Positions 1 through 64,000 of a stretch of DNA of 64,000 bases are shown piece after piece. This stretch comes from a virus. Taxonomy: Duplodnaviria > Caudoviricetes. The stretch is taken from the IMG/VR virus record IMGVR_UViG_3300021426_000068, positions 68,808-132,807 of that record; one strand, given 5' to 3'. Both the position numbers and the translations under genes were made by a program. The notes beneath the pieces were generated by a model. The model saw nothing but the letters and a program-made list of their open reading frames with translations. It made no database searches and was not told where the DNA came from. Each line of letters begins with the position of its first letter. Positions within the stretch are counted from its first letter, which is position 1.

Positions 1-530
1 TGTGTAAATGCTGGTACAGGTGCTTGTACTGGTTGTGCAGTAGATTGACGTTTATTTACTGCTGTTTTTTCTAAACCATACTGTTTTGTTATCTTATTTG
101 CTTGTGCTTTTAATCTGTTAGCCATAGCCATATATTCTTTAGCTTGTGCTAATAATTGTTCTGCTTGTTCAGATGCTGTATTAGGCATTTTTGACAAAGG
201 ATTAGTCATGCTTCTTCTTGTATCATCATAATCATGTTCGTCTTTAAAACCTTCAGTACCTCTATCCATTGATTTTTGATAGTTATATCCTTGTTTTGCA
301 CCTTTAAAAGCACCTTTTAAATTATTCCATAATCCTTCATCCATATCAGATTCTTTAAGAATTCTTAAAGCACTTTCTGTAATTATATTATGGAGTTCTT
401 GTTCTGTTATTTTAACAGAACTTTTTTTATTTTCATTGATTTTTTTCTTGTTTTCTTGTTTCATTTCTTTAATAACTTCAACAATACTTTCAGAAATGAT
501 ATTTTGTAATTTATCTTCAGTTATTTTCAT
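1..530 (-). CDS. Putative internal head protein with two helical targeting-type tags (partial, runs off window start)
   Basis: Manual translation from ATG at 530: MKITEDKLQNIISESIVEVIKE...VKITEQELHNIITESALRILKESDMDEGLWNNLKG; late motif at 548-557; absent from ORF track because truncated. Confidence 0.75.
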   Translation of the reverse strand, partial: MKITEDKLQNIISESIVEVIKEMKQENKKKINENKKSSVKITEQELHNIITESALRILKESDMDEGLWNNLKGAFKGAKQGYNYQKSMDRGTEGFKDEHDYDDTRRSMTNPLSKMPNTASEQAEQLLAQAKEYMAMANRLKAQANKITKQYGLEKTAVNKRQSTAQPVQAPVPAFT

Positions 531-617
531 AATTTAAATATTTTTAATATAAATAGTAAAGAAACATATAAAAACTTTACTTTTTCATAATAAAATTTAT
601 TTTTATAAAAAACAAAT

Positions 618-968
618 ATGGAAAAAAACATAAATGAAGATATTATTGAAAATAAAGTAGAAGAAAATAATAACATAATATTTTCTAAAAATAAAATATC
701 TGATTATTCTATAATTGAATTAATACAATTAGAGTCTGCTGCTCGTTTACTTTATTCAATTAATGAAAATGAATATATTACATTTAGAGGACAATTATCA
801 CCAACAGGTGTTAAGATGTATAAAGATTCATTAAATAAAATGGAAAAAAAAGTAAAAAAATATGGTAAAATAAGACAAAATTTACTTCAAGAAATTGGAT
901 TAAGAATAGAAGAAATTGAAACATTTTTTGAAAATGGAAAAGAAGAAAACGAAACAAATGAATTTTAA
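618..968 (+). CDS. Hypothetical protein
   Basis: 116-aa ORF, genome-typical composition. Confidence 0.6.
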   Translation: MEKNINEDIIENKVEENNNIIFSKNKISDYSIIELIQLESAARLLYSINENEYITFRGQLSPTGVKMYKDSLNKMEKKVKKYGKIRQNLLQEIGLRIEEIETFFENGKEENETNEF

Positions 969-2016
969 ACGAAATATAAAATCTTTCATTGATGGTATCT
1001 TTTACGGTTTAAAGGGTGCTGATAATGTCATTTCTACGCAAGCATCATATGGTAGTTCTGATACAGAAATAGTACAATCACAAATAAAAGACAATGTTTA
1101 TAATGATTTATTAAGGGGTGAAGAAACACAAAGAGTAAAAGAACTTAGAGATGAATTTTATAGAACAATTGATAAATCTAAAGATTTTAAAGTTGAAATA
1201 AGTGGTGTTAGTAAAAAAGATTTTGAAAAAAATTTAGATAATGAAAATGTTACATTAACAGCAACAGCAACTAAAAAAACAGCACTTGATTTTGTATGTA
1301 AAATTGAAGTATATAATCCAGAAAAATTACATTTAAAATGTATACAAGATAATATTCAAGTTCCAGAAAAGGGTGCTTTTTCACAAACTGACAATACCGA
1401 AAATTTAGAGAAAGGAAATCAAAATATGTTAGTTGGTTGTATGCTTAGTGATAAACATGTAAGTATATTTAAGATAAAACGAGACGGTTTCTTACCAAGA
1501 TTCAAACTTGAAGATTATTCTAACAAAGTTGTTATACGTGTTTTAGATGATAACACTTCACTTGTGGATTTTTATGTATCAGCATACCCAAGTCAGTTTG
1601 GTTTTGTGTATGAATTAGGAAAAAACGGAAAAATACATGCTAAAAAAGACAATAGTTCTTTATTAGTTTCAGAACTTAAACGTTTATTAGAAAAACAAAT
1701 AAGAACTTCTGATGTTGTGGAAATGTCTGAGTTTAGTTTTGAAACAGAAAATGCTTATGGCGTACCTAATCCTTCTTATTTTGACTTTGATAATATGGAA
1801 TATAAAGGAATTGACACATTTGATGGTAATTTTGTTATTACATTAAAAGCACATAACAAACACATAAGTTCTGCAATTGAAAAATATCACACTAAAGAAC
1901 TTGATGAAAAACTTAAGAACAATTCAGTAAGAGAAGGAAAAGATGTTGATTTATATACTGTCATGAGACATAATGAAAAATTATCAAGTGAAAATAAAAT
2001 AAATGAAAATAATTAA
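958..2016 (+). CDS. Hypothetical protein
   Basis: Long ORF; likely start ATG 958 (MNFKRNIK) overlapping end of upstream gene. Confidence 0.7.
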   Translation: MNFKRNIKSFIDGIFYGLKGADNVISTQASYGSSDTEIVQSQIKDNVYNDLLRGEETQRVKELRDEFYRTIDKSKDFKVEISGVSKKDFEKNLDNENVTLTATATKKTALDFVCKIEVYNPEKLHLKCIQDNIQVPEKGAFSQTDNTENLEKGNQNMLVGCMLSDKHVSIFKIKRDGFLPRFKLEDYSNKVVIRVLDDNTSLVDFYVSAYPSQFGFVYELGKNGKIHAKKDNSSLLVSELKRLLEKQIRTSDVVEMSEFSFETENAYGVPNPSYFDFDNMEYKGIDTFDGNFVITLKAHNKHISSAIEKYHTKELDEKLKNNSVREGKDVDLYTVMRHNEKLSSENKINENN

Positions 2017-2021
2017 TTAAT

Positions 2022-2624
2022 ATGAAGATAGCAATAGATTTAAATGATGTAATACGTGATTATTCAAATAATTTTATTTCGATGTATTTAAATTATTTTA
2101 ATCATGATTTTGATACAACAGATTTTGAAATGTGGACAAATGATATGCAATCTTTATTAGATTTTAAGACAGAACGTGCTTATCAAAAGTTTATCTATGA
2201 AGACTATCCATTTGAAATTTTTTGTAAATGTGGTACATGTACAAAAAAGTTACCTGTTGAATTAAAAGAATGGATAAGTTGTTTAAGAGATTATGAGTTT
2301 GATGAACCTGTTGAAGTTATGTTTGTTTCTCCTATGGAATATGGTGCTTCAATTAGTTATACATTTGCATTTATTGGGAATCTTGGTTGTGGTATAAGAG
2401 AAGTTTATTTACCATTTGATTCTACAAAAATTTGGGATAAATGTGATGTTTTAATAACAGCAAATCCATCATTAATTTCTTGTAAACCAGAAAACAAATA
2501 TGTTATTAAAATTAATACAGAATATAATAAAGAATCATTTAGTGATTATAATTACAAAAGATTAAGTGATTTTTTATCAGATGAAGAAATTTTAACAGAA
2601 ATAAATGAAAAAATAAATAAATAA
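2022..2624 (+). CDS. HAD-fold 5'(3')-deoxyribonucleotidase-like protein
   Basis: N-terminal IAIDLNDVIRD resembles HAD motif I of NT5C-type enzymes; C-terminal DVLI..NP...N..YN. Confidence 0.6.
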   Translation: MKIAIDLNDVIRDYSNNFISMYLNYFNHDFDTTDFEMWTNDMQSLLDFKTERAYQKFIYEDYPFEIFCKCGTCTKKLPVELKEWISCLRDYEFDEPVEVMFVSPMEYGASISYTFAFIGNLGCGIREVYLPFDSTKIWDKCDVLITANPSLISCKPENKYVIKINTEYNKESFSDYNYKRLSDFLSDEEILTEINEKINK

Positions 2625-2638
2625 GAAACTTTAAATAT

Positions 2639-3775
2639 ATGTCAGAATTAACAAAAAAAGAAATGATTAAAACAATAGAAAAAAACATTGGTAAAATCAA
2701 TGATAAATCATTTACGATATATTTCTATGTTTTTGATACAAAGGGTAATCCTTCAGGCTCATTAAGTTATATTTATCAGACAGCATACACATTGAAAGAA
2801 CTTGGGTACAATGTATGTATGTTACACTCTGATGATAAATTTATTGGTGTCGGTGATTGGCTTGGTGAAAAGTATGCTGAATTGCCACATAAGCAACATC
2901 AGACAAGTGATGGAAAGATTAAAGAACACATAGATATCAATGCTTGTGATTTTATAATTATTCCAGAAATTTTCGCAAACGTAATGATTGCTTTGAAGAA
3001 TGCACCATGTAAAAAGATAGTACTTGTTCAAAACTATAATTGGCTTTGCGAATCAATGCCTATGGTAGCAAGTTTTCAAAATTTAAAAATAAATGATATT
3101 ATCACAACAACTGAAACACAAAAGAAATTGCTTGAAAGTTATTTCCCGAATATGAATATTTTTGTTGTATCACCTTCGATTAGTCCAATTTTTAGGGATA
3201 GTGATAAACCAAGAAAATTAGTTGTTAATATTGTTTCTAAAGACCAAAGTGATATTCATAGAATAATTAAACCATTCCACTGGAAATATCCTATTTATCA
3301 GTTTATTTCTTTTGCTGAATTAAGAGGTTTGTCACAAGAACAGTTTAGTGATGCATTAAGAGAAAATGCTATAACAATTTGGATAGATAAAGAAAGTAAT
3401 TTTGGCTATTCTGCTTTGGAAGCAATGAGAAGTGGTACAATCTTACTTGCAAAAACACCTGAAACATTACCTGATTGGTGTTTGGAAACAGATGAAAAAA
3501 CAGGCGAAAAAAGGTTAACTGATGCTTGCATTTGGTTTGATGATATTAATACTGTTCCTGATATGTTAGCAAGTGTTATTAGAACATGGACATTAGATAG
3601 AATACCTTCAGAAGTTTATGAATCTGAACATAAATTGGATAATTTATATACTAGAGATATTCAGAAGAAAGAGATTGAACATGTTTATTTAAACACAATT
3701 ATTGAAAGAAGAAAGAAAGATTTTGAAGAAGTTTTAATACAAGTAAAAAATAAAGACGAAAAAGAAGATAAATAA
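2639..3775 (+). CDS. GT-B fold glycosyltransferase (GT4-like)
   Basis: PSGS...IY..A..L..LGY N-terminus; ESNFGYSALEAMRSGT (E-x7-E GT-B signature). Confidence 0.7.
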   Translation: MSELTKKEMIKTIEKNIGKINDKSFTIYFYVFDTKGNPSGSLSYIYQTAYTLKELGYNVCMLHSDDKFIGVGDWLGEKYAELPHKQHQTSDGKIKEHIDINACDFIIIPEIFANVMIALKNAPCKKIVLVQNYNWLCESMPMVASFQNLKINDIITTTETQKKLLESYFPNMNIFVVSPSISPIFRDSDKPRKLVVNIVSKDQSDIHRIIKPFHWKYPIYQFISFAELRGLSQEQFSDALRENAITIWIDKESNFGYSALEAMRSGTILLAKTPETLPDWCLETDEKTGEKRLTDACIWFDDINTVPDMLASVIRTWTLDRIPSEVYESEHKLDNLYTRDIQKKEIEHVYLNTIIERRKKDFEEVLIQVKNKDEKEDK

Positions 3776-3776
3776 T

Positions 3777-4556
3777 ATGAAGAATTTAACTGTAATAGTC
3801 CCTATACATGAGTTTAGTGATGAAATCGAAAAACTTTTAAATAGAGCAATTGATAGTTTTAATGAAACTGATAAAGATAAAGATACTGATTTACTTTTTA
3901 TTGGACCAAAAGATGTTTTAAAATCAGTAAAAGAAAAGTTTGATGGTGAACGTAGAATATTTGTTGAAAATGAAAAAACTGATTTTTCTTCACAAATAAA
4001 TAAAGCAGTTGATTCTTGTAAAGAGTATTTTTCAATTCTTGAATTTGATGATGTTTATACACCTAATTGGTTCAAAAATGTAAAGGAATATTTAAATAAT
4101 GATGAAGGCATATCAATTTATTTGCCGTTAACAGAGGTTGTTTTATATAATAAGACAGATGAACCTATTGGTTATGTAAACGAAGCACCTTTAGCAACTT
4201 CTTTTTCAGAAGAACTTGGTTTTCTTGATTTGGAATCTCTTTTAAACTATATGAATTTTAATACAACTGGTGCTATCTTTAAGACAAAAGATTTTATTGA
4301 AGTAGGTAAATTGAAAGAACCTATTAAATTATCATTCTGGTATGAATTCTTATTAAGAGCAGTCAGAAATGACAAGAAAGTTTATGTAATACCTAAAGTT
4401 GGATATAGACACACTTTAAGTAGAGAAAGTTCTTTATCGGAAATATATAATAAAACTATGAATCCTAAAGAAGCAGAATTTTGGATTGAACTTGCTCAAA
4501 AAGATTACTTATTTAAAAAGACAAGAGATATATCACATTATTTATACGAAGAATAA
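3777..4556 (+). CDS. GT-A fold glycosyltransferase (GT2-like)
   Basis: LTVIVPIHE start, ILEFDD (DxD-like), FLLRA...VYVIPKVGYRH. Confidence 0.75.
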   Translation: MKNLTVIVPIHEFSDEIEKLLNRAIDSFNETDKDKDTDLLFIGPKDVLKSVKEKFDGERRIFVENEKTDFSSQINKAVDSCKEYFSILEFDDVYTPNWFKNVKEYLNNDEGISIYLPLTEVVLYNKTDEPIGYVNEAPLATSFSEELGFLDLESLLNYMNFNTTGAIFKTKDFIEVGKLKEPIKLSFWYEFLLRAVRNDKKVYVIPKVGYRHTLSRESSLSEIYNKTMNPKEAEFWIELAQKDYLFKKTRDISHYLYEE

Positions 4557-4576
4557 TAATAAAGTATGCAAAGAAT

Positions 4577-4716
4577 GAGATGGGAATTATCTAAATAGTT
4601 CCCATTTCTCGGTATCAACGGTAAGACTTATTTTATATAAGTAAAGTTAATGAGAAAGTACATAATTATTATGTAGATAAGATGCCTTTTGCTGTAATAA
4701 ATATACATAGCAAAAA
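4577..4716 (+). promoter_or_regulatory. Multi-hairpin structured leader upstream of the late sigma factor
   Basis: Stems 4577-4590/4595-4608, 4611-4616/4681-4686, 4626-4631/4637-4642, 4659-4666/4668-4675, 4687-4693/4709-4715 abutting ATG 4717. Confidence 0.5.
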
Positions 4717-5607
4717 ATGGCAAAAAGAGGTAGAAAACCAAAAGAACGTAAAGGTTATTTTTATGAAAATGAAGAACAAGCAGTAATTGACTATATTTCA
4801 ACAGATGATGGTGTTAAGAAAAATGAAATATTCAATAAGTATCTTTATCCAGCATTTGTTAAAATGATTGAATCTATTATAAGAAGATATAATTTATATT
4901 GTTCAGATGAAGAATTTGTTCAAACATTTAATGATACATTATCATATTTAATGTCAAAAATATCACATTATAAAAAAGTAATGTATATATATGAACAAAT
5001 TGAATTCATACCTGAAAACGAAGATGCTGTCATAATTAATGAAGATAATAAAAAAGAATTTTTTAAAACAGCTAATGTTAATAGTCCTGAATATGTGGAA
5101 GTAGATTATTTTGGAAACAATATAGAATATTATAAGCTTAAAGAGAAAAAAATGAAGGCTTTTTCATATTGTCAAACAGTTGTTAAAAATTATCTTATGT
5201 TTAAAAGAATACAAGTAGTAAAAGAACAACAAAGAAATACATCATATGATACGGTTTCTGATACATTTGAAAATGATGCAAAATATTCAACAGAAATTAT
5301 TGATTCATATATTTTGGCTGAAAAATTAATATCAAAAACCTCTAATGAAATTAGAAAAATGCTTCAGAATGCTGAAGAAAACAACTTATCAGAAAAAGAA
5401 ATAAAAGTTGGTTATGCATTATGTGATTTATTTGAAGATAATAAATGGGAACAACTTATTAGAGATGATGATAGTAATAAATTATTGAAAAGTTCCGTTT
5501 TAATGTTTTTAAGAGAAGCAACACTTATGACAACAAAAGAAATAAGAGATAATTGTAAACCATTTAAAACATTATATTTTCTACTTAAAAAAAATGAACT
5601 TGAATAA
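4717..5607 (+). CDS. Late-transcription sigma factor (T4 gp55-like) with an internal insertion
   Basis: YF...EEQAVIDY, LYPAFVKMIESIIRRY, KAFSYCQTVVKNYL resemble gp55 region-2 motifs. Confidence 0.65.
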   Translation: MAKRGRKPKERKGYFYENEEQAVIDYISTDDGVKKNEIFNKYLYPAFVKMIESIIRRYNLYCSDEEFVQTFNDTLSYLMSKISHYKKVMYIYEQIEFIPENEDAVIINEDNKKEFFKTANVNSPEYVEVDYFGNNIEYYKLKEKKMKAFSYCQTVVKNYLMFKRIQVVKEQQRNTSYDTVSDTFENDAKYSTEIIDSYILAEKLISKTSNEIRKMLQNAEENNLSEKEIKVGYALCDLFEDNKWEQLIRDDDSNKLLKSSVLMFLREATLMTTKEIRDNCKPFKTLYFLLKKNELE

Positions 5608-5647
5608 TTTGTTTTAAACTATTTATAGTTATAAAGTATTAAATATT

Positions 5648-6052
5648 ATGGAAAAAAGATATAAAGTAAAATTAAATTCAAATGATAAAATTGAAGAACT
5701 TCTTCAAGAAATTTATAACGAAGCATGTAGACAACTTAACCAAATTCAAATAGAAATGGATAAGTTGACTAACAGTATAAATCTTGGTGCTGAAGAAATA
5801 ACAATCGAAGATAAGACAAAATATTCAAAGGCAATGCATGATTATTTAGGGGATAAAGACCGTGCAATTAAATCTAAATTTGAAATTGCTAAATTTTTAG
5901 GTGAAATTGTTAAACATAATGGTAGTGTAAATGATACACTTAATGACCCAGCATTTGCTAAAGCAACAAGTCTTAATATTAAAAATTTGAGAAATGCTGT
6001 TTTATCTGATGATAAAGAAGAAGATACTGACACATATATATTAAAACATTAA
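5648..6052 (+). CDS. Hypothetical protein (late operon)
   Basis: 134-aa ORF preceded by AACTATTTATA at 5617-5627. Confidence 0.7.
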   Translation: MEKRYKVKLNSNDKIEELLQEIYNEACRQLNQIQIEMDKLTNSINLGAEEITIEDKTKYSKAMHDYLGDKDRAIKSKFEIAKFLGEIVKHNGSVNDTLNDPAFAKATSLNIKNLRNAVLSDDKEEDTDTYILKH

Positions 6053-6053
6053 T

Positions 6054-8009
6054 ATGGCTGCATTAACAACAGAAGTAATAGGTACTATAGGTGCAATTCA
6101 AACACTCATAGAGAACTTTCCTATGAGTATTTTTGAACTTTTTGGAAATAAAACATATACAAACCCAATTGACTTTATAATGGATGTATTAAGACAATTG
6201 GGTATTAGTGATGCTGTTCTTGTTGATAAACTTATTGAACTTTACTTTAATGTTCCAAATGCTGTTGAATTATATGGAGATGTATCAAATTATAAGTATA
6301 AATTTATAAAAAAACCAACAGAAGAACAAATAGAACAAGCAGTAAAAGAACAAGATATTCCAAGTAAAATAGATGCTAATAGTCCAAACTATATTTTCAT
6401 TGTAAATGAAAATGAAACAAAATCTTATTATAGAAAAACAGCACCTGTTCCAACTGAACTTCAAAGTGAATTTTTAAATGGTATTGAATTTTCTGTTAAA
6501 GGGATTATACAAAACATATTAACTGGTTTATTATCTTGTTCTATTATTCCTGAAATACCAGAATCTTATATGGATAATAGTAATATACAATTTATTTTTC
6601 CAAAAGATTCTTTTGATATTAGTGGATTATTAAATATTAATCCTTTAACCGATATTGGTAAAAACTTTTATTCAGGTGTTGATGATGAAGACTTAACAGT
6701 AAACAATTTATATAAAACAAATGATTTAAATGCTTTCATTTGGTATTCTATGAATAGAGGTACAACATTAACACAACAAGAAAAAAATAAGATGATGTGG
6801 GATAGTAGAATTGTATCTGAACGTGAAGGTAATGAGGAAAATAGAAGAATATCTTCAGAAGATTGGGATAATTGGATTAATAGTAAAGTAGAAACAAATA
6901 GTATTTTTTATTTGAATAATTGGCAAAAATATCTTGATGCATTAAGTGGTTCTAACAAAACTGTTGATATTCCTTTACATCCTATATTACAATTTGAACC
7001 AACTGATTTTTTTGGATATAATAAAGGTATTAGAGTATCATTTCCAAGTCAAACATGGCATAAAGACGAAGGAATATTTAATAAAAGTATTTATAGGTTT
7101 AATATAGATTATTTAAATAACATACAAATATTTAATCCTAGACTTATCATAACTGAAATGATAAACACTTTATTAAATGGAAATATAAATCTTGGTGTTA
7201 ATTTAAATTACTCTATACAAACTAAAATATTAGAAGGAAGAATTAACACTATAATTAAAAAAGCATTAGAAGAAGATGATGCAACAGTTGAAGATTGTTT
7301 CTTTAGTTTCTCAAATGATGAATACAATGAAGCACTTAAAAATATGGAACTTCAAAAGTATAATGCAAAAGAATTAAATAGTGAAACATCTCCTGCGATA
7401 AAAATAGATGAAAACTTTGGATTAAATGCTATTAATGAAATTAATTCAATGGCAACATTAAATGAAAAGATTTCAACTATTACAAAAACTGTTTATGATA
7501 TTTCAGCAATACCAGCACAAGATGCTGCAATTGAAATTAGTGATAAACTAAGTTTATCTTATAATGAAAAGTGGATTAATGATGTTGTTATGGCTCTTGT
7601 TATGCCATTAGCAAAAGCAATACTTACTCCAAAAGTAATGTTATTATTTTTAATAAACTTTCAAATAATGGGAATGATTAATATTAATGACATTAAATCA
7701 CTTAACGATGTAATGGATTTAATATTGAAAAAAATGATAGCAATTATTATATCATTAGTAAGATATATTAAAGATAAAATAATTGAATTTTTATTAAAAT
7801 TATTCTTTGATGTTGCCGAAGAATTAATTGTCAAATGGGGTATACTAATTTTAAAAGAAAAACTTGATGCTTGGTTAACATTACTTGCTGAAGCAATAAG
7901 TTGTATTCCATTATTTAATTTTGGTAAAGTATTAACTGAAATTGATGATGTTAATTATGCTGATATAACACAAACACAGGATATACCAAAAACTGAAGAA
8001 AAATGTTAA
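6054..8009 (+). CDS. Putative virion structural protein
   Basis: 651-aa ORF in the late operon upstream of baseplate-like genes; helical hydrophobic C-terminus. Confidence 0.6.
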   Translation: MAALTTEVIGTIGAIQTLIENFPMSIFELFGNKTYTNPIDFIMDVLRQLGISDAVLVDKLIELYFNVPNAVELYGDVSNYKYKFIKKPTEEQIEQAVKEQDIPSKIDANSPNYIFIVNENETKSYYRKTAPVPTELQSEFLNGIEFSVKGIIQNILTGLLSCSIIPEIPESYMDNSNIQFIFPKDSFDISGLLNINPLTDIGKNFYSGVDDEDLTVNNLYKTNDLNAFIWYSMNRGTTLTQQEKNKMMWDSRIVSEREGNEENRRISSEDWDNWINSKVETNSIFYLNNWQKYLDALSGSNKTVDIPLHPILQFEPTDFFGYNKGIRVSFPSQTWHKDEGIFNKSIYRFNIDYLNNIQIFNPRLIITEMINTLLNGNINLGVNLNYSIQTKILEGRINTIIKKALEEDDATVEDCFFSFSNDEYNEALKNMELQKYNAKELNSETSPAIKIDENFGLNAINEINSMATLNEKISTITKTVYDISAIPAQDAAIEISDKLSLSYNEKWINDVVMALVMPLAKAILTPKVMLLFLINFQIMGMININDIKSLNDVMDLILKKMIAIIISLVRYIKDKIIEFLLKLFFDVAEELIVKWGILILKEKLDAWLTLLAEAISCIPLFNFGKVLTEIDDVNYADITQTQDIPKTEEKC

Positions 8010-8034
8010 TAAATTTTTTAAAAAGTAAACAAAT

Positions 8035-8427
8035 ATGAATTTAGATAACATAGCAAGAACAATGAAAAACGCTTTCACTAAAATGAAAACGCCTGCTGAA
8101 ATTTTACCACCATTCTTACTTTATTGTGTTGCAACAAGAAGAAGTGGTATGTCTGCTTATGAAACAACTTCTAAAATCATATCAGATAATGCTGCATTAA
8201 ATATTTTAACAGGTGAAAATCCTGATGGAACACCTAATGTTGTTAATCAGTATACTTATAATATTGTTAAACATGTCTTAGATGAAATAAAAAATAATGC
8301 TGTTGTCCAAGTTTCAATACCAGCAAATTCTATTATGGTACAAACTAATGGAAGTAATGCAGGTGGTCCAGTTGTTTCTGTCGGACAAAATATAATAAGT
8401 ACAGTTGTAAGAGGAATTATAAGATAA
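8035..8427 (+). CDS. Putative baseplate-associated protein
   Basis: C-terminal VQTNGSNAGGPVVSVG beta-rich segment; context. Confidence 0.45.
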   Translation: MNLDNIARTMKNAFTKMKTPAEILPPFLLYCVATRRSGMSAYETTSKIISDNAALNILTGENPDGTPNVVNQYTYNIVKHVLDEIKNNAVVQVSIPANSIMVQTNGSNAGGPVVSVGQNIISTVVRGIIR

Positions 8428-8612
8428 TGGAAAAGAAAAACATAAAAGAATTAAGTAATTCTGAATTAAATATCTATAAAAAAGAATTAACAAATGAATT
8501 TGAATCCATAAAAGGAAAAATAGATTTATTAATTAAGTCACTTAAAGAAACAGAAAAAGAATATTTAAAGGTTGAAACAGAATTAAAAATAAGAAGTAAT
8601 AGTATATACTAA
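8427..8612 (+). CDS. Small coiled-coil hypothetical protein
   Basis: 61-aa ORF coupled to both neighbours. Confidence 0.6.
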   Translation: MEKKNIKELSNSELNIYKKELTNEFESIKGKIDLLIKSLKETEKEYLKVETELKIRSNSIY

Positions 8613-8613
8613 T

Positions 8614-9495
8614 ATGGCAGCAAATCAATATATACCAGGTAGTAGATTGGTAAAGGTTATTAGTATTGATGATGAAAATGGTGGTAATAGAATTAAAGTT
8701 AGATTTACACCTGAAGATAATAGCCGTAGAGACAGTGAATTACCATATGCAATACCATATCTACCAAAAATGTTACATGTTATGCCTAAAGTTGGTGAAT
8801 ATGTAATTGCTTTTTCAACCAATTTAACGGATTCTGAAAGTCAAAGATTTTATATTGGGCCAATTATTTCCCAATATAGTCATATGTTAGAAGAAAAAAA
8901 TTCTCTTGAAGCGTTGTCAATGGCTAAAGGTACTAGAGTTACACCAGATGTTTCAGAAGATTTAAAGCCACTAACAGAAGGTGCTTTTCCCAAAAAAGAA
9001 GATGTTGCTTTACTTGGTAGAAAAAATACTGATATTATATTAACTGAAAATGATGTAAGAATTCGTGCAGGCGTTAGAAAAGTAGAAGAAGGAAATAGTA
9101 GAAATGTAAACTTTAATGGCGAAAATCCTGCTTATATTAAATTAAAATATTGTCCAGTTGAACAATATGCTGATAATGACAAATATAATAGTAGTATTGC
9201 AATAGTTGCTGATAAAGTTTTACTTCTTGGTAATAATCCTAAAGAAAATGATAATAAACTTACAACAGATAAACATAATTTAATTAGTGATGAACAGTTT
9301 AATAAATTAATAGAAAAAACCCATGAACTTCCATTTGGTGATACATTAGTTGAATTCTTGACAATGTTCAGAGACGCTTTTATTAATCATGTTCACCCAT
9401 TTCCAACAATGAAACCATGTTATACAAATTCAATTGAAAATTTGCAAAAATATGATTTAACAAAAATGTTATCAAAAACTATTAGAATAGATTAA
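8614..9495 (+). CDS. Baseplate hub/spike protein, gp5/VgrG-type OB fold
   Basis: VISIDD...RIKVR...P.LPK...PKVGEYV OB-fold motif; C-terminal HVHP. Confidence 0.7.
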   Translation: MAANQYIPGSRLVKVISIDDENGGNRIKVRFTPEDNSRRDSELPYAIPYLPKMLHVMPKVGEYVIAFSTNLTDSESQRFYIGPIISQYSHMLEEKNSLEALSMAKGTRVTPDVSEDLKPLTEGAFPKKEDVALLGRKNTDIILTENDVRIRAGVRKVEEGNSRNVNFNGENPAYIKLKYCPVEQYADNDKYNSSIAIVADKVLLLGNNPKENDNKLTTDKHNLISDEQFNKLIEKTHELPFGDTLVEFLTMFRDAFINHVHPFPTMKPCYTNSIENLQKYDLTKMLSKTIRID

Positions 9496-9526
9496 AAAAA
9501 CTCGTAGGTAATTCCTACGAGTTTTT
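9496..9526. terminator. Bidirectional intrinsic terminator
   Basis: AAAAACTCGTAGG-taatt-CCTACGAGTTTTT between convergent genes. Confidence 0.8.
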
Positions 9527-10255
9527 ATTTTCATCATTAGTTAAATTGTTCTTATGTAAAATTAAAGTTCCATCTGGTAAATGTTCAAAATTTTTTAACG
9601 GTATACAGTTTGATGTCTGATAACTATAATCCGATTCACCAAAATAAATGTATATTAATTTCAAATAATCTCTATTATATGTTTTACAGAATTTTAAAAG
9701 GTTTTTAATATCATCTTCGTCTGAATCAAAAACATCAATCCTTTTTATATATTTAACCAAGTCTTTAATATTGTATATTGAATCATCATATGATTCTAAA
9801 GATTCTTCTGCTTGGTTGTAATATTCTATATCATGCCATTGATTATTCCATTCTGAGTCATTTCTTAATTTCATATGTGCATCTTTTGCTGAAGCACCTT
9901 GAAATTGGTTTTTTAATCTTTCTGGTGAATAATATTCAAATGGATATATATTACTAATATTATGCAATGAGTTTAATTTTTTCATATCAAATTCAATTCT
10001 AACACCACATCTTGAAGGATAAGCAAATCCTTCATAAAAAGACTTGTGCCTTGTTAAAGACATGAAATTATTCCCATTTCTCATATGTTTTTGTTTGTCA
10101 TTTAAGGCAAACATATTAAACCTTATAATTGCTAAAAGTGAAGAGAAATGCGTGAAATGATATAATGTATCATAATTAGTACCTTCCATAATTTGAGTAA
10201 TTACGGAATTTACCATTTCTTTTATATCATTTTCTGTTATAATAATTTTACTCAT
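9515..10255 (-). CDS. Tagged ADP-ribosyltransferase-like fold protein
   Basis: Start MSKIIITENDIKEMVNSVI (tag); LYHFT...MSLTR...QAEE pattern; paralogous to a domain of the 1356-aa protein. Confidence 0.5.
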   Translation of the reverse strand: MSKIIITENDIKEMVNSVITQIMEGTNYDTLYHFTHFSSLLAIIRFNMFALNDKQKHMRNGNNFMSLTRHKSFYEGFAYPSRCGVRIEFDMKKLNSLHNISNIYPFEYYSPERLKNQFQGASAKDAHMKLRNDSEWNNQWHDIEYYNQAEESLESYDDSIYNIKDLVKYIKRIDVFDSDEDDIKNLLKFCKTYNRDYLKLIYIYFGESDYSYQTSNCIPLKNFEHLPDGTLILHKNNLTNDENKNS

Positions 10256-11756
10256 ATCTTTCTGTAACGTCACTTACAACTCTGAACCTTAAAATATCTT
10301 TATAATATTTCATTTCCCTACCTGATTTAACTCTTATATCAATATGATATTCATTAGGTATTAAATCTTCAGTATATATAACAAAAAAGTTCTTAAGAAA
10401 ACCTTTTTCTACTGGTTGATAATCAAATACTGTTAATTCTCTATTTCCATCCTTAACATATATACGATATTCGGCACTGTCAATGAGCTTAATTTTAAAT
10501 GTTTCAAATTCCTTTCTGAAATCAACAGTAACCTCTCTGATTTCACCTCTGTTTAAATCTTCAGCATCATTTATACCGTATATACTAGGAACTAAATTTT
10601 CTTTTGTACTTACAACGTTTCCAATAGAAATAAATCTGTTCATTGGTTGTACCTCAAATTCCATTTCTACATCTTCTATTTTTTCACCATTTAAAGCCAA
10701 ATTAAGCCAATTATCGTAAAGTATAGTTCCATTATCCACATCTTCAGGTAAAGTCGAAATTTCGGCAAAATAGACACCTTTTTGAGCCTGTTTAACAGGA
10801 TATTCAATATCATTTATCATACATGTAGGAATTTCGTCAAGATTTTGTGGAATTCCGTTTATATTTGCATAAAGATATAATCTATTTTCTTTACCTTTTG
10901 TAAATGTTGCTCTATCATCTTTAATTGTTTCGCAATATGTGCATTCTATATATGGATGAAAAAATGTATTAGTTGTATCAGTAAAGAAACCAACATATTG
11001 TGTAATGTCAGGCTGCATTTTTTCAAAACGAGGGGTAAACATTAACATGATACCAAAATTATGTTCACCATTTATGATGTCAAGTACATAATTTGTTATG
11101 TCTAAGTCCAAATTTTCATTTCCAAAATCAAAATGTTGCGTATCTAAAATATATGAACTTACTCCACTATTGAATAACTCAATTTGTTCGGAAATGAATT
11201 CATCAGAATATACACCACCTTCAAGAAATATTTTAACCTTTGTATCACCACTAAATTGCCAAATATTTCTATTAATGAAGTTAATATCAGGACTTTCTAT
11301 ATTAATTTTTTCTTCATCAACTGGCCATACTTTTCCATTTTCTGAAAAAAACCAAGAAGAACCTTCATCTGAAAATGAACGGTTATTGTTAATCCAAAAA
11401 TCTGCAACGTAGTCAAATCCTCTTCCCTGGTCAAATACGCAAGGAAGTTTAAGTGCAATAACATCAAATGATGCTGCTCTCTGTTTTGGTTTTATACCGT
11501 TTTCTAATAACTTTTCATAAGGATATCCATCAACTGAAAAACAGTTTGTCATTTTTAACTTAAATGTTAATTTATCTAAATCAGCAAACGTTTTATCTTC
11601 TACAAGTTTTAAAATTTCTGATTCATCAAAATGAATAAGTCCACGACTTGTAACTTCACCATAATTAAGTTCCAAAACAGGATTTAAACCAACATTGGCA
11701 AATGGATTATTCTTATATATTGTGTTTGTCTTGTCTAAGAATAAATGTCTTATCAT
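10248..11756 (-). CDS. Putative virion structural protein
   Basis: 502-aa beta-rich ORF, FFTDTTNTFFHPYIE motif, late motif at 11777-11787. Confidence 0.6.
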   Translation of the reverse strand: MIRHLFLDKTNTIYKNNPFANVGLNPVLELNYGEVTSRGLIHFDESEILKLVEDKTFADLDKLTFKLKMTNCFSVDGYPYEKLLENGIKPKQRAASFDVIALKLPCVFDQGRGFDYVADFWINNNRSFSDEGSSWFFSENGKVWPVDEEKINIESPDINFINRNIWQFSGDTKVKIFLEGGVYSDEFISEQIELFNSGVSSYILDTQHFDFGNENLDLDITNYVLDIINGEHNFGIMLMFTPRFEKMQPDITQYVGFFTDTTNTFFHPYIECTYCETIKDDRATFTKGKENRLYLYANINGIPQNLDEIPTCMINDIEYPVKQAQKGVYFAEISTLPEDVDNGTILYDNWLNLALNGEKIEDVEMEFEVQPMNRFISIGNVVSTKENLVPSIYGINDAEDLNRGEIREVTVDFRKEFETFKIKLIDSAEYRIYVKDGNRELTVFDYQPVEKGFLKNFFVIYTEDLIPNEYHIDIRVKSGREMKYYKDILRFRVVSDVTERYE

Positions 11757-11876
11757 ATTAATATGTCATATTTTAATATAAATAGTTTTGTTAATATAAT
11801 TGTCTTTTTAAAAATTTTAATTATACCCCTTGATTTTCTCATTATTTTTTTTATATTATAAAAAAATAATATAGGA

Positions 11877-12329
11877 ATGAAAAAAATAGGTAGTATTATT
11901 AAGTTTAACAATAAAGATATGAAGTTAAAAATAGGAACTGTTGATAAAAAGAATCCAGAAGTAATATATTTAGAAGGTGGATTTTACGTTAAACCAATAG
12001 TTCAAAAAGAAAAGAATGAATACAAATATGATATTAATCAAATTAAGAATGTTTTTGAAGATTTGATTAAAGATTGTATTAACAAAGAACACATGTTTGA
12101 CAAAGAATATATGTTTTTTAGTGACATAGCTTATGAATGGTTAAAGTTAGATAAGGAATCATTTTTATCTTTTCAAATTTATTTAAAACCATCAACTAAT
12201 ATTTTAGAAAAAGAAAAAAATTTTTCAAATGTTATGAAATATGTTAAAGATAATTTTAACTATAACATATCAGTAAAAGACATATTTGAAAAATATGGTT
12301 ATGAAATTTCTAAAACTAAAGCAAAATAA
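11877..12329 (+). CDS. Hypothetical protein
   Basis: 150-aa ORF. Confidence 0.7.
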   Translation: MKKIGSIIKFNNKDMKLKIGTVDKKNPEVIYLEGGFYVKPIVQKEKNEYKYDINQIKNVFEDLIKDCINKEHMFDKEYMFFSDIAYEWLKLDKESFLSFQIYLKPSTNILEKEKNFSNVMKYVKDNFNYNISVKDIFEKYGYEISKTKAK

Positions 12330-12358
12330 ACTATTTATTAATAAAATAGTTTTTATTT

Positions 12359-12748
12359 ATGCAAGAATTTTATTTAAGAAAAGGAAATACTGCTATTCCT
12401 CTTAGAATGGAAGTTATAAATGATGGAAGATATGATTATAGAAAATCATTAATTAATAACTCATTAATGGATTGTAAAGTAACCTTCTCAATGAAAAATA
12501 CTGAAACAGGTTTACTTAAAGTTTCTAAAATGCCAGCAGAAGTTGTTTTAGCTAAAACAGATAGTTGTGAAGAGAAATATATCTTACAATATAAATTTAA
12601 ACCAAGAGACGTTAAAGAAACTGGTATTTTTGAAGGTTGGTTTGATATAACATTTAATGGAAACTTAACAGAAAAAGATGAAACATATTTAACAGGTGAC
12701 TTCAGAGTCCCAGTTGAAGAAAAATTATTAATCTTTGTTAATGAATAA
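12359..12748 (+). CDS. BppU-like / Ig-like baseplate domain protein
   Basis: FYLRKGNT..PL, LQYKF...DV...G.FEG.F.I.F pattern; late motif at 12329-12339. Confidence 0.55.
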   Translation: MQEFYLRKGNTAIPLRMEVINDGRYDYRKSLINNSLMDCKVTFSMKNTETGLLKVSKMPAEVVLAKTDSCEEKYILQYKFKPRDVKETGIFEGWFDITFNGNLTEKDETYLTGDFRVPVEEKLLIFVNE

Positions 12749-12750
12749 AG

Positions 12751-12780
12751 AAAATGGAGAACATTAATGTTCTCCATTTT
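12751..12780. terminator. Bidirectional terminator (perfect 30-bp palindrome)
   Basis: AAAATGGAGAACATT/AATGTTCTCCATTTT. Confidence 0.75.
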
Positions 12781-13521
12781 TTATGATGCTAATTCAGGAT
12801 AATTTCTTATTATTTTATTTCTAATACTTTTAACTTTTTGTTCATAATTTTTATCTTGTGCGTATCTATGTCCATTCATATTAATAAACCCATTTGGCTG
12901 TAATAAAGTATCAATATCTTTATTTTTAAGATAATCACGTTTCATTAAATTAATATATGGTAAAATACTTTGATTTTGATTAGAATAAGTAGAACGATTA
13001 GAACCATCATCCCAACATCCTATTGAAAATACACTACCTGTTTTTCTTGCTCTTTTTCCAAATCCAAAACAACTTTCAAGATGTGCTTGTGCCATTAAAA
13101 GAGGTAAATCAAAACCAGTTTGTTCACATGCGTTAACCATTTCTTCGGGTGATAATTGTATATTTTCTGGGTTGAAACCTTGGTTTTTAACAGCCTTCTT
13201 CATATAGTCTTTAACACATTCAACTTTTTTTTGAAATAAACTATCAGATTGATTGTTTATATTTTCAGTATTATTTTGTAATTCAGTTTGTGCCATTCTA
13301 TATAATATGTTTTTTTGTTTTGGACTAATATTAAGATTACTAATAGAAGCAAGTATGACTGTTGAAGCCACACCTGCTACTATTGCTTGTTTATATTTTT
13401 GCCATAAAGCATTTAAATCAATAGATTCATTTATTTCACCAAATTCGTTAATATAACTTTCAAGTAAATAATAATCCTCTATATTCTTTAATTGCTGTTC
13501 AGTTAAAATTAATTTAGTCAT
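12781..13521 (-). CDS. Virion-associated peptidoglycan hydrolase, glucosaminidase (GH73-like), with N-terminal tag
   Basis: LMAQAHLESCFG and YAQDKNY motifs; start MTKLILTEQQLKNIE. Confidence 0.7.
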   Translation of the reverse strand: MTKLILTEQQLKNIEDYYLLESYINEFGEINESIDLNALWQKYKQAIVAGVASTVILASISNLNISPKQKNILYRMAQTELQNNTENINNQSDSLFQKKVECVKDYMKKAVKNQGFNPENIQLSPEEMVNACEQTGFDLPLLMAQAHLESCFGFGKRARKTGSVFSIGCWDDGSNRSTYSNQNQSILPYINLMKRDYLKNKDIDTLLQPNGFINMNGHRYAQDKNYEQKVKSIRNKIIRNYPELAS

Positions 13522-13524
13522 TTT

Positions 13525-14433
13525 TTAAAAAATTGAAGTTATTTCAATGAAGTTGCAAATATCATTTTCAACAGTTTCTTCGACATAAACCTTTTTACTA
13601 ACTTGTTCCATTATTGAAGAAAGTTTGTTAGCTGAATCCATGTCACCTGTCTTTTGATAATTTTCTTTTGCTTCATTTATCTTATTAGTACAAACTTCTT
13701 TATATTTGTTAAATATTTCTTCTTTATTACTTGATTCAGAAAGTTCTTTAACCATTGTTTTTTCTTCGTCTGTTAATTCTTTAGAATATTTTTCATTAAA
13801 CTTATTCATGAATTCTTTTGCTACTGTATCAATATCCTTTGATTCAGAAATATTATTTTCAAAATCATGTTTTTCGATTTCTTCACGGATAACTTTTACT
13901 GCTGAACTATAAGAAGAAATATTTTTTACATTTTTTTTGTTTTCAGTAATAAATGTAATTGCCTCATCTAAATTTTTCTTTTCTTCTGGTAATAAATCAT
14001 TAGCCTTTTCACCTATGTAAAAATATGCTTCTGCAAGTATATTACCAATTTCTTTTTTATCAGAATTAATTTTATCTTTATTAAGATTAAAATTTTCTAA
14101 AACAATATTATTGATTAGGAAATCAACATCAGAATTTTTACTAGTCTTTCTAATATTTTCATAAATAGAATGTAAAGTATTTAATTCTTTACTGTTTTTT
14201 ATTGTATCAGTATATCTTTTAATAATTTTTCTTCCTTCAGAAGAACTAAATAAAACAGGAGAAAAATTTTCAAAACATTCTTTAATATATCCAAATGGTT
14301 TTTCAGATATTTCACATGCTTTATTTAAAGAAACAATATATTTGGCACGTTTATCACATGCTTCATTTATTTCTTTTCTATATTGTTCAATTGAATCAAG
14401 TGTATTTAATGTATCTATATATTTATCTTTCAT
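13525..14433 (-). CDS. Hypothetical head-associated protein
   Basis: 302-aa helical ORF directly downstream of portal; late motif at 14448-14458. Confidence 0.65.
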   Translation of the reverse strand: MKDKYIDTLNTLDSIEQYRKEINEACDKRAKYIVSLNKACEISEKPFGYIKECFENFSPVLFSSSEGRKIIKRYTDTIKNSKELNTLHSIYENIRKTSKNSDVDFLINNIVLENFNLNKDKINSDKKEIGNILAEAYFYIGEKANDLLPEEKKNLDEAITFITENKKNVKNISSYSSAVKVIREEIEKHDFENNISESKDIDTVAKEFMNKFNEKYSKELTDEEKTMVKELSESSNKEEIFNKYKEVCTNKINEAKENYQKTGDMDSANKLSSIMEQVSKKVYVEETVENDICNFIEITSIF

Positions 14434-14459
14434 AACTGTATTTTCTTTATAAATAGTTT

Positions 14460-16556
14460 TTAATCATCATCTTTTTCTAATTCTTCATAAAAATCTTCGT
14501 CAAATTGACTTTCAGAAATACCACTATCATTTAATGAAGTTTGACCATTATATTCATTTTCTTCAATTATATTATTAATTTTATTGAAAATATTGTTTAC
14601 CTTTTCATTTATTGTTACATTTTTCCCTTCAAAATCTTCCGCTTCTTCAACATATTCAGGGTCATTTTCAATTGCTTCGTTTAATCTTTCAAAATATTTT
14701 TCAGTAAAACTTTTTATTCTACTTCTTTCATTAATAACAGGTTTTGAAGTAACGTTCTCCATTGGTGCACCATTGTCAAGAGAAGGTGCTTGTGACATAT
14801 CAGAACTTGTTTCTTGTCCACTCATATCAGGCATGTCTTCAGTACCAGCACCGCCTAATGAATCCATTGGTAATGAACCCCCATCAAAACCACCACCTCC
14901 TGGTCCGCCTGACCCTGGTCCACCCATACCATTATCTTGTTGTTGCATTTGTTGATTGTTCTGAGGTGAATTTATTGCTTCAAAATCACCATATATTCTG
15001 TCAACATTATCAAACATACCTGTTTTCCTAATTATCATGGCTGTTTGTTCTAATTCAGCAGCCATTGCTTTTTCCATTCGTATTTCAAGAAGCATATCCT
15101 TAATCTCACTATCAGTCATTTTCATAATTTTCTTTAATGCCATGTGCATAGACATAAGAGGAATACCAGTTCCTGGGTCAGATACAGCAGCAGTTGCTGT
15201 CTGAACACGTTTTGTAATATCTTCTAATTCAAGTGCTTCAATCTGTGCAGAAGGATTATTCATGGAAAGTGTGAAATTAGTAATTTCGTCATCAAGACCC
15301 ATGAAATGCAAATGAATCATTGCTATCTTATTAAGCTCCATTAATAAGAATTGTTGTATAGAATTTACCATACGTGAAAAACGAATATCAAGCAATGAAA
15401 GATTTTGTCCCTTACCTTGTGCTTCTTGGAAATTAAGGAAAGTTTTTGGAACACGTAATGCTGAAAATACTTTATTCTGCATATAATTAATATCATCCAT
15501 CTGTGTCTGATTCTGTGCACCTGCCAATGTTTCAATTGGTGTTGGTGCTGATGGGTCTCTAACAGGAATAAAATAATCACTTGAAACATCAAGGAAATTT
15601 TTTCTTAAATCAATTTGGCCAGTTGCTGGGTCAATAATTGGCGTTCTCTTAAAATTGTTAGCAAAATCTTGAATAAATCCTGGAACATCAGCATCATCAA
15701 TAGCACCTACATAAACTTTAAATACACGTCTTTCAACACTTTTATCAAGACGATAAATAAGCATTGCATCTTCCATCATACTCCACATTCTCCAAGCACG
15801 TCTTGCTTTATGAAGATGTGAAACACCATAAGGTAAAAATAAAGAGTTCTTAAGTAATCTAAAATGCGCTACCTGCCAATTAAAATATGGATGTGATTCA
15901 TTATGTCCAACCCAAACAAATCTCGTTTCATCTGGTTTTATATCGTTAACCTGATTAGGCATGACACCTGCTGCTGAAGTATAACCGTTTTCAATTCTAT
16001 CCATCTCATAAACAGGTAATTCCTTCCATCCTAAAATACCATTATTTTGGTCAACATTAAGAAGCATAAATTCATTACCATATTTTATCATACTTCTTGC
16101 TACCATTGGTAACATTACATGAATGTTCAGTCTATTGTAAAATAAGTCTTCAAGAATTGCTTTAATTCTTTTTGATTTCGACTTAACATGAAGCATTTTT
16201 CCTTCTGATGTGAACGAACAAGCTTCTTCCTGTATGATATCAAGAGCAGCACCGATTTCTGGTGTTTCATCCATTAAATCAGCATCTCTATACATTAATT
16301 TTACAGCAGTATAGCCAGCAAGACTTTCCATTGCATTATCAGCACCTGCTTTTGCCCACTGATAAGATAAAAACTTCTGTTGTTTATATTGTTGTAACTT
16401 CCTTTCGTAATCGGCTCTGTTATTTGTAGAATATAAAATGTTATTACCTGAATAATCAGCAGTTGGAGGTAACTTTTGAATTTCAGGTGAAACACTTGTT
16501 CCGAAAAGAACACTTCCTATATTCTGAAATATTGTGTTTCTTCTATTATTAGCCAT
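14460..16556 (-). CDS. Portal protein (T4 gp20-like)
   Basis: MEDAMLIYRL...ERRVFKVYVG, DYFIPVR, IETLAG, FSALRVPK, DIRFSR. Confidence 0.95.
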   Translation of the reverse strand: MANNRRNTIFQNIGSVLFGTSVSPEIQKLPPTADYSGNNILYSTNNRADYERKLQQYKQQKFLSYQWAKAGADNAMESLAGYTAVKLMYRDADLMDETPEIGAALDIIQEEACSFTSEGKMLHVKSKSKRIKAILEDLFYNRLNIHVMLPMVARSMIKYGNEFMLLNVDQNNGILGWKELPVYEMDRIENGYTSAAGVMPNQVNDIKPDETRFVWVGHNESHPYFNWQVAHFRLLKNSLFLPYGVSHLHKARRAWRMWSMMEDAMLIYRLDKSVERRVFKVYVGAIDDADVPGFIQDFANNFKRTPIIDPATGQIDLRKNFLDVSSDYFIPVRDPSAPTPIETLAGAQNQTQMDDINYMQNKVFSALRVPKTFLNFQEAQGKGQNLSLLDIRFSRMVNSIQQFLLMELNKIAMIHLHFMGLDDEITNFTLSMNNPSAQIEALELEDITKRVQTATAAVSDPGTGIPLMSMHMALKKIMKMTDSEIKDMLLEIRMEKAMAAELEQTAMIIRKTGMFDNVDRIYGDFEAINSPQNNQQMQQQDNGMGGPGSGGPGGGGFDGGSLPMDSLGGAGTEDMPDMSGQETSSDMSQAPSLDNGAPMENVTSKPVINERSRIKSFTEKYFERLNEAIENDPEYVEEAEDFEGKNVTINEKVNNIFNKINNIIEENEYNGQTSLNDSGISESQFDEDFYEELEKDDD

Positions 16557-16576
16557 ATTTAATAAATTTTATTTAT

Positions 16577-16587
16577 TATAAATAGTT
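16577..16587 (-). promoter_or_regulatory. Phage late-promoter motif AACTATTTAT(A/T) (representative copy upstream of portal)
   Basis: About 20 copies on the coding strand 15-50 nt upstream of structural genes. Confidence 0.75.
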
Positions 16588-16707
16588 TAAAAAATTGTAT
16601 TATAATCTCTGTTATAATATAGAGAAATATCTTGTAAAGTAAATAATTAACAATTTTTACTTGTTTTTATTCTAATTTTTATTATTTTCTTATAAAAGAA
16701 GTTAAGT

Positions 16708-16995
16708 ATGAAGAATTTTTATGAAATTTATCAGAAATACATGTCAATGTCAAAAGAAACATTGGCTGAATTATTGGCAGCAAAAGAAATGAATGAAATA
16801 GAAGATATTCCACGTACTGTGGCAATTGCGTATCGCTGTAAAGATTTTAATGATTGTATAAATCCATTTAGAGATTGTATTGGATGTCCGTTAAATTCTA
16901 CAACAGACGGTTTTACATCAGTGTCTTCAAATATAAGAAATAATATAAAAGATAATGATTTTATCAATAAAATTAAAAAAATGACAGATGATTAA
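16708..16995 (+). CDS. Hypothetical protein with Cys cluster
   Basis: 95 aa; C..F.DC.NPFRDCIGCP. Confidence 0.55.
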   Translation: MKNFYEIYQKYMSMSKETLAELLAAKEMNEIEDIPRTVAIAYRCKDFNDCINPFRDCIGCPLNSTTDGFTSVSSNIRNNIKDNDFINKIKKMTDD

Positions 16996-17204
16996 AAATC
17001 TGTCATTTTTTCTTTATTCAATAAACATTTAAAACATCCGTTTCCTTTTAAATGTTGATAAACTGTCTCGTAAAATAAACCATGTTTATTACAAATAATA
17101 GGAATACTATCATATGGTTTTAACTCTTCTTGCTGAATATATTTATAATCATATAAATTATCATATATTGCTTTTGCTTGTTTTATAAATTCTTGCTTGG
17201 TCAT
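16992..17204 (-). CDS. Single zinc-binding repeat protein (possible homing-endonuclease remnant)
   Basis: EFIKQAKAIY...YDY...IICNKHG.F......HLKGNGCFKC matches repeat unit of 20573-21529. Confidence 0.6.
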   Translation of the reverse strand: MTKQEFIKQAKAIYDNLYDYKYIQQEELKPYDSIPIICNKHGLFYETVYQHLKGNGCFKCLLNKEKMTDF

Positions 17205-17219
17205 ATTTCAAATTTCATA

Positions 17220-18359
17220 TTAACTAATTGTATAAATTTTAAGTGGAATATGTTTTTGTATATTAACCATACTTTCCATCATTTCAGCATTTTCTTTCAT
17301 AACATTTGAAGGTCTTAATCTTTCCAAACGTTTAGTTAATGCATCCATAGTCTCTTTATATTCATCTTTACCTTGTTGTATTAACATTTGATAATCCATA
17401 ACCATTTCGGCTTGTGGAATACTTACTTTACCACTGAACTTACCACGAATTAAACCAAGCATCTCTTTTGCTTTGGCTACAAATAATTTTCTTACAATGG
17501 TTTTAGACGGACTATTTAAAAACGCATAATCAATAGAACCCATTTCAACCTGGTCAGGACGTAAAATAACATCATCAGCATGTAGTCTTGAACATTCATC
17601 TGCTTCTTCTTGTGTTGCTGTGTCGTAATATGTGTACCATACTGCACAATTAACTAATCCATATACATTATTTTGTATTCCTGAAAAACCAAATGATAAT
17701 CTACTACCAGGTGTTGACATTAAATGTACTAAATGAGTACCATCTGGACCAGCAGTAACTTTATATGTTAAATCACTACTAAATAATGTACGTTTAAAAT
17801 TTAAATCAGCAGCCGTATAAGCAATATCAGAAACTTGTGTTGTATAAAAACCACTTCCCCTACCATATCCAGCAGGAAAGCCAATAGTTCCTAATCCTGG
17901 CATTACTCCATAACCAGCACCAACCATATTGTTACCAAAAATAGCAGTATCTGTCATAGAAGGATTAACCCACATAACTTTATTAATTGTTCTTCCAGAA
18001 GGGATAACATAAACTTGTTTACCTTCTTCAATAATAAAGAAGTCTTTCTTAAGTTCCCATGGTCCTTCTTGTTGTAAACCAACTTGTTTTGAAAACCAAT
18101 ATGAATAATCTTTTGTTAAATCAAGTGTTCTAAACATAAAACCTTGCATTAATGCAGAACTATCAGCACCACTTTTACCATAAAATGAAATCCAATTATT
18201 ATCAATTATCTCATTTTGAACTTTTTCAGCATAATCTTCAATTGAAAATCTAAGTGCTTCACAAAGTTGGTCATCAGTAAGTTCAACAGCACGGACTGGT
18301 GCTCCTAATATTTTCCTGACAGACTTGAAAAGTTCTTCTATTTCTTTTGTTATTTTCAT
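17220..18359 (-). CDS. Neck / head-completion protein (T4 gp13-like)
   Basis: ILGAPVRAVELTDDQL and KEMLGLIRGKFSG motifs. Confidence 0.8.
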   Translation of the reverse strand: MKITKEIEELFKSVRKILGAPVRAVELTDDQLCEALRFSIEDYAEKVQNEIIDNNWISFYGKSGADSSALMQGFMFRTLDLTKDYSYWFSKQVGLQQEGPWELKKDFFIIEEGKQVYVIPSGRTINKVMWVNPSMTDTAIFGNNMVGAGYGVMPGLGTIGFPAGYGRGSGFYTTQVSDIAYTAADLNFKRTLFSSDLTYKVTAGPDGTHLVHLMSTPGSRLSFGFSGIQNNVYGLVNCAVWYTYYDTATQEEADECSRLHADDVILRPDQVEMGSIDYAFLNSPSKTIVRKLFVAKAKEMLGLIRGKFSGKVSIPQAEMVMDYQMLIQQGKDEYKETMDALTKRLERLRPSNVMKENAEMMESMVNIQKHIPLKIYTIS

Positions 18360-18395
18360 TTCTATAATATTTTACTATAAATAGTTTTATTATTG

Positions 18396-20571
18396 TTAAA
18401 CTAATAACCATTTATAACTGTCAATAACAGTATTTCCAACTTTTTGAATAGTTCTGTTATTATAAATTGGTAAATAATTCTTTTTGGGGGTTGCTGATAA
18501 TTCTTCCTTTCTATATGGATTGTTATACGTTGATTGTATGTTTTGAGCACTGTTAATCCACGCTCTAAGAAATACTTCATCTCTTTGTTTTGCTCTCTCT
18601 AAATCACCAAGATGGAATTTAGCAACAAAGTAACCCATAGCAAGACATGTTAATGTATCATCATGACAACCATCCTGATGGTCTTGTCTACCATTTTTGA
18701 ATATCCATGTGTCAAGTTCAGAAATAACTCTCTTACTTCTTATCTTAAATTCATTTGTTCTTACTGCATTTGCAAAATGACTTAACATTTGGAAACGTAC
18801 AGCATTACTATGGAAACCAGGAAGTTTACCATCATTGCCAACTTGAAGTGTTGACTGTTCTCTTTGTATTGTATATTTGTTAAGATTAGGGTCATCATAA
18901 TACATATTCTTATATTGTAATCTCATAAGTGCTAATATTGTTGCATCACCATAACCACCTAATGATTCAACAACACAATATGCATCACCATATAATGTAC
19001 CATACCAATAACAAATTTCACCTAAATCATCACCTGTCATTTTACCATTATATTCGAGAACTTGTTCAATACATGGTAAACCATTATCTTCTCCATCTAA
19101 ATCGAATATTTCAACAGCTGAACGGTCATCACTGTCACCTCTGGAACAGTCCACTGCCATGATGTATCTATGTCCTGGAATTGGCGGTTTCCATACCCAT
19201 GTTTCTTCCAAGTGGAACATGTCACCATCTTCTTTCTTACTAATTGGGTCTCGCATGTTTAAATGTTCCTGCATTTCAATGTATTCAGGCTCTACAACGT
19301 TAGAAGCAGAACCAAGGAATGATACATCAAGTTCCTGTGCAATTTTAACTTCATCATTGTTAAATTGCTGACACATTTTAACATACCAAGGTGAACGAGG
19401 TTTCCATCCATTTTTTATCATTTCTTCCCAATGTTCGTTATCATATTTAACATTTCCCTCTTTGTCTAATACTGGTTCTTTATAAAACTCTGTTTCACCA
19501 TCTTCTTTTTTTCTGTACCATTCAAGGAACTTGTTATAACGTGGGTCTTGATACCATTTCATTTTAACAAGTTCAAAATTGTTCCATTGGTCAGTACCTT
19601 TAAGTTCTGCTAATCTACATGTTTCATAATAAAGTTGGTCTTTACCGTTTGGAGTACTAATCATTATTATGTGACCATTATTTGAAACTGTTGGAATAGC
19701 AGAAGCATATACATCTTTACCATTTTCAATGAATGCGGCTTCATCAAAGATGAGCCATGTAACTCCCTAATTATCAATAATTTATAATATTATTTAAGTA
19801 GTTTTTTATCTACTTTCTATCTTTTCAGATAGGATTGGCGTACATTTTCATCCTTTATTAAAAAGGAGTTCCGTACTCTTGGGAAGATTATATTTATTCA
19901 CTTCCTACGCTCTACGGTGTTTCTGAACCTTACGCAATTTCAGAACTTACCTCGGTATTCTCATATTTGTGTTTCACAACAGAAACTTAGACTTCACCGA
20001 TTTTACGGAATTTCATTATTGCAACTTACGCTGCAAGTCGGCAGAGTTGTTTACCGACACCACGAGAAGCATCTGGACCAGAAGAACGTGCAACTACACG
20101 GCATCCATTTTTTAATTTTAATTCTTTTTGATTACAAATTTCAAAAATATCGTTTTTATCTGGTGGTAAATTGTATTTACTTTTATCAGTTATATAATCA
20201 TCACCCCACATCCATGCAGGAAATTGAAGTAAAAATTCACGAATTTTTGTTACCATTTGTTGTGCAAGGTCAAGTGTATTACCAATAACAAGAACTGTTT
20301 GTGGTGACTCAGGGTCTGCAAGACACATTTCGCATGAAATAAATCCACCTGCTGTTGTCGTAATACCAGCCTGACGAGGTTTTGTTGTAACAACGTTATT
20401 TGCATTACCTAATATTGTGCATAAATCTTGTTGTCTTGGAAACAAATTAAATTGTACCATTTTTTTCTGATTAGCATCATATGTTTTAAGATAATTTTGT
20501 ATCATATAAATACGTGATTTATCTCTAAAACATTTAAGATACTCTTTCTGTAAATAATTATAATCTATCAT
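18396..20571 (-). CDS. terL: Terminase large subunit, two exons (20571-20053 and 19766-18396; about 629 aa spliced)
   Basis: Exon 1 KPRQAGITT (Walker A); splicing restores RGVG|GVTWLIFDEAAF (Walker B); exon 2 ISTPNG, QELDVSF, AVDCSRG, HDD nuclease motifs. Confidence 0.92.
19767..20052 (-). ncRNA. ORF-less group I self-splicing intron (286 nt) in terL
   Basis: Exon ends in U, intron ends in G; P1 GUCGGU/GCCGAC with U-G wobble; P10 AACUCU/GGAGUU; P3 UUCCGUA/UACGGAA; P7 GCGUA/UACGC; excision restores frame. Confidence 0.9.
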
Positions 20572-20572
20572 G

Positions 20573-21529
20573 TTAAACATTTTTAATATCACTTATTAAT
20601 TCATTGAAAGATGTATATACTTTTTCAAAATAGTTTGTAATATACTTTTTCATTGAAGGAGGCGTAAAATAAAAAATTCTTATACCATTATTAATACATC
20701 TATTATATTTTCTTATATCTAGTTCTCTTATTCTTTTAAATCCAAGTTCACCACCAAATTTCTCAACAGGAACATAATGTTGTCTACCGTTTAATTCTAT
20801 TGCTATGTTATATTCAGGTAAATAAAAATCTAATTTTTGAACACATCTTTTGTCAGAAAGAAATGGAAAAATTTTTTGATACTCAACATTACCAAATATA
20901 TTTTTTAAAGATTGAAAAATTTTTATTTCAGTTAGATTATTTTTATTTCCACAAATATGACAACCATGCCCAATTAAATGTTTATGTGGTGTTTGTGAAA
21001 ATTCACCATGCAATGGACATATTATAGTTACAGGTGTAGTAGAATTAACATATATTACTTTATCATAATTATATTTATTTCCATGAACTTGTTTTGCTTT
21101 ATTTATAAACAAATCTTTAGTTAGTCTTCTTTTATAACCCTTTGAAATTGCACCACATTTAGGACATCCATTACCTAATAAATGTGCTGAAGGACGTTGT
21201 TTAAAATCACCATGTTCTGGACAAGTAATACAAACAGGTGTTAAACTATTAACATAATTAACTTTTGAATAATCATACTTATTCCCATGAATTTTCTTCG
21301 CTTTTTGAATAAAAGAAATATTGTTCAACTTTGCTCTCGAACCACATTTAGGACAATTTCCACCTCTTAAATGTTCATGAGGTGTTTGCCAAAATTCTCC
21401 ATGTTCGGGACATATAATACAAACCTTATTTTCAGAGCCAATATAATTAACTTTAGAATAGTCATATTTATTCCCATGAATTTCTTTGGCTCTATTTATA
21501 AATTGTTCTTGTGATAACTTTTTTGGCAT
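20573..21529 (-). CDS. Free-standing homing-type endonuclease: three Zn-binding repeats plus Vsr/DUF559-like PD-(D/E)XK domain
   Basis: 3x FI.KAK.IHGNKY.Y.KV.Y...CP.HG.F.Q.P..HL.G..C..C; C-terminal LDFYLPEYNIAIELNGRQH. Confidence 0.8.
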   Translation of the reverse strand: MPKKLSQEQFINRAKEIHGNKYDYSKVNYIGSENKVCIICPEHGEFWQTPHEHLRGGNCPKCGSRAKLNNISFIQKAKKIHGNKYDYSKVNYVNSLTPVCITCPEHGDFKQRPSAHLLGNGCPKCGAISKGYKRRLTKDLFINKAKQVHGNKYNYDKVIYVNSTTPVTIICPLHGEFSQTPHKHLIGHGCHICGNKNNLTEIKIFQSLKNIFGNVEYQKIFPFLSDKRCVQKLDFYLPEYNIAIELNGRQHYVPVEKFGGELGFKRIRELDIRKYNRCINNGIRIFYFTPPSMKKYITNYFEKVYTSFNELISDIKNV

Positions 21530-21667
21530 ATTTCTAATCTTTTACTCTACTTATAAATATATTAAATAGTTTAAAATCTTGAAAAATCCAGTATTTTTAT
21601 GTATATTTGTATTAATAAAAAACTATTTATTGAAAAAATAATAATTTATAAAGAATATTAACATAAT

Positions 21668-22606
21668 ATGAAAGACAGTTTAAATGAAATAAAGTCATTA
21701 ATGAAACGTATGGAAGAAACACCTAATGGTGGTAGTGGTTTTTTAATGGAATCAATTATAAATGAAGTTGCTTGTAAATGGAGAGAAGTTGTTGGAGAAG
21801 AATCATTTTATGATTTATTGAATGGGTTAAAACAAGGTAGTATGGTAACTTTCGGATATTTATCTACGGCAAAGATAGAAGTTCCAAAAGGTAAAAGATT
21901 AAATCCTGCGACTAACAGAATGAATCAATTTGATGATTATGAAACACTTGGTCATAATCTTGGTGAAGAAGGAAAACTTATGAATGTTATTAAGTTAAGT
22001 ATTTACAACTTGCCCTGGCAAACAGAAGAAGATATTAACACAAAATATAATAATTGGAAAACTAAGAGAGATGAACTTGGTAGTAAATATGGTGTTGAAT
22101 TTGGTAAAGCAAGATATGCAACACAAAATATGAATACAAATGAAAAAGGTGGTATATCATCATACAATGGTGAAAACCAAGAAAATTTAGGACATACATA
22201 CACTAATTTAAATATGAAAGGAATTAAACCAATATCAGTACAATATTATCTTGTTATGGATAATGGTGATGTAAAACCAGTAAGTACTGAAAAATTAACA
22301 TTACTTCCTTATAAACCAACAACATCTGCTGTTGATAAATTAAAAGCCGCTGGTGCAAGTGAAGAAGATGTAAAACCACTTTTAGATATGCAATATCAAA
22401 GATTTGAACATTCATATGTTTTATTCATTTCAGCAACACCAGATACAGGTATTCCTACACTTTTAATTAATAACAAACTTTCTAATAAACTTACAGGTGA
22501 AGGTGTTAATACTGAACAAATCATTAGAATTGCACAGGATAGATATGCAAAATTCACAAATCAAAATGTCAATTTTATTCAAGATGATAATGCAATTTTA
22601 AGATAA
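21668..22606 (+). CDS. Putative internal head protein
   Basis: Late motif at 21621-21631; N-terminus MKDSLNEIKSLMKRMEE...IINE. Confidence 0.6.
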   Translation: MKDSLNEIKSLMKRMEETPNGGSGFLMESIINEVACKWREVVGEESFYDLLNGLKQGSMVTFGYLSTAKIEVPKGKRLNPATNRMNQFDDYETLGHNLGEEGKLMNVIKLSIYNLPWQTEEDINTKYNNWKTKRDELGSKYGVEFGKARYATQNMNTNEKGGISSYNGENQENLGHTYTNLNMKGIKPISVQYYLVMDNGDVKPVSTEKLTLLPYKPTTSAVDKLKAAGASEEDVKPLLDMQYQRFEHSYVLFISATPDTGIPTLLINNKLSNKLTGEGVNTEQIIRIAQDRYAKFTNQNVNFIQDDNAILR

Positions 22607-22671
22607 TATTTATAAGAGACTTGAAAAAGTCTCTTTTTTTTTGTACTTTTGTAAAGAAAAATATTTTGAAA

Positions 22672-23061
22672 ATGGAAAAAACATATAAAGAATTAGTTAA
22701 AGAAAACGAAGAGCTTGAAAAAGAATTAGACAGTGTAGAAGATTCTTGTGCCAAAAAGGGGATGTCATGGGATGATATGCTTTTAGAAACAAAAGATTTA
22801 AGGATTAAAATAACACAAAATGATAGAAAAATAAGACAAATTCAAAACCCGACACTTCAGTTTGGTAAAAATTGGAATGGTGAATTAATGACACTTGAAA
22901 AGTTCATAGCATTAGTAAATAGTGGTGTTTTTACTGATAATGATGGGTTAGGTAGATATGCAACTGAAGTAGGTGTTTCAGATATTTATATTTATCCTTC
23001 TGATATTTTGGATAATGTTTATAGAAAAGATTTTTCACATGTTTTATGGCTTAATAAATAA
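22672..23061 (+). CDS. Hypothetical protein
   Basis: Likely start ATG 22672 after TACTTTTG box at 22644-22651. Confidence 0.7.
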   Translation: MEKTYKELVKENEELEKELDSVEDSCAKKGMSWDDMLLETKDLRIKITQNDRKIRQIQNPTLQFGKNWNGELMTLEKFIALVNSGVFTDNDGLGRYATEVGVSDIYIYPSDILDNVYRKDFSHVLWLNK

Positions 23062-23066
23062 AAATT

Positions 23067-23447
23067 ATGAATAAAGTAACAATTGCAGCAAATCAAATAT
23101 CACGTGTAGTTATACATCCTATGTGTAAATCAAGATATTGTAAATTACAATATGAAAAGGGAGAAGTTATGAGTAAAAAATTTGTTTTATTTCCATATCC
23201 GCACTTTATTAATAAAATTGCTGAAGAAGATTTATATTTTGATTCTACTGATATGTATGATAATTTATACACTGAAGAACAAGTTCGTAGTGATTATATC
23301 TTAATAGATAAAGTTGCTTATGTACATCCTTATATGGAAATATATTTTGTTGATGGGAAAAATATTTCCTATCGTTATGATAATGACGAATTAATGTATA
23401 AAGAATATAATAAACTTAAAGAAAAATTTAATTTAATAGAATTTTGA
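23067..23447 (+). CDS. Hypothetical protein
   Basis: 126-aa ORF in operon. Confidence 0.65.
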   Translation: MNKVTIAANQISRVVIHPMCKSRYCKLQYEKGEVMSKKFVLFPYPHFINKIAEEDLYFDSTDMYDNLYTEEQVRSDYILIDKVAYVHPYMEIYFVDGKNISYRYDNDELMYKEYNKLKEKFNLIEF

Positions 23448-23448
23448 T

Positions 23449-23856
23449 ATGATTACAATTAGTAAAGACTTTCAGGGTTGGCCTGTATATGCTAAAAACT
23501 TAAAAGAAATTTTATTAGAATTGGGTTTTGAAGAAAAAGATGGAAAAATGTCAATTTCATCTGATAATGAATTACTTCAGGCATATCCAAGATTATTAGA
23601 AGATGACGGAATGGCATATGGTGTTAATGAACAGTATATTACTGAAGTGGACTGTCAAGATATTTATGAAACAGAATTAAATTATCTTGATGGTGAAGCA
23701 AAAACAGAAAAATTAAATGACACAATTTCATATCCAAAAATAATAAAATATAAAGTTGGTAAAGAAAATATTAAAGTGTTTAATATATTTAGAGAAAACC
23801 CAACAAATGAAAAACTTGTTAATGTGCTTAATAAAGAACTTAATGATGAGAACTAA
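23449..23856 (+). CDS. Hypothetical protein
   Basis: 135-aa ORF in operon. Confidence 0.65.
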   Translation: MITISKDFQGWPVYAKNLKEILLELGFEEKDGKMSISSDNELLQAYPRLLEDDGMAYGVNEQYITEVDCQDIYETELNYLDGEAKTEKLNDTISYPKIIKYKVGKENIKVFNIFRENPTNEKLVNVLNKELNDEN

Positions 23857-24064
23857 AACTAAAGAACAAGTTACTAACTTTTATAAAGAATATATTGAGT
23901 TATGTAAAAAACATGGTCTATGTATTGAACCTGAAGTCGTTTACTCTCCCATTAATGTAGAACCAATATATAGTGATATTGAATTTAAAATGTATTGTGA
24001 TGACTTGAAAGAATGGTTTTTTTCAGAATTCCAAGAAGACGAAGAAGATGAAGATGAAAACTAA
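23843..24064 (+). CDS. Hypothetical protein
   Basis: Likely start ATG 23843/23846 overlapping upstream stop. Confidence 0.55.
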   Translation: MMRTKTKEQVTNFYKEYIELCKKHGLCIEPEVVYSPINVEPIYSDIEFKMYCDDLKEWFFSEFQEDEEDEDEN

Positions 24065-24075
24065 AAAGAGACTGA

Positions 24076-25077
24076 TTAACTTTCAGTCTCTTTTTTATTT
24101 CTATTTTCTTTTATTCTTATTTCATTTAATCTTCGTAAACAAGTATCTAAAGCATGTCTCCAATATCTGGTACAAAATTCATTATCATTATTAAAACGTA
24201 AAAGCTTAGTTGTATCTAATACACTATATGTTGAACGTTTAACCTTATCAAATGGCTTTAATCTCGGTTTTATAACATCATGATATGTTGCGAAATACTC
24301 AATTTCTTTTGCAATATCATACCAACTTGCAGTACCAAGATTTGCATAATTTATAATTGGTAAACTATATTTTTGAAAACCACCCCATTGTTCAGGATAA
24401 AATTCCATGTTTTTATTTTCTATTGTATAAACAATATATTCAGCTAAATCTTTTGCATATGTAGGTGAACCAATTTCCGTTAAAACAACTTCTGATTCTT
24501 CATTTTTTAAACATCGTTCCCAAATGGTTTTAACAAAATTTTTACCATATTCAGAATATAACCATGAAGTAATTATCACTACAAATTTTAACTTTTCAAT
24601 ATTAAATAATTCTTTTATTCCTTTAAGTTTACTATAACCATATTTATTTATATCATTACCATAATAACTATAAAAAAAATCATCAGTAAATTCCCAATGA
24701 TATTTGGTTTCTTGAATTGGTTTACCTGCTGTCGGATAAATATAATCAGTTCCAATATGGATAAGAAAAATATCATGCTCTTTACATAACAAACCTAAAT
24801 TTTTCACTGCTTCTATATTAACTAACTTAGCCTTTTCATATCCTTCTTCAGTTTCAGCACCTTTTACATCCGTATATGCAGCACAATTAATGATTGCTTT
24901 GATATCATTATGTTTAGAAAGATAATCTTTCATCATTTCATAATTGGTAATATCAAAGTTTTCTCTTGTTGTAAAAATATATTTCTTATTAATAACATAA
25001 AAACTATTAACAATATCTTTAATACATTGTCCTAATTGCCCATTAGAACCTGTTACTAAAATTTTATCTTTTTCCAT
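24076..25077 (-). CDS. rmlD: dTDP-4-dehydrorhamnose reductase
   Basis: ILVTGSNGQLG, INCAAYTDV, HIGTDY, YGYSK, GKNFV, GSPTYAKDLA; likely start ATG 25077. Confidence 0.9.
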   Translation of the reverse strand: MEKDKILVTGSNGQLGQCIKDIVNSFYVINKKYIFTTRENFDITNYEMMKDYLSKHNDIKAIINCAAYTDVKGAETEEGYEKAKLVNIEAVKNLGLLCKEHDIFLIHIGTDYIYPTAGKPIQETKYHWEFTDDFFYSYYGNDINKYGYSKLKGIKELFNIEKLKFVVIITSWLYSEYGKNFVKTIWERCLKNEESEVVLTEIGSPTYAKDLAEYIVYTIENKNMEFYPEQWGGFQKYSLPIINYANLGTASWYDIAKEIEYFATYHDVIKPRLKPFDKVKRSTYSVLDTTKLLRFNNDNEFCTRYWRHALDTCLRRLNEIRIKENRNKKETES

Positions 25078-25189
25078 AAATTGTTTTTTACAAATATATA
25101 AATAAATATCCACAAAAACAAGAAAAAACACTATTATTTACAAAACCATCAACATTAACATAACACATGTTGTTAATGTGGTTAATAAA

Positions 25190-25221
25190 AAAGAAACCAC
25201 TGAACATTCAGTGGTTTCTTT
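25190..25221 (-). terminator. Intrinsic terminator after major capsid gene
   Basis: AAAGAAACCACTGAA/TTCAGTGGTTTCTTT inverted repeat. Confidence 0.8.
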
Positions 25222-25247
25222 CTAAAATATTGATTATTAATCACTTA

Positions 25248-27155
25248 TTATCTAAGTTCATTAATATCCCAAGTCTGTAATCCATCAACGTTCACGGTGC
25301 CGTAAAATCTGTTATTAACACATTTCTTAGCATATCTTGTGAGGATACCCTTAACAGGAGCAAAGTTCATAGGATTGTAGATAGTTGGTGTTAATTGCAT
25401 AGGAATATATGGTGCGTAGATATAACCAGTATCAAGTAATGATTTACCTTTATGACCGATAATTATTGACCAGTGAGGTGAATAAGGGTCACGATATACT
25501 TGATAACGACCACCAAGTGAACCTACTCTTTCAATACCCATATTGTATTGGTCTGATTCAGCACTTGCATCTGATACATGGAAGTATTCAAGATTGTCAA
25601 ATACTGCTGAGATTTCAGAAGAAACTACGATAAAGTTTGCACCACCACGAAGAGTTGATTTATGGATTTGTGCAGAAATCTGGTTAACTTTAGTTACAAG
25701 TTCCTGATTCCAGTCTTTCTGAGTGTAGTTAGTTGAGAAACCTGCTTGTCTTCTCCAACCGTTAACATCCCAACGTGCATGCCAAGGAGCAAATTTACGA
25801 AGGTCTCTAAGGATTTCACGGTCAATTTCTGCTGCGATTTGTTCAGAAAGAAGTGCAGTAAGTTCTGCTTCAGCATCAATATTATGGAATGCAGATACGT
25901 CTTGTGCAAGTTCAGGAGACCAAGTTGCACGAAGTTTTCTTTCTTCAACTGATACAGTTACACTATCAAGTTTGAATGATACTTCACCAATTTCGGTTTC
26001 AAGTTCAAGGCTGTCATACTGACACCATGCTACTTTGAAGGCTTCCAAATCAAGTGCTTCTGGGTCAACACCAAGATATCCGTCCATTGACATACCCTGT
26101 GCTTTTGCAGGTTTTGTTAAGTCAAGGTCGATATAAATGCAACCTTCTGCATCACATGCACCAGCATATTCAACGATACCTTTACCATATTTTTGTGTAA
26201 CAAGACGGAAAGGAATTGATTCATTTGCTACGAAGCAAGTACTTGCAGAGTTACCAATAGTTGTATCAGCAACTACTTTAAGAGAAGCAAGGAATGCTTC
26301 AGTATCCATTTCATTACCATCAGGACCAGTAAGTTTACCAGCATTGTATGATGAGAAACCTTTTACCTTAAGGATAAGGTTACGGATTGTACCGTCTGAA
26401 TATTCAGGAATATCATCAATTGTTGCGTCTACAAGTTGACCACGTTTGAAAACAACAGGAGTTGCATCACCAACTTTGATGTGGATTTTACCTTTTGAAT
26501 TATCAAAAAGGAAGTCATTGTAGAAGAGGTCATAAAGTGTTTTACCCATGTAACGAGTTACTTCTGGACTAACCTGACGTACTCTTTCGCCTTCACGTTT
26601 TGCTGCATAAGCTTCATCGTAAGAAGTGAAACCACTACCTACAACTTCACCTGATTTAATGTCATAAATTTCGAAAGTTTGTTCATTAACAGTTTCATCT
26701 GGAAGATAGAATCTGTTATAAGTGCTACCGTCTCTACGGTCTACTCTTTCATAACCCATAAGGCCTTTGTGACGACCAGTTGCACCGTCTTCGATTTCTT
26801 CTGATGACCACTCTCTTTCGGAAGTGACAGGAAGAAGGAAGAAGAGTTTACCAATTGGAAGGTTCATAGCCTGTACAGATACGATATCATTAGCAAGGAG
26901 TTTACTGAAAACTCTACGAATGATAGGGAATACAACAGTTTCGAAAGAACCACTGTTATTAGAATCAGTTGCTTCATTAAGCATTGATTTTGCTTGGTTT
27001 TCGAAAAGAGTTGCAACATTTTCCTTAACAACACCAACAAGACCATCAGTCATACCGAGTGAAGACCATCTGTCGTTAATTTCTTTTCTAATTCTTCTCT
27101 GTTCATTAAGTTCAATTGTACCTACTTGACCAGATTTTAAAAAGTCTGTAACCAT
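25248..27155 (-). CDS. Major capsid protein (T4 gp23-like)
   Basis: PIIRRVF..LLANDIVSVQAMNLP, RKLRATWSPELAQD...H.IDAEAEL, EIDREI, GYIYAPYIP; probable propeptide cut at MLNE/AT. Confidence 0.97.
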   Translation of the reverse strand: MVTDFLKSGQVGTIELNEQRRIRKEINDRWSSLGMTDGLVGVVKENVATLFENQAKSMLNEATDSNNSGSFETVVFPIIRRVFSKLLANDIVSVQAMNLPIGKLFFLLPVTSEREWSSEEIEDGATGRHKGLMGYERVDRRDGSTYNRFYLPDETVNEQTFEIYDIKSGEVVGSGFTSYDEAYAAKREGERVRQVSPEVTRYMGKTLYDLFYNDFLFDNSKGKIHIKVGDATPVVFKRGQLVDATIDDIPEYSDGTIRNLILKVKGFSSYNAGKLTGPDGNEMDTEAFLASLKVVADTTIGNSASTCFVANESIPFRLVTQKYGKGIVEYAGACDAEGCIYIDLDLTKPAKAQGMSMDGYLGVDPEALDLEAFKVAWCQYDSLELETEIGEVSFKLDSVTVSVEERKLRATWSPELAQDVSAFHNIDAEAELTALLSEQIAAEIDREILRDLRKFAPWHARWDVNGWRRQAGFSTNYTQKDWNQELVTKVNQISAQIHKSTLRGGANFIVVSSEISAVFDNLEYFHVSDASAESDQYNMGIERVGSLGGRYQVYRDPYSPHWSIIIGHKGKSLLDTGYIYAPYIPMQLTPTIYNPMNFAPVKGILTRYAKKCVNNRFYGTVNVDGLQTWDINELR

Positions 27156-27207
27156 TTTTAAATATTTTAATTTTTATTTATTCTTTTATTTTGTTTTTTA
27201 ATTTTAA

Positions 27208-28848
27208 TTACATACCCATTCTTTTAATGAGGTCTAATGTTTCCATAAGTCCCTTAGATTTTTTAACTTCATTAAGTGCTTTATTTGGTTCTGCTGTCAT
27301 AGCAGATGCACTTTCAAGTGTAAGGTTCTTATTAGCATTTTTCTTAAGTTCTTTGTTAATAGATTCATAAAGTGCATTTGACTGTTCAATAGTTTTTGCT
27401 TCATTTGAGAATCTGTTAACAATTTCAACTCTTTCTTTTTGACTTACTGCATTTTCAGTAAAGAGTTTTGTAATTTTTGCAAGGTTTGTATTTACTATAT
27501 AAGATTCCCGAATGTTTTTACCAAGTTCTTTCGCACATTCTTTAAGTTGATTATTTTCTTTCTTATAAGCTTCATTAATCTTCTTAAGTCTTACAATTTC
27601 TTTCTTGTAATTTTCAACAATCTCATCGTAATTACCACCAGCTGAAACGTGACGTTTTACTTTTGGACCATGTTCTTTTCTGTTATCAGGGATATGAGAC
27701 TTGGAATTACTTCTCTGTTGTACTGCACCACCTATGTTAGTGCCTTCATCAACAACAGGTTCATTTACTGAACAAGTACCATCACCGCATTCATCAACGT
27801 CTTCATTGACTGTTTTTTCAAAAGGTTCACCTTTATCTTTTGAACTACCAGCCCAAGGTTTTTCAGTTCCTGTTGGCACACCTTTTTCCCAAGATTTGCC
27901 TGATTTTGAAGGTTCTGAATTGGTAAGTCCCTTAATAGGGTCTTTAGTTTGATAATTATCTGTATAACCAAGGTCCACTTCAAATACTAATTGTTTGTTT
28001 TCTTTCATAGTTTTTCTACTTTTTTTATTTTCAAATCTTGGTTCGTTTAAGCCTTCATCGTAATCGTCAAAACCTGCTGGTTCTGAATCTTCAAAATCTT
28101 CAAGGTCTTTTTTAGAAGGTTTGAACTTAGGTGCTTTTCTGATATATTCATCTTCAAATGAAGTGTCAATATCTAAATCGTCATCATCATCATCAAATAT
28201 TCCTTCTTTGATTACGCCTTCAGCCATTTCCTCACTACTACCTTCCATTGCTGAATCATCTGTAGAATCTTCACTGTTAAGGTCGATAACATATTCGGCT
28301 CCAGTATTACCATCTTTTAATTGTACAGTATTACCATCTTGTTTAACAACAACCTGGTCAGAATCCTGCATTAATTTGTAAACTTTAACAATTTGGTTGT
28401 AATCTTCCTCGCCTGTGAGGTCATATGTATTTTCATCACCTGTTTGATATTGTGAATAATTAGACCAATCATCTGTGCTATCACCTTCACCCTCAATTGG
28501 TGCTTCCTGAGCGTTAACATCCTGAGCCTGTTCATCACCTGTCTGTGACATGTCATCTACTGGTTGTTCCTGTGACATTTCGTCATCGTTTACATCCTCT
28601 GATACGTCACCAGATTTTTCTGAATCAGTGTCTTTATCATTCTCTTTATCATCAGTGCTCTTTTCAACTACTTCATAATCGTCTTTTTCTTCTTCATCAT
28701 CATTCTCAATTGATTCACGAAGAACGTCTTTTACAACATCACCAAGCAATGTTTTCAAAGTATTTTTACTTTCTTCTTTTAATGCATTCTTAATTGAATT
28801 CATTTCAAGAATTGCTTCAGATGCAATATTTTTATCTTTTTTGCTCAT
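27208..28848 (-). CDS. Prohead scaffold/core protein
   Basis: Highly acidic with C-terminal coiled coil; immediately upstream of MCP; many (I/L/V)xE sites. Confidence 0.7.
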   Translation of the reverse strand: MSKKDKNIASEAILEMNSIKNALKEESKNTLKTLLGDVVKDVLRESIENDDEEEKDDYEVVEKSTDDKENDKDTDSEKSGDVSEDVNDDEMSQEQPVDDMSQTGDEQAQDVNAQEAPIEGEGDSTDDWSNYSQYQTGDENTYDLTGEEDYNQIVKVYKLMQDSDQVVVKQDGNTVQLKDGNTGAEYVIDLNSEDSTDDSAMEGSSEEMAEGVIKEGIFDDDDDDLDIDTSFEDEYIRKAPKFKPSKKDLEDFEDSEPAGFDDYDEGLNEPRFENKKSRKTMKENKQLVFEVDLGYTDNYQTKDPIKGLTNSEPSKSGKSWEKGVPTGTEKPWAGSSKDKGEPFEKTVNEDVDECGDGTCSVNEPVVDEGTNIGGAVQQRSNSKSHIPDNRKEHGPKVKRHVSAGGNYDEIVENYKKEIVRLKKINEAYKKENNQLKECAKELGKNIRESYIVNTNLAKITKLFTENAVSQKERVEIVNRFSNEAKTIEQSNALYESINKELKKNANKNLTLESASAMTAEPNKALNEVKKSKGLMETLDLIKRMGM

Positions 28849-28966
28849 TTTATAGTTAAATTAGCATTAAAATCTTATTATTTTTTAATATAAATATTAT
28901 TAAAAAGTGAAAAAATCGTTTTAATCACTTTATTTTTAATAATATTATAAGTTTTTTTAAGAAATT

Positions 28967-29776
28967 TTAATTTTTCCAACCTTGTTTTTTGTATTTATCT
29001 TGTTTTATCTTTATAACTACTCTTCCAATTTTTCTAATAAACTGATTAATTTTTTGATTAACTTTATTAATAGTTAAATTATATTTTTTTAATTCATTTA
29101 TAAATTCAATATTATCAAAATATTGATTATATATATTTATCATATCTTCATATAACTTCCATGCTGAAGAATTTTTTAAAGAAGTCATTGAAAAAAATTC
29201 TGGTAAAGACATTAAATAAGCATATAAACCATTAACAAAACCATCTTGCTCTGACTTTATACATCCATATACTAATCTTGCAGTTTTGTTTACAAGTTCA
29301 TTTTCTGAACACATATTTGTTTTTATTTTGGCATATGTTATTGAATCAGAAAACGGTTTTTTCATTATAACTTGTTGATAAATATGTTCTAATTCATGTT
29401 GTATGCTATCAAATGTTTCATTTTTAACAATAGTTCCTGAAATACATGGAACAATAATTCCCATAAAACATGTTTTTTTTCCTAAATAAACACTCCAAGC
29501 ATCAGAACTTACGTTTGAATAATCATAATATTCCCTGTTATAATAATTATAAAATTCAAGTGAACAAGATATGTTTACATCTAATAATGAAAATCTAACA
29601 GTACACTTCTTTATTGAATAATTATCAAAATCTTCACTTTCATTACAATTTAATAAAGCATTTTCAATAATAGAAAATAATTCATTTGTTTTTTCAATAA
29701 CAAAATTAGAAATACCTAATTCTTCATTAATTAATTTATTAAATTGTTCTTCTGTTAATGTTAACCTTTTTGGCAT
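28967..29776 (-). CDS. Tagged zincin-like metallopeptidase
   Basis: IQHELEHIYQ (HExxH) plus downstream E; start MPKRLTLTEEQFNKLINEE. Confidence 0.6.
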   Translation of the reverse strand: MPKRLTLTEEQFNKLINEELGISNFVIEKTNELFSIIENALLNCNESEDFDNYSIKKCTVRFSLLDVNISCSLEFYNYYNREYYDYSNVSSDAWSVYLGKKTCFMGIIVPCISGTIVKNETFDSIQHELEHIYQQVIMKKPFSDSITYAKIKTNMCSENELVNKTARLVYGCIKSEQDGFVNGLYAYLMSLPEFFSMTSLKNSSAWKLYEDMINIYNQYFDNIEFINELKKYNLTINKVNQKINQFIRKIGRVVIKIKQDKYKKQGWKN

Positions 29777-29921
29777 AATTATTCATTTAACCAATTATTA
29801 AATTTATTTTTTTTGCCATTCTGTTATATAAATTGTAAAAAATCAGTAAAACACAAAGAGTCACTGATATTTTTCATAAATCTATCAGTAGGGTTCAGTA
29901 TGAAAATGTGAAAATGGTTGG

Positions 29922-30176
29922 TTAATAGTTCCAATTATCAAATTCATCGTTTCGTTGTGCTTGTTCAAGCATTGCCTGCATTGAAATAACCATACTATGA
30001 ATCTCTGACTGAAGGTAATTAGGAACTTTTTGTTCCAACTCATATAGACGGTGCATTTCTTCTTTTATAAGTTGTAGGTAGTTGCCTTCATAGTCTTCTT
30101 TCAACACTTTCTTTACACTCTCAGCAACAATTTGTCTGAGTTGTTGTTCATTTAGTTTAACTACGTTCTTTTTCAT
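29922..30176 (-). CDS. Small tagged putative internal head protein
   Basis: MKKNVVKLNEQQLRQIVAESVKKVLKE. Confidence 0.7.
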   Translation of the reverse strand: MKKNVVKLNEQQLRQIVAESVKKVLKEDYEGNYLQLIKEEMHRLYELEQKVPNYLQSEIHSMVISMQAMLEQAQRNDEFDNWNY

Positions 30177-30569
30177 ATTTTTACCTGTTTAATTTGTTTA
30201 TTATAAGGACATGAAGATGGTGGCTTAACCATTTTTACCTTTTTTGAATCCATATTGAAATCCTTTTGCATCTGCTTGTGCCATATCACCACCATATAGT
30301 GCTTTATTCGCATTTTGATAGCCTTGTTTTTGGCCAGATACCATAGCATCATCTGCATTATCAAAAACTTGTCGTTGCTTCTGGTATTCCGCATTATTTC
30401 CTGCTTGTCTTGCCGCTTGTTTTCTTGCCATAGCTCTCCCTTGAACAGCAGCCAATGCATATCTTCCTTGTGGTGTATCACCAATTTCTTTTAACACTTT
30501 CTTTACACTCTCAGCAACAATTTGTCTGAGTTGTTGTTCATTTAATTTTACTATATTCTTTTTCATATT
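30103..30569. repeat. About 77-bp near-identical direct repeat encoding the N-terminal tag (30103-30179 / 30493-30569)
   Basis: 52-bp identical core AACACTTTCTTTACACTCTCAGCAACAATTTGTCTGAGTTGTTGTTCATTTA, 390 bp apart. Confidence 0.9.
30225..30566 (-). CDS. Small tagged putative internal head protein
   Basis: MKKNIVKLNEQQLRQIVAESVKKVLKEIGDT; likely start ATG 30566. Confidence 0.7.
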   Translation of the reverse strand: MKKNIVKLNEQQLRQIVAESVKKVLKEIGDTPQGRYALAAVQGRAMARKQAARQAGNNAEYQKQRQVFDNADDAMVSGQKQGYQNANKALYGGDMAQADAKGFQYGFKKGKNG

Positions 30570-30570
30570 C

Positions 30571-32397
30571 TTAATCATTTAACCAATTATTAAATTTATT
30601 TAATTTTTCGAATAACGGATTTTTATTTTCAATTTTGTTAGATTCCACATATTGTTGTAATTTTTCACTACTATCACTAATAAAAGCACCAGGGGTTGAC
30701 GGTGAGCTTACCACATCCCAACAGACGATTTCAAAATCATCTGCAACATAAAGTACTCCCATTTTTTGTGTAACAGTTCCTAAACCACGTGAAGAAACAC
30801 CGATTTTTATATTATTAAGTAAAAGATGGGCTACTTGGTCTCCTTGACAAGATATAATACCATTTTTTCTAAATCCTTCTGATACTAAAACTTCAAGTTT
30901 ACCAACAAGTGTATGTCCTTCCCAATGAAGTTCAATAATATTTATAGCAACTCGTGATAAGTCAATTACTGACTCACTAGGATGGTTACAGTTTTTAGTC
31001 CAGTGACATTTACCATTATCCATAACATACCAAACATGATTGTCAACTTCAACACACATAACATCTCCATCATAATCAATTTCAGAAACTTTTAAAAATC
31101 TTTTATCGGTATATATTCCTTTTGTTAAAGACCTATATGTGAAATACATTGGTGAAGAGTTTTCACCTTTTATAATTCTCCCCTCAATTAATCTATCATT
31201 ATCTCTTTTCTCTTCTAATAAATTTCCAGAATAACCGATTTTTAATTGTATTTCATTTAAATCAAGAGTAAGTTGTTTTGAAGTGGAAAAAACATCATCT
31301 GATAAATATTTATTAACTCTTTTATCACCACGTACTCTACCATCACCCATAACAAACCAATCATAAAAAGTTTTAAGTATTTCCTTCGATTGTTGTTTTA
31401 ATTCAAATGGAACAAATTTGTTATAACATAAACCAAATTGAGAAACATATTTACATAATCTCATGTCATTAATAACAAATGTTTTACAACCACTTTTAGT
31501 TTTGTTAATAGTAAATTTTATTCCCCATTCTTCAAGCATTTTTTCTATTTCAACACATATGTCTTCTTTTTTCTGATGTATATTTATTTTATTACCTTTA
31601 CTTGTTTCTTTAGAATGCGAACCTTCTGATAAATAAATTCCCATAAATTTAGCAAAAATATTCATAGGAATAACTAAATCAGTAAGATATTTTTCTTTTA
31701 AATCATGTCTTATATTTTTTCCAAGTTCTTCTTCTTTCATTTTTGGTATAACCATATACTCATCATTTCTACCTTCCCATTCACCTGTTTTTGGAATATA
31801 TAAGTGTGAAAGATTATCACTTTTCATTATTTCTTGTGCAGTAACAAACTTCTTAAATTTATTATTTCTATCATATAAAGGATAACCATGTTCAGGTGTT
31901 ACAACATCATCAATGTTTCTTCCCTTAATATTAATCATTTTATCATTTCTATGATACTTAATAATATTTTTAATAGGTTTAATTTCAATTTTATTTGTTT
32001 CAGTATTTAAAGTTAGAATATTTTCACCTTCAGAAACTTCATACAAATGTTTCCATCCAGATTCTGTCAATATCATTGCTTCTGGTCTATAACATTCCCC
32101 TATTGCCATTCTATCTCTAATCATCTGTTGATATTTTTCAACTTCTCTTTTGAGAACATGTTCTGGATAAATTCTGCCATTTGCATTTTCAATACCATAT
32201 TTTTGAAACACAGCATTTACAATAAAAGGATAAGGGCAATGCCATTCACCATCCTCTAAACCTTCATTCATTTTTCTATATGATTCAAACAGTTTCTTAT
32301 TATCACCAACTTCAGAAGATATATATCCATCTGATTCAATTAATAAACCAGTACCTGTTTGTCCTTTTTTAATTTCAACTAAATTACTTTTATCCAT
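30571..32397 (-). CDS. Prohead core protease (T4 gp21-like) containing an intein
   Basis: NANGRIYP, GE|C-NHP, GVSSRGLG, WDVVSSPSTPGA; 240 aa after splicing. Confidence 0.93.
   Translation of the reverse strand: MDKSNLVEIKKGQTGTGLLIESDGYISSEVGDNKKLFESYRKMNEGLEDGEWHCPYPFIVNAVFQKYGIENANGRIYPEHVLKREVEKYQQMIRDRMAIGECYRPEAMILTESGWKHLYEVSEGENILTLNTETNKIEIKPIKNIIKYHRNDKMINIKGRNIDDVVTPEHGYPLYDRNNKFKKFVTAQEIMKSDNLSHLYIPKTGEWEGRNDEYMVIPKMKEEELGKNIRHDLKEKYLTDLVIPMNIFAKFMGIYLSEGSHSKETSKGNKINIHQKKEDICVEIEKMLEEWGIKFTINKTKSGCKTFVINDMRLCKYVSQFGLCYNKFVPFELKQQSKEILKTFYDWFVMGDGRVRGDKRVNKYLSDDVFSTSKQLTLDLNEIQLKIGYSGNLLEEKRDNDRLIEGRIIKGENSSPMYFTYRSLTKGIYTDKRFLKVSEIDYDGDVMCVEVDNHVWYVMDNGKCHWTKNCNHPSESVIDLSRVAINIIELHWEGHTLVGKLEVLVSEGFRKNGIISCQGDQVAHLLLNNIKIGVSSRGLGTVTQKMGVLYVADDFEIVCWDVVSSPSTPGAFISDSSEKLQQYVESNKIENKNPLFEKLNKFNNWLND
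30991..32094 (-). mobile_element. Intein with LAGLIDADG homing endonuclease (368 aa)
   Basis: Starts CYRPEAMILTESGW; block B VTPEH; FMGIYLSEGS and FVMGDG; ends VMCVEV..H.W...HWTKN followed by Cys+1. Confidence 0.9.
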
Positions 32398-32399
32398 GA

Positions 32400-32846
32400 T
32401 TAATTTTCATTTATAAATTTTCCCATTAATCTTTTATAACTTTCTAAAACGATTTGTTTTAAATCATTTTCTGATAATTTAATGGTAGATTCATTATATT
32501 TTTCAAGATTGTTAATATCAATCTTGTTAGATTTTCTACTATAATCAGTTTTTGCTTTATGAATTTTTTTACCTGGTCTAAAACCATCACCATAGATTTC
32601 TTTTTCAGCATCTCTATTACCCTTTCTGACAGCATTTAATGCGTTTTTTGGTGATTTATGTTTTTTATTACCATGTTCTTCATTAACAGATTCAGTTAAA
32701 ATACCAGCTTCGTTCATCATATTATATATTTTTCTAATATATGGATAGACTTTTCTAACCATTCCTCTTAATTCTGGATAAGTTTCATCCAAATCAGTAT
32801 CAAATCTAAGTGCGTCCATTGTACTTAAAAATTCTTCTACATTCAT
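32400..32846 (-). CDS. Tagged hypothetical protein
   Basis: C-terminal IKLSENDLKQIVLESYKRLM tag; basic central module. Confidence 0.65.
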   Translation of the reverse strand: MNVEEFLSTMDALRFDTDLDETYPELRGMVRKVYPYIRKIYNMMNEAGILTESVNEEHGNKKHKSPKNALNAVRKGNRDAEKEIYGDGFRPGKKIHKAKTDYSRKSNKIDINNLEKYNESTIKLSENDLKQIVLESYKRLMGKFINEN

Positions 32847-32869
32847 AACAATAAAAATTTTTCTTAAAT

Positions 32870-33145
32870 TTATTTATTTAAAATACGTTTAATACTTTCT
32901 ACAACCATTTTTCTTAAGTCATTTTCTGTTATTTTAACACATTCATTATAATAACCTTTTAATGGGTGAAAATTATTTGATTTTTCTTCAACATTTCTAT
33001 TTAATTTTTCAGCATAATTAAATGCATAATCCATATTATTTGTTACCTTAACAATTTGGTCTTTATCATAACCACCATCTATAAATTCTGATTCTGGTAA
33101 AACATTGTATATTTCACCATCGTCAACAACATACCATTTTTCCAT
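32870..33145 (-). CDS. Tagged hypothetical protein
   Basis: C-terminal VKITENDLRKMVVESIKRILNK; late motif at 33163-33173. Confidence 0.65.
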   Translation of the reverse strand: MEKWYVVDDGEIYNVLPESEFIDGGYDKDQIVKVTNNMDYAFNYAEKLNRNVEEKSNNFHPLKGYYNECVKITENDLRKMVVESIKRILNK

Positions 33146-33181
33146 AATATTGAATATTTTTATATAAATAGTTTTTATTAA

Positions 33182-34366
33182 TTAAAGTTCTTCTGGATGA
33201 ATATATTCATCAGTTATAATATCTTTATCAGTATTAAGTTTTGACATTTTATCAGAAAATTTATTATATTCTTTTTCGTGTTTTGCTTTTTCAATAAGTT
33301 TTGAAATTAATCTTTTACCTGTTGCTGTTTTAGCTAAAACTTCTGACATTATTTTATTGAAATTTTTACAAGAAAGAGAAGACAATATTTTATATAGATA
33401 AGGAACGGTTTTAAAATCAATTCCTTCAAAATTTTCACTAAATATTGTCCATAATGATGGTCCAATACGCATATCCCAAGGTTCTGCTTTTAGATAGTCT
33501 GATTTACTTAAAACAATATCTAATAAATTTTTGTCTTTTGGTAAACCATGCGAAGCAAAAAGTTCCATAAATCCACGAACACATTCAGATAATAAAACAG
33601 GAAATATTTCACCTTGTGCTATTATTTTAACTTTTTCATCCTCATTACCCAAGATTACTTCAACAGTACCAATTTGCATTTTATTATCTTCAGACATACC
33701 AAGATTTTCTCTTGTAAGTAAAAGATAATTATTTAACGCAATTATTTTTCTATATAAATCAGATAACTTTGGATTAATGTCATATATTTCTGATAAATAC
33801 GATTTAATATTAGAAGAAACTTGTATTCCTGCTCCCATTGAAAGAACGTTTAACATTCTTCGTTTATTAACTTCAGATTTTATAGTTTCAATTTGTTCTA
33901 AATTATCATATTCAAAATCATTTTCATCTTGAACAGGGTCAAGTTTAATTATTTGTGTATCTAAATCAACATCATCAACCAATCTAAAATCAATTGTTAC
34001 GGTATCATCTGGTATATCAAATAAATCAACTAAATAATTATAACATAATTTTTCCAATTCATTTCTGTATGGTTTTTCAAGTTCTTGACACTTCAAAATA
34101 AGTTTATTTAAAACAGTAGGAATATCATTATCAGGAACATCATTTATTTCACCAATTTTTTTGAGTTCTTCGACTACTTCTTTAAATCTTTTATTTAATA
34201 CTTTTTCAAGATAACTGTCTTCAAAAACATTAGGTATGGCAGGATTATTTCTTAAAGATGTATTTCCTTTATAAATTGCATTAGTAATATCTTCTGGAAG
34301 TTTATCTAAAAGAATATTTTCTGTTAATACTTTTTTTTGTTCTTCTGTTATATAAATTGTTTTCAT
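33182..34366 (-). CDS. Tagged hypothetical head-associated protein
   Basis: Start MKTIYITEEQKKVLTE; late motif at 34387-34397. Confidence 0.7.
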   Translation of the reverse strand: MKTIYITEEQKKVLTENILLDKLPEDITNAIYKGNTSLRNNPAIPNVFEDSYLEKVLNKRFKEVVEELKKIGEINDVPDNDIPTVLNKLILKCQELEKPYRNELEKLCYNYLVDLFDIPDDTVTIDFRLVDDVDLDTQIIKLDPVQDENDFEYDNLEQIETIKSEVNKRRMLNVLSMGAGIQVSSNIKSYLSEIYDINPKLSDLYRKIIALNNYLLLTRENLGMSEDNKMQIGTVEVILGNEDEKVKIIAQGEIFPVLLSECVRGFMELFASHGLPKDKNLLDIVLSKSDYLKAEPWDMRIGPSLWTIFSENFEGIDFKTVPYLYKILSSLSCKNFNKIMSEVLAKTATGKRLISKLIEKAKHEKEYNKFSDKMSKLNTDKDIITDEYIHPEEL

Positions 34367-34410
34367 TATTTACATAGTTAGATATTAATAAATAGTTTTG
34401 TCTAAAATAA

Positions 34411-34440
34411 AAAAATCAGTAAGTCTGACTTACTGATTTT
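34411..34440. terminator. Intrinsic terminator
   Basis: AAAATCAGTAAGTC-t-GACTTACTGATTTT. Confidence 0.75.
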
Positions 34441-34448
34441 AATTTAAT

Positions 34449-35147
34449 TTAATTTAATTCCATTTCAAAATCAATTGCATTTGGGTCATCGTCACGTTCA
34501 CCATTAATTCGTTGTATAAATTCCTGTTTCTTATTTTCATCAGAATTATAAACAGTATTTACTATGTGTTGCATAGTATTCCAATGGTTAGATAAATCTT
34601 GTAATGCTTCATCACCAAATGTTTTTCTATATGCTTCGAAAACCTCAAACATGTTCATGTTTTTAAGTTTTTCTATAAGATTAATTTCTTCACCAAATGC
34701 TTCTCTAAGTTCTTTTTTGGTTAAAATATGACCATTTTTTCTCATTTCATTAAGACGAGCCAATTCAACTTGTTTTTTTGAATAGGATTTCCCTTCCCCA
34801 AGATTACCATTTAAAATATCTTCACTATTTCCCTGTACATTTAATTTGTTTATATCAACACCATTATTAACAGCATTGTTTACTGCACTGGTAACAGCAT
34901 CACGAAGATTTGGTTTTGTTGTATCAACATTAATAACTGTTTCATCTTTATCACTTGTATTATTGTTAATACTTTTACCGTCCATTTTAATTGTATTTGG
35001 TTTTAATCCGCTACGAACAGCATCATTATACTTTTCTTGTGCATTATTACCCATTTCTTGTGCATTTGAGCCAGTAAAAGTAACATTTGTTTTTTGACTG
35101 TCCATAACTTCATTAAGTTGTGAACGTGTAATAATAATTTTTTTCAT
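34449..35147 (-). CDS. Tagged hypothetical protein
   Basis: Start MKKIIITRSQLNEVM; internal ILTKKELREAF. Confidence 0.65.
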   Translation of the reverse strand: MKKIIITRSQLNEVMDSQKTNVTFTGSNAQEMGNNAQEKYNDAVRSGLKPNTIKMDGKSINNNTSDKDETVINVDTTKPNLRDAVTSAVNNAVNNGVDINKLNVQGNSEDILNGNLGEGKSYSKKQVELARLNEMRKNGHILTKKELREAFGEEINLIEKLKNMNMFEVFEAYRKTFGDEALQDLSNHWNTMQHIVNTVYNSDENKKQEFIQRINGERDDDPNAIDFEMELN

Positions 35148-35149
35148 TA

Positions 35150-35674
35150 TTAATTAAGTTTTGGATTACTGAAAGGTGAATTATTATTTTTTGTTTTTTT
35201 CTTTTTCTCTAAAGTATTAGTTTTCTTTTCTTCTTCTGAATCAGTTATATTAAAACTTTCATTTATTTTATCAAGTTGTTTTTTAGTGAAAACTACTGAT
35301 TCCATTTGTGGTGTTGGTTCTTCCATATCTGGTTCTTCACTTTCTTCACCAATTCCAGCATCACTATCATCAAGAATAGAATCTAACATACCTTCTACCC
35401 ATTTTTGTAAATCTGCTTTATCTTGTCCCTGATAGTTTCTGAAATCAGCGCATGCTTTTCCAATATTTTTTTGAATTTCTTTTCTTGAACGGTCAATATT
35501 TCCTGCATCTTCATTTCCCATATTCATATCCATGTTCATGTCAACATCATTATCCATATCAGAATTATTCATATCTGGTACTTGTTCATCACCATTCATT
35601 GTATTATCTAAATTATCCTGTGGCATTTGTGGTGCTGAATTTATGTCAGGAGAAACAACAGAAGCATCACCCAT
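35150..35674 (-). CDS. Acidic protein; probably the -1 frameshift extension of the upstream gene
   Basis: Frame is open back to the A9 run at 35761-35769. Confidence 0.6.
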   Translation of the reverse strand: MGDASVVSPDINSAPQMPQDNLDNTMNGDEQVPDMNNSDMDNDVDMNMDMNMGNEDAGNIDRSRKEIQKNIGKACADFRNYQGQDKADLQKWVEGMLDSILDDSDAGIGEESEEPDMEEPTPQMESVVFTKKQLDKINESFNITDSEEEKKTNTLEKKKKTKNNNSPFSNPKLN

Positions 35675-35751
35675 AGAGTTATCTGTAGGTGGTGCTTGTG
35701 TGTTCTTTTTTGGTATTTTTATTACTTTTTTTTCAGATAAAGTAGATTCAG

Positions 35752-37416
35752 TTACTCCGCTTTTTTTTTATTATCTAAAGTAACACCGTGTTTTAATTGG
35801 TACATAACATCCTTAGTGACATTATTCACTAATTGATTGAAAGGTGAACTGTCACCAATTTGTTTACCAAATGGTTCTTCTGAGTGAACACTTTCATCAT
35901 TCCAGTCTTCACCATGTTCGTTTTTATCTTCACCTGTTGGTGGAAGTTCAATAGGTTTCTTTCTATAACCAGGGTGTTTACCAAATACATGAAGTTCATC
36001 TTCATTAATATTACCTTTTAATGATTTAACAACAGACTCAACAATTGAATTCATGAAGTTTCTTTTACTTTCATACATATCATCGTTTAAATCTTCGTCC
36101 TCGTCATAAGACTCTAAACCTTCGTCAAAGTCAGTATCTTCTGTGTCAAAATCACTTTCATCTGATAAAGTATCATCACCTAAATCAGATGTTTCGTCAC
36201 CACCTTCAATATCATTAAGAAGTCCTTGCAATCTTTCAATTTCACTTCTAAGATATTCTGGGTCAGTTTCGTCACCTAAATCAACGTCTTCATCACCTTC
36301 GTATGATAATGTGTCATCGTCTAAATCAATGTCTTCGTTATCTTCTAAATCAGTATCCACATCTATGTCAATATCTTCTTCACCTTCAACTGAATCATCA
36401 TCCAAATCAACGTCTTTATCACCATCTACTGAGTCAGTATCAGAATCAACATCAGTATCAATATCGTCATCGAAATCAAAATCATCATCAGAATCAGAGT
36501 TAACGTCTTCGTCACCTTCAACATCAACGTCTAAATTGTCTTCAGAACTTTCATTAACGGTTTTATTAAATGGGTCGTTATTGTGGTCAGTATCTGCTTC
36601 ACCAATACCAGCTGATGCAGGAAGTCCTTTATCCCATTCTTTTTCGCCTTCTTCATTTACTGATTTATTAAATGGGTCATTGTTGTGGCCAGTATCTGCT
36701 TTACCATCAGCGGTTGAACCAAAACCTTTAAGTCCTGCATCAAAATCAGTATCACATGAACCACCTTCACATGATTCATTCATATCTTTTCCTTTTCCTG
36801 GATTTTCTTTAAATGGTTCTGCTTTTTTATCAAGACCAACATGACTTCCTTTATAATCAGGTTGTGCTTTTGCTTCTTTACTACCTTCTGGTTTATCACC
36901 TTTAGCACCTGTTTCAGCTTCAGGTTGAGAAGTTGTACATGCTTTACCACCTTTAACAGCATAATCAGTTGATTCATTCATAATCATACTTGCATTATAC
37001 ATAATCTGACGTTGACGAGCAATTTCTGCTTTCATTTTATCAGTTGCTTCAGCAAGCACAATTTCTTTCTTGAATGGGTCAAGAGTTGTTACATCAACTT
37101 TAGCATCATGTGCTTCGTTGATAGAAGAAAGTTTAAGTTCAAGATGCTTAAGTGCATTTGCATAACTATCATATCTGTAGTTATTTTTATTCATATAACC
37201 ACCGATATAATCATAACCTTCTGCAAGTTTTTCTTTACCATCAGCAGCTTGTTTAATATAGAAATGATTACATTCTTTTACAATACCATATGTTTTACCA
37301 TCTGCTGCTTTTGCGGAATATTCCAATGTGCTGTTACTCTGTTTCTTATTTTCATTTACTGTTCCATAAGTATAGAGTGCTTTCATACGAGCAATTGAAT
37401 CTTCAAAATTATTCAT
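35752..37416 (-). CDS. Acidic prohead core/scaffold-like protein
   Basis: Asp/Glu-rich, internal repeats ADT.HNNDPFNK.VNE, ends KKKAE on an A9 run. Confidence 0.7.
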   Translation of the reverse strand: MNNFEDSIARMKALYTYGTVNENKKQSNSTLEYSAKAADGKTYGIVKECNHFYIKQAADGKEKLAEGYDYIGGYMNKNNYRYDSYANALKHLELKLSSINEAHDAKVDVTTLDPFKKEIVLAEATDKMKAEIARQRQIMYNASMIMNESTDYAVKGGKACTTSQPEAETGAKGDKPEGSKEAKAQPDYKGSHVGLDKKAEPFKENPGKGKDMNESCEGGSCDTDFDAGLKGFGSTADGKADTGHNNDPFNKSVNEEGEKEWDKGLPASAGIGEADTDHNNDPFNKTVNESSEDNLDVDVEGDEDVNSDSDDDFDFDDDIDTDVDSDTDSVDGDKDVDLDDDSVEGEEDIDIDVDTDLEDNEDIDLDDDTLSYEGDEDVDLGDETDPEYLRSEIERLQGLLNDIEGGDETSDLGDDTLSDESDFDTEDTDFDEGLESYDEDEDLNDDMYESKRNFMNSIVESVVKSLKGNINEDELHVFGKHPGYRKKPIELPPTGEDKNEHGEDWNDESVHSEEPFGKQIGDSSPFNQLVNNVTKDVMYQLKHGVTLDNKKKAE

Positions 37417-37481
37417 TGTGTTATGTTTTTTATTTTGTTATTTTCATTTATTTTCTTATAAATATTTTCAAAAATTAAAAA

Positions 37482-40400
37482 CTACAACATACTATTTAAT
37501 TTATCATATGTTTTTGTCTTTAAATTATACAATTTATCTAAAAATTTATTTCTGCGAAGACACTTGAATATAACATTCTCATTGTTAACTTCTTTTCCAC
37601 CACTTTTTTCAAAACCAATTTTTCTACTATTTTTTATTTCATCCCAAAGTGCATTTGCTTTTTCATAAACTTTGTTAAGTTTATATTCATCATTTTTAGA
37701 TTTTTTGTAAAGATAAACCAATTTATCAATTTTATCCGTATATTCAGATACTTTATCTTTAATATAAGATTTATTAACTTTTGAAGTTGCTAAAACATCT
37801 CTATCAGGTTCTCTTAACCATTTATCTCTATCAAGCGAATAGACACCTGAAGAATCGTGTTTTTCATTAATATCTTGAACATAGACTTCAATTGGAAAAC
37901 CAAATATTTTTAAATCTTTATGCTCATTATTCCAAGCAGTTTTTTGCGCCATAAAATATTGTTTTACAAATTCAACGTTTTCATCAACATCAGAATAATC
38001 TAATAAAACATGTAAATCAATGTCAGAATATTTTTCATTCCAATTGTAGTTTGCTAAAGAACCTGTCATAATAATATCCTTAACAATATTAGGGTCAATA
38101 CCTAAATATTCGATAAAATCATCAGAGATATCAAGAAGTTTTAATCTAATTCTGGAATCAAGATGTTCATCAACCCAAAATTTAGGATTAAGTTTTTTCT
38201 TAATACTAAATGAAGATAAATCAACTTCTTCAGGTGCAATTTCAACTTCAATGTTTTCATTAACACTTTTACCAAAATATTTTGTATCATATAATTTTAT
38301 TGCAGAAGGAGGGATATTACCTGTGTAGCAAATAGAGCCTTTTAGTGCTAAATCTTTAGTTGGGTCTAAATAAAAACAATTTTTGTCAAGTTGTTTTGTA
38401 TCTATTTCATATATATCCATTGTATCTAAATAAAAATTATCCGACCATGTTGTTGGTTTAGTACTTAAAAAAACTAAATATTCAAGTTCGTCATCATCTG
38501 GTATTTCTCCATTTGGACCTTCATAACTCCACCAGTCACGATACTCATCACCGACTGAAGCATAAATACCATTTTTTAATATACTTTCACGATTTTTTTT
38601 ATACGAAGCATGATAAAGTACAGGTGGAACAATTTTTAAACGTTTTAATGGTTCTAACTTTTCATTATCACCGTTCCATTTATCTTCAACTTCAATATTT
38701 TCATTGATTTCTTTTGGTTTGATATAAGGAAATGCCTCTTCTGCATTAACACCAAGTAGTTCGCTAAGTTGTTTTTCATTAAGAAAATCACCATCTAAAC
38801 AATTAGGAATATTATATCTTGAATAACAACTTGAAATTCCCCAATTACTTACTAACACAACAAATCTACTCAATCCATATAAATCATATGGTGTGCCACC
38901 ATGTTTATAACTTCCAAGTTCAGAATCATCCATATATTCTATTGAATCAAAAATTTCATCCCATTTTTCTTTGTTCTGTTCATAATCAATATCAAATTTC
39001 TCAATCATTTGTTCGTTCTGAACAAGATAAACGGTTTCTTCAGATATAATTTCATCCCAAGTGGATTCATCATGTGAAATGCACCATTCGCCATCACATA
39101 GTAAATCCATTTCTTCAAATGAATCAACATGTGTGATAGTGTAACCATTTCCTACTTTTCTTGTTTTTTCTACATAATTTATTTTAGGTGACAATGAAAC
39201 ATCAAGATTAGTAAAATTAATTAACTCTTCTATTGATAAGTTATTTAAATTGTTATCTAAATGTTGTCCAATATTGTACCAATTATGGTTTATTGTATAT
39301 AATACTTTGTTAAGTATAGTATATTCATTTCTTGGTATTTTATCTTCAAAAAGTAATCTAAATACACCAAGTAAATATCTTCCAGAAAAGATTCGTGCAT
39401 AAGGAATAACCTTATATACTTCCATAACTTTATTTCTTATATCCTGAAAATTAGTTAAACCAAATTTTTGTTTAATATAATTGTTTATTTTTCTATCATT
39501 AGAATTTTCGTTTAACTTATTTTCATTAACACTATTAGAAATATAATCACAAGAATGTTTTCCACCTTCAATAAAAGCAGAAGATAAATCACCTCTTTGG
39601 TGAACAACGTCAAGACACCTATTAATTAAAATTAATATTTCACCTGCTTCCATATTAGGATTATATAAGTTGATAATATCAAATAAAGGTTTAAGTCCAT
39701 AATCACTCCATGCATCAGAACCATCAGGAAGCACACACCAATCGTAAAAACCAATGGAATCTAAATATTCACATCCATCACCATAGCCTTCAATATCTAC
39801 ACCAAAATAATCACTAACATCTTCTGAAGGAAAATATCCAGAATGTCCAGCAAAATCAGTAATATTATTAATATCTATTGCATTAGGAACAATTATATTA
39901 AGAAACCAATTATTAACAACATTATATGGTATTCTAGCCATTATAGGTGACTCCATATAACGTTTTAACAATGTATGATATTGTTGTGCTGGAATTAGAT
40001 TCCATTGTTTTTGCTTAATTCCATGTTTTTTATCAAGACTAAAATCATTTAATAATTCAAAATGTGTTCTTTCTTCAAAAACATCTTCTAAATCTTCAAT
40101 TGATTCATTTAATTTATTTTCTTTTAAAGTAAATGGCATTGTACCAAAATATTTACCACAATCTTTACAGATGTAAACAGGTTCACCATGAATTTGTAAG
40201 ACTACTTTTCCACCACATTTATCACATTTTTCAGGTACAATTTCTCCTTTATCATTTTTGATAACTTTCTTTCTACCTTCAAACATACCTTTAAGTTGAT
40301 TAGAGTATATTGAATAAATTTTTTGTCGTGGAATTTCGTTTCTTTGATAATTAAAATCATTCATATTGGTAAAGAAATGCATTTTTTCTCCCCAATCTGG

Positions 40401-41552
40401 ATAAGTTTCAATTCTTTTAAGAAATTTATCCCAAAGTTTTATGTTATCAACATGATTTCCTAATAAGATGTCTATTCTATTAATGTAATTTGAGGCATCA
40501 ACTATTTGGTCACTACCATCACGTAAAGTAAGTGAATCTTCTGCTTCATTTGATTCACCACCATCGGTTCTACCTCTACCTCTTTTTAAATCATCACCCC
40601 ATTCTTCTTTAAAATGTTCATAGTTTGCATAAATATAATCATAAGGAGTGATATCAACATTTCTAATATTGTTTAAAAGTCTACCGTCTAATTCAATTCT
40701 AATAAGTGGTGAAGTTTCTCTTAATCCGTAACCATAACCTTCTGCATTACTTCTCATACGTGTAAGTGACATATAATAATCACCTTTACGTCCTTCTTCA
40801 CCTTTTGAATCAGTTAAATTAAAAGTATCAGTAGCCATCATACTTATTAAATTCTGTAATGTTGTATAATGGTACTCTAAATCTACTGCTGATTCATTTA
40901 ATTTAGATTCACTTAGTTTCTGATATTTTTTAATATAAGGATTAATATAAACATCTAAAACATTTGGATATTCTTTAAACGATTTCCAAATTTTGATACC
41001 TAAATCTGGAAAATATCTAAATTGTATTTTTGATAACCTATCATCTAAAATATCAGTTTCAATAACAGCTCTATCATCCAAATGTGTATAAATACTAGTT
41101 TTAATTAATCTACAATTAAATTCATTAAATTCTATTTTATTTTCATAAATATAATCAACATTTGATAATTGGTGAACCACTGATTTAGGAAAATCAAATG
41201 CAAATGTAAATTCGTAATTATATTGTTTTTCAGAAAGCCAAACTGCTTTTGGACCACCTTCGGAACAGATACGAGGAATAAAACCACCATGAATAGTATT
41301 ATATTCTAAACCTTTTCTGTTAACACCATGATAAAGAGTAATAATTTCTTCATCGGATTCATTTATATGATAATAAGGTGAAATTTCACTATTTTCAGCA
41401 CCAAGTTTATATGTATCAGATTCAACATTTTCTCCAATACCCACAACAGCATCCATAACACCAGCGTTGACTTTACCACCAACCTGGTCTTGTGCGGCAA
41501 TTGCTTTCTTTAACTTCTTTTTTTGTTCTTCTGTTATGTATATAGTCTTCAT
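37482..41552 (-). CDS. Tagged polyvalent protein: ART-like domains, Zn ribbon, WC-motif domain and C-terminal nucleotidyltransferase
   Basis: LYHGVN; YHYT...MSLTR...EAE; CDKCG..CKDCG; WCISH...DLYGLS; LYHAS...SILKNGI; MTGSLANYNW...SDIDLH (PolB-type NTase GS..DxD). Confidence 0.75.
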   Translation of the reverse strand: MKTIYITEEQKKKLKKAIAAQDQVGGKVNAGVMDAVVGIGENVESDTYKLGAENSEISPYYHINESDEEIITLYHGVNRKGLEYNTIHGGFIPRICSEGGPKAVWLSEKQYNYEFTFAFDFPKSVVHQLSNVDYIYENKIEFNEFNCRLIKTSIYTHLDDRAVIETDILDDRLSKIQFRYFPDLGIKIWKSFKEYPNVLDVYINPYIKKYQKLSESKLNESAVDLEYHYTTLQNLISMMATDTFNLTDSKGEEGRKGDYYMSLTRMRSNAEGYGYGLRETSPLIRIELDGRLLNNIRNVDITPYDYIYANYEHFKEEWGDDLKRGRGRTDGGESNEAEDSLTLRDGSDQIVDASNYINRIDILLGNHVDNIKLWDKFLKRIETYPDWGEKMHFFTNMNDFNYQRNEIPRQKIYSIYSNQLKGMFEGRKKVIKNDKGEIVPEKCDKCGGKVVLQIHGEPVYICKDCGKYFGTMPFTLKENKLNESIEDLEDVFEERTHFELLNDFSLDKKHGIKQKQWNLIPAQQYHTLLKRYMESPIMARIPYNVVNNWFLNIIVPNAIDINNITDFAGHSGYFPSEDVSDYFGVDIEGYGDGCEYLDSIGFYDWCVLPDGSDAWSDYGLKPLFDIINLYNPNMEAGEILILINRCLDVVHQRGDLSSAFIEGGKHSCDYISNSVNENKLNENSNDRKINNYIKQKFGLTNFQDIRNKVMEVYKVIPYARIFSGRYLLGVFRLLFEDKIPRNEYTILNKVLYTINHNWYNIGQHLDNNLNNLSIEELINFTNLDVSLSPKINYVEKTRKVGNGYTITHVDSFEEMDLLCDGEWCISHDESTWDEIISEETVYLVQNEQMIEKFDIDYEQNKEKWDEIFDSIEYMDDSELGSYKHGGTPYDLYGLSRFVVLVSNWGISSCYSRYNIPNCLDGDFLNEKQLSELLGVNAEEAFPYIKPKEINENIEVEDKWNGDNEKLEPLKRLKIVPPVLYHASYKKNRESILKNGIYASVGDEYRDWWSYEGPNGEIPDDDELEYLVFLSTKPTTWSDNFYLDTMDIYEIDTKQLDKNCFYLDPTKDLALKGSICYTGNIPPSAIKLYDTKYFGKSVNENIEVEIAPEEVDLSSFSIKKKLNPKFWVDEHLDSRIRLKLLDISDDFIEYLGIDPNIVKDIIMTGSLANYNWNEKYSDIDLHVLLDYSDVDENVEFVKQYFMAQKTAWNNEHKDLKIFGFPIEVYVQDINEKHDSSGVYSLDRDKWLREPDRDVLATSKVNKSYIKDKVSEYTDKIDKLVYLYKKSKNDEYKLNKVYEKANALWDEIKNSRKIGFEKSGGKEVNNENVIFKCLRRNKFLDKLYNLKTKTYDKLNSML

Positions 41553-41592
41553 TTATAATCAATATAATAATAAATAGTTAAACTAAAAAGAA

Positions 41593-41617
41593 AAAAGCAG
41601 ACAATTTGTCTGCTTTT
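41593..41617. terminator. Intrinsic terminator
   Basis: AAAAGCAGACAA-t-TTGTCTGCTTTT. Confidence 0.75.
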
Positions 41618-41638
41618 CATTAATAATATTTGTTTATA

Positions 41639-43222
41639 TTAGTCTTTTACTACTTCAAAAACAGGAACACCATCTTCAGAGGTTTCAACAACATGATAGC
41701 CTTCTGCTACAAATGATACATGACCGCTTGGTTCACTATATGATTCTGCTGGATTATAATTGTAGAATTTACCACCATAAACATTAATTTTGGCTGTACC
41801 TTCTGTATAACTCTTATCAAGACAATTAAGCATAAACTTACAATGTCCTTTAATGTCTAACTCAGGTTCACCTAACATTTTAAATGTACCGCCATATACA
41901 TTAATTGTACCATTTTCAGCATAAAGAACATGAGTATAGGCTTCAAAGTTACCACCATTTACATTAAGAACACAATCTTTTCCTGAAACCCAAACGCCAT
42001 AACTATCAGTGTTATTAATAAGTTTTCCTTCACCGTTGATTGTTAAGTTTACACTACCTCTTAAGAAAATACTACCTGAAGATTTTGTGCCACATTTAAC
42101 TTCATGATTATTAAGGTTGTAAATATATTTACCATTTGCAATAATACCGAACACCACACCTTTATTGGTATCAATATCTTCAGCAAAGTTATAAACACCT
42201 GAATTTGAAGTTAACTTATTAAAGTTAGTATTATCAACTTCAAGTGTATAAGGATTATATTCTATCTCTTCATTAATAATTTCATCGGCAAAATCTTTAA
42301 TATCAATACCATAGAAAATAACTTTTCCTTTTAACACATTAAGTGACATTGCATGAAAACCTGCTTTAAGAATAAGTGTGTTTTCACTAACTGTTGCTGT
42401 GACATCAGTATATTTTCCACCCATAGTAACGGTTGAATTTGGTGCATATATTGTTGGACTACCCATTACTTCAGCATTACCATCATTGATAGTTAATTTA
42501 TTAGTTCCAAGATATTTAACACCACTTTTATCACCAACGAAGTTAATACTTAATGTTACATCAGTTGCTACATTATCATCAATACCTATTATACCATGTA
42601 CATCAGCATATGTTGATTGTGAAGCACTAATTGATTTACCGTTAAGGTAGATGTTGTTATATTTCCCTTTTAAATATACACTTGCACCATTATTAGAAAC
42701 AATAGAAATATCAATTGGTTCTTCACTTGTATTCTCAATTGTTAAGGATTTTGAAGAATTTGTAGTAATTGTAGCACCGTTTTGGAAATTACCTTTTACT
42801 GTTGAACTTACTGAAACTGTTTCAGGAATTGTTAAATTATTAACAGTACCTTCATCAACAGTTACCGTTGTTGTTTTTGTAGCATTTTCTAATTCATTTA
42901 TAACATTTTCTTCAATTACATTTTGTTCAGGTGTATTTTCAATTACTTCTGGTTGTACAACAGGGTCATCTGGTCCTGGTGTTGGTGGAACAGGAGGTGT
43001 TGGCGGAACAGGTTTTTCTTCACTTTTTTGTGCAATAAGAGTAGCACTAATTGTTTCCATTTGGTCAACTCCTTTTGCTGTATAGTCAAATATTGATACA
43101 ACTGGTTCATCAACTTTTCCAACAGTATATTTTTTAAGAAGTTTACTTAATTTTGGAATTAAACCACTAAAATCTGATTTTTCTTTAAAACCGTATCTAT
43201 TAAAATTGTTATTTCTCATCAC
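41639..43222 (-). CDS. Putative virion surface/decoration protein with Pro-rich linker and beta-helix-like body
   Basis: PVPPTPPVPPTPGP linker; repeated INVYGG.F; N-terminus paralogous to 43243-43449. Confidence 0.55.
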   Translation of the reverse strand: MMRNNNFNRYGFKEKSDFSGLIPKLSKLLKKYTVGKVDEPVVSIFDYTAKGVDQMETISATLIAQKSEEKPVPPTPPVPPTPGPDDPVVQPEVIENTPEQNVIEENVINELENATKTTTVTVDEGTVNNLTIPETVSVSSTVKGNFQNGATITTNSSKSLTIENTSEEPIDISIVSNNGASVYLKGKYNNIYLNGKSISASQSTYADVHGIIGIDDNVATDVTLSINFVGDKSGVKYLGTNKLTINDGNAEVMGSPTIYAPNSTVTMGGKYTDVTATVSENTLILKAGFHAMSLNVLKGKVIFYGIDIKDFADEIINEEIEYNPYTLEVDNTNFNKLTSNSGVYNFAEDIDTNKGVVFGIIANGKYIYNLNNHEVKCGTKSSGSIFLRGSVNLTINGEGKLINNTDSYGVWVSGKDCVLNVNGGNFEAYTHVLYAENGTINVYGGTFKMLGEPELDIKGHCKFMLNCLDKSYTEGTAKINVYGGKFYNYNPAESYSEPSGHVSFVAEGYHVVETSEDGVPVFEVVKD

Positions 43223-43242
43223 AATACATATTTTATTGAATA

Positions 43243-43449
43243 TTATAATTCAATTTTGCTAATTTCATTAACATTAATTGTTTTCATTTGGTCAACGCCT
43301 TTTGCTGTTTGGTCAAATATTGACACAACTGGTTCATCAACTTTTCCAATTGTATATTCTTCACCAAGTTCTTCCATAACTTTTGGAATTAAACCTTCGA
43401 ACTTAGTTCCTTCATTATAACCATAATCTCTAAATGAATTATTTACCAT
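43243..43449 (-). CDS. Stand-alone copy of the N-terminal domain of the downstream protein
   Basis: GLIPK...YT.GKVDEPVVSIFD.TAKGVDQM.TI shared; late motif at 43489-43499. Confidence 0.7.
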   Translation of the reverse strand: MVNNSFRDYGYNEGTKFEGLIPKVMEELGEEYTIGKVDEPVVSIFDQTAKGVDQMKTINVNEISKIEL

Positions 43450-43519
43450 AGTTTTTATTAATTAATAACGTTATTATTCTATTTTCTAAATAAATAGTTA
43501 TTAAAAATAAAAACAATTT

Positions 43520-44251
43520 TTATTTATTTAATAAGTATCTTCTTAAAATATTTTGTGCTGTTCCACTAATTTTTGTATTATCTCTAACAAAAGCAATGTC
43601 TTCAAACGAAGCATTAGTCATTGCTGTATCTCTTTCTTCATCAGATTTAAAACCACCAATTGTGTTTTTTATTTTCTCATTAATATTTCTTGGTTTTTCT
43701 AACATATGATAGACAGTAATTCTTGAAGGGTCTATCTGTAAGGCATCAATTAAATAATTTTGTGCCATAATATCTACACCTTCATAGTCACCAACAATAA
43801 ATAAACAATCTTCAACTTCAGACACAACATTGTTTAATACTGGTTGATAATTAATTTCAAATTCTTCGTTTGTTATATCTCTATGTCCTGAAATAAAATA
43901 TGTTTTGTTAATGTCTATTGTTTTTTCTCTTTCTTTTTCCATTAATTTATAATACTCTTCCCATATAACATCAACATTTTCATCTTTAACTCTTTCAAAT
44001 TCATAATTTGGTTTTATTACTTTGTTAAGTGTTTTACCATGAGAAGATTGTTCAAAACCTGATAAGAGTAAAACATAATCTTCCATTTTTACATCTTTAT
44101 AATTATATGTCCATCCGTTTTTAAATGTAACATATAATTCAACTTTGTTTTCATTTTCATGTTCTACTGCTTTAGTAAAACAAAACATTGTAGAATCATA
44201 CCACACTTTTTGTGTTTTTGTATTTTCATCATATATTTTATAAATCACCAT
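43520..44251 (-). CDS. KTSC-like domain fused to SLOG/YspA-like domain
   Basis: WYDST...LYVTFKNGWTYNYKDV; YFISGHRD, GDYEGVD.MA, RDTAM, SGTAQNI; likely start 44251. Confidence 0.6.
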   Translation of the reverse strand: MVIYKIYDENTKTQKVWYDSTMFCFTKAVEHENENKVELYVTFKNGWTYNYKDVKMEDYVLLLSGFEQSSHGKTLNKVIKPNYEFERVKDENVDVIWEEYYKLMEKEREKTIDINKTYFISGHRDITNEEFEINYQPVLNNVVSEVEDCLFIVGDYEGVDIMAQNYLIDALQIDPSRITVYHMLEKPRNINEKIKNTIGGFKSDEERDTAMTNASFEDIAFVRDNTKISGTAQNILRRYLLNK

Positions 44252-44279
44252 ATAACTTGACTTTTTCAAATAAAATATG

Positions 44280-44287
44280 TATTTTTG
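44280..44287 (+). promoter_or_regulatory. Bacteroidota-type -7 promoter box TAnnTTTG (representative copy upstream of clpC)
   Basis: Also at 22644, 55678, 58986, 61787 (+) and about 25091 (-), some with upstream TTTG. Confidence 0.65.
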
Positions 44288-44317
44288 CAAAAAAAGAAAA
44301 GTAAAATTATATTAAAT

Positions 44318-46990
44318 ATGAGTGAAAATACTAACATGATTATTTCAGACGAAAAATTTTCAAATGAGTTAAAAGAAGTTCTTGATTATATGGTTGAAGA
44401 GATTGCTAAGGACGAACTTCCAACCGTTGTTATTAGTCCTGAATATTTTTTCTTATCAGTGTTAGAAATTGAAAATTGTGAAGCATATAAAACTTTAAAC
44501 CGTATTATTCAAGTAAATACATTAGATGCAATAGAAGCATCAATAGTTAATTTTTTATCAAGTAAAGCTTTAACTGCAATTAAACCTAATAGAGCACAAA
44601 AATATGATGATAAACTCATTAATTATTTAAAACAATCTGAAGAAGAAATGAAAAAGTTAGGTGATTCAGAGATAACAAGTGACCATGTTATGCTTGCAAT
44701 CCTTAATGATGATTCATTTGAAAATAGAATCAGAAAAATAATTAATGCAAAACGTATTGACTATACAACATATAAAGATTTAATCCAACATAAAAAAAAT
44801 GATAAAAATAAGCCTGATTTAAAAATAGATAAAACAAGTTCAGATTTACCAAACTATAAATTAATTGGAATTGATTTGAGTCAATTGCCAAACGGTGATG
44901 AAATCATGCAAAAACTTGTTTTAGGACAAATCACACCAGAAGAAATAATAAATAAATATCCTAATGCCATATCAGGAACAATGCCAACAAATCAAACAAC
45001 AAATTCAAAAAGTAAAACGCCAAATATTGATTCTTTTTGTACCAATTTAAATAATATGGTAGAAAACGGTAAAATTGACGAAATTGTAGGTAGAGAAAAA
45101 GAAACCGAAGAAATTATTAGAATTTTAGGAAGAAGAAGAAAAAACAATGCAATTCTTGTTGGTTCTGAAGGCGTTGGTAAAACAGTAATTTGTGAAAACC
45201 TTGCTTCAAAAATAGTTAAACAAGAAGTACCAGATTTCTTATTAAATAAAATCGTTATATCTCTTGATATTACGGCATTACAGGCTGGGACAACTCTTAG
45301 GGGTATGTTTGAAGAAAGAGTTAAAGGTCTTCTTAATGAAATTAGAGACAATGGTAATTATATTCTTTTCATTGACAACATCGGAAATGTACTTAATGAC
45401 AAGGGGAGAAATGATTATGATATTTCTGGTATGATTTCACATTCGTTGGAAACAGGTGAAGTTCAGGTTATTGGTACTGCTGATTATAAATCATTTAGAA
45501 AAACTTTTGACAAAGACCCTTCATTAAACAGACGTTTTCAAAAAATTGTTGTTGATGCACCTTCAGTAGAAGAATCACTTGATATAATTAATGGAATTAA
45601 GCATTATTATGAAGATTATCATCATGTTGTATATACAAACGAAGCAATAAAATCTTGTGTTGAATTATCAAACAGATATATTTCTGAAAGAAATCTTCCA
45701 GATTCAGCAATAGATGTTCTTGACGAAGCAGGCTCTATTATTGGAACTAGTGCTGATTCTATACCTGAAGTTGGTAAACTTAAAAAACAAATTAATGATA
45801 TTAAATTTGAAATAGATAAAGAAAAACAAAAAGAAAACTATAAAAGAGTTGATGAATTATCAACTATTGAAAAATCATTAAATTCACAAATAAAGGGTTT
45901 AACAGAAAAACATAAAGAAAAAAGATTAAATAATCCTGAAGTAATTGATGAATCCGTTATTCTTGAACTTATTTCAAAGAAAACTAAAATTCCAGTAAAT
46001 AAATTAACATCTGACGATAAGAAAAGATTATTAAATATTAATAACAGACTTAAAGAAGAAGTTATTGGACAAGACGAAGCAATTGATACTATTTGCCGAG
46101 CACTTAAAAGAAATAGAATTGGATTAAGTAATAACAAATGCCTTTATAGTGCACTGGCTGTAGGAAAGACAGGTGTTGGTAAAACATTGATAGCCAAAAA
46201 ATTAGCAAAAGAAATGTTTGGTACTGAAGATGCACTTATTCGTTTTGATATGTCAGAGTACCATGATAAAACGGCTGTTAATAAACTTATAGGTTCAAAT
46301 CCAGGATATGTTGGTTATGAAGAAGGTGGTTTATTAACCGAAGCAGTTAAAAACAAGAAATATTGTGTGTTGTTACTTGACGAAATTGAAAAGGCTGACC
46401 CTGAAGTTTACAATATATTCTTACAGGTACTTGATGAAGGTTTTCTTACTGATAATTCAGGTATGCATGTTGACTTCAGAAATGTAATAGTTATTTTCAC
46501 ATCGAATGTTGGTACTAAGGCAGCAAATGATTTTGGTAAAGGAATTGGATTTGGAGAAAATGATAACAGTAAAAAAATATTACTTAAAGAATTAAAGAAT
46601 AGATTTCCGCCAGAATTTATCAATAGATTAACAAATGTAATTTATTTTAATAATTTAACAGAAGATAATCTTAAAGAGATTATTAAACTTGAAATTGGTA
46701 AATTACAAAAAAGATTAAATAAAATTGGTTATGATTTAAAATATGACAAATATGTTATTGATTATATTTTAAATATAATTAAAGATGAAAAAGAATATGG
46801 TGCAAGACCAATTATGAGAGCAATTCAAGACGAAATTGAAGATAAAATAACAGATTTGTTACTTGAAAAAGATTATGAAAACGGTTATGTATTTAATGTA
46901 ACATATCCACAAAGACTTGTTACACCTTCATCTTTAATGCCAGGTATTGTTGAAGAAGAACCTATTTATGATACACTACAAACAAGTTAA
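44318..46990 (+). CDS. clpC: ClpC/ClpB-type AAA+ chaperone
   Basis: Clp-N repeats, GSEGVGKT, LPDSAIDVLDEAG, short UVR-like coil, GKTGVGKT, IGSNPGYVGYEEGG, YGARP. Confidence 0.9.
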   Translation: MSENTNMIISDEKFSNELKEVLDYMVEEIAKDELPTVVISPEYFFLSVLEIENCEAYKTLNRIIQVNTLDAIEASIVNFLSSKALTAIKPNRAQKYDDKLINYLKQSEEEMKKLGDSEITSDHVMLAILNDDSFENRIRKIINAKRIDYTTYKDLIQHKKNDKNKPDLKIDKTSSDLPNYKLIGIDLSQLPNGDEIMQKLVLGQITPEEIINKYPNAISGTMPTNQTTNSKSKTPNIDSFCTNLNNMVENGKIDEIVGREKETEEIIRILGRRRKNNAILVGSEGVGKTVICENLASKIVKQEVPDFLLNKIVISLDITALQAGTTLRGMFEERVKGLLNEIRDNGNYILFIDNIGNVLNDKGRNDYDISGMISHSLETGEVQVIGTADYKSFRKTFDKDPSLNRRFQKIVVDAPSVEESLDIINGIKHYYEDYHHVVYTNEAIKSCVELSNRYISERNLPDSAIDVLDEAGSIIGTSADSIPEVGKLKKQINDIKFEIDKEKQKENYKRVDELSTIEKSLNSQIKGLTEKHKEKRLNNPEVIDESVILELISKKTKIPVNKLTSDDKKRLLNINNRLKEEVIGQDEAIDTICRALKRNRIGLSNNKCLYSALAVGKTGVGKTLIAKKLAKEMFGTEDALIRFDMSEYHDKTAVNKLIGSNPGYVGYEEGGLLTEAVKNKKYCVLLLDEIEKADPEVYNIFLQVLDEGFLTDNSGMHVDFRNVIVIFTSNVGTKAANDFGKGIGFGENDNSKKILLKELKNRFPPEFINRLTNVIYFNNLTEDNLKEIIKLEIGKLQKRLNKIGYDLKYDKYVIDYILNIIKDEKEYGARPIMRAIQDEIEDKITDLLLEKDYENGYVFNVTYPQRLVTPSSLMPGIVEEEPIYDTLQTS

Positions 46991-47014
46991 AAGTCAGGAT
47001 TAATCCTGACTTTT
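46989..47014. terminator. Bidirectional terminator
   Basis: AAAAGTCAGGAT-ta-ATCCTGACTTTT. Confidence 0.75.
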
Positions 47015-47602
47015 TTCTTTTAATATTTTATTTTCTTGTAATTGTTTCTTTTTAATATAAACATAATCAGCAAATGGTTGTCTTTGTTTTCTTCCTCTAT
47101 AAAGCCACTTTTTAAAGACTTTAAGAGACACACCTGTTATAGACATAAAACCATCCCATCCTGGCGAAAAATTAGCAAAATAAGCCTTTTTAGCGTCTTT
47201 TTTAGATTTAAACCCTAACATTACTTTTGTTTCATCAAATTCACCTTTATCGTTTGATTGGTCAACACAATAAACGTTTTCAAAATCTTCTATATCTGGT
47301 CCAATGAATACATCAACAGCATCACCGTCTTTACCTTTAGTCACATTAAAATAACCATAATGATTCTTCATTACGTTATACTTTTTTTCACCATCTTCGG
47401 TATAATAACGTTTACTACCAATAGGGTTTTCTATTGCTATTTTCATACCTTTAACTGATATGTGACCCATTTTATAGTTCGAGGCTTCTTTTTGGGAGTC
47501 AGTTGGGTTAAGATTAATATCTTTACATTTATCATTAATTTCTTTGTAAGAAATTTCCAGTAAAGTATTATATTGTGATTCTGTTATTATTAATTTTCGC
47601 AT
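47000..47602 (-). CDS. Tagged inorganic-pyrophosphatase-like (InPase) domain protein
   Basis: Start MRKLIITESQYNTLLE; PT..QKEA.NYK.GH, IENP.GS.R, YGY....G.DGDAVDVFIG, FDE.KVMLGF. Confidence 0.75.
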   Translation of the reverse strand: MRKLIITESQYNTLLEISYKEINDKCKDINLNPTDSQKEASNYKMGHISVKGMKIAIENPIGSKRYYTEDGEKKYNVMKNHYGYFNVTKGKDGDAVDVFIGPDIEDFENVYCVDQSNDKGEFDETKVMLGFKSKKDAKKAYFANFSPGWDGFMSITGVSLKVFKKWLYRGRKQRQPFADYVYIKKKQLQENKILKEKSQD

Positions 47603-48680
47603 AGTATCTTTTCTTTTTTTCCCTTTCATTTCTTAAAATTCTTCTTCTTTCTTTTCTAATATCCTGTGTATATTTTATTAAACCATCTGGCTTAAAATTT
47701 TTAATATTTTCAATACCAATTTCATTTTCAGTTACAATTTTATATTCAATATTTTGTTTAGTATAAAACTGTCTAGCAACTTCAAATTTTATTACATTTA
47801 TTTTATCATTTAATAATGAAGAAGGTTTTATTTCTTCTACAACAATTTTATTTGTATAAAAAATTTTAAAATCAGGAACATAATAATGAGATATTTCGTT
47901 TAAATCTTTATATGGTATTCTTTCAGTATTTTTTTCCCATGATAAAACAGTATTATCTTCATCTAATTGTTTCATTCTTGTTGCTTCCCAAATAGAATCT
48001 GCAATAAACCATTTTTTATTTTTGTTAGAGTACCAAGGTAAAGTTGTACCTTTAAAATATTTTCTACCCTTATTTGCTGACAATGTAAAAGCGTCTGAAA
48101 GACTTCTCATTGCACCTGCATTTTTAACCCATCTTGCAATAGTTGTTGTTCCATAACCATATATTTCGTGTAATTCACAAATATTTAAACCGTTAACATA
48201 TTCATTAATGATTTTATCTTTTACAATATCATCAATTTTATTATGGGGTATATGTTTTATTTTAATCCCTTTTTCTTTTAATATTTTATAAATGGTAGCA
48301 TCACTTTTAATATTGAACTTTGTTTGAATTTCTGAAATTTTAACACCATTATTAAAATATTTAATTATATTCTTTTTAGTTTTTTCATTTATTTTTTTAT
48401 TTAATTTTCTAACAATTCCATGTTTATTAAGAACTTCGTAAATTTTTTTCCCTGATACTTTTAATTTTGAAACTATTTCTTCTATTGTAACTTTATTTTC
48501 ATATAATTCTATAATAGAATTTATTTGTTTTTCTGTTAAAATAATTTTGTTACTGCGTCTTTCAATTTTATTTTTTTTTAATATTCCTAAAATTTTACTT
48601 TTACTACAATTGTATTTTTTTGCAAGTTTTAAACTTGATAAACCATCTTGATATTCTTTTATAATTAAACTTTCATTCAT
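47568..48680 (-). CDS. Free-standing endonuclease: tandem HTH repeats plus TnsA-like PD-(D/E)XK domain
   Basis: Four HTH-like units; DSIWE, YVPDF, EEIKP; overlaps next gene start. Confidence 0.7.
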   Translation of the reverse strand: MNESLIIKEYQDGLSSLKLAKKYNCSKSKILGILKKNKIERRSNKIILTEKQINSIIELYENKVTIEEIVSKLKVSGKKIYEVLNKHGIVRKLNKKINEKTKKNIIKYFNNGVKISEIQTKFNIKSDATIYKILKEKGIKIKHIPHNKIDDIVKDKIINEYVNGLNICELHEIYGYGTTTIARWVKNAGAMRSLSDAFTLSANKGRKYFKGTTLPWYSNKNKKWFIADSIWEATRMKQLDEDNTVLSWEKNTERIPYKDLNEISHYYVPDFKIFYTNKIVVEEIKPSSLLNDKINVIKFEVARQFYTKQNIEYKIVTENEIGIENIKNFKPDGLIKYTQDIRKERRRILRNEREKKKRYYAKINNNRITI

Positions 48681-48807
48681 AAATTTATTATTTTATAATA
48701 AATAGTTTATTCCCATCAAAAGTTTGTTCATCGGATGGTTTTCATGTTGATTTTATAAAATAATTGTATATATTATATACAAATAAATATAACTGAAATT
48801 TAAAAAT

Positions 48808-49752
48808 ATGAATAAAAACTTTACTAAAATTATTTGTGAAGCGGAAAATGACTGGAATAATATTTTATTTGAAAGAGACTCTTTTTTTAAGAAAAAAGAT
48901 GTTACCAGAAAAATGTTAAATGAAGCATACGGTTCAATACCTGGGCAATTTGAGTCTGTTGAAATCATTGCAAAAAAAATTTTTGATTCATTATATTCTT
49001 CTTCATATGAAAAAACAAAAGTAAAGAATATAGAAACAGAACATCATGTCAAAGGAATAGGTAAAATAAAAATTAAAAGTACTTGGTATAATTTACCTTC
49101 ACCCTATGAAAAACCTGTTAGAGCAAAAAAAGTATATGATAATAAAGTACCATTAATTATGTTAGAAATTTATTATCAAAATGAATTACCATATGAAATT
49201 GAAACCACAATAGCACACGAAATAATGCATTGTTTTCAAGATACTTTACCAAAAGTAAAAGGTGTAAATGAAAAATCTATGATATTATATAGATATTTAC
49301 CTGAAATGTTTAATTTTGCACCATCATACTTTTCGAGAATGTTTTTTTATGGCTTATATATATGTTATCATATTGAAGTATCAGCAAACGTTTCTTCAAT
49401 TTCTAATTTTATGAAAAGATATTTTAAAGACAAAAAGGTTAAAACAATAACTACCAATGAATTTCAAGAAGCTTTGTATAAATGTGATAAATATAAAATA
49501 TATGAAGATGTTCTGAATGTACTTACAAATATTCAACCAACACAAAAAGATAAAGAATATATTTTTCAAAAAATAACTGGAATATTTTTTAATTTTTTTA
49601 AAAATAATGAACCAATAAATTTTTATAACAAAGAAACTTTTAATGTGAATAAATTTATTCAAGAAAACACAAATAATATAATTAAAATTTGCAAAGAAAC
49701 AATTTTTAAAATGCAAAAGAATATAATGTTATACAAAGAAAAGGGAGAATAG
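48808..49752 (+). CDS. Zincin-like metallopeptidase
   Basis: IAHEIMHCFQ, Y...HIEVSA; paralog of 28967-29776. Confidence 0.55.
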   Translation: MNKNFTKIICEAENDWNNILFERDSFFKKKDVTRKMLNEAYGSIPGQFESVEIIAKKIFDSLYSSSYEKTKVKNIETEHHVKGIGKIKIKSTWYNLPSPYEKPVRAKKVYDNKVPLIMLEIYYQNELPYEIETTIAHEIMHCFQDTLPKVKGVNEKSMILYRYLPEMFNFAPSYFSRMFFYGLYICYHIEVSANVSSISNFMKRYFKDKKVKTITTNEFQEALYKCDKYKIYEDVLNVLTNIQPTQKDKEYIFQKITGIFFNFFKNNEPINFYNKETFNVNKFIQENTNNIIKICKETIFKMQKNIMLYKEKGE

Positions 49753-49763
49753 TTATTCTCCCT

Positions 49764-50186
49764 TTATGGTTTCAAACAATTTACTGAAAGGTTTCCAAAT
49801 ACGCCTATTTTATTATCAAACCAATCTTTAATTACCTGTTTCATGAATAAGTCTCTACAAACAGTATCTTTAAACATATTTTTAAATTTATCAATTAACA
49901 AATCTTGTAAATCCTCTTCATATAAACTTTTAAGTGGTTCACCATTAGATGCAAACATACTTACAATACGAACTTTTTCAGGCATACCATTAGCACCAAT
50001 ACGTTCAAGATTACCCTTTTTAAAATTGTTGTCTAGAAACTTCTTAACAACAAGTACTTTATCAGGGTCAATAGAATATGGTTTACCTGTACTTTTTGGA
50101 ACAGGTATTTGTTGAACTTCTATTTCTTCATTCAACATCTTTATAAGTTTTTTTTCTTGTTCTTCTGTTATAATAACTCTTTTCAT
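49764..50186 (-). CDS. Tagged hypothetical protein
   Basis: Start MKRVIITEEQEKKLIKMLNEE; late motif at 50203-50211. Confidence 0.7.
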   Translation of the reverse strand: MKRVIITEEQEKKLIKMLNEEIEVQQIPVPKSTGKPYSIDPDKVLVVKKFLDNNFKKGNLERIGANGMPEKVRIVSMFASNGEPLKSLYEEDLQDLLIDKFKNMFKDTVCRDLFMKQVIKDWFDNKIGVFGNLSVNCLKP

Positions 50187-50331
50187 ATATGTATAATATA
50201 TCTATAAATAGATAATAAATCACGAAAAAATAATAAATATTTTTCTATGTTTTTTTATAACTTTATATTGTTTCTTACTATTTATTAATAGAAAGAAATT
50301 CTATGATTTGGGAAATATTGTGGAATAAAAT

Positions 50332-50460
50332 AAAATGGTAAATCGGCATAAAACTGATTTACCATTTTTTGCTTCATACACAGCCGTGTAGTTTTGGGAA
50401 TTTCGCTACAAAAGGACTGGTTTTTCGGGGATGTAGGATGAAATGCATCCCCATTTTTTT
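50332..50460 (+). ncRNA. Candidate small structured RNA
   Basis: GC-richer intergenic stretch with three stem-loops, last followed by a T tract. Confidence 0.35.
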
Positions 50461-50511
50461 GGCACAAAAATTGTAGTATAGATAAATACTTTTAAAAAAA
50501 CAAAAATAATT

Positions 50512-50946
50512 ATGAAAATTAAAGAAAAAGTAAAAAACATTCTTGGTGAAGGAAAACTTTATGAAATTGAACTTTATGGCGGAAAAATTTCTTCTATTAA
50601 TACCAATCAAAAGAACTTTAATAGACTAAATGGTAATTTTGATGAATGGCATGTATCATGTTTTGATGAAGTTACCAACAGAGATGATTCAAAAATCATA
50701 GGAAAGATTAAAGATATTTTTAATTGTGAAGTAAAAATATTGGCTATTTGTGACTATTATACATCTAATCCAGAAGAAAACGAGATAATTTTAAAAAGAA
50801 AAAATGAACTTCTTGCTGTAAGAGATGTTGATTGTACATACATTGTTTGTACCGTTAATAAAAAAACTAAATTAAAAAATTTCAATATTACCGAAGATGA
50901 TAATATTGAAATTAGTGACTTTGACAATAGATATGAAATTTATTAA
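50512..50946 (+). CDS. Hypothetical protein
   Basis: 144-aa ORF. Confidence 0.65.
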   Translation: MKIKEKVKNILGEGKLYEIELYGGKISSINTNQKNFNRLNGNFDEWHVSCFDEVTNRDDSKIIGKIKDIFNCEVKILAICDYYTSNPEENEIILKRKNELLAVRDVDCTYIVCTVNKKTKLKNFNITEDDNIEISDFDNRYEIY

Positions 50947-52748
50947 TAATTAAAATCGTTTTCAGGTTTTGTAATTGTAACAGATGCTGATTTGTTATAA
51001 GATTCCCTCATTTTTCCAAAAGTAATAGGAATAATATAATTTATTCCAAGTTTCTTTGCTTGAAGACATATATCAGACAAAGTTGCACCACCACTAATAT
51101 TATCATCAAAAATAACAAAAACAGTGTTTTTTATTTTATCTAATTCTTGTTGAACAATTTCTGAATTTTTGGAAAAATAACCCATTAATCCAAGTCTTAT
51201 ATCATTTGTTAATGATTTCATGGAAAATCTATTTTCAATGGGTCTAATTTGGAAATTAACATTTAAAACAGGATTACCACATGTTGTTTTAACACCTGTT
51301 AAATAAGGTTTTACTAAGTTTCTAACTAACTTTGTGTTTTCAATATTAGATGGTACTTTAGCATACTTTATAGGTTTAACCTGGTCATCTCTATAAATGA
51401 CTTTTTTCATTTTTGTATAGTCATCCATATATTCTGAATTTATTAAAATTTCATCATATGCATTTGCTAATTGATAATACAATGGTGCTAATGTCTTACC
51501 TAAGTTTTTGCTAAATTCATTATCATTATTTTTTTGTTTTTCTATACTTCTATTTGTATATACATTTGTCATAATCCTTTTAACAAGTCTATTAATATAA
51601 TTAACATATAAATCAATATATTGTGACATTTTTTTAAACTTATTAAAAGTGGTATTTACGGAGTTCAAATGTGTTTCACCATTTGGCATATCTTTATATA
51701 ACGGTGATTCATAATATTCTTTATTTTTATTAATAAAATCAGTATCAATTTCAATATTTTTTAAATCTTTTTTGAACAATTCAGAATTAATTATTTGTGT
51801 ACCACCTTTTACATTGGCAAAATTAAACTTAACCATTTGTTCAGCCATTTTTTGATTAAAATTTGAAGAACTTGGAACTGGATAAATTGATACTTTTTCT
51901 AATTCAGGATTACCAAAACTTTTAATACCATATTCAATTACTTTATTTACTTTTTGAAAAAATGTGTTTAAAAATTGGTTAAACTCATTGTCTTCCATTT
52001 TTAATTTATAATCTTCTTTATTACCTGTTAATTTATCTTTAACAGATATAGTTGTTGCATGTTTATCAAATTTATTTTTAAAATAATGCATAACTTCAGT
52101 ACCGTTAATATCAGTAATGTTATAAGACATAATTCCACCTTTTAATGGCACTTCATATGTATATCTATCAAGTTGTTCCATTTTACTTGTACCAAGATAA
52201 TCACCAGAAACTTTCTTTTTATAATTACTATTTCCCTTTTGATAAGTTATGTTTGCTTCTTTCTTTTTACTGTTAATATTATCAATATATGCATCTTCTC
52301 TTAAAATAGTTAATACAGACTTAACCATTTCAAGTAAATCATTTTTTGTTATTTGTATTTTTTGTTCTGTTATATTGTTCTTTAACATATCATTAATTGC
52401 TTTTTGACCATTTTCCACATTTGCTGAATGTACAAAATAATTAGGAAACTTTAAATTATGTTCTTTACAAAAACTAACAAGCCATTTAGCACAATCCATA
52501 CCTGTTATTGGTTTAGTTCCTAAATCTCTATCAAATGATACAAAATCAGGAATACCGTTAGTTAAAATAAAATTTTTAAATTCTTCAAAATTTTTAACCC
52601 ATATAAAATTAGCATTATATTTACTTAATAAATCATTGTAAAATGCTTTATTTCTTAAAAAAGCATTAGAATTACTTTTCTTTTTGTAAATGTAAAAATT
52701 CGGTTCACGTTTATCATCAAGCCATAATATATTTAATGTTTTTATCAT
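50943..52748 (-). CDS. Cyclic-phosphate-processing receiver-like domain, internal tag and phosphoribosyltransferase-like domain
   Basis: LWLDDKREP, VSFDRDLG, TGMDCAKWL, VHSAN; IQITKNDLLEMVKSVLTILRE; YPVPSSS, VIFDDNISGGATL. Confidence 0.7.
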   Translation of the reverse strand: MIKTLNILWLDDKREPNFYIYKKKSNSNAFLRNKAFYNDLLSKYNANFIWVKNFEEFKNFILTNGIPDFVSFDRDLGTKPITGMDCAKWLVSFCKEHNLKFPNYFVHSANVENGQKAINDMLKNNITEQKIQITKNDLLEMVKSVLTILREDAYIDNINSKKKEANITYQKGNSNYKKKVSGDYLGTSKMEQLDRYTYEVPLKGGIMSYNITDINGTEVMHYFKNKFDKHATTISVKDKLTGNKEDYKLKMEDNEFNQFLNTFFQKVNKVIEYGIKSFGNPELEKVSIYPVPSSSNFNQKMAEQMVKFNFANVKGGTQIINSELFKKDLKNIEIDTDFINKNKEYYESPLYKDMPNGETHLNSVNTTFNKFKKMSQYIDLYVNYINRLVKRIMTNVYTNRSIEKQKNNDNEFSKNLGKTLAPLYYQLANAYDEILINSEYMDDYTKMKKVIYRDDQVKPIKYAKVPSNIENTKLVRNLVKPYLTGVKTTCGNPVLNVNFQIRPIENRFSMKSLTNDIRLGLMGYFSKNSEIVQQELDKIKNTVFVIFDDNISGGATLSDICLQAKKLGINYIIPITFGKMRESYNKSASVTITKPENDFNY

Positions 52749-55576
52749 ATTAAATTCTTCATTCTATTTATCATTTCATTAAAATTATTCGCAACTTGAA
52801 CTTTATATCTTGGATATAACATTCTTGTTACAATATTTTGTATTTCAGGACTACAATCTTTTAGTAAATTATATCCATAATTACCTTCAACATAAACTTC
52901 AACTGAACCTTCTTCACTCCTACTTGGTGTATATTTTACTTTAACACCTACACCTTTTACTGTAAAAGTAAAACAAAAAGAGTTATAATCAATGTATTTT
53001 TGTTCTACACCTGTTAAATCAATACCATATTCAGTTGGATAAAAACCAAAATTACTTATATTGATTATATATGCAAAATTATTCTTTAGAGCATAAACAT
53101 AGTTAGCATAAGATGAGGAACCAATAAAATCGTATTCTTGTATTTCATTTAAGATAACTTTTTGGGTATCAGCATTGATAAGTGATTTTGTGTTGTCTTT
53201 TTTACTAACAACAATTACTTTTCCTTTACTTGTATATTTTACAACATTAGTTTCAATAACTTGTAATGTTGGGTAATAATAAAGATTTACGCTAAATTCC
53301 GTTTGTTCTTCATTTAATTCTTGAAAACATAAATAAGGCATATCTTTAAAATTATATTTATTTGAATCAGCAATACCGTAATTAATAAATTTCTTAATTG
53401 GTTTAAATGTTTCTAAATCAAAAACATACGCATATCCTTCTCCGTTAAATCCTTTTATAATAATTTTACTATCTAAAAACGAATGTGTATCAAATTTCGT
53501 AAATGGACCGAATTCAACATGTAAATCATTATTGTTTAATAAGTAATACACAATATTTTTTCCATCTTCACTATCACCTGCAATAAATAGATTTTGTCCT
53601 TCAGGTGATTTAAACCATGCAAAATCAGTATGCTGATTTGAAATAAAACTATTGGTTTCATAATTAAATATGAAAGAAGCATTATCAAAATTATGTTTAT
53701 TACTTAATTTTTTTCTTATAACAATGTTCCCATTTCCATTTAAAAATTTATAACTAGCAAAATCAAATGGTATTAATTTTGTTTTACTTCCTTTTTGTAT
53801 TATATTATAACAGTTATTGTTCTCATCGTTAGTCTCAACTCTTACAAGAAAATGTATTCCGTCAAGATTTTTTTCTATATCAATTATTCTACCTTCTTGA
53901 TATTCTTCTGAAAATTCACTTTCTTCATTTAAATAATACTTTCTTAATGAACCACTAATAACACCTTGCTCATCTACAACAAACATCATTTGATTTTCAG
54001 GAACATCACTTTTTACAATTGTTTTTACTTCGTTTCCACCCATTGTAATAACAAACAAAGAATGTCTATATTCATCATCATGAATAACTTCTATAGGAAC
54101 TTCATAACTGTTAAGTAAGCCACTTCCTTTAATTTGTGTATTCAAAAGCATTTTAATATCTTCGTCTATGCCAAAATCTATTTTATCATTACTTTCGCCA
54201 AAATCACCACCGCAAACATAAGATAATTTATCGTTTTTAACATATACAATTAAATCACCTTCTCCTTCTATTGTAAGTTTAATATAATTTTGAATTCTGT
54301 TAACCATTTCAACTCTGTCTCTGTCAGATGTATATTCATAAACAATTGAATAATAATCCTCATTTTTAGAATGAAGAATTGCTATTTTTTGTTCTTCATT
54401 TAAATATACAGGTTCTGTTTTTACTTCTTCCCAATCTATTGGATTTTGGTCGTCATAGTTTTCATTATATACATAATAATTACAATTTTCATTAAATTCA
54501 TAATCATCATTCCATTCTGGCATTATAACAACACCATCCCATAATGCTGTAGCATTATCCCATCTTTCTTGACAATAATTTCCATAACGTGTTTCTTCAT
54601 CCTCTTCATAATCACCATTTGCACGAAGTTTATCTAATTCTTCTTCAGTAAATGGTTTAAATGTTTCATAGAAGTTTACACCAACTACTTCCTGTACTTG
54701 TTTTGCTGTTCGTAATCCTGGATTATCCTCACCATTAAAGGCATGATTCCAACGTGTAGTAACATGCACTGGTTGACCATCCATATCAACTAACACTGAA
54801 ATCATACTTAAACCATATTCATCAAGAGGACAATTCTCACCAACTTTCATTTCTATATTTTCAAAACCATTTTTTAAACAAAAATAAAATCTTTCTCCAC
54901 GTGTTGTATATGAATTAAAATGTGATTTTTCATGTGTTACACACCATTTTCTTTGCAGTCCATAATCATCTGGAAAATATTGTTCATATTCATGTGCTTC
55001 ATTAAAAGAATTTATTGGAACTATTGTATAATCAGATTTTTCTTCAATATTTTCCATATCTTTTTTATCTGATTCAATAGATTCTTTATAATATGGATAA
55101 ACAATTTCTTCTAACTTTTTATAATTTAATCCATTTAAATTACCATCAAATTTTTCTGGAACTTTATCAGGTTCATTGGCAATAAATGTAACCAATTGTT
55201 TTAATTTTGATAATTTACCATGATTAGATTCATCATTAAACATATTAAGTTGTTCAATTGCAATTCTAGCAATACCCATTATATAATCAGAAGGACCTTT
55301 TCCGTGTGAAAGACCAAAAAAGTTTAAAAAATAAAGACGGAAGAATTGCGTTAAATTAAAGTTTTTTTCAGAACATACTTCAAAACTATGTTCTTCAATA
55401 TTTTTAAAATATTGTTGAAATTTTTCAGGTAAATCATTCACAGAAGTTTTTAAGTAAGGCTTAAAAACCTCACTTACATTTCTATTTATAAGTTTTTTAA
55501 TATAATCAGTAACTTTATCTTCAGTAATTAAAGATTTTCCTGTTATTTCTTTTACTATATTTTCAAATAATGTCAT
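52745..55576 (-). CDS. Large putative internal protein with WC-motif domain and beta-rich C-terminus
   Basis: WCVT...DEYGLSMISVLV...TRWNH; paralogous to a domain of the 1356-aa protein; late motif at 55620-55630. Confidence 0.6.
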   Translation of the reverse strand: MTLFENIVKEITGKSLITEDKVTDYIKKLINRNVSEVFKPYLKTSVNDLPEKFQQYFKNIEEHSFEVCSEKNFNLTQFFRLYFLNFFGLSHGKGPSDYIMGIARIAIEQLNMFNDESNHGKLSKLKQLVTFIANEPDKVPEKFDGNLNGLNYKKLEEIVYPYYKESIESDKKDMENIEEKSDYTIVPINSFNEAHEYEQYFPDDYGLQRKWCVTHEKSHFNSYTTRGERFYFCLKNGFENIEMKVGENCPLDEYGLSMISVLVDMDGQPVHVTTRWNHAFNGEDNPGLRTAKQVQEVVGVNFYETFKPFTEEELDKLRANGDYEEDEETRYGNYCQERWDNATALWDGVVIMPEWNDDYEFNENCNYYVYNENYDDQNPIDWEEVKTEPVYLNEEQKIAILHSKNEDYYSIVYEYTSDRDRVEMVNRIQNYIKLTIEGEGDLIVYVKNDKLSYVCGGDFGESNDKIDFGIDEDIKMLLNTQIKGSGLLNSYEVPIEVIHDDEYRHSLFVITMGGNEVKTIVKSDVPENQMMFVVDEQGVISGSLRKYYLNEESEFSEEYQEGRIIDIEKNLDGIHFLVRVETNDENNNCYNIIQKGSKTKLIPFDFASYKFLNGNGNIVIRKKLSNKHNFDNASFIFNYETNSFISNQHTDFAWFKSPEGQNLFIAGDSEDGKNIVYYLLNNNDLHVEFGPFTKFDTHSFLDSKIIIKGFNGEGYAYVFDLETFKPIKKFINYGIADSNKYNFKDMPYLCFQELNEEQTEFSVNLYYYPTLQVIETNVVKYTSKGKVIVVSKKDNTKSLINADTQKVILNEIQEYDFIGSSSYANYVYALKNNFAYIINISNFGFYPTEYGIDLTGVEQKYIDYNSFCFTFTVKGVGVKVKYTPSRSEEGSVEVYVEGNYGYNLLKDCSPEIQNIVTRMLYPRYKVQVANNFNEMINRMKNLI

Positions 55577-55704
55577 TGTTTTCTTAATTAAATATTTGTA
55601 TTATTATACAATCTATAGTAATAAATAGTTTTATGGTTAGAAATTCTGAAAAGTTTGAAAAATTATAAAAAAATTTGTATTTTTGTAAAAAATAATATTA
55701 AAAT

Positions 55705-56067
55705 ATGAAATTTTATAACAAAAAATCTTATATAGAAACTTTTAAACACATATTTAATCAAACACCGTATGGTAAAAAAGATTGGAAATTATATCATGTA
55801 ATGACTGAAGAAATGAATGTTTCAAGATATGATATGAGTTATTTTGTCAAAGCCTTTGATACTATAGATAGAACGTTTCACGAACAATTTATATCTATTC
55901 CAGATGAATTAAAAAAATTTTATTCAGACTTTTTTTCACAAAAAGTTCAAAAAATATATGATAAATTTACAAATGACATTAAAGATGAATCATTTAAATC
56001 TTTTAGTGACAATCTTTTACGTTGTTTTATAAAATATAATATAACAAAAAATTTTAATAATAAATAA
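55705..56067 (+). CDS. Hypothetical protein
   Basis: 120-aa ORF after TTTG...TATTTTTG promoter (55654-55685). Confidence 0.65.
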   Translation: MKFYNKKSYIETFKHIFNQTPYGKKDWKLYHVMTEEMNVSRYDMSYFVKAFDTIDRTFHEQFISIPDELKKFYSDFFSQKVQKIYDKFTNDIKDESFKSFSDNLLRCFIKYNITKNFNNK

Positions 56068-56086
56068 GAAAAATGTAAAACTTTTA

Positions 56087-57898
56087 ATGGAAATTAATAA
56101 AATCTATAATTGTGATTGTATTGAAGGTTTAAAACAATTAGATGATAACAGTGTTGATTTAACAGTTACAAGTCCACCATATGATGATTTAAGAAGTTAT
56201 GGTGATACTCTTGAATGGAATTTTGATGTTTTTAAACAAATTGCTAAAGAACTTTATCGTGTAACAAAACCAGGTGGTGTTGTTGTTTGGATTGTTGGTG
56301 ATGCCACAATAAAAGGTGGTGAAACAGGCACATCATTTAAACAGGCACTATATTTTAAAGACGAATGTGGTTTTATATTACATGATACAATGATTTATGA
56401 GAAAAATGGTTCATCACGCCCAGCAAGAAGAACTTCAAAAAGATATTCACAAATATTTGAATATATGTTTGTGTTTACTAAAGGTGAAATAAGAAAAGAT
56501 ATCACTCTTATTGCTGATAAACGTAATAAATGGGCTGGTTGGGCTAAATGGGGAAAAAATTCTTCATTTAATGTAAAAGGTGATTTAATTGAAGTTAAAA
56601 AACAACAGCCTGTTATTTCAGAATTTAGTCTTAGAAATAATATTTGGAAATATAGTGTAAGTTTTAATGATAAAACAGGTCATCCTGCTGTATTTCCAGA
56701 AAAACTTGCTGAAGATAATATTCTTTCATGGTCAGTTGAAGGTGATTTAGTACTTGACCCATTTATGGGAAGTGGTACTACGGCTAAAATGGCAATGTTA
56801 AATAAACGTAACTTTATTGGTTTTGAGAAGAACACTGAATACTATGAAAAATCACTTGAACGAATTGGTAAATATGAAGGAAAAACAAATGAAAGTTTAA
56901 GTGCTGTTACTACCACAAATGAATATGGAGAAGAAGAAACATTACAATATAGTACTTCAGAAGATAAAGAATTAGAAGGTAAAACTGAATTGTTTAATCA
57001 ATATCTTGAACAACTTAATCAATATTTTAACGAACAAACTCTTGGAACATTAAAAACTCTTAAATTTAATTTTGTTACTAAAACCAATGAAGAAAGAGTT
57101 AAGAAAATTATTGGTATTGATGAAACAAATCCTGTAGAAGTAAGAAAAGAAATAGAAAGATTGGAAACAATCTTAAATTCTTTTGAACTAGAAAATTTTC
57201 AGCCTTCAGCACAACATGAAGATAATATTACTAAAACAGATGATAAAGAAGTATATTTATCAAATTTATCAAAAGAAGAGTCTAAAGAACTTATTCCAAT
57301 CAAATTTGATTTTAGAACACAAGAATTCAAAGATTTTCTTTTTGAATTTTTATTGAAATATTATCAACTTAAACGTCTTCCTGATAGTGTAATTGAAGTA
57401 AATGAACGTGCAAGAGAAGAACAATCAAAAAAAGACTCTGAAACTTCTGAAAATAAATTTGATACAGACTTTTTTGATAAACCGAAAAAACGGAAAAGAA
57501 GAACTAAATCTGAAATTGTAAAAATAGAATTACCAAACTCAAACGGAATCGTTTATAACGAAGAATCTATTAAAAACGCAGTTGAAAACTTTGATAATTC
57601 TGAAAAAATAGGAAATTTAGAACATCCTGTTGAAAATAAAGATTTTATAATTAATAATGTTACTACTGATAAAAATGATAATGTTACAAATTATGCAACA
57701 AAAGAAGTAAATTCTGACACAAAATTTAATGTGGAAAAAAACGAAGACGAACTTCCATTTGAACTTACTGAAGAAGAAAGACAAAACATTTTAGGCATTG
57801 AATTTGCTGGAATAGAAAATGGTAAAGCAAAATATGTTGCTCCTGAAGTTAAAGTAAAACGTCCACGTGGAAGACCAAGAAAAATAAAATTATTCTAA
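56087..57898 (+). CDS. Beta-class amino-DNA methyltransferase (N4-C/N6-A) with long C-terminal extension and AT-hook
   Basis: TSPPY, HPAVFP, VLDPFMGSGTT; C-terminal KRPRGRPRK. Confidence 0.88.
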   Translation: MEINKIYNCDCIEGLKQLDDNSVDLTVTSPPYDDLRSYGDTLEWNFDVFKQIAKELYRVTKPGGVVVWIVGDATIKGGETGTSFKQALYFKDECGFILHDTMIYEKNGSSRPARRTSKRYSQIFEYMFVFTKGEIRKDITLIADKRNKWAGWAKWGKNSSFNVKGDLIEVKKQQPVISEFSLRNNIWKYSVSFNDKTGHPAVFPEKLAEDNILSWSVEGDLVLDPFMGSGTTAKMAMLNKRNFIGFEKNTEYYEKSLERIGKYEGKTNESLSAVTTTNEYGEEETLQYSTSEDKELEGKTELFNQYLEQLNQYFNEQTLGTLKTLKFNFVTKTNEERVKKIIGIDETNPVEVRKEIERLETILNSFELENFQPSAQHEDNITKTDDKEVYLSNLSKEESKELIPIKFDFRTQEFKDFLFEFLLKYYQLKRLPDSVIEVNERAREEQSKKDSETSENKFDTDFFDKPKKRKRRTKSEIVKIELPNSNGIVYNEESIKNAVENFDNSEKIGNLEHPVENKDFIINNVTTDKNDNVTNYATKEVNSDTKFNVEKNEDELPFELTEEERQNILGIEFAGIENGKAKYVAPEVKVKRPRGRPRKIKLF

Positions 57899-57903
57899 TA
57901 CAA

Positions 57904-57935
57904 AAAACCGTTATAGATTTTTCTATAACGGTTTT
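57904..57935. terminator. Bidirectional terminator
   Basis: AAAACCGTTATAGA/TCTATAACGGTTTT inverted repeat. Confidence 0.75.
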
Positions 57936-57960
57936 ATTTAAATTAAACCTACATCATTCA

Positions 57961-58923
57961 TTATTTAACTGGAACAGAGGCGAAAGCACGAACATAATAA
58001 GTGTTACTCTTCAAGCCCTGGATAACATTACTATAGCTAATATCCACGTTATAAGAAAAGTGATTACTGGACTCCGTAGAACTCATATAGAAGAAGGTGA
58101 TACTGCCACTATTCAACTGAACGCCACTAACTTTTTGTAATGCAGATTGAATTTCATTAAATCTTGGCATAATATATCCAAGTTCACCCATTGCTGGAAG
58201 ATACCAATTACCAGCTGGTATTGCTGTTGTTCCATACTTATTACATGCATTAGCAGCAACATAATCACTCCCTAATCCAACTAATACCTCTGTATTGCTC
58301 TTACCATTGAAATCACTTAAACAGTTTCCTGTTGTTGCTTCAACTGTATTAATATAATCTGGATTCTGACTACCATCTTCTAAATATGGACTAGGTATAT
58401 ATGGTGTTTCTCCGTTATACTTAGCAATACTGTCAGTGGCACATGTTGCTCCAGTAAAAGATGGGTTATCTGAAGGTAAAAAACCAAAACTATTATTACC
58501 AACAGTTCCACCTATTGTATTATCCCATGTAGGAACTTTATTCATATTTGGAAGTGATGTGTCAACTTCTGGCCCCAACACCATTTCTACATCACTTGAT
58601 GATTCAGTACCATCAGTATTAACACCTGTTATACACATTATCCTTGCTGTTCCGTCTGGTGTATGATTCGAAGGAACTACAACTACTCCCTGTGCCGTTC
58701 CAAGTGATGAATCCCATTCTCCTACAGTACAAAACTTTAATTTATTACTACTGTCAGCATAACATATCATACCAGCACTAATAATAGACGGTGGTGGTGT
58801 TGGTATAGGATTATAACGAACATCGTCAACACCTATTAATGATACATTTGGAAGAAACACTTCACTACCAGATATGTATGTGTTATATTCAGTCTCACTA
58901 CCAAATTTCTTTAAATATTTCAT
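57961..58923 (-). CDS. C-type-lectin-fold (DUF1566/Mtd-like) receptor-binding-type protein, probable DGR target
   Basis: GKSNT, WYLPAMGELG, Y.SSTE, YVRAF; late motif at 58954-58964. Confidence 0.65.
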   Translation of the reverse strand: MKYLKKFGSETEYNTYISGSEVFLPNVSLIGVDDVRYNPIPTPPPSIISAGMICYADSSNKLKFCTVGEWDSSLGTAQGVVVVPSNHTPDGTARIMCITGVNTDGTESSSDVEMVLGPEVDTSLPNMNKVPTWDNTIGGTVGNNSFGFLPSDNPSFTGATCATDSIAKYNGETPYIPSPYLEDGSQNPDYINTVEATTGNCLSDFNGKSNTEVLVGLGSDYVAANACNKYGTTAIPAGNWYLPAMGELGYIMPRFNEIQSALQKVSGVQLNSGSITFFYMSSTESSNHFSYNVDISYSNVIQGLKSNTYYVRAFASVPVK

Positions 58924-59007
58924 ATATAATATAGTTTTATCAATGTTTATAGTAATAAATAGTTGGAAAAATTATTTATTTTTTGTATTTTTGTTAAAAC
59001 ATATATT

Positions 59008-59637
59008 ATGAAATCCAAATCTGAAAAAGTTAATGAACAAATGGAGATAGGAAACATTGGAGAAGATATTTTTTGTATTGAATTTGTTCCTACTATAAAA
59101 TCTTTTTATAATAAAAAAATAGTTGATTTAAGAGGCACATTATTAGAGAAAGATAATGATATTGATTTTTTATTAGTTCCGTTGGAATATACTGTTGATA
59201 TTAACAATTTAGAATGGCAAGAAAAGATTAAAAATGAACTTACTTATCATACAGAAGATAGTCTTAAAAATGCAGAAATTTTTGCAATAGAGATAAAAAC
59301 AGATAAAAAGTCATATAAAACAAATAGATTGGTATATGATATAACTTCTCATGATAAAAGAGGCGGTTGTGCTCGTTCATTATGTGATTTTTTGTTTTAT
59401 GTTGTTATAGATGATAACAATAATGCTTGTAATTATTATTTTTTTAACATGTTTAAACTTAGGAGATATATAAGAGAACATTGTGAAGAAATAAACAAAA
59501 CAAAAAATTTTTTTCTTTTAAATTTTAAAGATGATATAAATGAAACTGATGGTAAGTCATTATTATTATTAATTAATTTTAACATACTAGTAAAAAATAA
59601 AATCGGAAAAAAATACAATGTTTATGGAACATTTTAA
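59008..59637 (+). CDS. PD-(D/E)XK nuclease-like protein
   Basis: GNIGE, DIDF, IEIKTD; likely start 59008 after TATTTTTG at 58986. Confidence 0.55.
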   Translation: MKSKSEKVNEQMEIGNIGEDIFCIEFVPTIKSFYNKKIVDLRGTLLEKDNDIDFLLVPLEYTVDINNLEWQEKIKNELTYHTEDSLKNAEIFAIEIKTDKKSYKTNRLVYDITSHDKRGGCARSLCDFLFYVVIDDNNNACNYYFFNMFKLRRYIREHCEEINKTKNFFLLNFKDDINETDGKSLLLLINFNILVKNKIGKKYNVYGTF

Positions 59638-61762
59638 TTGTGTAATAGAAAATGTAACATATTATAATCAAGAAAATGGATACACCATCATGTCAGTTAG
59701 GCCTGATGGTGAAATAAGTTCCATAACACTTATTGCAAATACAACTAATCCATTACCAGGTGTTACTTTATATGTAGAAGGTGAATGGAAAAAACATCAA
59801 ATATATGGTAAACAATTTGTTTCAACACTTTGTAATGAAATCATGCCTGATACTGTTTATGGTATTAGAAAATATCTTGGTAGTGGTTTAATAAAAGGTG
59901 TTGGACAAGTAACTGCTGATAAAATTGTTAACAAATTTGGTGAAGAAACGCCTGATATAATTGAAAACCATCCTGAAAGACTGAAAGAAATACCAAGACT
60001 TTCACAAAAAACAATAGATTTACTTGTAGAATCTTGGAACGAGCAAAAACATATGTTTGACATTATGGTGTTTCTTAAAAGTTTTGATATCAGTACTTTA
60101 TATGCAGTAAAAATATATAAACTATATGGTAATGAAGCAATTTCTATACTTAAAGAGAATCCATATAGATTAATCACTGATATTGATGGTATAGGATTTA
60201 TTAAAGCAGATACAATTGCTTTAAGGATGGGATATGATATGACTTCTGCAAAACGTCAAGAAGCAGGTATTGTATATACACTTTCACAATATGCTGAAGA
60301 AGGAAACACATATTGTACTAAAACATTTCTTTCTCCTGAAGTTGCAAACCTTCTTTCACTTCAACCAAGTCTTATTGATGGGACAATAGATGATATGATT
60401 GAAAAAGAAGAACTTGTTAATGAAGATAATAAAATATTTTTACCGTTTTATTATAAAGCGGAAAAATCAATTGCTGAAAAACTTTATGAGTTAATTATAA
60501 GTTATAAGGAAAAAGAGGTTATTAATGATTTACAAATTAATGATATAGAAAATGTTCTTGGAATTGAATATAATGAAGAACAAAGAGAAGCAATTAAAAC
60601 TGCCTTATATAACAATGTAATGGTATTAACAGGTGGACCAGGTACAGGTAAGACAACAGTAACTAAAGGTATTATTACGGCTTTTAGATTAATGAACAAA
60701 CAAATACTTCTTGCTGCACCAACAGGAAAAGCAGCTGATAGAATGTCAGATGCAACAGGTGGTGAAGCTAAGACAATTCACAGACTTCTTGGTTATAATC
60801 CAACAAGAGGATATTTGTATAATGAAGATTTTCCTTTATGTGGTGATGTTCTTATTCTTGATGAGACTTCAATGATTAATGTACAACTTATGTATACATT
60901 ACTTAAGGCTGTTCCTATTGAAATGAAATTAGTACTTATAGGTGACGTTGACCAGCTTCCTTGTATTGGTGCAGGTAATATTTTGTCTGATTTAATTAAA
61001 TCAGGAAAAGTACCAGTCGTTAAACTTGAAAAAATATTCAGACAAGCAGCAAGTTCTAAAATAATTACAACAGCACATGCAATTAATCATGGCGAAATAC
61101 CTGTTTTAAAAAACGAAAAAGATTCTGATTTATTTTTCATGACAGATTCAGATGATGAATCAATTGCAGATACAATTTCTGATTTGGTTTTAAATAGACT
61201 TCCTCATAAATATAACATTAAACCAACTGAAATACAGGTGCTGACACCAATGAAAAAGGGTGTTCTTGGTACAAAGAATCTTAATGATACATTACAAGAA
61301 GTTATTAACAAAAACGGTGGAAATGAAATTAAGTATGGTGATACTATATTCAGAGAAAATGATAAAGTGATGCAAATTAAAAATAACTATGAAAAAGGTG
61401 TTTTTAATGGTGATTCAGGTTTTATTCAAAAAATTAATAAGGAATTGAAAATTGTGACAGTAATATTTAGGAAACAAGTTGTTGACTACGATTTTGGTGA
61501 ACTTGATGAACTTATGTTAGCATATGCTGTTACAGTACATAAATCACAAGGTTCTGAATATCCCATTGTTGTTATGCCACTTACTAAAGCACATTATATG
61601 ATGATGAAACGAAACTTAATATATACAGGCATTACAAGAGCGAAATCATTATGTGTATTGATTGGACAGAAACAAACACTTTATATGGGTATTAACAATA
61701 TTGATACAACAAAAAGAAATACATATTTAAAAGAATTTTTAAACAATGAAAATTGGAATTAA
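59618..61762 (+). CDS. recD2: RecD2-like SF1B helicase
   Basis: HhH IKGVG/IDGIGF, TGGPGTGKT, LAAPTGKAA, DETSM, GDVDQLP, YAVTVHKSQGSE, YTGITRAK. Confidence 0.93.
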   Translation: MFMEHFNCVIENVTYYNQENGYTIMSVRPDGEISSITLIANTTNPLPGVTLYVEGEWKKHQIYGKQFVSTLCNEIMPDTVYGIRKYLGSGLIKGVGQVTADKIVNKFGEETPDIIENHPERLKEIPRLSQKTIDLLVESWNEQKHMFDIMVFLKSFDISTLYAVKIYKLYGNEAISILKENPYRLITDIDGIGFIKADTIALRMGYDMTSAKRQEAGIVYTLSQYAEEGNTYCTKTFLSPEVANLLSLQPSLIDGTIDDMIEKEELVNEDNKIFLPFYYKAEKSIAEKLYELIISYKEKEVINDLQINDIENVLGIEYNEEQREAIKTALYNNVMVLTGGPGTGKTTVTKGIITAFRLMNKQILLAAPTGKAADRMSDATGGEAKTIHRLLGYNPTRGYLYNEDFPLCGDVLILDETSMINVQLMYTLLKAVPIEMKLVLIGDVDQLPCIGAGNILSDLIKSGKVPVVKLEKIFRQAASSKIITTAHAINHGEIPVLKNEKDSDLFFMTDSDDESIADTISDLVLNRLPHKYNIKPTEIQVLTPMKKGVLGTKNLNDTLQEVINKNGGNEIKYGDTIFRENDKVMQIKNNYEKGVFNGDSGFIQKINKELKIVTVIFRKQVVDYDFGELDELMLAYAVTVHKSQGSEYPIVVMPLTKAHYMMMKRNLIYTGITRAKSLCVLIGQKQTLYMGINNIDTTKRNTYLKEFLNNENWN

Positions 61763-61817
61763 TTTGTTTTTTAAAAAATAAATTTATAGTTTTGTAATAA
61801 CTTAAATATTTTATAAA

Positions 61818-62504
61818 ATGTATAAAAGTTTTGAAAAAGAAAATTATCCAAATATTTTGGATTCAATTAACGTAAGTTATCAAGATATAATTTATAAATT
61901 GAAAAGAAATCCTTATACTCAACCTCCTAGATATGATAAATTTAATCATACAACAGAAGAAGAAGATATTGAGGAAAGGATAACTGTACCATATTTTAGT
62001 GAATCTTTTTTAAAATACATTGAAGAAAAAAATACAATACCTTCTCTTTACGAATTCGAAATGCAATATAGAGAAGATAATAAGCCTTTCTACGAACAAT
62101 ATAATACAAAAGAATATCGTTATGCAATAAGAAATAGATTGCAGAGAGCATATCCTTCTTTAATTAGAGATATCATGTTTGCTTTATTTCTTAAAGAAAA
62201 ATTTAAAGATAAAAATATAGAAGTTATATATAATGCTAAACTTGATAAGTATGAAGGTATTGACATTTTGATTTGTGGTAAACATAATTGGGGTATTCAT
62301 CTGTTTACTAAAACAAGGCGTGGAGTTGAGTTTAGAGCAAGAAAAGATAACAGACATGCTGATGATTTTTATAATGTTATTGATATTGATTTAGAAATAA
62401 ATCTTGATTCTAAAAATAAATTTGGTAACGTTATTTTGTACGGAGAAAAAGATTACCAAAACCTTATTGAAAAAGTTAAAAAAGAAAATGAACTAATAAT
62501 GTAG
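61818..62504 (+). CDS. TaqI-family-like type II restriction endonuclease
   Basis: RAYPSLIRD, YNAKLDKYEGIDILI motifs recalled from TaqI-like enzymes. Confidence 0.55.
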   Translation: MYKSFEKENYPNILDSINVSYQDIIYKLKRNPYTQPPRYDKFNHTTEEEDIEERITVPYFSESFLKYIEEKNTIPSLYEFEMQYREDNKPFYEQYNTKEYRYAIRNRLQRAYPSLIRDIMFALFLKEKFKDKNIEVIYNAKLDKYEGIDILICGKHNWGIHLFTKTRRGVEFRARKDNRHADDFYNVIDIDLEINLDSKNKFGNVILYGEKDYQNLIEKVKKENELIM

Positions 62505-62507
62505 CAT

Positions 62508-62681
62508 ATGGAAAACGTAATTACTTTAATTGAACAAGAAATTAAAAAACAAGAAGATTTAAAAAATAAAGCATGGTCATGTAATGATTATTCTTCTTAT
62601 AATGAAATATGTGCTTTTATTTCAGGTCTTACTAAAGCAAAACAAATTATTTTAGAACATGGAAAAACAGAAAATACTTGA
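62508..62681 (+). CDS. Small hypothetical protein (57 aa)
   Basis: Manual translation MENVITLIEQEIKKQEDLKNKAWSCNDYSSYNEICAFISGLTKAKQIILEHGKTENT. Confidence 0.5.
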   Translation: MENVITLIEQEIKKQEDLKNKAWSCNDYSSYNEICAFISGLTKAKQIILEHGKTENT

Positions 62682-62785
62682 ATGAACTAATATAGGTAAC
62701 GATATATGTGTTTACACTAAATAGAAAAATTTACCCATTGGTGTGTGGGTTAATGCTCGGAAAATCAATTTGATAGAACGAGAAA

Positions 62786-63002
62786 GTTGTAATTCCATTT
62801 AATTTATGGTTAACTAACACCTGGTGTACTGTACGTGAATGGTACGGCTATGTTGTAATTCCATTTAATTTATGGTTGACTAACACCTGGCAATCTTAAG
62901 GCTCTTACAGATAACAGATTGTAATTCCATTTAATTTATGTTGACTAACACTTAGAGATTGTTGCACGTGTTTTATGACACAGTTGTAATTTCATTTACT
63001 TT
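62786..63002 (-). CRISPR. CRISPR mini-array: 3 near-complete repeats plus 1 partial, 35-36 bp repeat and 30-31 bp spacers
   Basis: Repeat (+) GTTGTAATTCCATTTAATTTATGGTT(A/G)ACTAACAC(C) at 62786, 62852, 62918 (1-bp deletion), 62983 (first 20 bp, 18/20 match); unique spacers; internal CCAT/ATGG hairpin; strand inferred from promoter and terminator. Confidence 0.88.
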
Positions 63003-63050
63003 TTTACATTAATAAACTATTATAAATAGAAAAAATAATTTTTTATAAGA

Positions 63051-64000
63051 ATGATAAGAGCATATAAATATAAACTTAAACCAACTGTGAAACAACAAAA
63101 ATTGTTCTCACAAGCCTTTGGTAATGCTCGCTTTATCTATAATTGGGGACTTAATCGTAAAAAAGAAACCTGGGAAAATGAACATAAAAATGTTACATAT
63201 CTACAACTGGCTAAAGAATTAACTTTACTTAAAAAAGACGGTGAACATGATTGGTTAAAGAATAGTTCATCTGTCTCATTACAACAATCACTTAGAAACC
63301 TTGATAATGCCAATACCAGATTCTTTAAATCTAAAAAAGGCTTCCCTAAATTTAAATCAAAGAAAAATAGTGTTGACTCAGTAAAGTTCATAAACGGTGT
63401 TCACTTTGATTTTGAAACTATGAGAGTATCTGTGCCATGTATAGGTAAAGTTAAATTTCTTAAAAATCGTGAATTTGATGTAAACAATCCTACAGTAAAA
63501 TTGGGTACTTTAACTGTTACAAAAGATAAATGTGGCGATTATTGGTGTACCATAGTAGTTGATGACAATAAACCAAACGTATCGAAAACCAAGATATGTG
63601 AGGAAAAAACTGTTGGTATTGACTTGGGTATTAAAGATTATGCAATTCTATCTGACGGTACAAAGTACGGAAATCCTAAGTATCTTGAAGCAAAACAGCA
63701 ACAATTAACAAAAGCACAACAATGGCTTTCAAGAACACAAAAAAATAGTAAACGTCATGAAAAAGCAAAATTATATGTAGCAAAGTTACATAGGAAAATT
63801 GCTAACAGAAGAAATGATTTTCTTCATAAGTTAACAACCATGTTAATTAATAGTGAATATGATACATTTTGTATGGAGAATCTTAACATTACTGGTATGA
63901 CACAGAATCATAACCTTGCAAAGAGTATAAATAGTGTTGCATGGAATGAATTTGTTAGACAATTAACTTATAAATGTGAATGGTGTGGAAAGAACATTGT
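63051..64000 (+). CDS. tnpB: TnpB RNA-guided nuclease (IS200/IS605 family), truncated by window end; no tnpA upstream
   Basis: Manual translation MIRAYKYKLKPTVKQQ...FGNARFIYNWGL...GFPKFKSKK...VGIDLGIKD (RuvC-I)...FLHKLT...CMENLNITGM (RuvC-II). Confidence 0.93.
   Translation, partial: MIRAYKYKLKPTVKQQKLFSQAFGNARFIYNWGLNRKKETWENEHKNVTYLQLAKELTLLKKDGEHDWLKNSSSVSLQQSLRNLDNANTRFFKSKKGFPKFKSKKNSVDSVKFINGVHFDFETMRVSVPCIGKVKFLKNREFDVNNPTVKLGTLTVTKDKCGDYWCTIVVDDNKPNVSKTKICEEKTVGIDLGIKDYAILSDGTKYGNPKYLEAKQQQLTKAQQWLSRTQKNSKRHEKAKLYVAKLHRKIANRRNDFLHKLTTMLINSEYDTFCMENLNITGMTQNHNLAKSINSVAWNEFVRQLTYKCEWCGKNI

Follow-up and report, generated by a model that had tools for sequence, protein, structure and literature searches.

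A candidate capsid-cargo polyprotein with a head-protease-type motif at every joint in a Lak-like, T4-type megaphage

Introduction

Why should a phage string seven unrelated modules into a single chain, and place the same kind of short motif at every joint between them? The question is raised by a gene of a giant rumen phage, a Lak-like, T4-type megaphage known from metagenomic assembly alone. Within the 64,000-nucleotide stretch of its DNA analysed here (the window, to which all coordinates refer), the open reading frame occupies 37482-41552 on the minus strand and, as an earlier note on this DNA had described, runs through 1356 aa with no internal stop; the intact chain is 157-kDa. Since every joint carries the motif of a T4-type head protease, the chain probably enters the capsid, is cut into its modules and reaches the host together with the DNA. 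We therefore think it fairly likely that the gene encodes a capsid-cargo polyprotein; its presence in the virion, its cleavage and injection, and the action of the resulting pieces are what we infer from the evidence below.

Architecture of the polyprotein

Sequence and comparison together resolve the chain into a 41-residue leader, a 24-residue spacer and seven modules (M1-M7), each folding independently: three ADP-ribosyltransferase (ART) folds, a zinc ribbon, two domains without assigned function and a nucleotidyltransferase. Here and below, a slash follows the glutamate of a putative cleavage site.

41430..41552, minus strand: N-terminal leader (residues 1-41), MKTIYITEEQKK helix and Gly-rich stretch, ending in IGE/N
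41358..41429, minus strand: conserved 24-aa spacer peptide (residues 42-65; NVESDTYKLGAENSEISPYYHINE/S), with a site on either side
40917..41357, minus strand: M1 (residues 66-212), ADP-ribosyltransferase fold
40287..40889, minus strand: M2 (residues 222-422), second ADP-ribosyltransferase fold, Tpt1/DarT-like
40128..40274, minus strand: M3 (residues 427-475), C4 zinc ribbon, CDKCGG...CKDCGK
39531..40100, minus strand: M4 (residues 485-674), helical domain with conserved INRCLDVxHxRGDLxSAFIEGG
38709..39503, minus strand: M5 (residues 684-948), alpha/beta domain with a conserved WC motif
38265..38684, minus strand: M6 (residues 957-1096), third ADP-ribosyltransferase fold, Tpt1/KptA NAD-binding C-lobe
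37485..38240, minus strand: M7 (residues 1105-1356), pol-beta-type nucleotidyltransferase plus helical bundle, always the last module

In a Pfam search of the polyprotein (P0001), no module other than the nucleotidyltransferase matched a family, a weak match of M3 to Lar_restr_allev (E 0.023) aside; the same search found no ART-PolyVal domain (PF18760), a domain that some relatives, P0003 among them, carry in an additional module. The polyprotein also contains no protease domain. Fold searches conducted module by module recovered the three ART folds and the one nucleotidyltransferase that had been proposed from the sequence. When M1 and M2 were compared, without bias, with 48,161 chains, almost all of the matches belonged to the ART superfamily, with Z values of up to 8.4. 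The fold matches (VIA) for residues 67-170 of M1 were CC0527 (Z 7.5), TreTu (7zhm; Z 7.4), the C-lobe of Tpt1 (Z 7.1) and cholera toxin (Z 5.4), and those for M2, over residues 219-403, were 7yw4 (Z 8.4) and DarT (8baq; Z 7.3). Conserved LYHG and LYHAS strands are seen in the ART-fold modules. Judged from the predicted models, M1, M2 and M6 have the ART fold; because the Z values are moderate, this membership applies at the level of the fold only.

M6 matches KptA in structure (9ld4; Z 9.5, rmsd 2.5, 91 aligned residues, 22% identity; Foldseek probability 1.00). Tpt1/KptA enzymes comprise two lobes, an N-terminal RNA-binding lobe with an Arg-His-Arg set and a C-terminal NAD lobe, and the alignment spans only chain residues 85-180 or so of the KptA structure, namely the C-lobe. 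With 140 aa and no counterpart of the N-lobe, M6 is therefore Tpt1-like in fold and not a true Tpt1, an assignment that we rejected. Thus, of the third ART/Tpt1-like module claimed in the earlier note, the ART fold stands, whereas the likeness to Tpt1 is confined to the NAD-binding lobe.

M7 carries the motif TGSLANYNW...SDIDLH, of the hG[GS] ... D-x-D type; it matches phrog_36119 (E 1e-36), reaches 20.6 bits against NTP_transf_2 (PF01909; cut-off 21) and resembles 2rff (Z 7.1) and AAD(9)/AadA/CdnE in fold. Of the smaller or less familiar modules, M3 has a β-hairpin predicted at 449-462 (AlphaFold2, AF2), and M4 is modelled by AF2 with a pLDDT of 90-98, although it found no match in either Pfam or the fold search. 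Homologues of M4 number in the hundreds; many are standalone proteins of about 220 aa, whereas one is embedded in a 3883-aa protein that also bears LPD38. The W and C of M5 are conserved in 35 sequences.

Several modules also exist as separate genes. Standalone homologues were found for M1 (P0222) and M5 (P0135 and P0246), and the paralogues of two modules that had been noticed elsewhere in the window are borne out: that of M2 is a separate gene at 9515-10273 (31% identity, E 1e-13), and a distant one of M5 lies in the gene at 52745-55576 (22% identity, E 9e-6). A paralogue of M6 is encoded outside the window.

Motifs at the module joints

The modules are connected by disordered linkers, each containing one or two copies of a hydrophobic-x-Glu motif followed by Asn, Ser or Gly.

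Residues 62-66, minus strand: HINES, end of the spacer and start of M1
40890..40916, minus strand: LSE/SKLNE/S (residues 213-221), double site; pLDDT<50 over 214-222; breakpoint in relatives
40275..40286, minus strand: MFE/G (residues 423-426), ahead of the basic start of the Zn ribbon
40101..40127, minus strand: LKE/NKLNE/S (residues 476-484), double site; pLDDT<50 over 472-483; breakpoint in relatives
39504..39530, minus strand: VNE/NKLNE/N (residues 675-683), double site; pLDDT<50; breakpoint in relatives
38685..38708, minus strand: INE/NIEVE (residues 949-956), breakpoint in relatives
38241..38264, minus strand: VNE/NIEVE (residues 1097-1104), pLDDT<50 over 1092-1103

All six of the junction motifs listed previously were located where they had been placed, and two further sites were added, IGE/N (39-42) at the end of the leader and MFE/G (423-426) before the Zn ribbon; hydrophobic-x-E-[N/S/G] is thus present in eight junction zones. 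The motif matches, by sequence, the L/I-x-E rule for cleavage by T4 gp21 (PMC9026906). The L/I-x-E motif is itself short and common. The narrower pattern [LIV]NE[SN] has 7 occurrences in the polyprotein; the remaining 160 ORFs of the 132.8-kb contig together contain 17. The cleavage claim of the earlier note turned in part on whether such motifs lie inside folded domains: AlphaFold2 places the junction motifs in low-confidence linkers that separate confidently modelled domains. Of 14 matches to [LIVMF].E[NSG], nine lie in residues with pLDDT<50, which make up 11% of the chain (P about 3e-6), and three sit within folded modules (residues 137, 662 and 1191). INE/NIEVE adjoins a stretch with pLDDT<50 (945-948), and the blocks around it score 61-68.

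At least 388 metagenomic relatives share the same plan, with the leader first, the nucleotidyltransferase last and the middle modules shuffled. The breakpoints revealed by BLAST coincide with the junction motifs, such that the comparison of domain order suggested earlier finds the modules reshuffled exactly at these motifs; indeed, VNE/NIEVE is the point at which the invariably C-terminal module starts in 120 relatives. Among 356 distinct junction windows, 79% contain [LIVMF]-x-E-[NSG], as against 13% of random windows; 8-21% of the junction windows are without the motif, in part through alignment offsets. When all Glu residues were considered, with no motif filter, the combination of a hydrophobic P3 and N/S/G at P1' was seen for 33% of those within junction windows versus 8% elsewhere. 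The family-wide consensus is L>I>V>M at P3 and E at P1, and in relatives at 30-55% identity both positions are kept while P2 and the flanks vary: MFE/G replaces INE/S, PIDE/S replaces KLNE/S, and the counterparts of MFE/G, directly before (K/R)KKVxKND, are IYE/S, LSE/S, IIE/N, VIE/G, LQE/G or VNE/T.

Head protease and capsid site

A candidate enzyme and a site for its calibration are encoded nearby.

30571..32397, minus strand: prohead protease, Peptidase_S77 (T4 gp21 family; PF03420 E 2e-18), with LAGLIDADG_3 and Intein_splicing
26970..26984, minus strand (gene 25248-27155): MLNE/A, residues 58-62 of the gp23-type major capsid protein, predicted maturation site

The protease gene is split by a LAGLIDADG intein directly ahead of the catalytic NHP motif. 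Its exteins align with T-even gp21, with NHP and GVSSRGLG conserved, and read LLIE/S near the N-terminus; after intein splicing, this S77 protease is the enzyme that we propose to cut the joints. Homology and a single aligned site in the capsid protein point to its specificity: MLNE/A aligns with the T-even gp23 cut, FLTE/A at Glu65, and is kept as MLSE/A and LLSE/A in two related phages. The aligned site may thus provide an independent calibration of the protease motif. Conserved sites are also found near the N-termini of two head-cluster proteins of 394 and 554 aa.

It is possible, albeit unlikely, that the chain is never cut, but is packaged and delivered whole as a 157-kDa multi-enzyme polyvalent protein, its linker motif being a structural or recombinational joint. 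Relatives carry the hallmark polyvalent domains ART-PolyVal (PF18760) and GNAT, and LPD38 occurs in the protein that shares M4; moreover, P1 DarB and the N4 virion RNA polymerase are large polyvalent proteins packaged without such cutting, and the latter, together with several plasmid polyvalent proteins, is transferred unprocessed (PMC5512222). At two joints, 15 nt of DNA are identical (AAATTAAATGAATCA), and this short identity could also serve recombination, guiding module exchange. However, codons otherwise differ between joints, and what the joints share is not DNA but a degenerate protein pattern, with L/I/V/M/F at P3, Glu at P1 and a variable P2. A hydrophobic residue two positions before Glu has no obvious structural role in a polar, disordered linker, and the aligned maturation site of the capsid protein shows the same pattern.

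Gene neighbourhood and N-terminal leader

In all five related phage records, the polyprotein gene belongs to the head module and shares the strand of the protease gene, from which it is separated by 5-8 kb on the upstream side; the content of the polyprotein varies among the five records while the position of its gene stays. The leader provides a further link to the head.

34316..34366, minus strand (gene 33182-34366): N-terminus of the 394-aa head-cluster protein, MKTIYITEEQKKVLTE/N, the polyprotein's tag followed directly by a site

The first 12 residues of the leader are identical to the start of this protein, in which the site is kept in relatives as LSE/G and INE/G ahead of ILxDxLPED; the DNA encoding the tag differs between the two genes by 5 synonymous changes in 24 nt. 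In a complete 392-kb relative, the tag MKTIYITEEQKK is confined to the same two genes, those for the polyprotein and the conserved head-cluster protein. The leader is found at the N-terminus of about 100 of 120 relatives, and AF2 predicts a helix at residues 8-23. We regard it as a candidate capsid-targeting sequence, although a role in docking is a guess. A sequence comparison detected no homology between the leader and the T4 capsid-targeting sequence, which its MKT start presumably resembles. The spacer that follows (pLDDT <50 in AF2) occurs as one copy in 98 of 256 family proteins, with hydrophobic-x-E sites always on both flanks. An 'h-x-h-T-E-x-Q' terminal helix is also found on many standalone homologues of the modules.

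These observations bear on an improbable alternative, in which the product acts outside the virion as a cytoplasmic polyprotein or multi-enzyme, made late or early and perhaps cut by a Lon-like or host protease. A gene for a Lon-like ATP-dependent protease (44285-46990) lies 3 kb away, Lak phages and many T4-like phages encode M7 by itself, in a gene that does not belong to the head set, and an intrinsic-terminator-like hairpin separates the polyprotein gene from the one upstream, such that it could be its own transcription unit. Against this, the place in the head cluster and the strand shared with the protease and capsid genes are conserved in five of five records, the only other carrier of the tag is a conserved head-cluster protein, and the motif agrees with the sequence rule of S77, a kind of rule that Lon lacks. 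That the chain is mainly a structural scaffold or part of the assembly core, which like T4 gp22, gp67 and gp68 is broken down and leaves the head as it matures, is very improbable: the gene does have neighbours that encode core-like proteins (554, 174 and 546 aa), acidic and rich in sites, and gp21 cuts the T4 core proteins into many fragments (PMC9026906), but the modules are well folded and enzyme-like (three ART folds and a nucleotidyltransferase with its GS...DxD motif intact), exist also as standalone genes, and vary greatly among close relatives, which fits conflict-driven cargo and not a structural core.

Proposed mechanism

According to the capsid-cargo reading, the leader would dock the whole precursor onto the scaffolding core during prohead assembly. 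The gp21-type S77 protease, its intein spliced out, would then cut after every junction Glu, as well as cutting the capsid protein at MLNE/A and trimming other head-cluster proteins. The released modules would stay with the DNA packed in the head and accompany it into the host, where the NAD-using and nucleotidyl-transferring enzymes could act ahead of any phage gene expression, as host-takeover or anti-defence factors.

More tentatively, we suggest that this is a plug-and-play system for capsid cargo, with one address, generic release at hydrophobic-x-Glu and joints that form a recombination seam. The address would be the helix plus the conserved 24-residue peptide, and could bring a chain of enzymes of any composition into the prohead. 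Because one leader addresses all of the cargo and generic sites release it, modules could be swapped, added or dropped at the joints; since evolution would swap modules at these same joints, one site would serve both for cleavage and as the seam of recombination.

Comparison with known systems

The closest parallels are the T4 internal proteins IPI-III and Alt. Alt is an ADP-ribosyltransferase; it is taken up into the head, has both of its ends trimmed by gp21 and is later ejected into the host cell (PMC9026906). The present phage has a T4-type head (gp23-like capsid protein, S77 protease and an aligned L-x-E/A site), its polyprotein begins with an N-terminal tag followed by a hydrophobic-x-Glu site, and its cargo includes ADP-ribosyltransferase folds, as does Alt. 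However, in T4 each cargo protein has a small gene and a tag of its own and is cut at one or two terminal sites, whereas here a single leader precedes seven unrelated modules that have internal sites at each joint and are reshuffled between phages.

With the polyvalent proteins (Iyer et al. 2017, PMC5512222), a class for which delivery with DNA has been proposed, the polyprotein shares a large chain of conflict-type enzymes, a late or structural gene context and extensive mosaicism. Processing of polyvalent proteins, where present, was proposed to occur through their own protease domain, a zincin-like MPTase (PMC5512222); by contrast, the polyprotein has not its own protease but the motif of the head protease at each joint, and both its leader and its C-terminal nucleotidyltransferase are constant. 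Many head proteins of the giant phages phiKZ, 201phi2-1 and SPN3US are processed by a gp21-related protease, which recognises a three-residue motif and cuts behind its Glu, and the propeptides bear redundant sites (PMC9026906), which parallel the double sites seen here, such as LKE/NKLNE/S. There, however, the motif is S/A/G-x-E in place of hydrophobic-x-E, and what is described is propeptide removal, as opposed to swappable enzyme modules with sites at each joint.

We found no paper in the literature describing such a protease-jointed cargo polyprotein; what is new is the merging of polyvalent proteins with T4-style cargo that is capsid-targeted and gp21-processed. If the proposal is correct, it would mean that a DNA phage naturally makes use of a polyprotein to deliver a set of NAD-using and nucleotidyl-transferring effectors in fixed ratio as its DNA enters the host, and the 'h-x-h-T-E-x-Q' terminal helix would be a general address label of this phage group.

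Architecture of the polyprotein and its gene

The reading frame at 37482–41552 (minus strand) is open over 1356 codons and encodes the polyprotein P0001. The contig carrying the window, which forms its second half, is 132.8 kb long with 27.6% G+C; CheckV puts the completeness of the record at 37%, and database searches place the phage among the Lak-like rumen megaphages. The earlier note had described the product as an effector precursor with prohead-protease-type sites between its domains, and all six of the junction strings that it quoted are present where it had located them. Two extra sites are of the same type, namely IGE↓N at the end of the leader (residues 39–42; the arrow marks the predicted cut) and MFE↓G before the zinc ribbon (residues 423–426). 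The leader and a short spacer are followed by seven modules, among which are ADP-ribosyltransferase (ART) folds and a nucleotidyltransferase (NTase).

Modules of the polyprotein, with residue ranges, assignments and best matches
M1, residues 67–170: ART fold; TreTu Z 7.4, CC0527 Z 7.5
M2, residues 219–403: ART fold; Tpt1 Z 8.4, DarT Z 7.3
M3, residues 427–475: C4 zinc ribbon; weak match to Lar
M4, residues 485–674: helical; no Pfam match, fold Z 4.7 or less
M5, residues 684–948: conserved WC motif; no Pfam match, covered by none of the fold matches listed
M6, residues 967–1089: NAD lobe of Tpt1/KptA only; Z 9.5, rmsd 2.5, 91 aligned residues, 22% identity
M7, residues 1105–1356: pol-beta NTase; GS...DxD motif intact

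In an unbiased fold search of 48,161 chains, M1 and M2 matched members of the ART superfamily almost exclusively. The module list of the earlier note stands, with the refinement that its third ART/Tpt1-like module, M6, matches only the NAD lobe of Tpt1. Neither Pfam nor PHROGs gave a match for M1, M2, M4, M5 or M6, whether searched with P0001 or with standalone module homologues, and the Pfam ART-PolyVal domain is absent from P0001, being found in an extra module of relatives. The ESM Atlas held no usable match to M4 or M5, and a PDB sequence search held none to M6 or M7. In wide fold searches with the two half-models, M4 stayed at Z ≤4.7 and M5 was absent among the matches listed, these lists being filled by the ART modules and a C-terminal helical bundle.

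The gap separating the polyprotein start from the 527-aa gene upstream contains a hairpin rich in G+C with a run of T residues behind it (aaaagcagacaaattgtctgctttttt; window 41560–41640, minus strand); this element resembles an intrinsic terminator, and a separate transcript may therefore start at the polyprotein. A divergent gene 3 kb away (window 44285–46990, plus strand) encodes a 901-aa Lon-like ATP-dependent protease (phrog_4871, E 2e-200). At its other end, the polyprotein stops at TAG; reading this codon as Gln would add 23 residues with IFE↓N and INE↓N (window 37413–37484, minus strand) and bring the frame to overlap the following gene by an ATGA. The M2 paralogue also stops at TAG (window 9515–9517), as do 14 of the 161 ORFs here. 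Amber read-through as a conserved feature was dropped, because the relatives end in TGA or TAA.

Module exchange at a conserved junction motif

A search of 5.8 billion proteins found more than 388 relatives (745–2373 aa), and 761 matches among cluster representatives include a standalone form of every module. When domain order was compared by BLAST across 120 relatives, the middle modules were seen to be gained, lost and reordered, with the leader N-terminal in ∼100 and the NTase module C-terminal in 111. The breakpoints cluster at residues ∼41, 62–68, 216–221, 425, 477–491, 675–680, 945–950 and 1091–1099 of P0001, and coincide exactly with the motif positions. That modules also occur as separate genes, as first noticed for two of them, holds within the contig for M2 and M5, and additionally for M6. 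M7 on its own is widespread in Lak and T4-like phages. At least 119 viral contigs (IMG/VR loci L006–L124) encode the NTase (phrog_36119) as a standalone gene, at 35–40% identity, and its fusion behind a leader and other modules is confined to a small number of contigs from rumen or gut megaphages. A whole-protein search for related loci returned two distant NTase loci only. The published Lak and LR7xxxxx megaphages were set aside as direct comparators, because they have the NTase alone, standalone and outside the head cluster.

Among 356 distinct junction windows from relatives, 79% contain [LIVMF]-x-E-[NSG], versus 13% of random windows in the same proteins; for a looser form of the motif, the values are 92% and 22%. 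The consensus is L>I>V>M>F at P3, N>K>S/Y/Q at P2, Glu at P1 and N>S>G at P1'. If all Glu residues are counted, such that the motif plays no part in the choice of sites, a hydrophobic P3 together with N, S or G at P1' accompanies 33% of those in junction windows versus 8% of those elsewhere (odds ratio 5.9; the associated P value is inflated, since the sequences are related). In relatives at 30–55% identity, P3 and P1 are kept while P2 and the flanks drift, with substitutions such as MFE↓G for INE↓S, PIDE↓S for KLNE↓S and LLTE↓N for KLNE↓N.

In AlphaFold2 models (mean pLDDT 76.7 for residues 1–690 and 82.0 for residues 676–1356), confident domains are separated by low-confidence stretches at residues 24–66, 214–222, 472–483, 676–690, 945–948 and 1092–1103. 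Nine of the 14 [LIVMF].E[NSG] matches fall within the 11% of residues with pLDDT <50 (P ∼3e-6); this concentration argues against the motifs lying inside folded domains, which would have counted against the original proposal.

The head protease, a matching capsid site and the head cluster

The gene at 30571–32397 (minus strand) encodes a Peptidase_S77 protease of the T4 gp21 family, split by a LAGLIDADG intein placed immediately before the catalytic NHP motif. Its exteins align to T-even gp21, with GVSSRGLG kept and LLIE↓S near the N-terminus. The protease genes of two related phage records, G001 and G003, are intein-free (241 and 236 aa), and that of a third, G004, also has the insertion (622 aa). 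The major capsid protein (gene 25248–27155, minus strand) is gp23-like; its N-terminal region aligns with T-even gp23 such that MLNE↓A (residues 58–62) lies opposite FLTE↓A, where T4 gp23 is cut at maturation (Glu65), and two related phages have MLSE↓A and LLSE↓A at this position. The site thereby gives an independent calibration of the protease motif. It is 635 aa long versus 521 aa in T-even phages and aligns only over residues 21–110 and 391–608, which implies a large insertion of ∼280 residues.

The polyprotein sits within the head-morphogenesis cluster: the minus-strand order is polyprotein, acidic 554-aa and 174-aa proteins, 232-aa, 394-aa and 148-aa proteins, protease, small proteins, 546-aa scaffold-like protein and capsid protein. 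In four further phage records, including a complete 392.8-kb genome, a polyvalent gene of the same family lies 5–8 kb upstream of the S77 protease on the same strand; across them, the flanking genes are conserved and the module content of the polyvalent gene varies. Two of the neighbours have a conserved site near the N-terminus with a variable P2: LTE↓N, LSE↓G or INE↓G in the 394-aa protein, and VNE↓N, VSE↓N or LNE↓G in the 554-aa protein.

Residues 1–12 of the polyprotein, MKTIYITEEQKK, are identical in the 394-aa protein, where LTE↓N comes directly after, and in the complete relative only the polyprotein and 394-aa genes start with the shared tag. The two copies in this genome have five synonymous differences over 24 bases, suggesting that selection acts on the peptide. 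Many proteins begin or end with a short amphipathic helix similar to this tag, h-x-h-(T/N)-E-x-(Q/D)-h-x-x-h, often leading into hydrophobic-x-E↓S; its carriers include several small head-cluster proteins here and many standalone module homologues in metagenomes, and it is possibly a general address tag. Pfam matched no family to the helix-motif proteins scanned.

Genes carrying the helix motif
9515–10273, minus strand
12781–13521, minus strand
28967–29776, minus strand
29922–30176, minus strand
30225–30578, minus strand
32400–32846, minus strand
32870–33145, minus strand
33182–34366, minus strand, 394-aa protein
37482–41552, minus strand, polyprotein

The acidic low-complexity proteins of 554, 174 and 546 aa (window 35752–37416, 35150–35674 and 27208–28848, minus strand) flank the protease region and resemble scaffold or core proteins, which would be cut into fragments; the 554-aa and 546-aa proteins have nine [LIVMF].E[NSG] matches each.

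Proposed function and alternatives

On balance, we favour a scheme in which the prohead would take up the precursor by way of its leader, the S77 protease would cleave it at the joints, and the freed modules would remain in the head and go into the host together with the DNA, presumably as effectors. The gp21 protease of T4 recognizes L/I-x-E and cleaves behind the Glu, takes N-terminal targeting peptides off internal proteins, and trims Alt, an ADP-ribosyltransferase ejected into the host, at both ends (PMC9026906). The likeness to these internal proteins and Alt lies in the tag, the gp21 site and the ART cargo.

Alternatively, P0001 could be a polyvalent protein that is left uncut, its linkers being joints for recombination or flexibility. 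Two joints do have 15 identical bases in common, and such short identities may additionally aid module exchange. A DNA-level recombination signal as the sole cause is ruled out, however: codons (AAA/AAG, AAT/AAC) and the residues at P2 and P3 vary from joint to joint, and as P3 and P1 are nonetheless kept in relatives, the constraint acts on the protein. We regard the uncut form as unlikely. It is more doubtful still that P0001 stays in the cytoplasm and is processed by a different protease, for example the nearby Lon-like enzyme; the joint motif fits the rule of the S77 family, and the gene keeps its place upstream of the S77 protease. Least probable is a disposable core component, as well-folded, enzyme-like modules of such variable content would suit a delivered cargo better.

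The precursor scheme also differs from published ones. P0001 belongs broadly to the polyvalent proteins, for which built-in protease domains have been proposed to do the processing (Iyer et al. 2017, PMC5512222), whereas here a head-protease motif occurs at every joint. No such system is described in the papers reached by full-text searches on polyproteins that carry capsid-targeting sequences or are processed by a prohead protease.

The first minutes of an infection are decided by proteins that enter together with the genome, and to our knowledge such proteins are known from only a few cultured phages. If the scheme is correct, huge gut and rumen phages would make such pre-made proteins as modular polyproteins cut by the head protease, and cleavage sites could double as domain-shuffling seams. 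The hydrophobic-x-Glu joints and the leader would then provide a rule for finding cargo in uncultured T4-type phages, assigning hundreds of unannotated proteins from metagenomes a role and pointing to new NAD-dependent and nucleotidyl-transferring enzymes, which may serve counter-defence or host takeover. Moreover, as the T4 capsid-targeting sequence is already in use for loading chosen proteins into capsids, the leader and joints could serve the same end.

Follow-up and report, generated by a model that had tools for sequence, protein, structure and literature searches.

Does a small CRISPR-like array in a phage genome serve the transposon-type nuclease gene that lies beside it, a Cas protein of the host, or no effector at all? 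The question is raised by one end of a 64,000-nt stretch of DNA (hereafter the window; positions 68,808 to 132,807 of the IMG/VR virus record IMGVR_UViG_3300021426_000068), where a short series of repeats and spacers directly precedes a tnpB gene. A preliminary description of this DNA had put forward two candidates, a CRISPR-associated TnpB and a module that hijacks the Cas proteins of a host, and had allowed that the two neighbors might have come together by chance. Of these, the first holds, in the form of a guide array that is linked to TnpB and whose repeat appears to stem from TnpB's own omega-RNA. We consider it probable, at roughly 0.7, that the element carries a canonical TnpB together with two guide-RNA genes, the upstream one being a duplicate that has grown into an array guiding the same TnpB.

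Organization of the Array and the tnpB Gene

The array, described at first as four repeats with a 66-bp period, is real, but is made up of three full repeats of 36-37 nt and one half repeat, with successive starts 66, 66, and 65 bp apart and with spacers of 29-30 nt between them (Table 1). It ends 48 nt from the tnpB start codon, close to the 50 bp originally estimated, and the intervening sequence may contain the tnpB promoter. Only one cassette is present per genome, and further copies of the repeat were found neither elsewhere in the record (G000) nor in a complete 363-kb relative (G002). The record itself, an IMG/VR virus record of 132,807 bp rated 37% complete, stops inside tnpB, and the end of the window is the end of the record.

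Table 1. Features of the array and tnpB locus, in coordinates of the window.
Feature	Position	Strand	Basis or remark
Left terminal inverted repeat of the mobile element, degenerate in the window copy	62695..62717	.	Reverse complement of the right-end terminus of relatives
5' domain of the putative second, omega-RNA-like scaffold	62731..62785	+	Part of the full-length match to covariance model R1; compensatory changes
Predicted hairpin A of the upstream scaffold	62733-62750, loop GGUGU 62740-62744	+	
Predicted helix 2 of the upstream scaffold	62756-62759 with 62779-62782	+	
Repeat 1 (helix 3, hairpin B at 62795-62809, tail), forming the terminal module of the scaffold	62786..62822	+	R1 positions ~50-86
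Tail ACACC of repeat 1, predicted to pair with the loop of hairpin A	62817-62821	+	Pseudoknot pair counts
Spacer 1 (putative guide 1)	62823..62851	+	Position that of the flank-derived guide of the right-end omega-RNA
Repeat 2	62852..62888	+	
Spacer 2	62889..62917	+	
Repeat 3, with a one-base deletion and tail ACACU	62918..62953	+	
Spacer 3	62954..62982	+	
Terminal half repeat (first ~20 nt), no guide behind it	62983..63002	+	A half repeat of its own variant ends every multi-unit relative
Region upstream of tnpB, with near-palindrome at 63017-63029	63003..63050	+	Kept in relatives with and without an array
tnpB, first 316 codons	63051..64000	+	Truncated at the contig end

The open reading frame at 63051-63998 matches the HTH_OrfB_IS605 and OrfB_IS605 profiles as well as NCBIfam guided_TnpB (259 bits), and the part of tnpB that falls within the window covers RuvC-I (GIDLG) and RuvC-II (MENL) only, both of which had been recognized in the preliminary description. 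The sequence beyond position 64000 is supplied by L064, a 4,373-bp metagenome contig from a strain that is ~98-99% identical, with the flanks and the three spacers as in the window, and it contains the remaining RuvC residues, the zinc finger, the right end of the element, and an omega-RNA. The full tnpB of this contig encodes 388 aa, and the right end of the element lies ~95 nt past the stop codon. The protein matches ISDra2 TnpB over its full length (E 2.7e-76), and in the alignment the D/E/D acidic residues of RuvC and the zinc finger are in place. Judged from this alignment, the TnpB is ISDra2-like and apparently catalytically intact, in line with its canonical first appearance, and the effector, at 386-388 aa, shows no domain accretion. 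Neither a Y1 TnpA nor Cas1, the absence of which from the window had been remarked upon, nor Cas9 was found when these families were looked for in the whole record and in the complete relative. Three other TnpB homologues (58, 36, and 26% identity) are encoded by the complete relative and could in principle be users of the array.

Relationship of the Cassette to the Right-End Omega-RNA

An ordinary omega-RNA lies at the right end of the element, beyond the window; it is seen in the near-identical contig L064 and in relatives, and its covarying consensus consists of four helices. A covariance model of length 86 (R1) was built from seven of these right-end omega-RNA segments only. In every complete cassette, R1 matches the region upstream of tnpB end to end (1-86 of 86) on the plus strand, with the match in the window falling at 62731-62822 (37.4 bits, E 3e-5) and those elsewhere reaching 46.5 bits in L066, 42.6 in L042, and 38.8 in L088; the match in L044 runs off the end of its contig. 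Each of these matches stops at the last base of repeat 1, adjoining spacer 1, and spacer 1 thus occupies the slot that is taken by the flank-derived guide in an ordinary omega-RNA. When upstream cassette and right end are aligned globally, the score exceeds that of shuffled sequences on the same strand (z 2.3-3.1), whereas the opposite strand scores below random.

The structure has been retained along with the sequence. When 17 distinct sequences from right ends and upstream cassettes are compared, the four helices, with 17 pairs in total, show pairing in 100% of cells, and both sides have changed in 11 of the pairs, although these compensatory changes mostly separate the right-end class from the upstream class, and so amount to few evolutionary events, and the alignment (A4) was fitted to the model; in a control in which the partners were slid by 1-3 columns, at most 43% of cells were paired. 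In terms of the omega-RNA, the repeat is made up of helix 3, hairpin B, and the 7-nt tail. A pseudoknot between the loop of hairpin A and this tail is predicted for both RNAs, as GGGAA/UUCCC in the right-end RNA and as GGUGU/ACACC in the array cassette, and its five pairs are paired in 100% of the sequences, three of them being compensatory between the two classes, with single G-U variants. The guide RNAs of TnpB and compact Cas12 proteins are known to have such a pseudoknot between the scaffold and the repeat 3' end, as seen in the ISDra2 structures. The switch of pairs in the pseudoknot and the preservation of the helices together make a well-supported case that the repeat represents the end module of an omega-RNA that was duplicated, with guides placed 3' of the repeats on the tnpB strand. 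The predicted scaffold fold is the minimum-free-energy structure; its folding energy is by itself not significant (z -0.9), neither strand differing significantly from shuffled sequences, and the case for the structure is a comparative one. No Rfam family was matched.

Omega-RNAs usually reach into the 3' end of tnpB, and it may be added that this part of the omega-RNA is at most weakly duplicated upstream. Two further resemblances were rejected as clues to the origin of the repeat. One is a match at 12 of 13 positions that the start of the repeat, read on the minus strand, has with the right ends of L012 and L037; since the true homology is on the other strand, it is regarded as a coincidence. 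The other, a match of the repeat to the last tnpB codons in L004, does not recur in relatives.

The U-G closing pair of hairpin A (15/17 sequences) and the G-U pairs of helix 3 are strand-specific and fit the plus strand only. Because of these pairs, and because the cassette is colinear with the right-end omega-RNA, the guide RNA is placed on the plus (tnpB) strand. The handle-then-guide polarity that had been proposed is therefore retained, the guide being located 3' of the repeat, but on the strand of tnpB rather than in a minus-strand late transcript, and the handle ends in ...ACACCU instead of AUUACAAC. The segment at 62731-62785 is kept between relatives whose spacers all differ, and on this ground neither the hairpin at 62733-62750 nor the 31-nt segment behind it can be a spacer or a simple terminator. 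The latter segment (62755-62785), counted at first as a fourth guide, is conserved scaffold, which leaves three guides; the ACCCA/TGGGT hairpin does exist, but it is no terminator, and the T tract assigned to it is not conserved, being replaced by an A run in L042.

Linkage, Mobility, and Spacer Turnover

Relatives were sampled as three IMG/VR contigs, eight ENA/Logan contexts, further metagenome contigs, and one Bacteroidales metagenome-assembled genome (MAG). In every close TnpB relative sampled, the cassette lies directly upstream of tnpB and the flanks are unrelated; the same cassette, with differing spacers and with 0-3 repeat-flanked spacers each, was found in at least 10 independent relatives or contexts. 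The cassette goes with every sampled TnpB in the range of 68-100% identity, and two relatives of 58-62% identity (L012 and L037) lack it. Where loci with differing flanks are aligned, conservation begins at the left terminal inverted repeat, and the element as a whole is bounded by terminal inverted repeats of ~25 bp. Perfect target duplications of 8 bp surround three related copies (L042, L041, and L012). The window's own copy has no clean target duplication, and the empty site of its insertion was not found, the genes just upstream being without a counterpart in the complete relative. The backbones of the two phages (G000 and G002) share 65-75% nucleotide identity; the module is ~90% identical and is differently placed in each. 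In every relative examined, array and tnpB travel together inside one bounded element. Their adjacency is consequently not a product of chance, as had been feared; both are cargo of one transposon. An interpretation of the two hairpins as left- and right-end hairpins of the IS608 type was discarded, since the inverted repeats and the 8-bp duplications argue against it.

The relatives differ in the number of units that they carry. A single-guide state, consisting of scaffold, repeat, and one guide, is found in L042, L065/L066, and L091; one repeat-flanked spacer is present in L044, L041, L092, and L052, two in L004 and L088, and three in the window and L006. Every array closes with a half repeat, and the repeats within an array match the lineage's own repeat 1. 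The repeat-flanked spacers have a GC content of 38-63% against ~28% for the phage (0.47 against ~0.28 for spacer 1 of the window), with the exception of a 14-nt remnant in L006, and nothing is shared between the spacers of relatives whose TnpBs are 95-97% identical. In appearance this is a genuine replacement of guides that came from foreign DNA. There are no adaptation genes to account for such turnover.

Proposed Mechanism

The upstream guide gene would have arisen by duplication of the final ~86 nt of the right-end omega-RNA, and the terminal 36-37 nt of this duplicate would then have multiplied into CRISPR-like repeats, each followed by a guide of 29-30 nt. A plus-strand transcript would read scaffold-R1-S1-R2-S2-R3-S3, and TnpB may bind the upstream scaffold as it does its own omega-RNA. 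Through pairing of the hairpin A loop with a repeat's 3' end (cis pairing for R1, perhaps trans pairing for R2 and R3), the following spacer would be placed in the guide channel and TnpB could cut matching foreign DNA. The predicted 5-bp pseudoknot is the sole link of repeats 2 and 3 to the scaffold. Since the right-end RNA has a different pseudoknot pair, the two guide channels may be insulated from one another. The sequences establish the homology, the structure, the strand, the linkage, and the turnover of spacers; the loading of TnpB with the array transcript, the processing of that transcript, the targets with their flanking motif, and the manner in which spacers are acquired are inferred, as is the function of the locus as a TnpB guide array.

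We regard it as quite unlikely that the whole of a bolder proposition applies, namely that one unmodified TnpB of canonical size runs two insulated guide channels distinguished by a switched pseudoknot code, with the flank-derived right-end guide serving the transposon and the upstream array gaining foreign spacers without Cas1 and Cas2, by means of the element itself or of its cut-and-paste transposition. If it were true, a dual-channel TnpB would represent the earliest step in the birth of CRISPR, caught in an element that is still mobile.

Two RNA libraries (metatranscriptomes from separate studies) contain contigs that match 62706-62881 and 62724-62897 at 100% identity. They are a weak hint of expression, given that they show neither the strand nor the ends of an RNA and that DNA carry-over is possible. 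Stretches without cover are 62300-62700, most of spacer 2 with repeat 3, spacer 3, and the half repeat, and contigs of this kind cannot show absence.

No protospacer above the chance level was found in the two phage genomes, in GenBank phages, in PLSDB plasmids, in 401 Bacteroidales genomes, or in IMG/VR, which was probed with five exact 20-mers representing both ends of the spacers in the window. Spacer matches in L077 (18 nt) and L087 (26 nt across a spacer end and the start of a repeat) are at about the chance level. As no protospacer was found, no flanking motif (TAM) can be read.

Alternative Explanations

The alternative that survives best, although we judge it unlikely, is that the duplicated omega-RNA end no longer guides anything. 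It would then be a decaying by-product of transposon rearrangement, or a decoy or regulatory RNA that titrates TnpB or controls transposition, and its 'spacers' would be filler. The absence of targets from all searches made accords with this, but the GC content of the spacers is foreign-like and they are fully replaced between close relatives. Likewise, decay might be read from the deletion in repeat 3, from two units with short spacers of 14-16 nt, and from the AT-rich single 'guide' of some relatives (GC 0.13 in L042 and 0.26 in L039); against these stand the helices and pseudoknot, which compensatory changes have preserved among elements with TnpBs of 68-100% identity, and the repeats within each array, which are identical to repeat 1 of the same lineage. 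The deletion derivative L068 has lost tnpB and has nonetheless kept both RNA regions, a further point in favor of a guiding role over a non-guiding one.

That the locus is a Cas-less mini-array borrowing an effector of the host, with TnpB as a vehicle only, appears very unlikely. The borrowed effector would be either a type II-C Cas9 from Bacteroidales or a Cas13b of type VI-B, and in the Cas9 version the backwards-read repeat 1 and the conserved segment would form the tracrRNA. The 36-nt repeat, the 30-nt spacers, and the GTTGTA start are as in type II-C repeats, and the minus-strand repeat, at 36 nt and with GUUG...CAAC ends, presumably resembles that of type VI-B; an array with this repeat was, however, not found in 185,579 GTDB species genomes (exact 22-mer; degenerate 18-base pattern), nor, by BLAST, in 401 Bacteroidales genomes. 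In the Bacteroidales MAG, a cas9-associated array lies beside a copy of the module, and 23 of 36 positions of its repeat are identical to the repeat considered here. That copy is a plain insertion between rep and cas9, and a related element has the empty site. The layout of repeat 1 and the adjoining segment on the minus strand does give an anti-repeat, two hairpins, and a U run, but the U run is not conserved, the G-U pairs and the colinearity with the omega-RNA put the RNA on the opposite strand, and the tracrRNA tails of that Cas9 family (L083 and L084) are unlike the conserved segment of the module. A role of the segment as tracrRNA of a host Cas9 is argued against by the last of these observations together with the rep-cas9 element that has no module. 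The idea of a hijacking module is thereby disfavored, the repeat being homologous to the guide RNA of the adjacent TnpB and no host array having been found in these searches.

Highly improbable, finally, is the minus-strand reading of the preliminary description, in which a late promoter at 63021-63029 drives an array transcript that ends at the hairpin and T tract and yields up to four guides, with a 5' handle for TnpB: the motif CTATTTATA does occur there on the minus strand, the window is enriched for it, with 12 sites where 2.3 would be expected, and a terminator-like site was called by a consensus scan at 62750-62733 of that strand, but the motif points neither way because it is a perfect 14-nt palindrome in relatives, the hairpin and the supposed fourth guide are scaffold, the T tract gives way to an A run in L042-type copies, several conserved G-U pairs would turn into A-C mismatches, and alignment of this strand to the omega-RNA falls below random.

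Comparison with Known Systems

Virus-borne mini-arrays and solitary repeat units without Cas genes reportedly use or block the Cas proteins of the host. The present locus shares with them its short array and the lack of cas genes in a (huge) phage genome, but its repeat matches no host array found and is homologous to the guide RNA of the adjoining TnpB. IS200/IS605 elements, which move by single-strand 'peel and paste' with a Y1 TnpA in cis or trans, lack inverted repeats and make no target duplications. By comparison, the element described here has inverted repeats of ~25 bp and 8-bp duplications, is accompanied by no Y1 TnpA that could be found in the genome, and carries a second scaffold and an array. 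With the OMEGA systems of ISDra2-type IS200/IS605 elements (PDB 8exa, 8h1j) it shares the protein family, size, catalytic residues, and zinc finger, as well as a guide RNA at the 3' end that reaches the right end of the element and has a predicted pseudoknot by the guide.

The closest known kind of system is that of TranC and type V-U. TranC systems, which have split guide RNAs, have been described as intermediates between transposons and CRISPR (Jin et al., Cell 2025; via PMC13565253, PMC13639567, bioRxiv 10.64898/2026.03.27.714800), and one of them, the phage-borne CauTranC9, is given as having 414 aa and five repeats of 38 bp. The likeness extends to a TnpB-lineage nuclease of nearly TnpB size beside a short array without adaptation genes, to a repeat derived from the 3' part of a transposon guide RNA, to the coexistence of transposon-type and array guides, and to the fact that some TranC systems are phage-borne. 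On the other hand, the TnpB of the window is much nearer to ISDra2 TnpB than to LaTranC (E 4.8e-36, C-terminal part only; 9jfo/9jfq), and its cassette is located upstream of the gene, inside a bounded and recently moved element. In addition, scaffold and repeat 1 are here covalently continuous, and in place of a long repeat:anti-repeat duplex only the predicted 5-bp pseudoknot is seen.

Type V-U and Cas12f-like systems have arisen from TnpB many times (Altae-Tran et al. 2023, PMC10691335; Makarova et al. 2025, PMC12669027), and the locus resembles them as an independent association of TnpB with an array in the absence of cas1 and cas2. It differs in that its array is upstream, whereas the array is downstream in almost all conserved published cases (PMC10691335; PMC12669027), and in that the effector has undergone no domain accretion and retains its own right-end omega-RNA. 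Two routes to an array have been proposed, serial duplication of an omega-RNA segment or landing beside an existing array (PMC10691335). For the present locus the choice can be made from the sequences, which favor duplication, because the repeat corresponds to the stem-loop module of what appears to be a duplicated omega-RNA, and because the relatives exhibit every stage from one extra guide to three.

Significance

The concept itself is already known, both from the descent of type V systems from TnpB and from the TranC intermediates, and five features set this locus apart: the upstream position of the array; the fusion of the scaffold to repeat 1; the matched yet different pseudoknots of the two guide RNAs; an ISDra2-like nuclease that appears unmodified; and a bounded element with inverted repeats and 8-bp duplications that has moved between phage genomes. 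A system of ~1.9 kb thereby frames the questions of whether a plain TnpB can use array guides, whether a 5-bp pseudoknot is enough to split a guide RNA, and how spacers are gained without adaptation genes. The combination of a 388-aa nuclease with a natural multi-guide cassette may also be of interest for genome editing. For the biology of these elements, a small mobile element in a giant rumen phage may offer a natural snapshot of CRISPR-Cas12 arising from transposons.

Ends and Mobilization of the TnpB Element

In three related copies (L042, L041, and L012), the TnpB element is bounded by terminal inverted repeats of about 25 bp and flanked by perfect 8-bp target duplications (TAAAAGTA, TTATATAT, and TAAATAAT, respectively). 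Because of these duplications and inverted repeats, the evidence points to an element moved by a cut-and-paste transposase rather than by the IS200/IS605-type transposase Y1 TnpA. The assemblies of the window (at 64000) and of the related contig L006 (at 13112) both end within this tnpB, at differing points, as expected of a mobile element that is repeated or polymorphic in the sample.

The complete 363-kb relative, G002, carries four TnpB homologues. One of them, at L012, retains the inverted repeats and 8-bp duplication, lacks the upstream cassette of scaffold and repeat-spacer array, and has a tnpB interrupted by a single in-frame TAG. A miniature derivative (L068) consists of the left end, the scaffold, and repeat 1 fused directly to what remains of tnpB (its final ~60 nt) and the right-end omega-RNA, such that both RNA genes are retained and the nuclease gene is gone.

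Features of the TnpB element, its relatives, and its surroundings
Feature	Location	Remark
tnpB copy L012	G002 26090-27220	58% identical
Miniature derivative of TnpB element	L068 199-510	
Plasmid-like element in Bacteroidales MAG	L063 (G004 contig C29) 5150-11750	
N6/N4 DNA methylase	window 56087-57898	neighbour upstream of module
RecD2-type helicase	window 59618-61762	neighbour upstream of module
CTATTTATA sites	window, e.g., 548, 5619, 11777, 14448, 63021	

Plasmid and Phage Contexts

The module also occurs beside cas9 in a plasmid-like element of a Bacteroidales MAG, where a Rep3 initiator with 21-bp iterons is followed by the TnpB module, Cas9, and a degenerate four-repeat array; the 8-kb locus (L052) has a GC content of 49%. 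The Cas9 (1,211-1,228 aa) has His in place of the usual RuvC-I Asp (LGLHLGT), and no cas1 was found in this MAG. A related element, L084, has the rep-cas9 arrangement without the TnpB module.

Of the genes in the window that have a G002 counterpart, the one for the RecD2-type helicase is the last before the module. Coding repeats of 78 nt in long runs (L004 7637-8795; G000 60.3-61.5 kb) are common to both phages at many places. The motif CTATTTATA, a candidate phage promoter element, occurs at 12 sites in the window versus 2.3 expected, a count reached by none of 100 shuffles.

Spacers and Possible Targets

A 26-nt match (96%) in a Bacteroidales genome (L087 1501-1526, in G360) runs from the end of spacer 3 in L006 into the beginning of the repeat that follows, and is at about chance level given the 401 genomes searched. 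Two different phages have first spacers (L004 5242-5270 and L006 12037-12066) with a common 9-nt core, AGCCTGACA, the flanks of which are also alike, with an offset of about 8 nt, and both spacers may have the same target region as their source.
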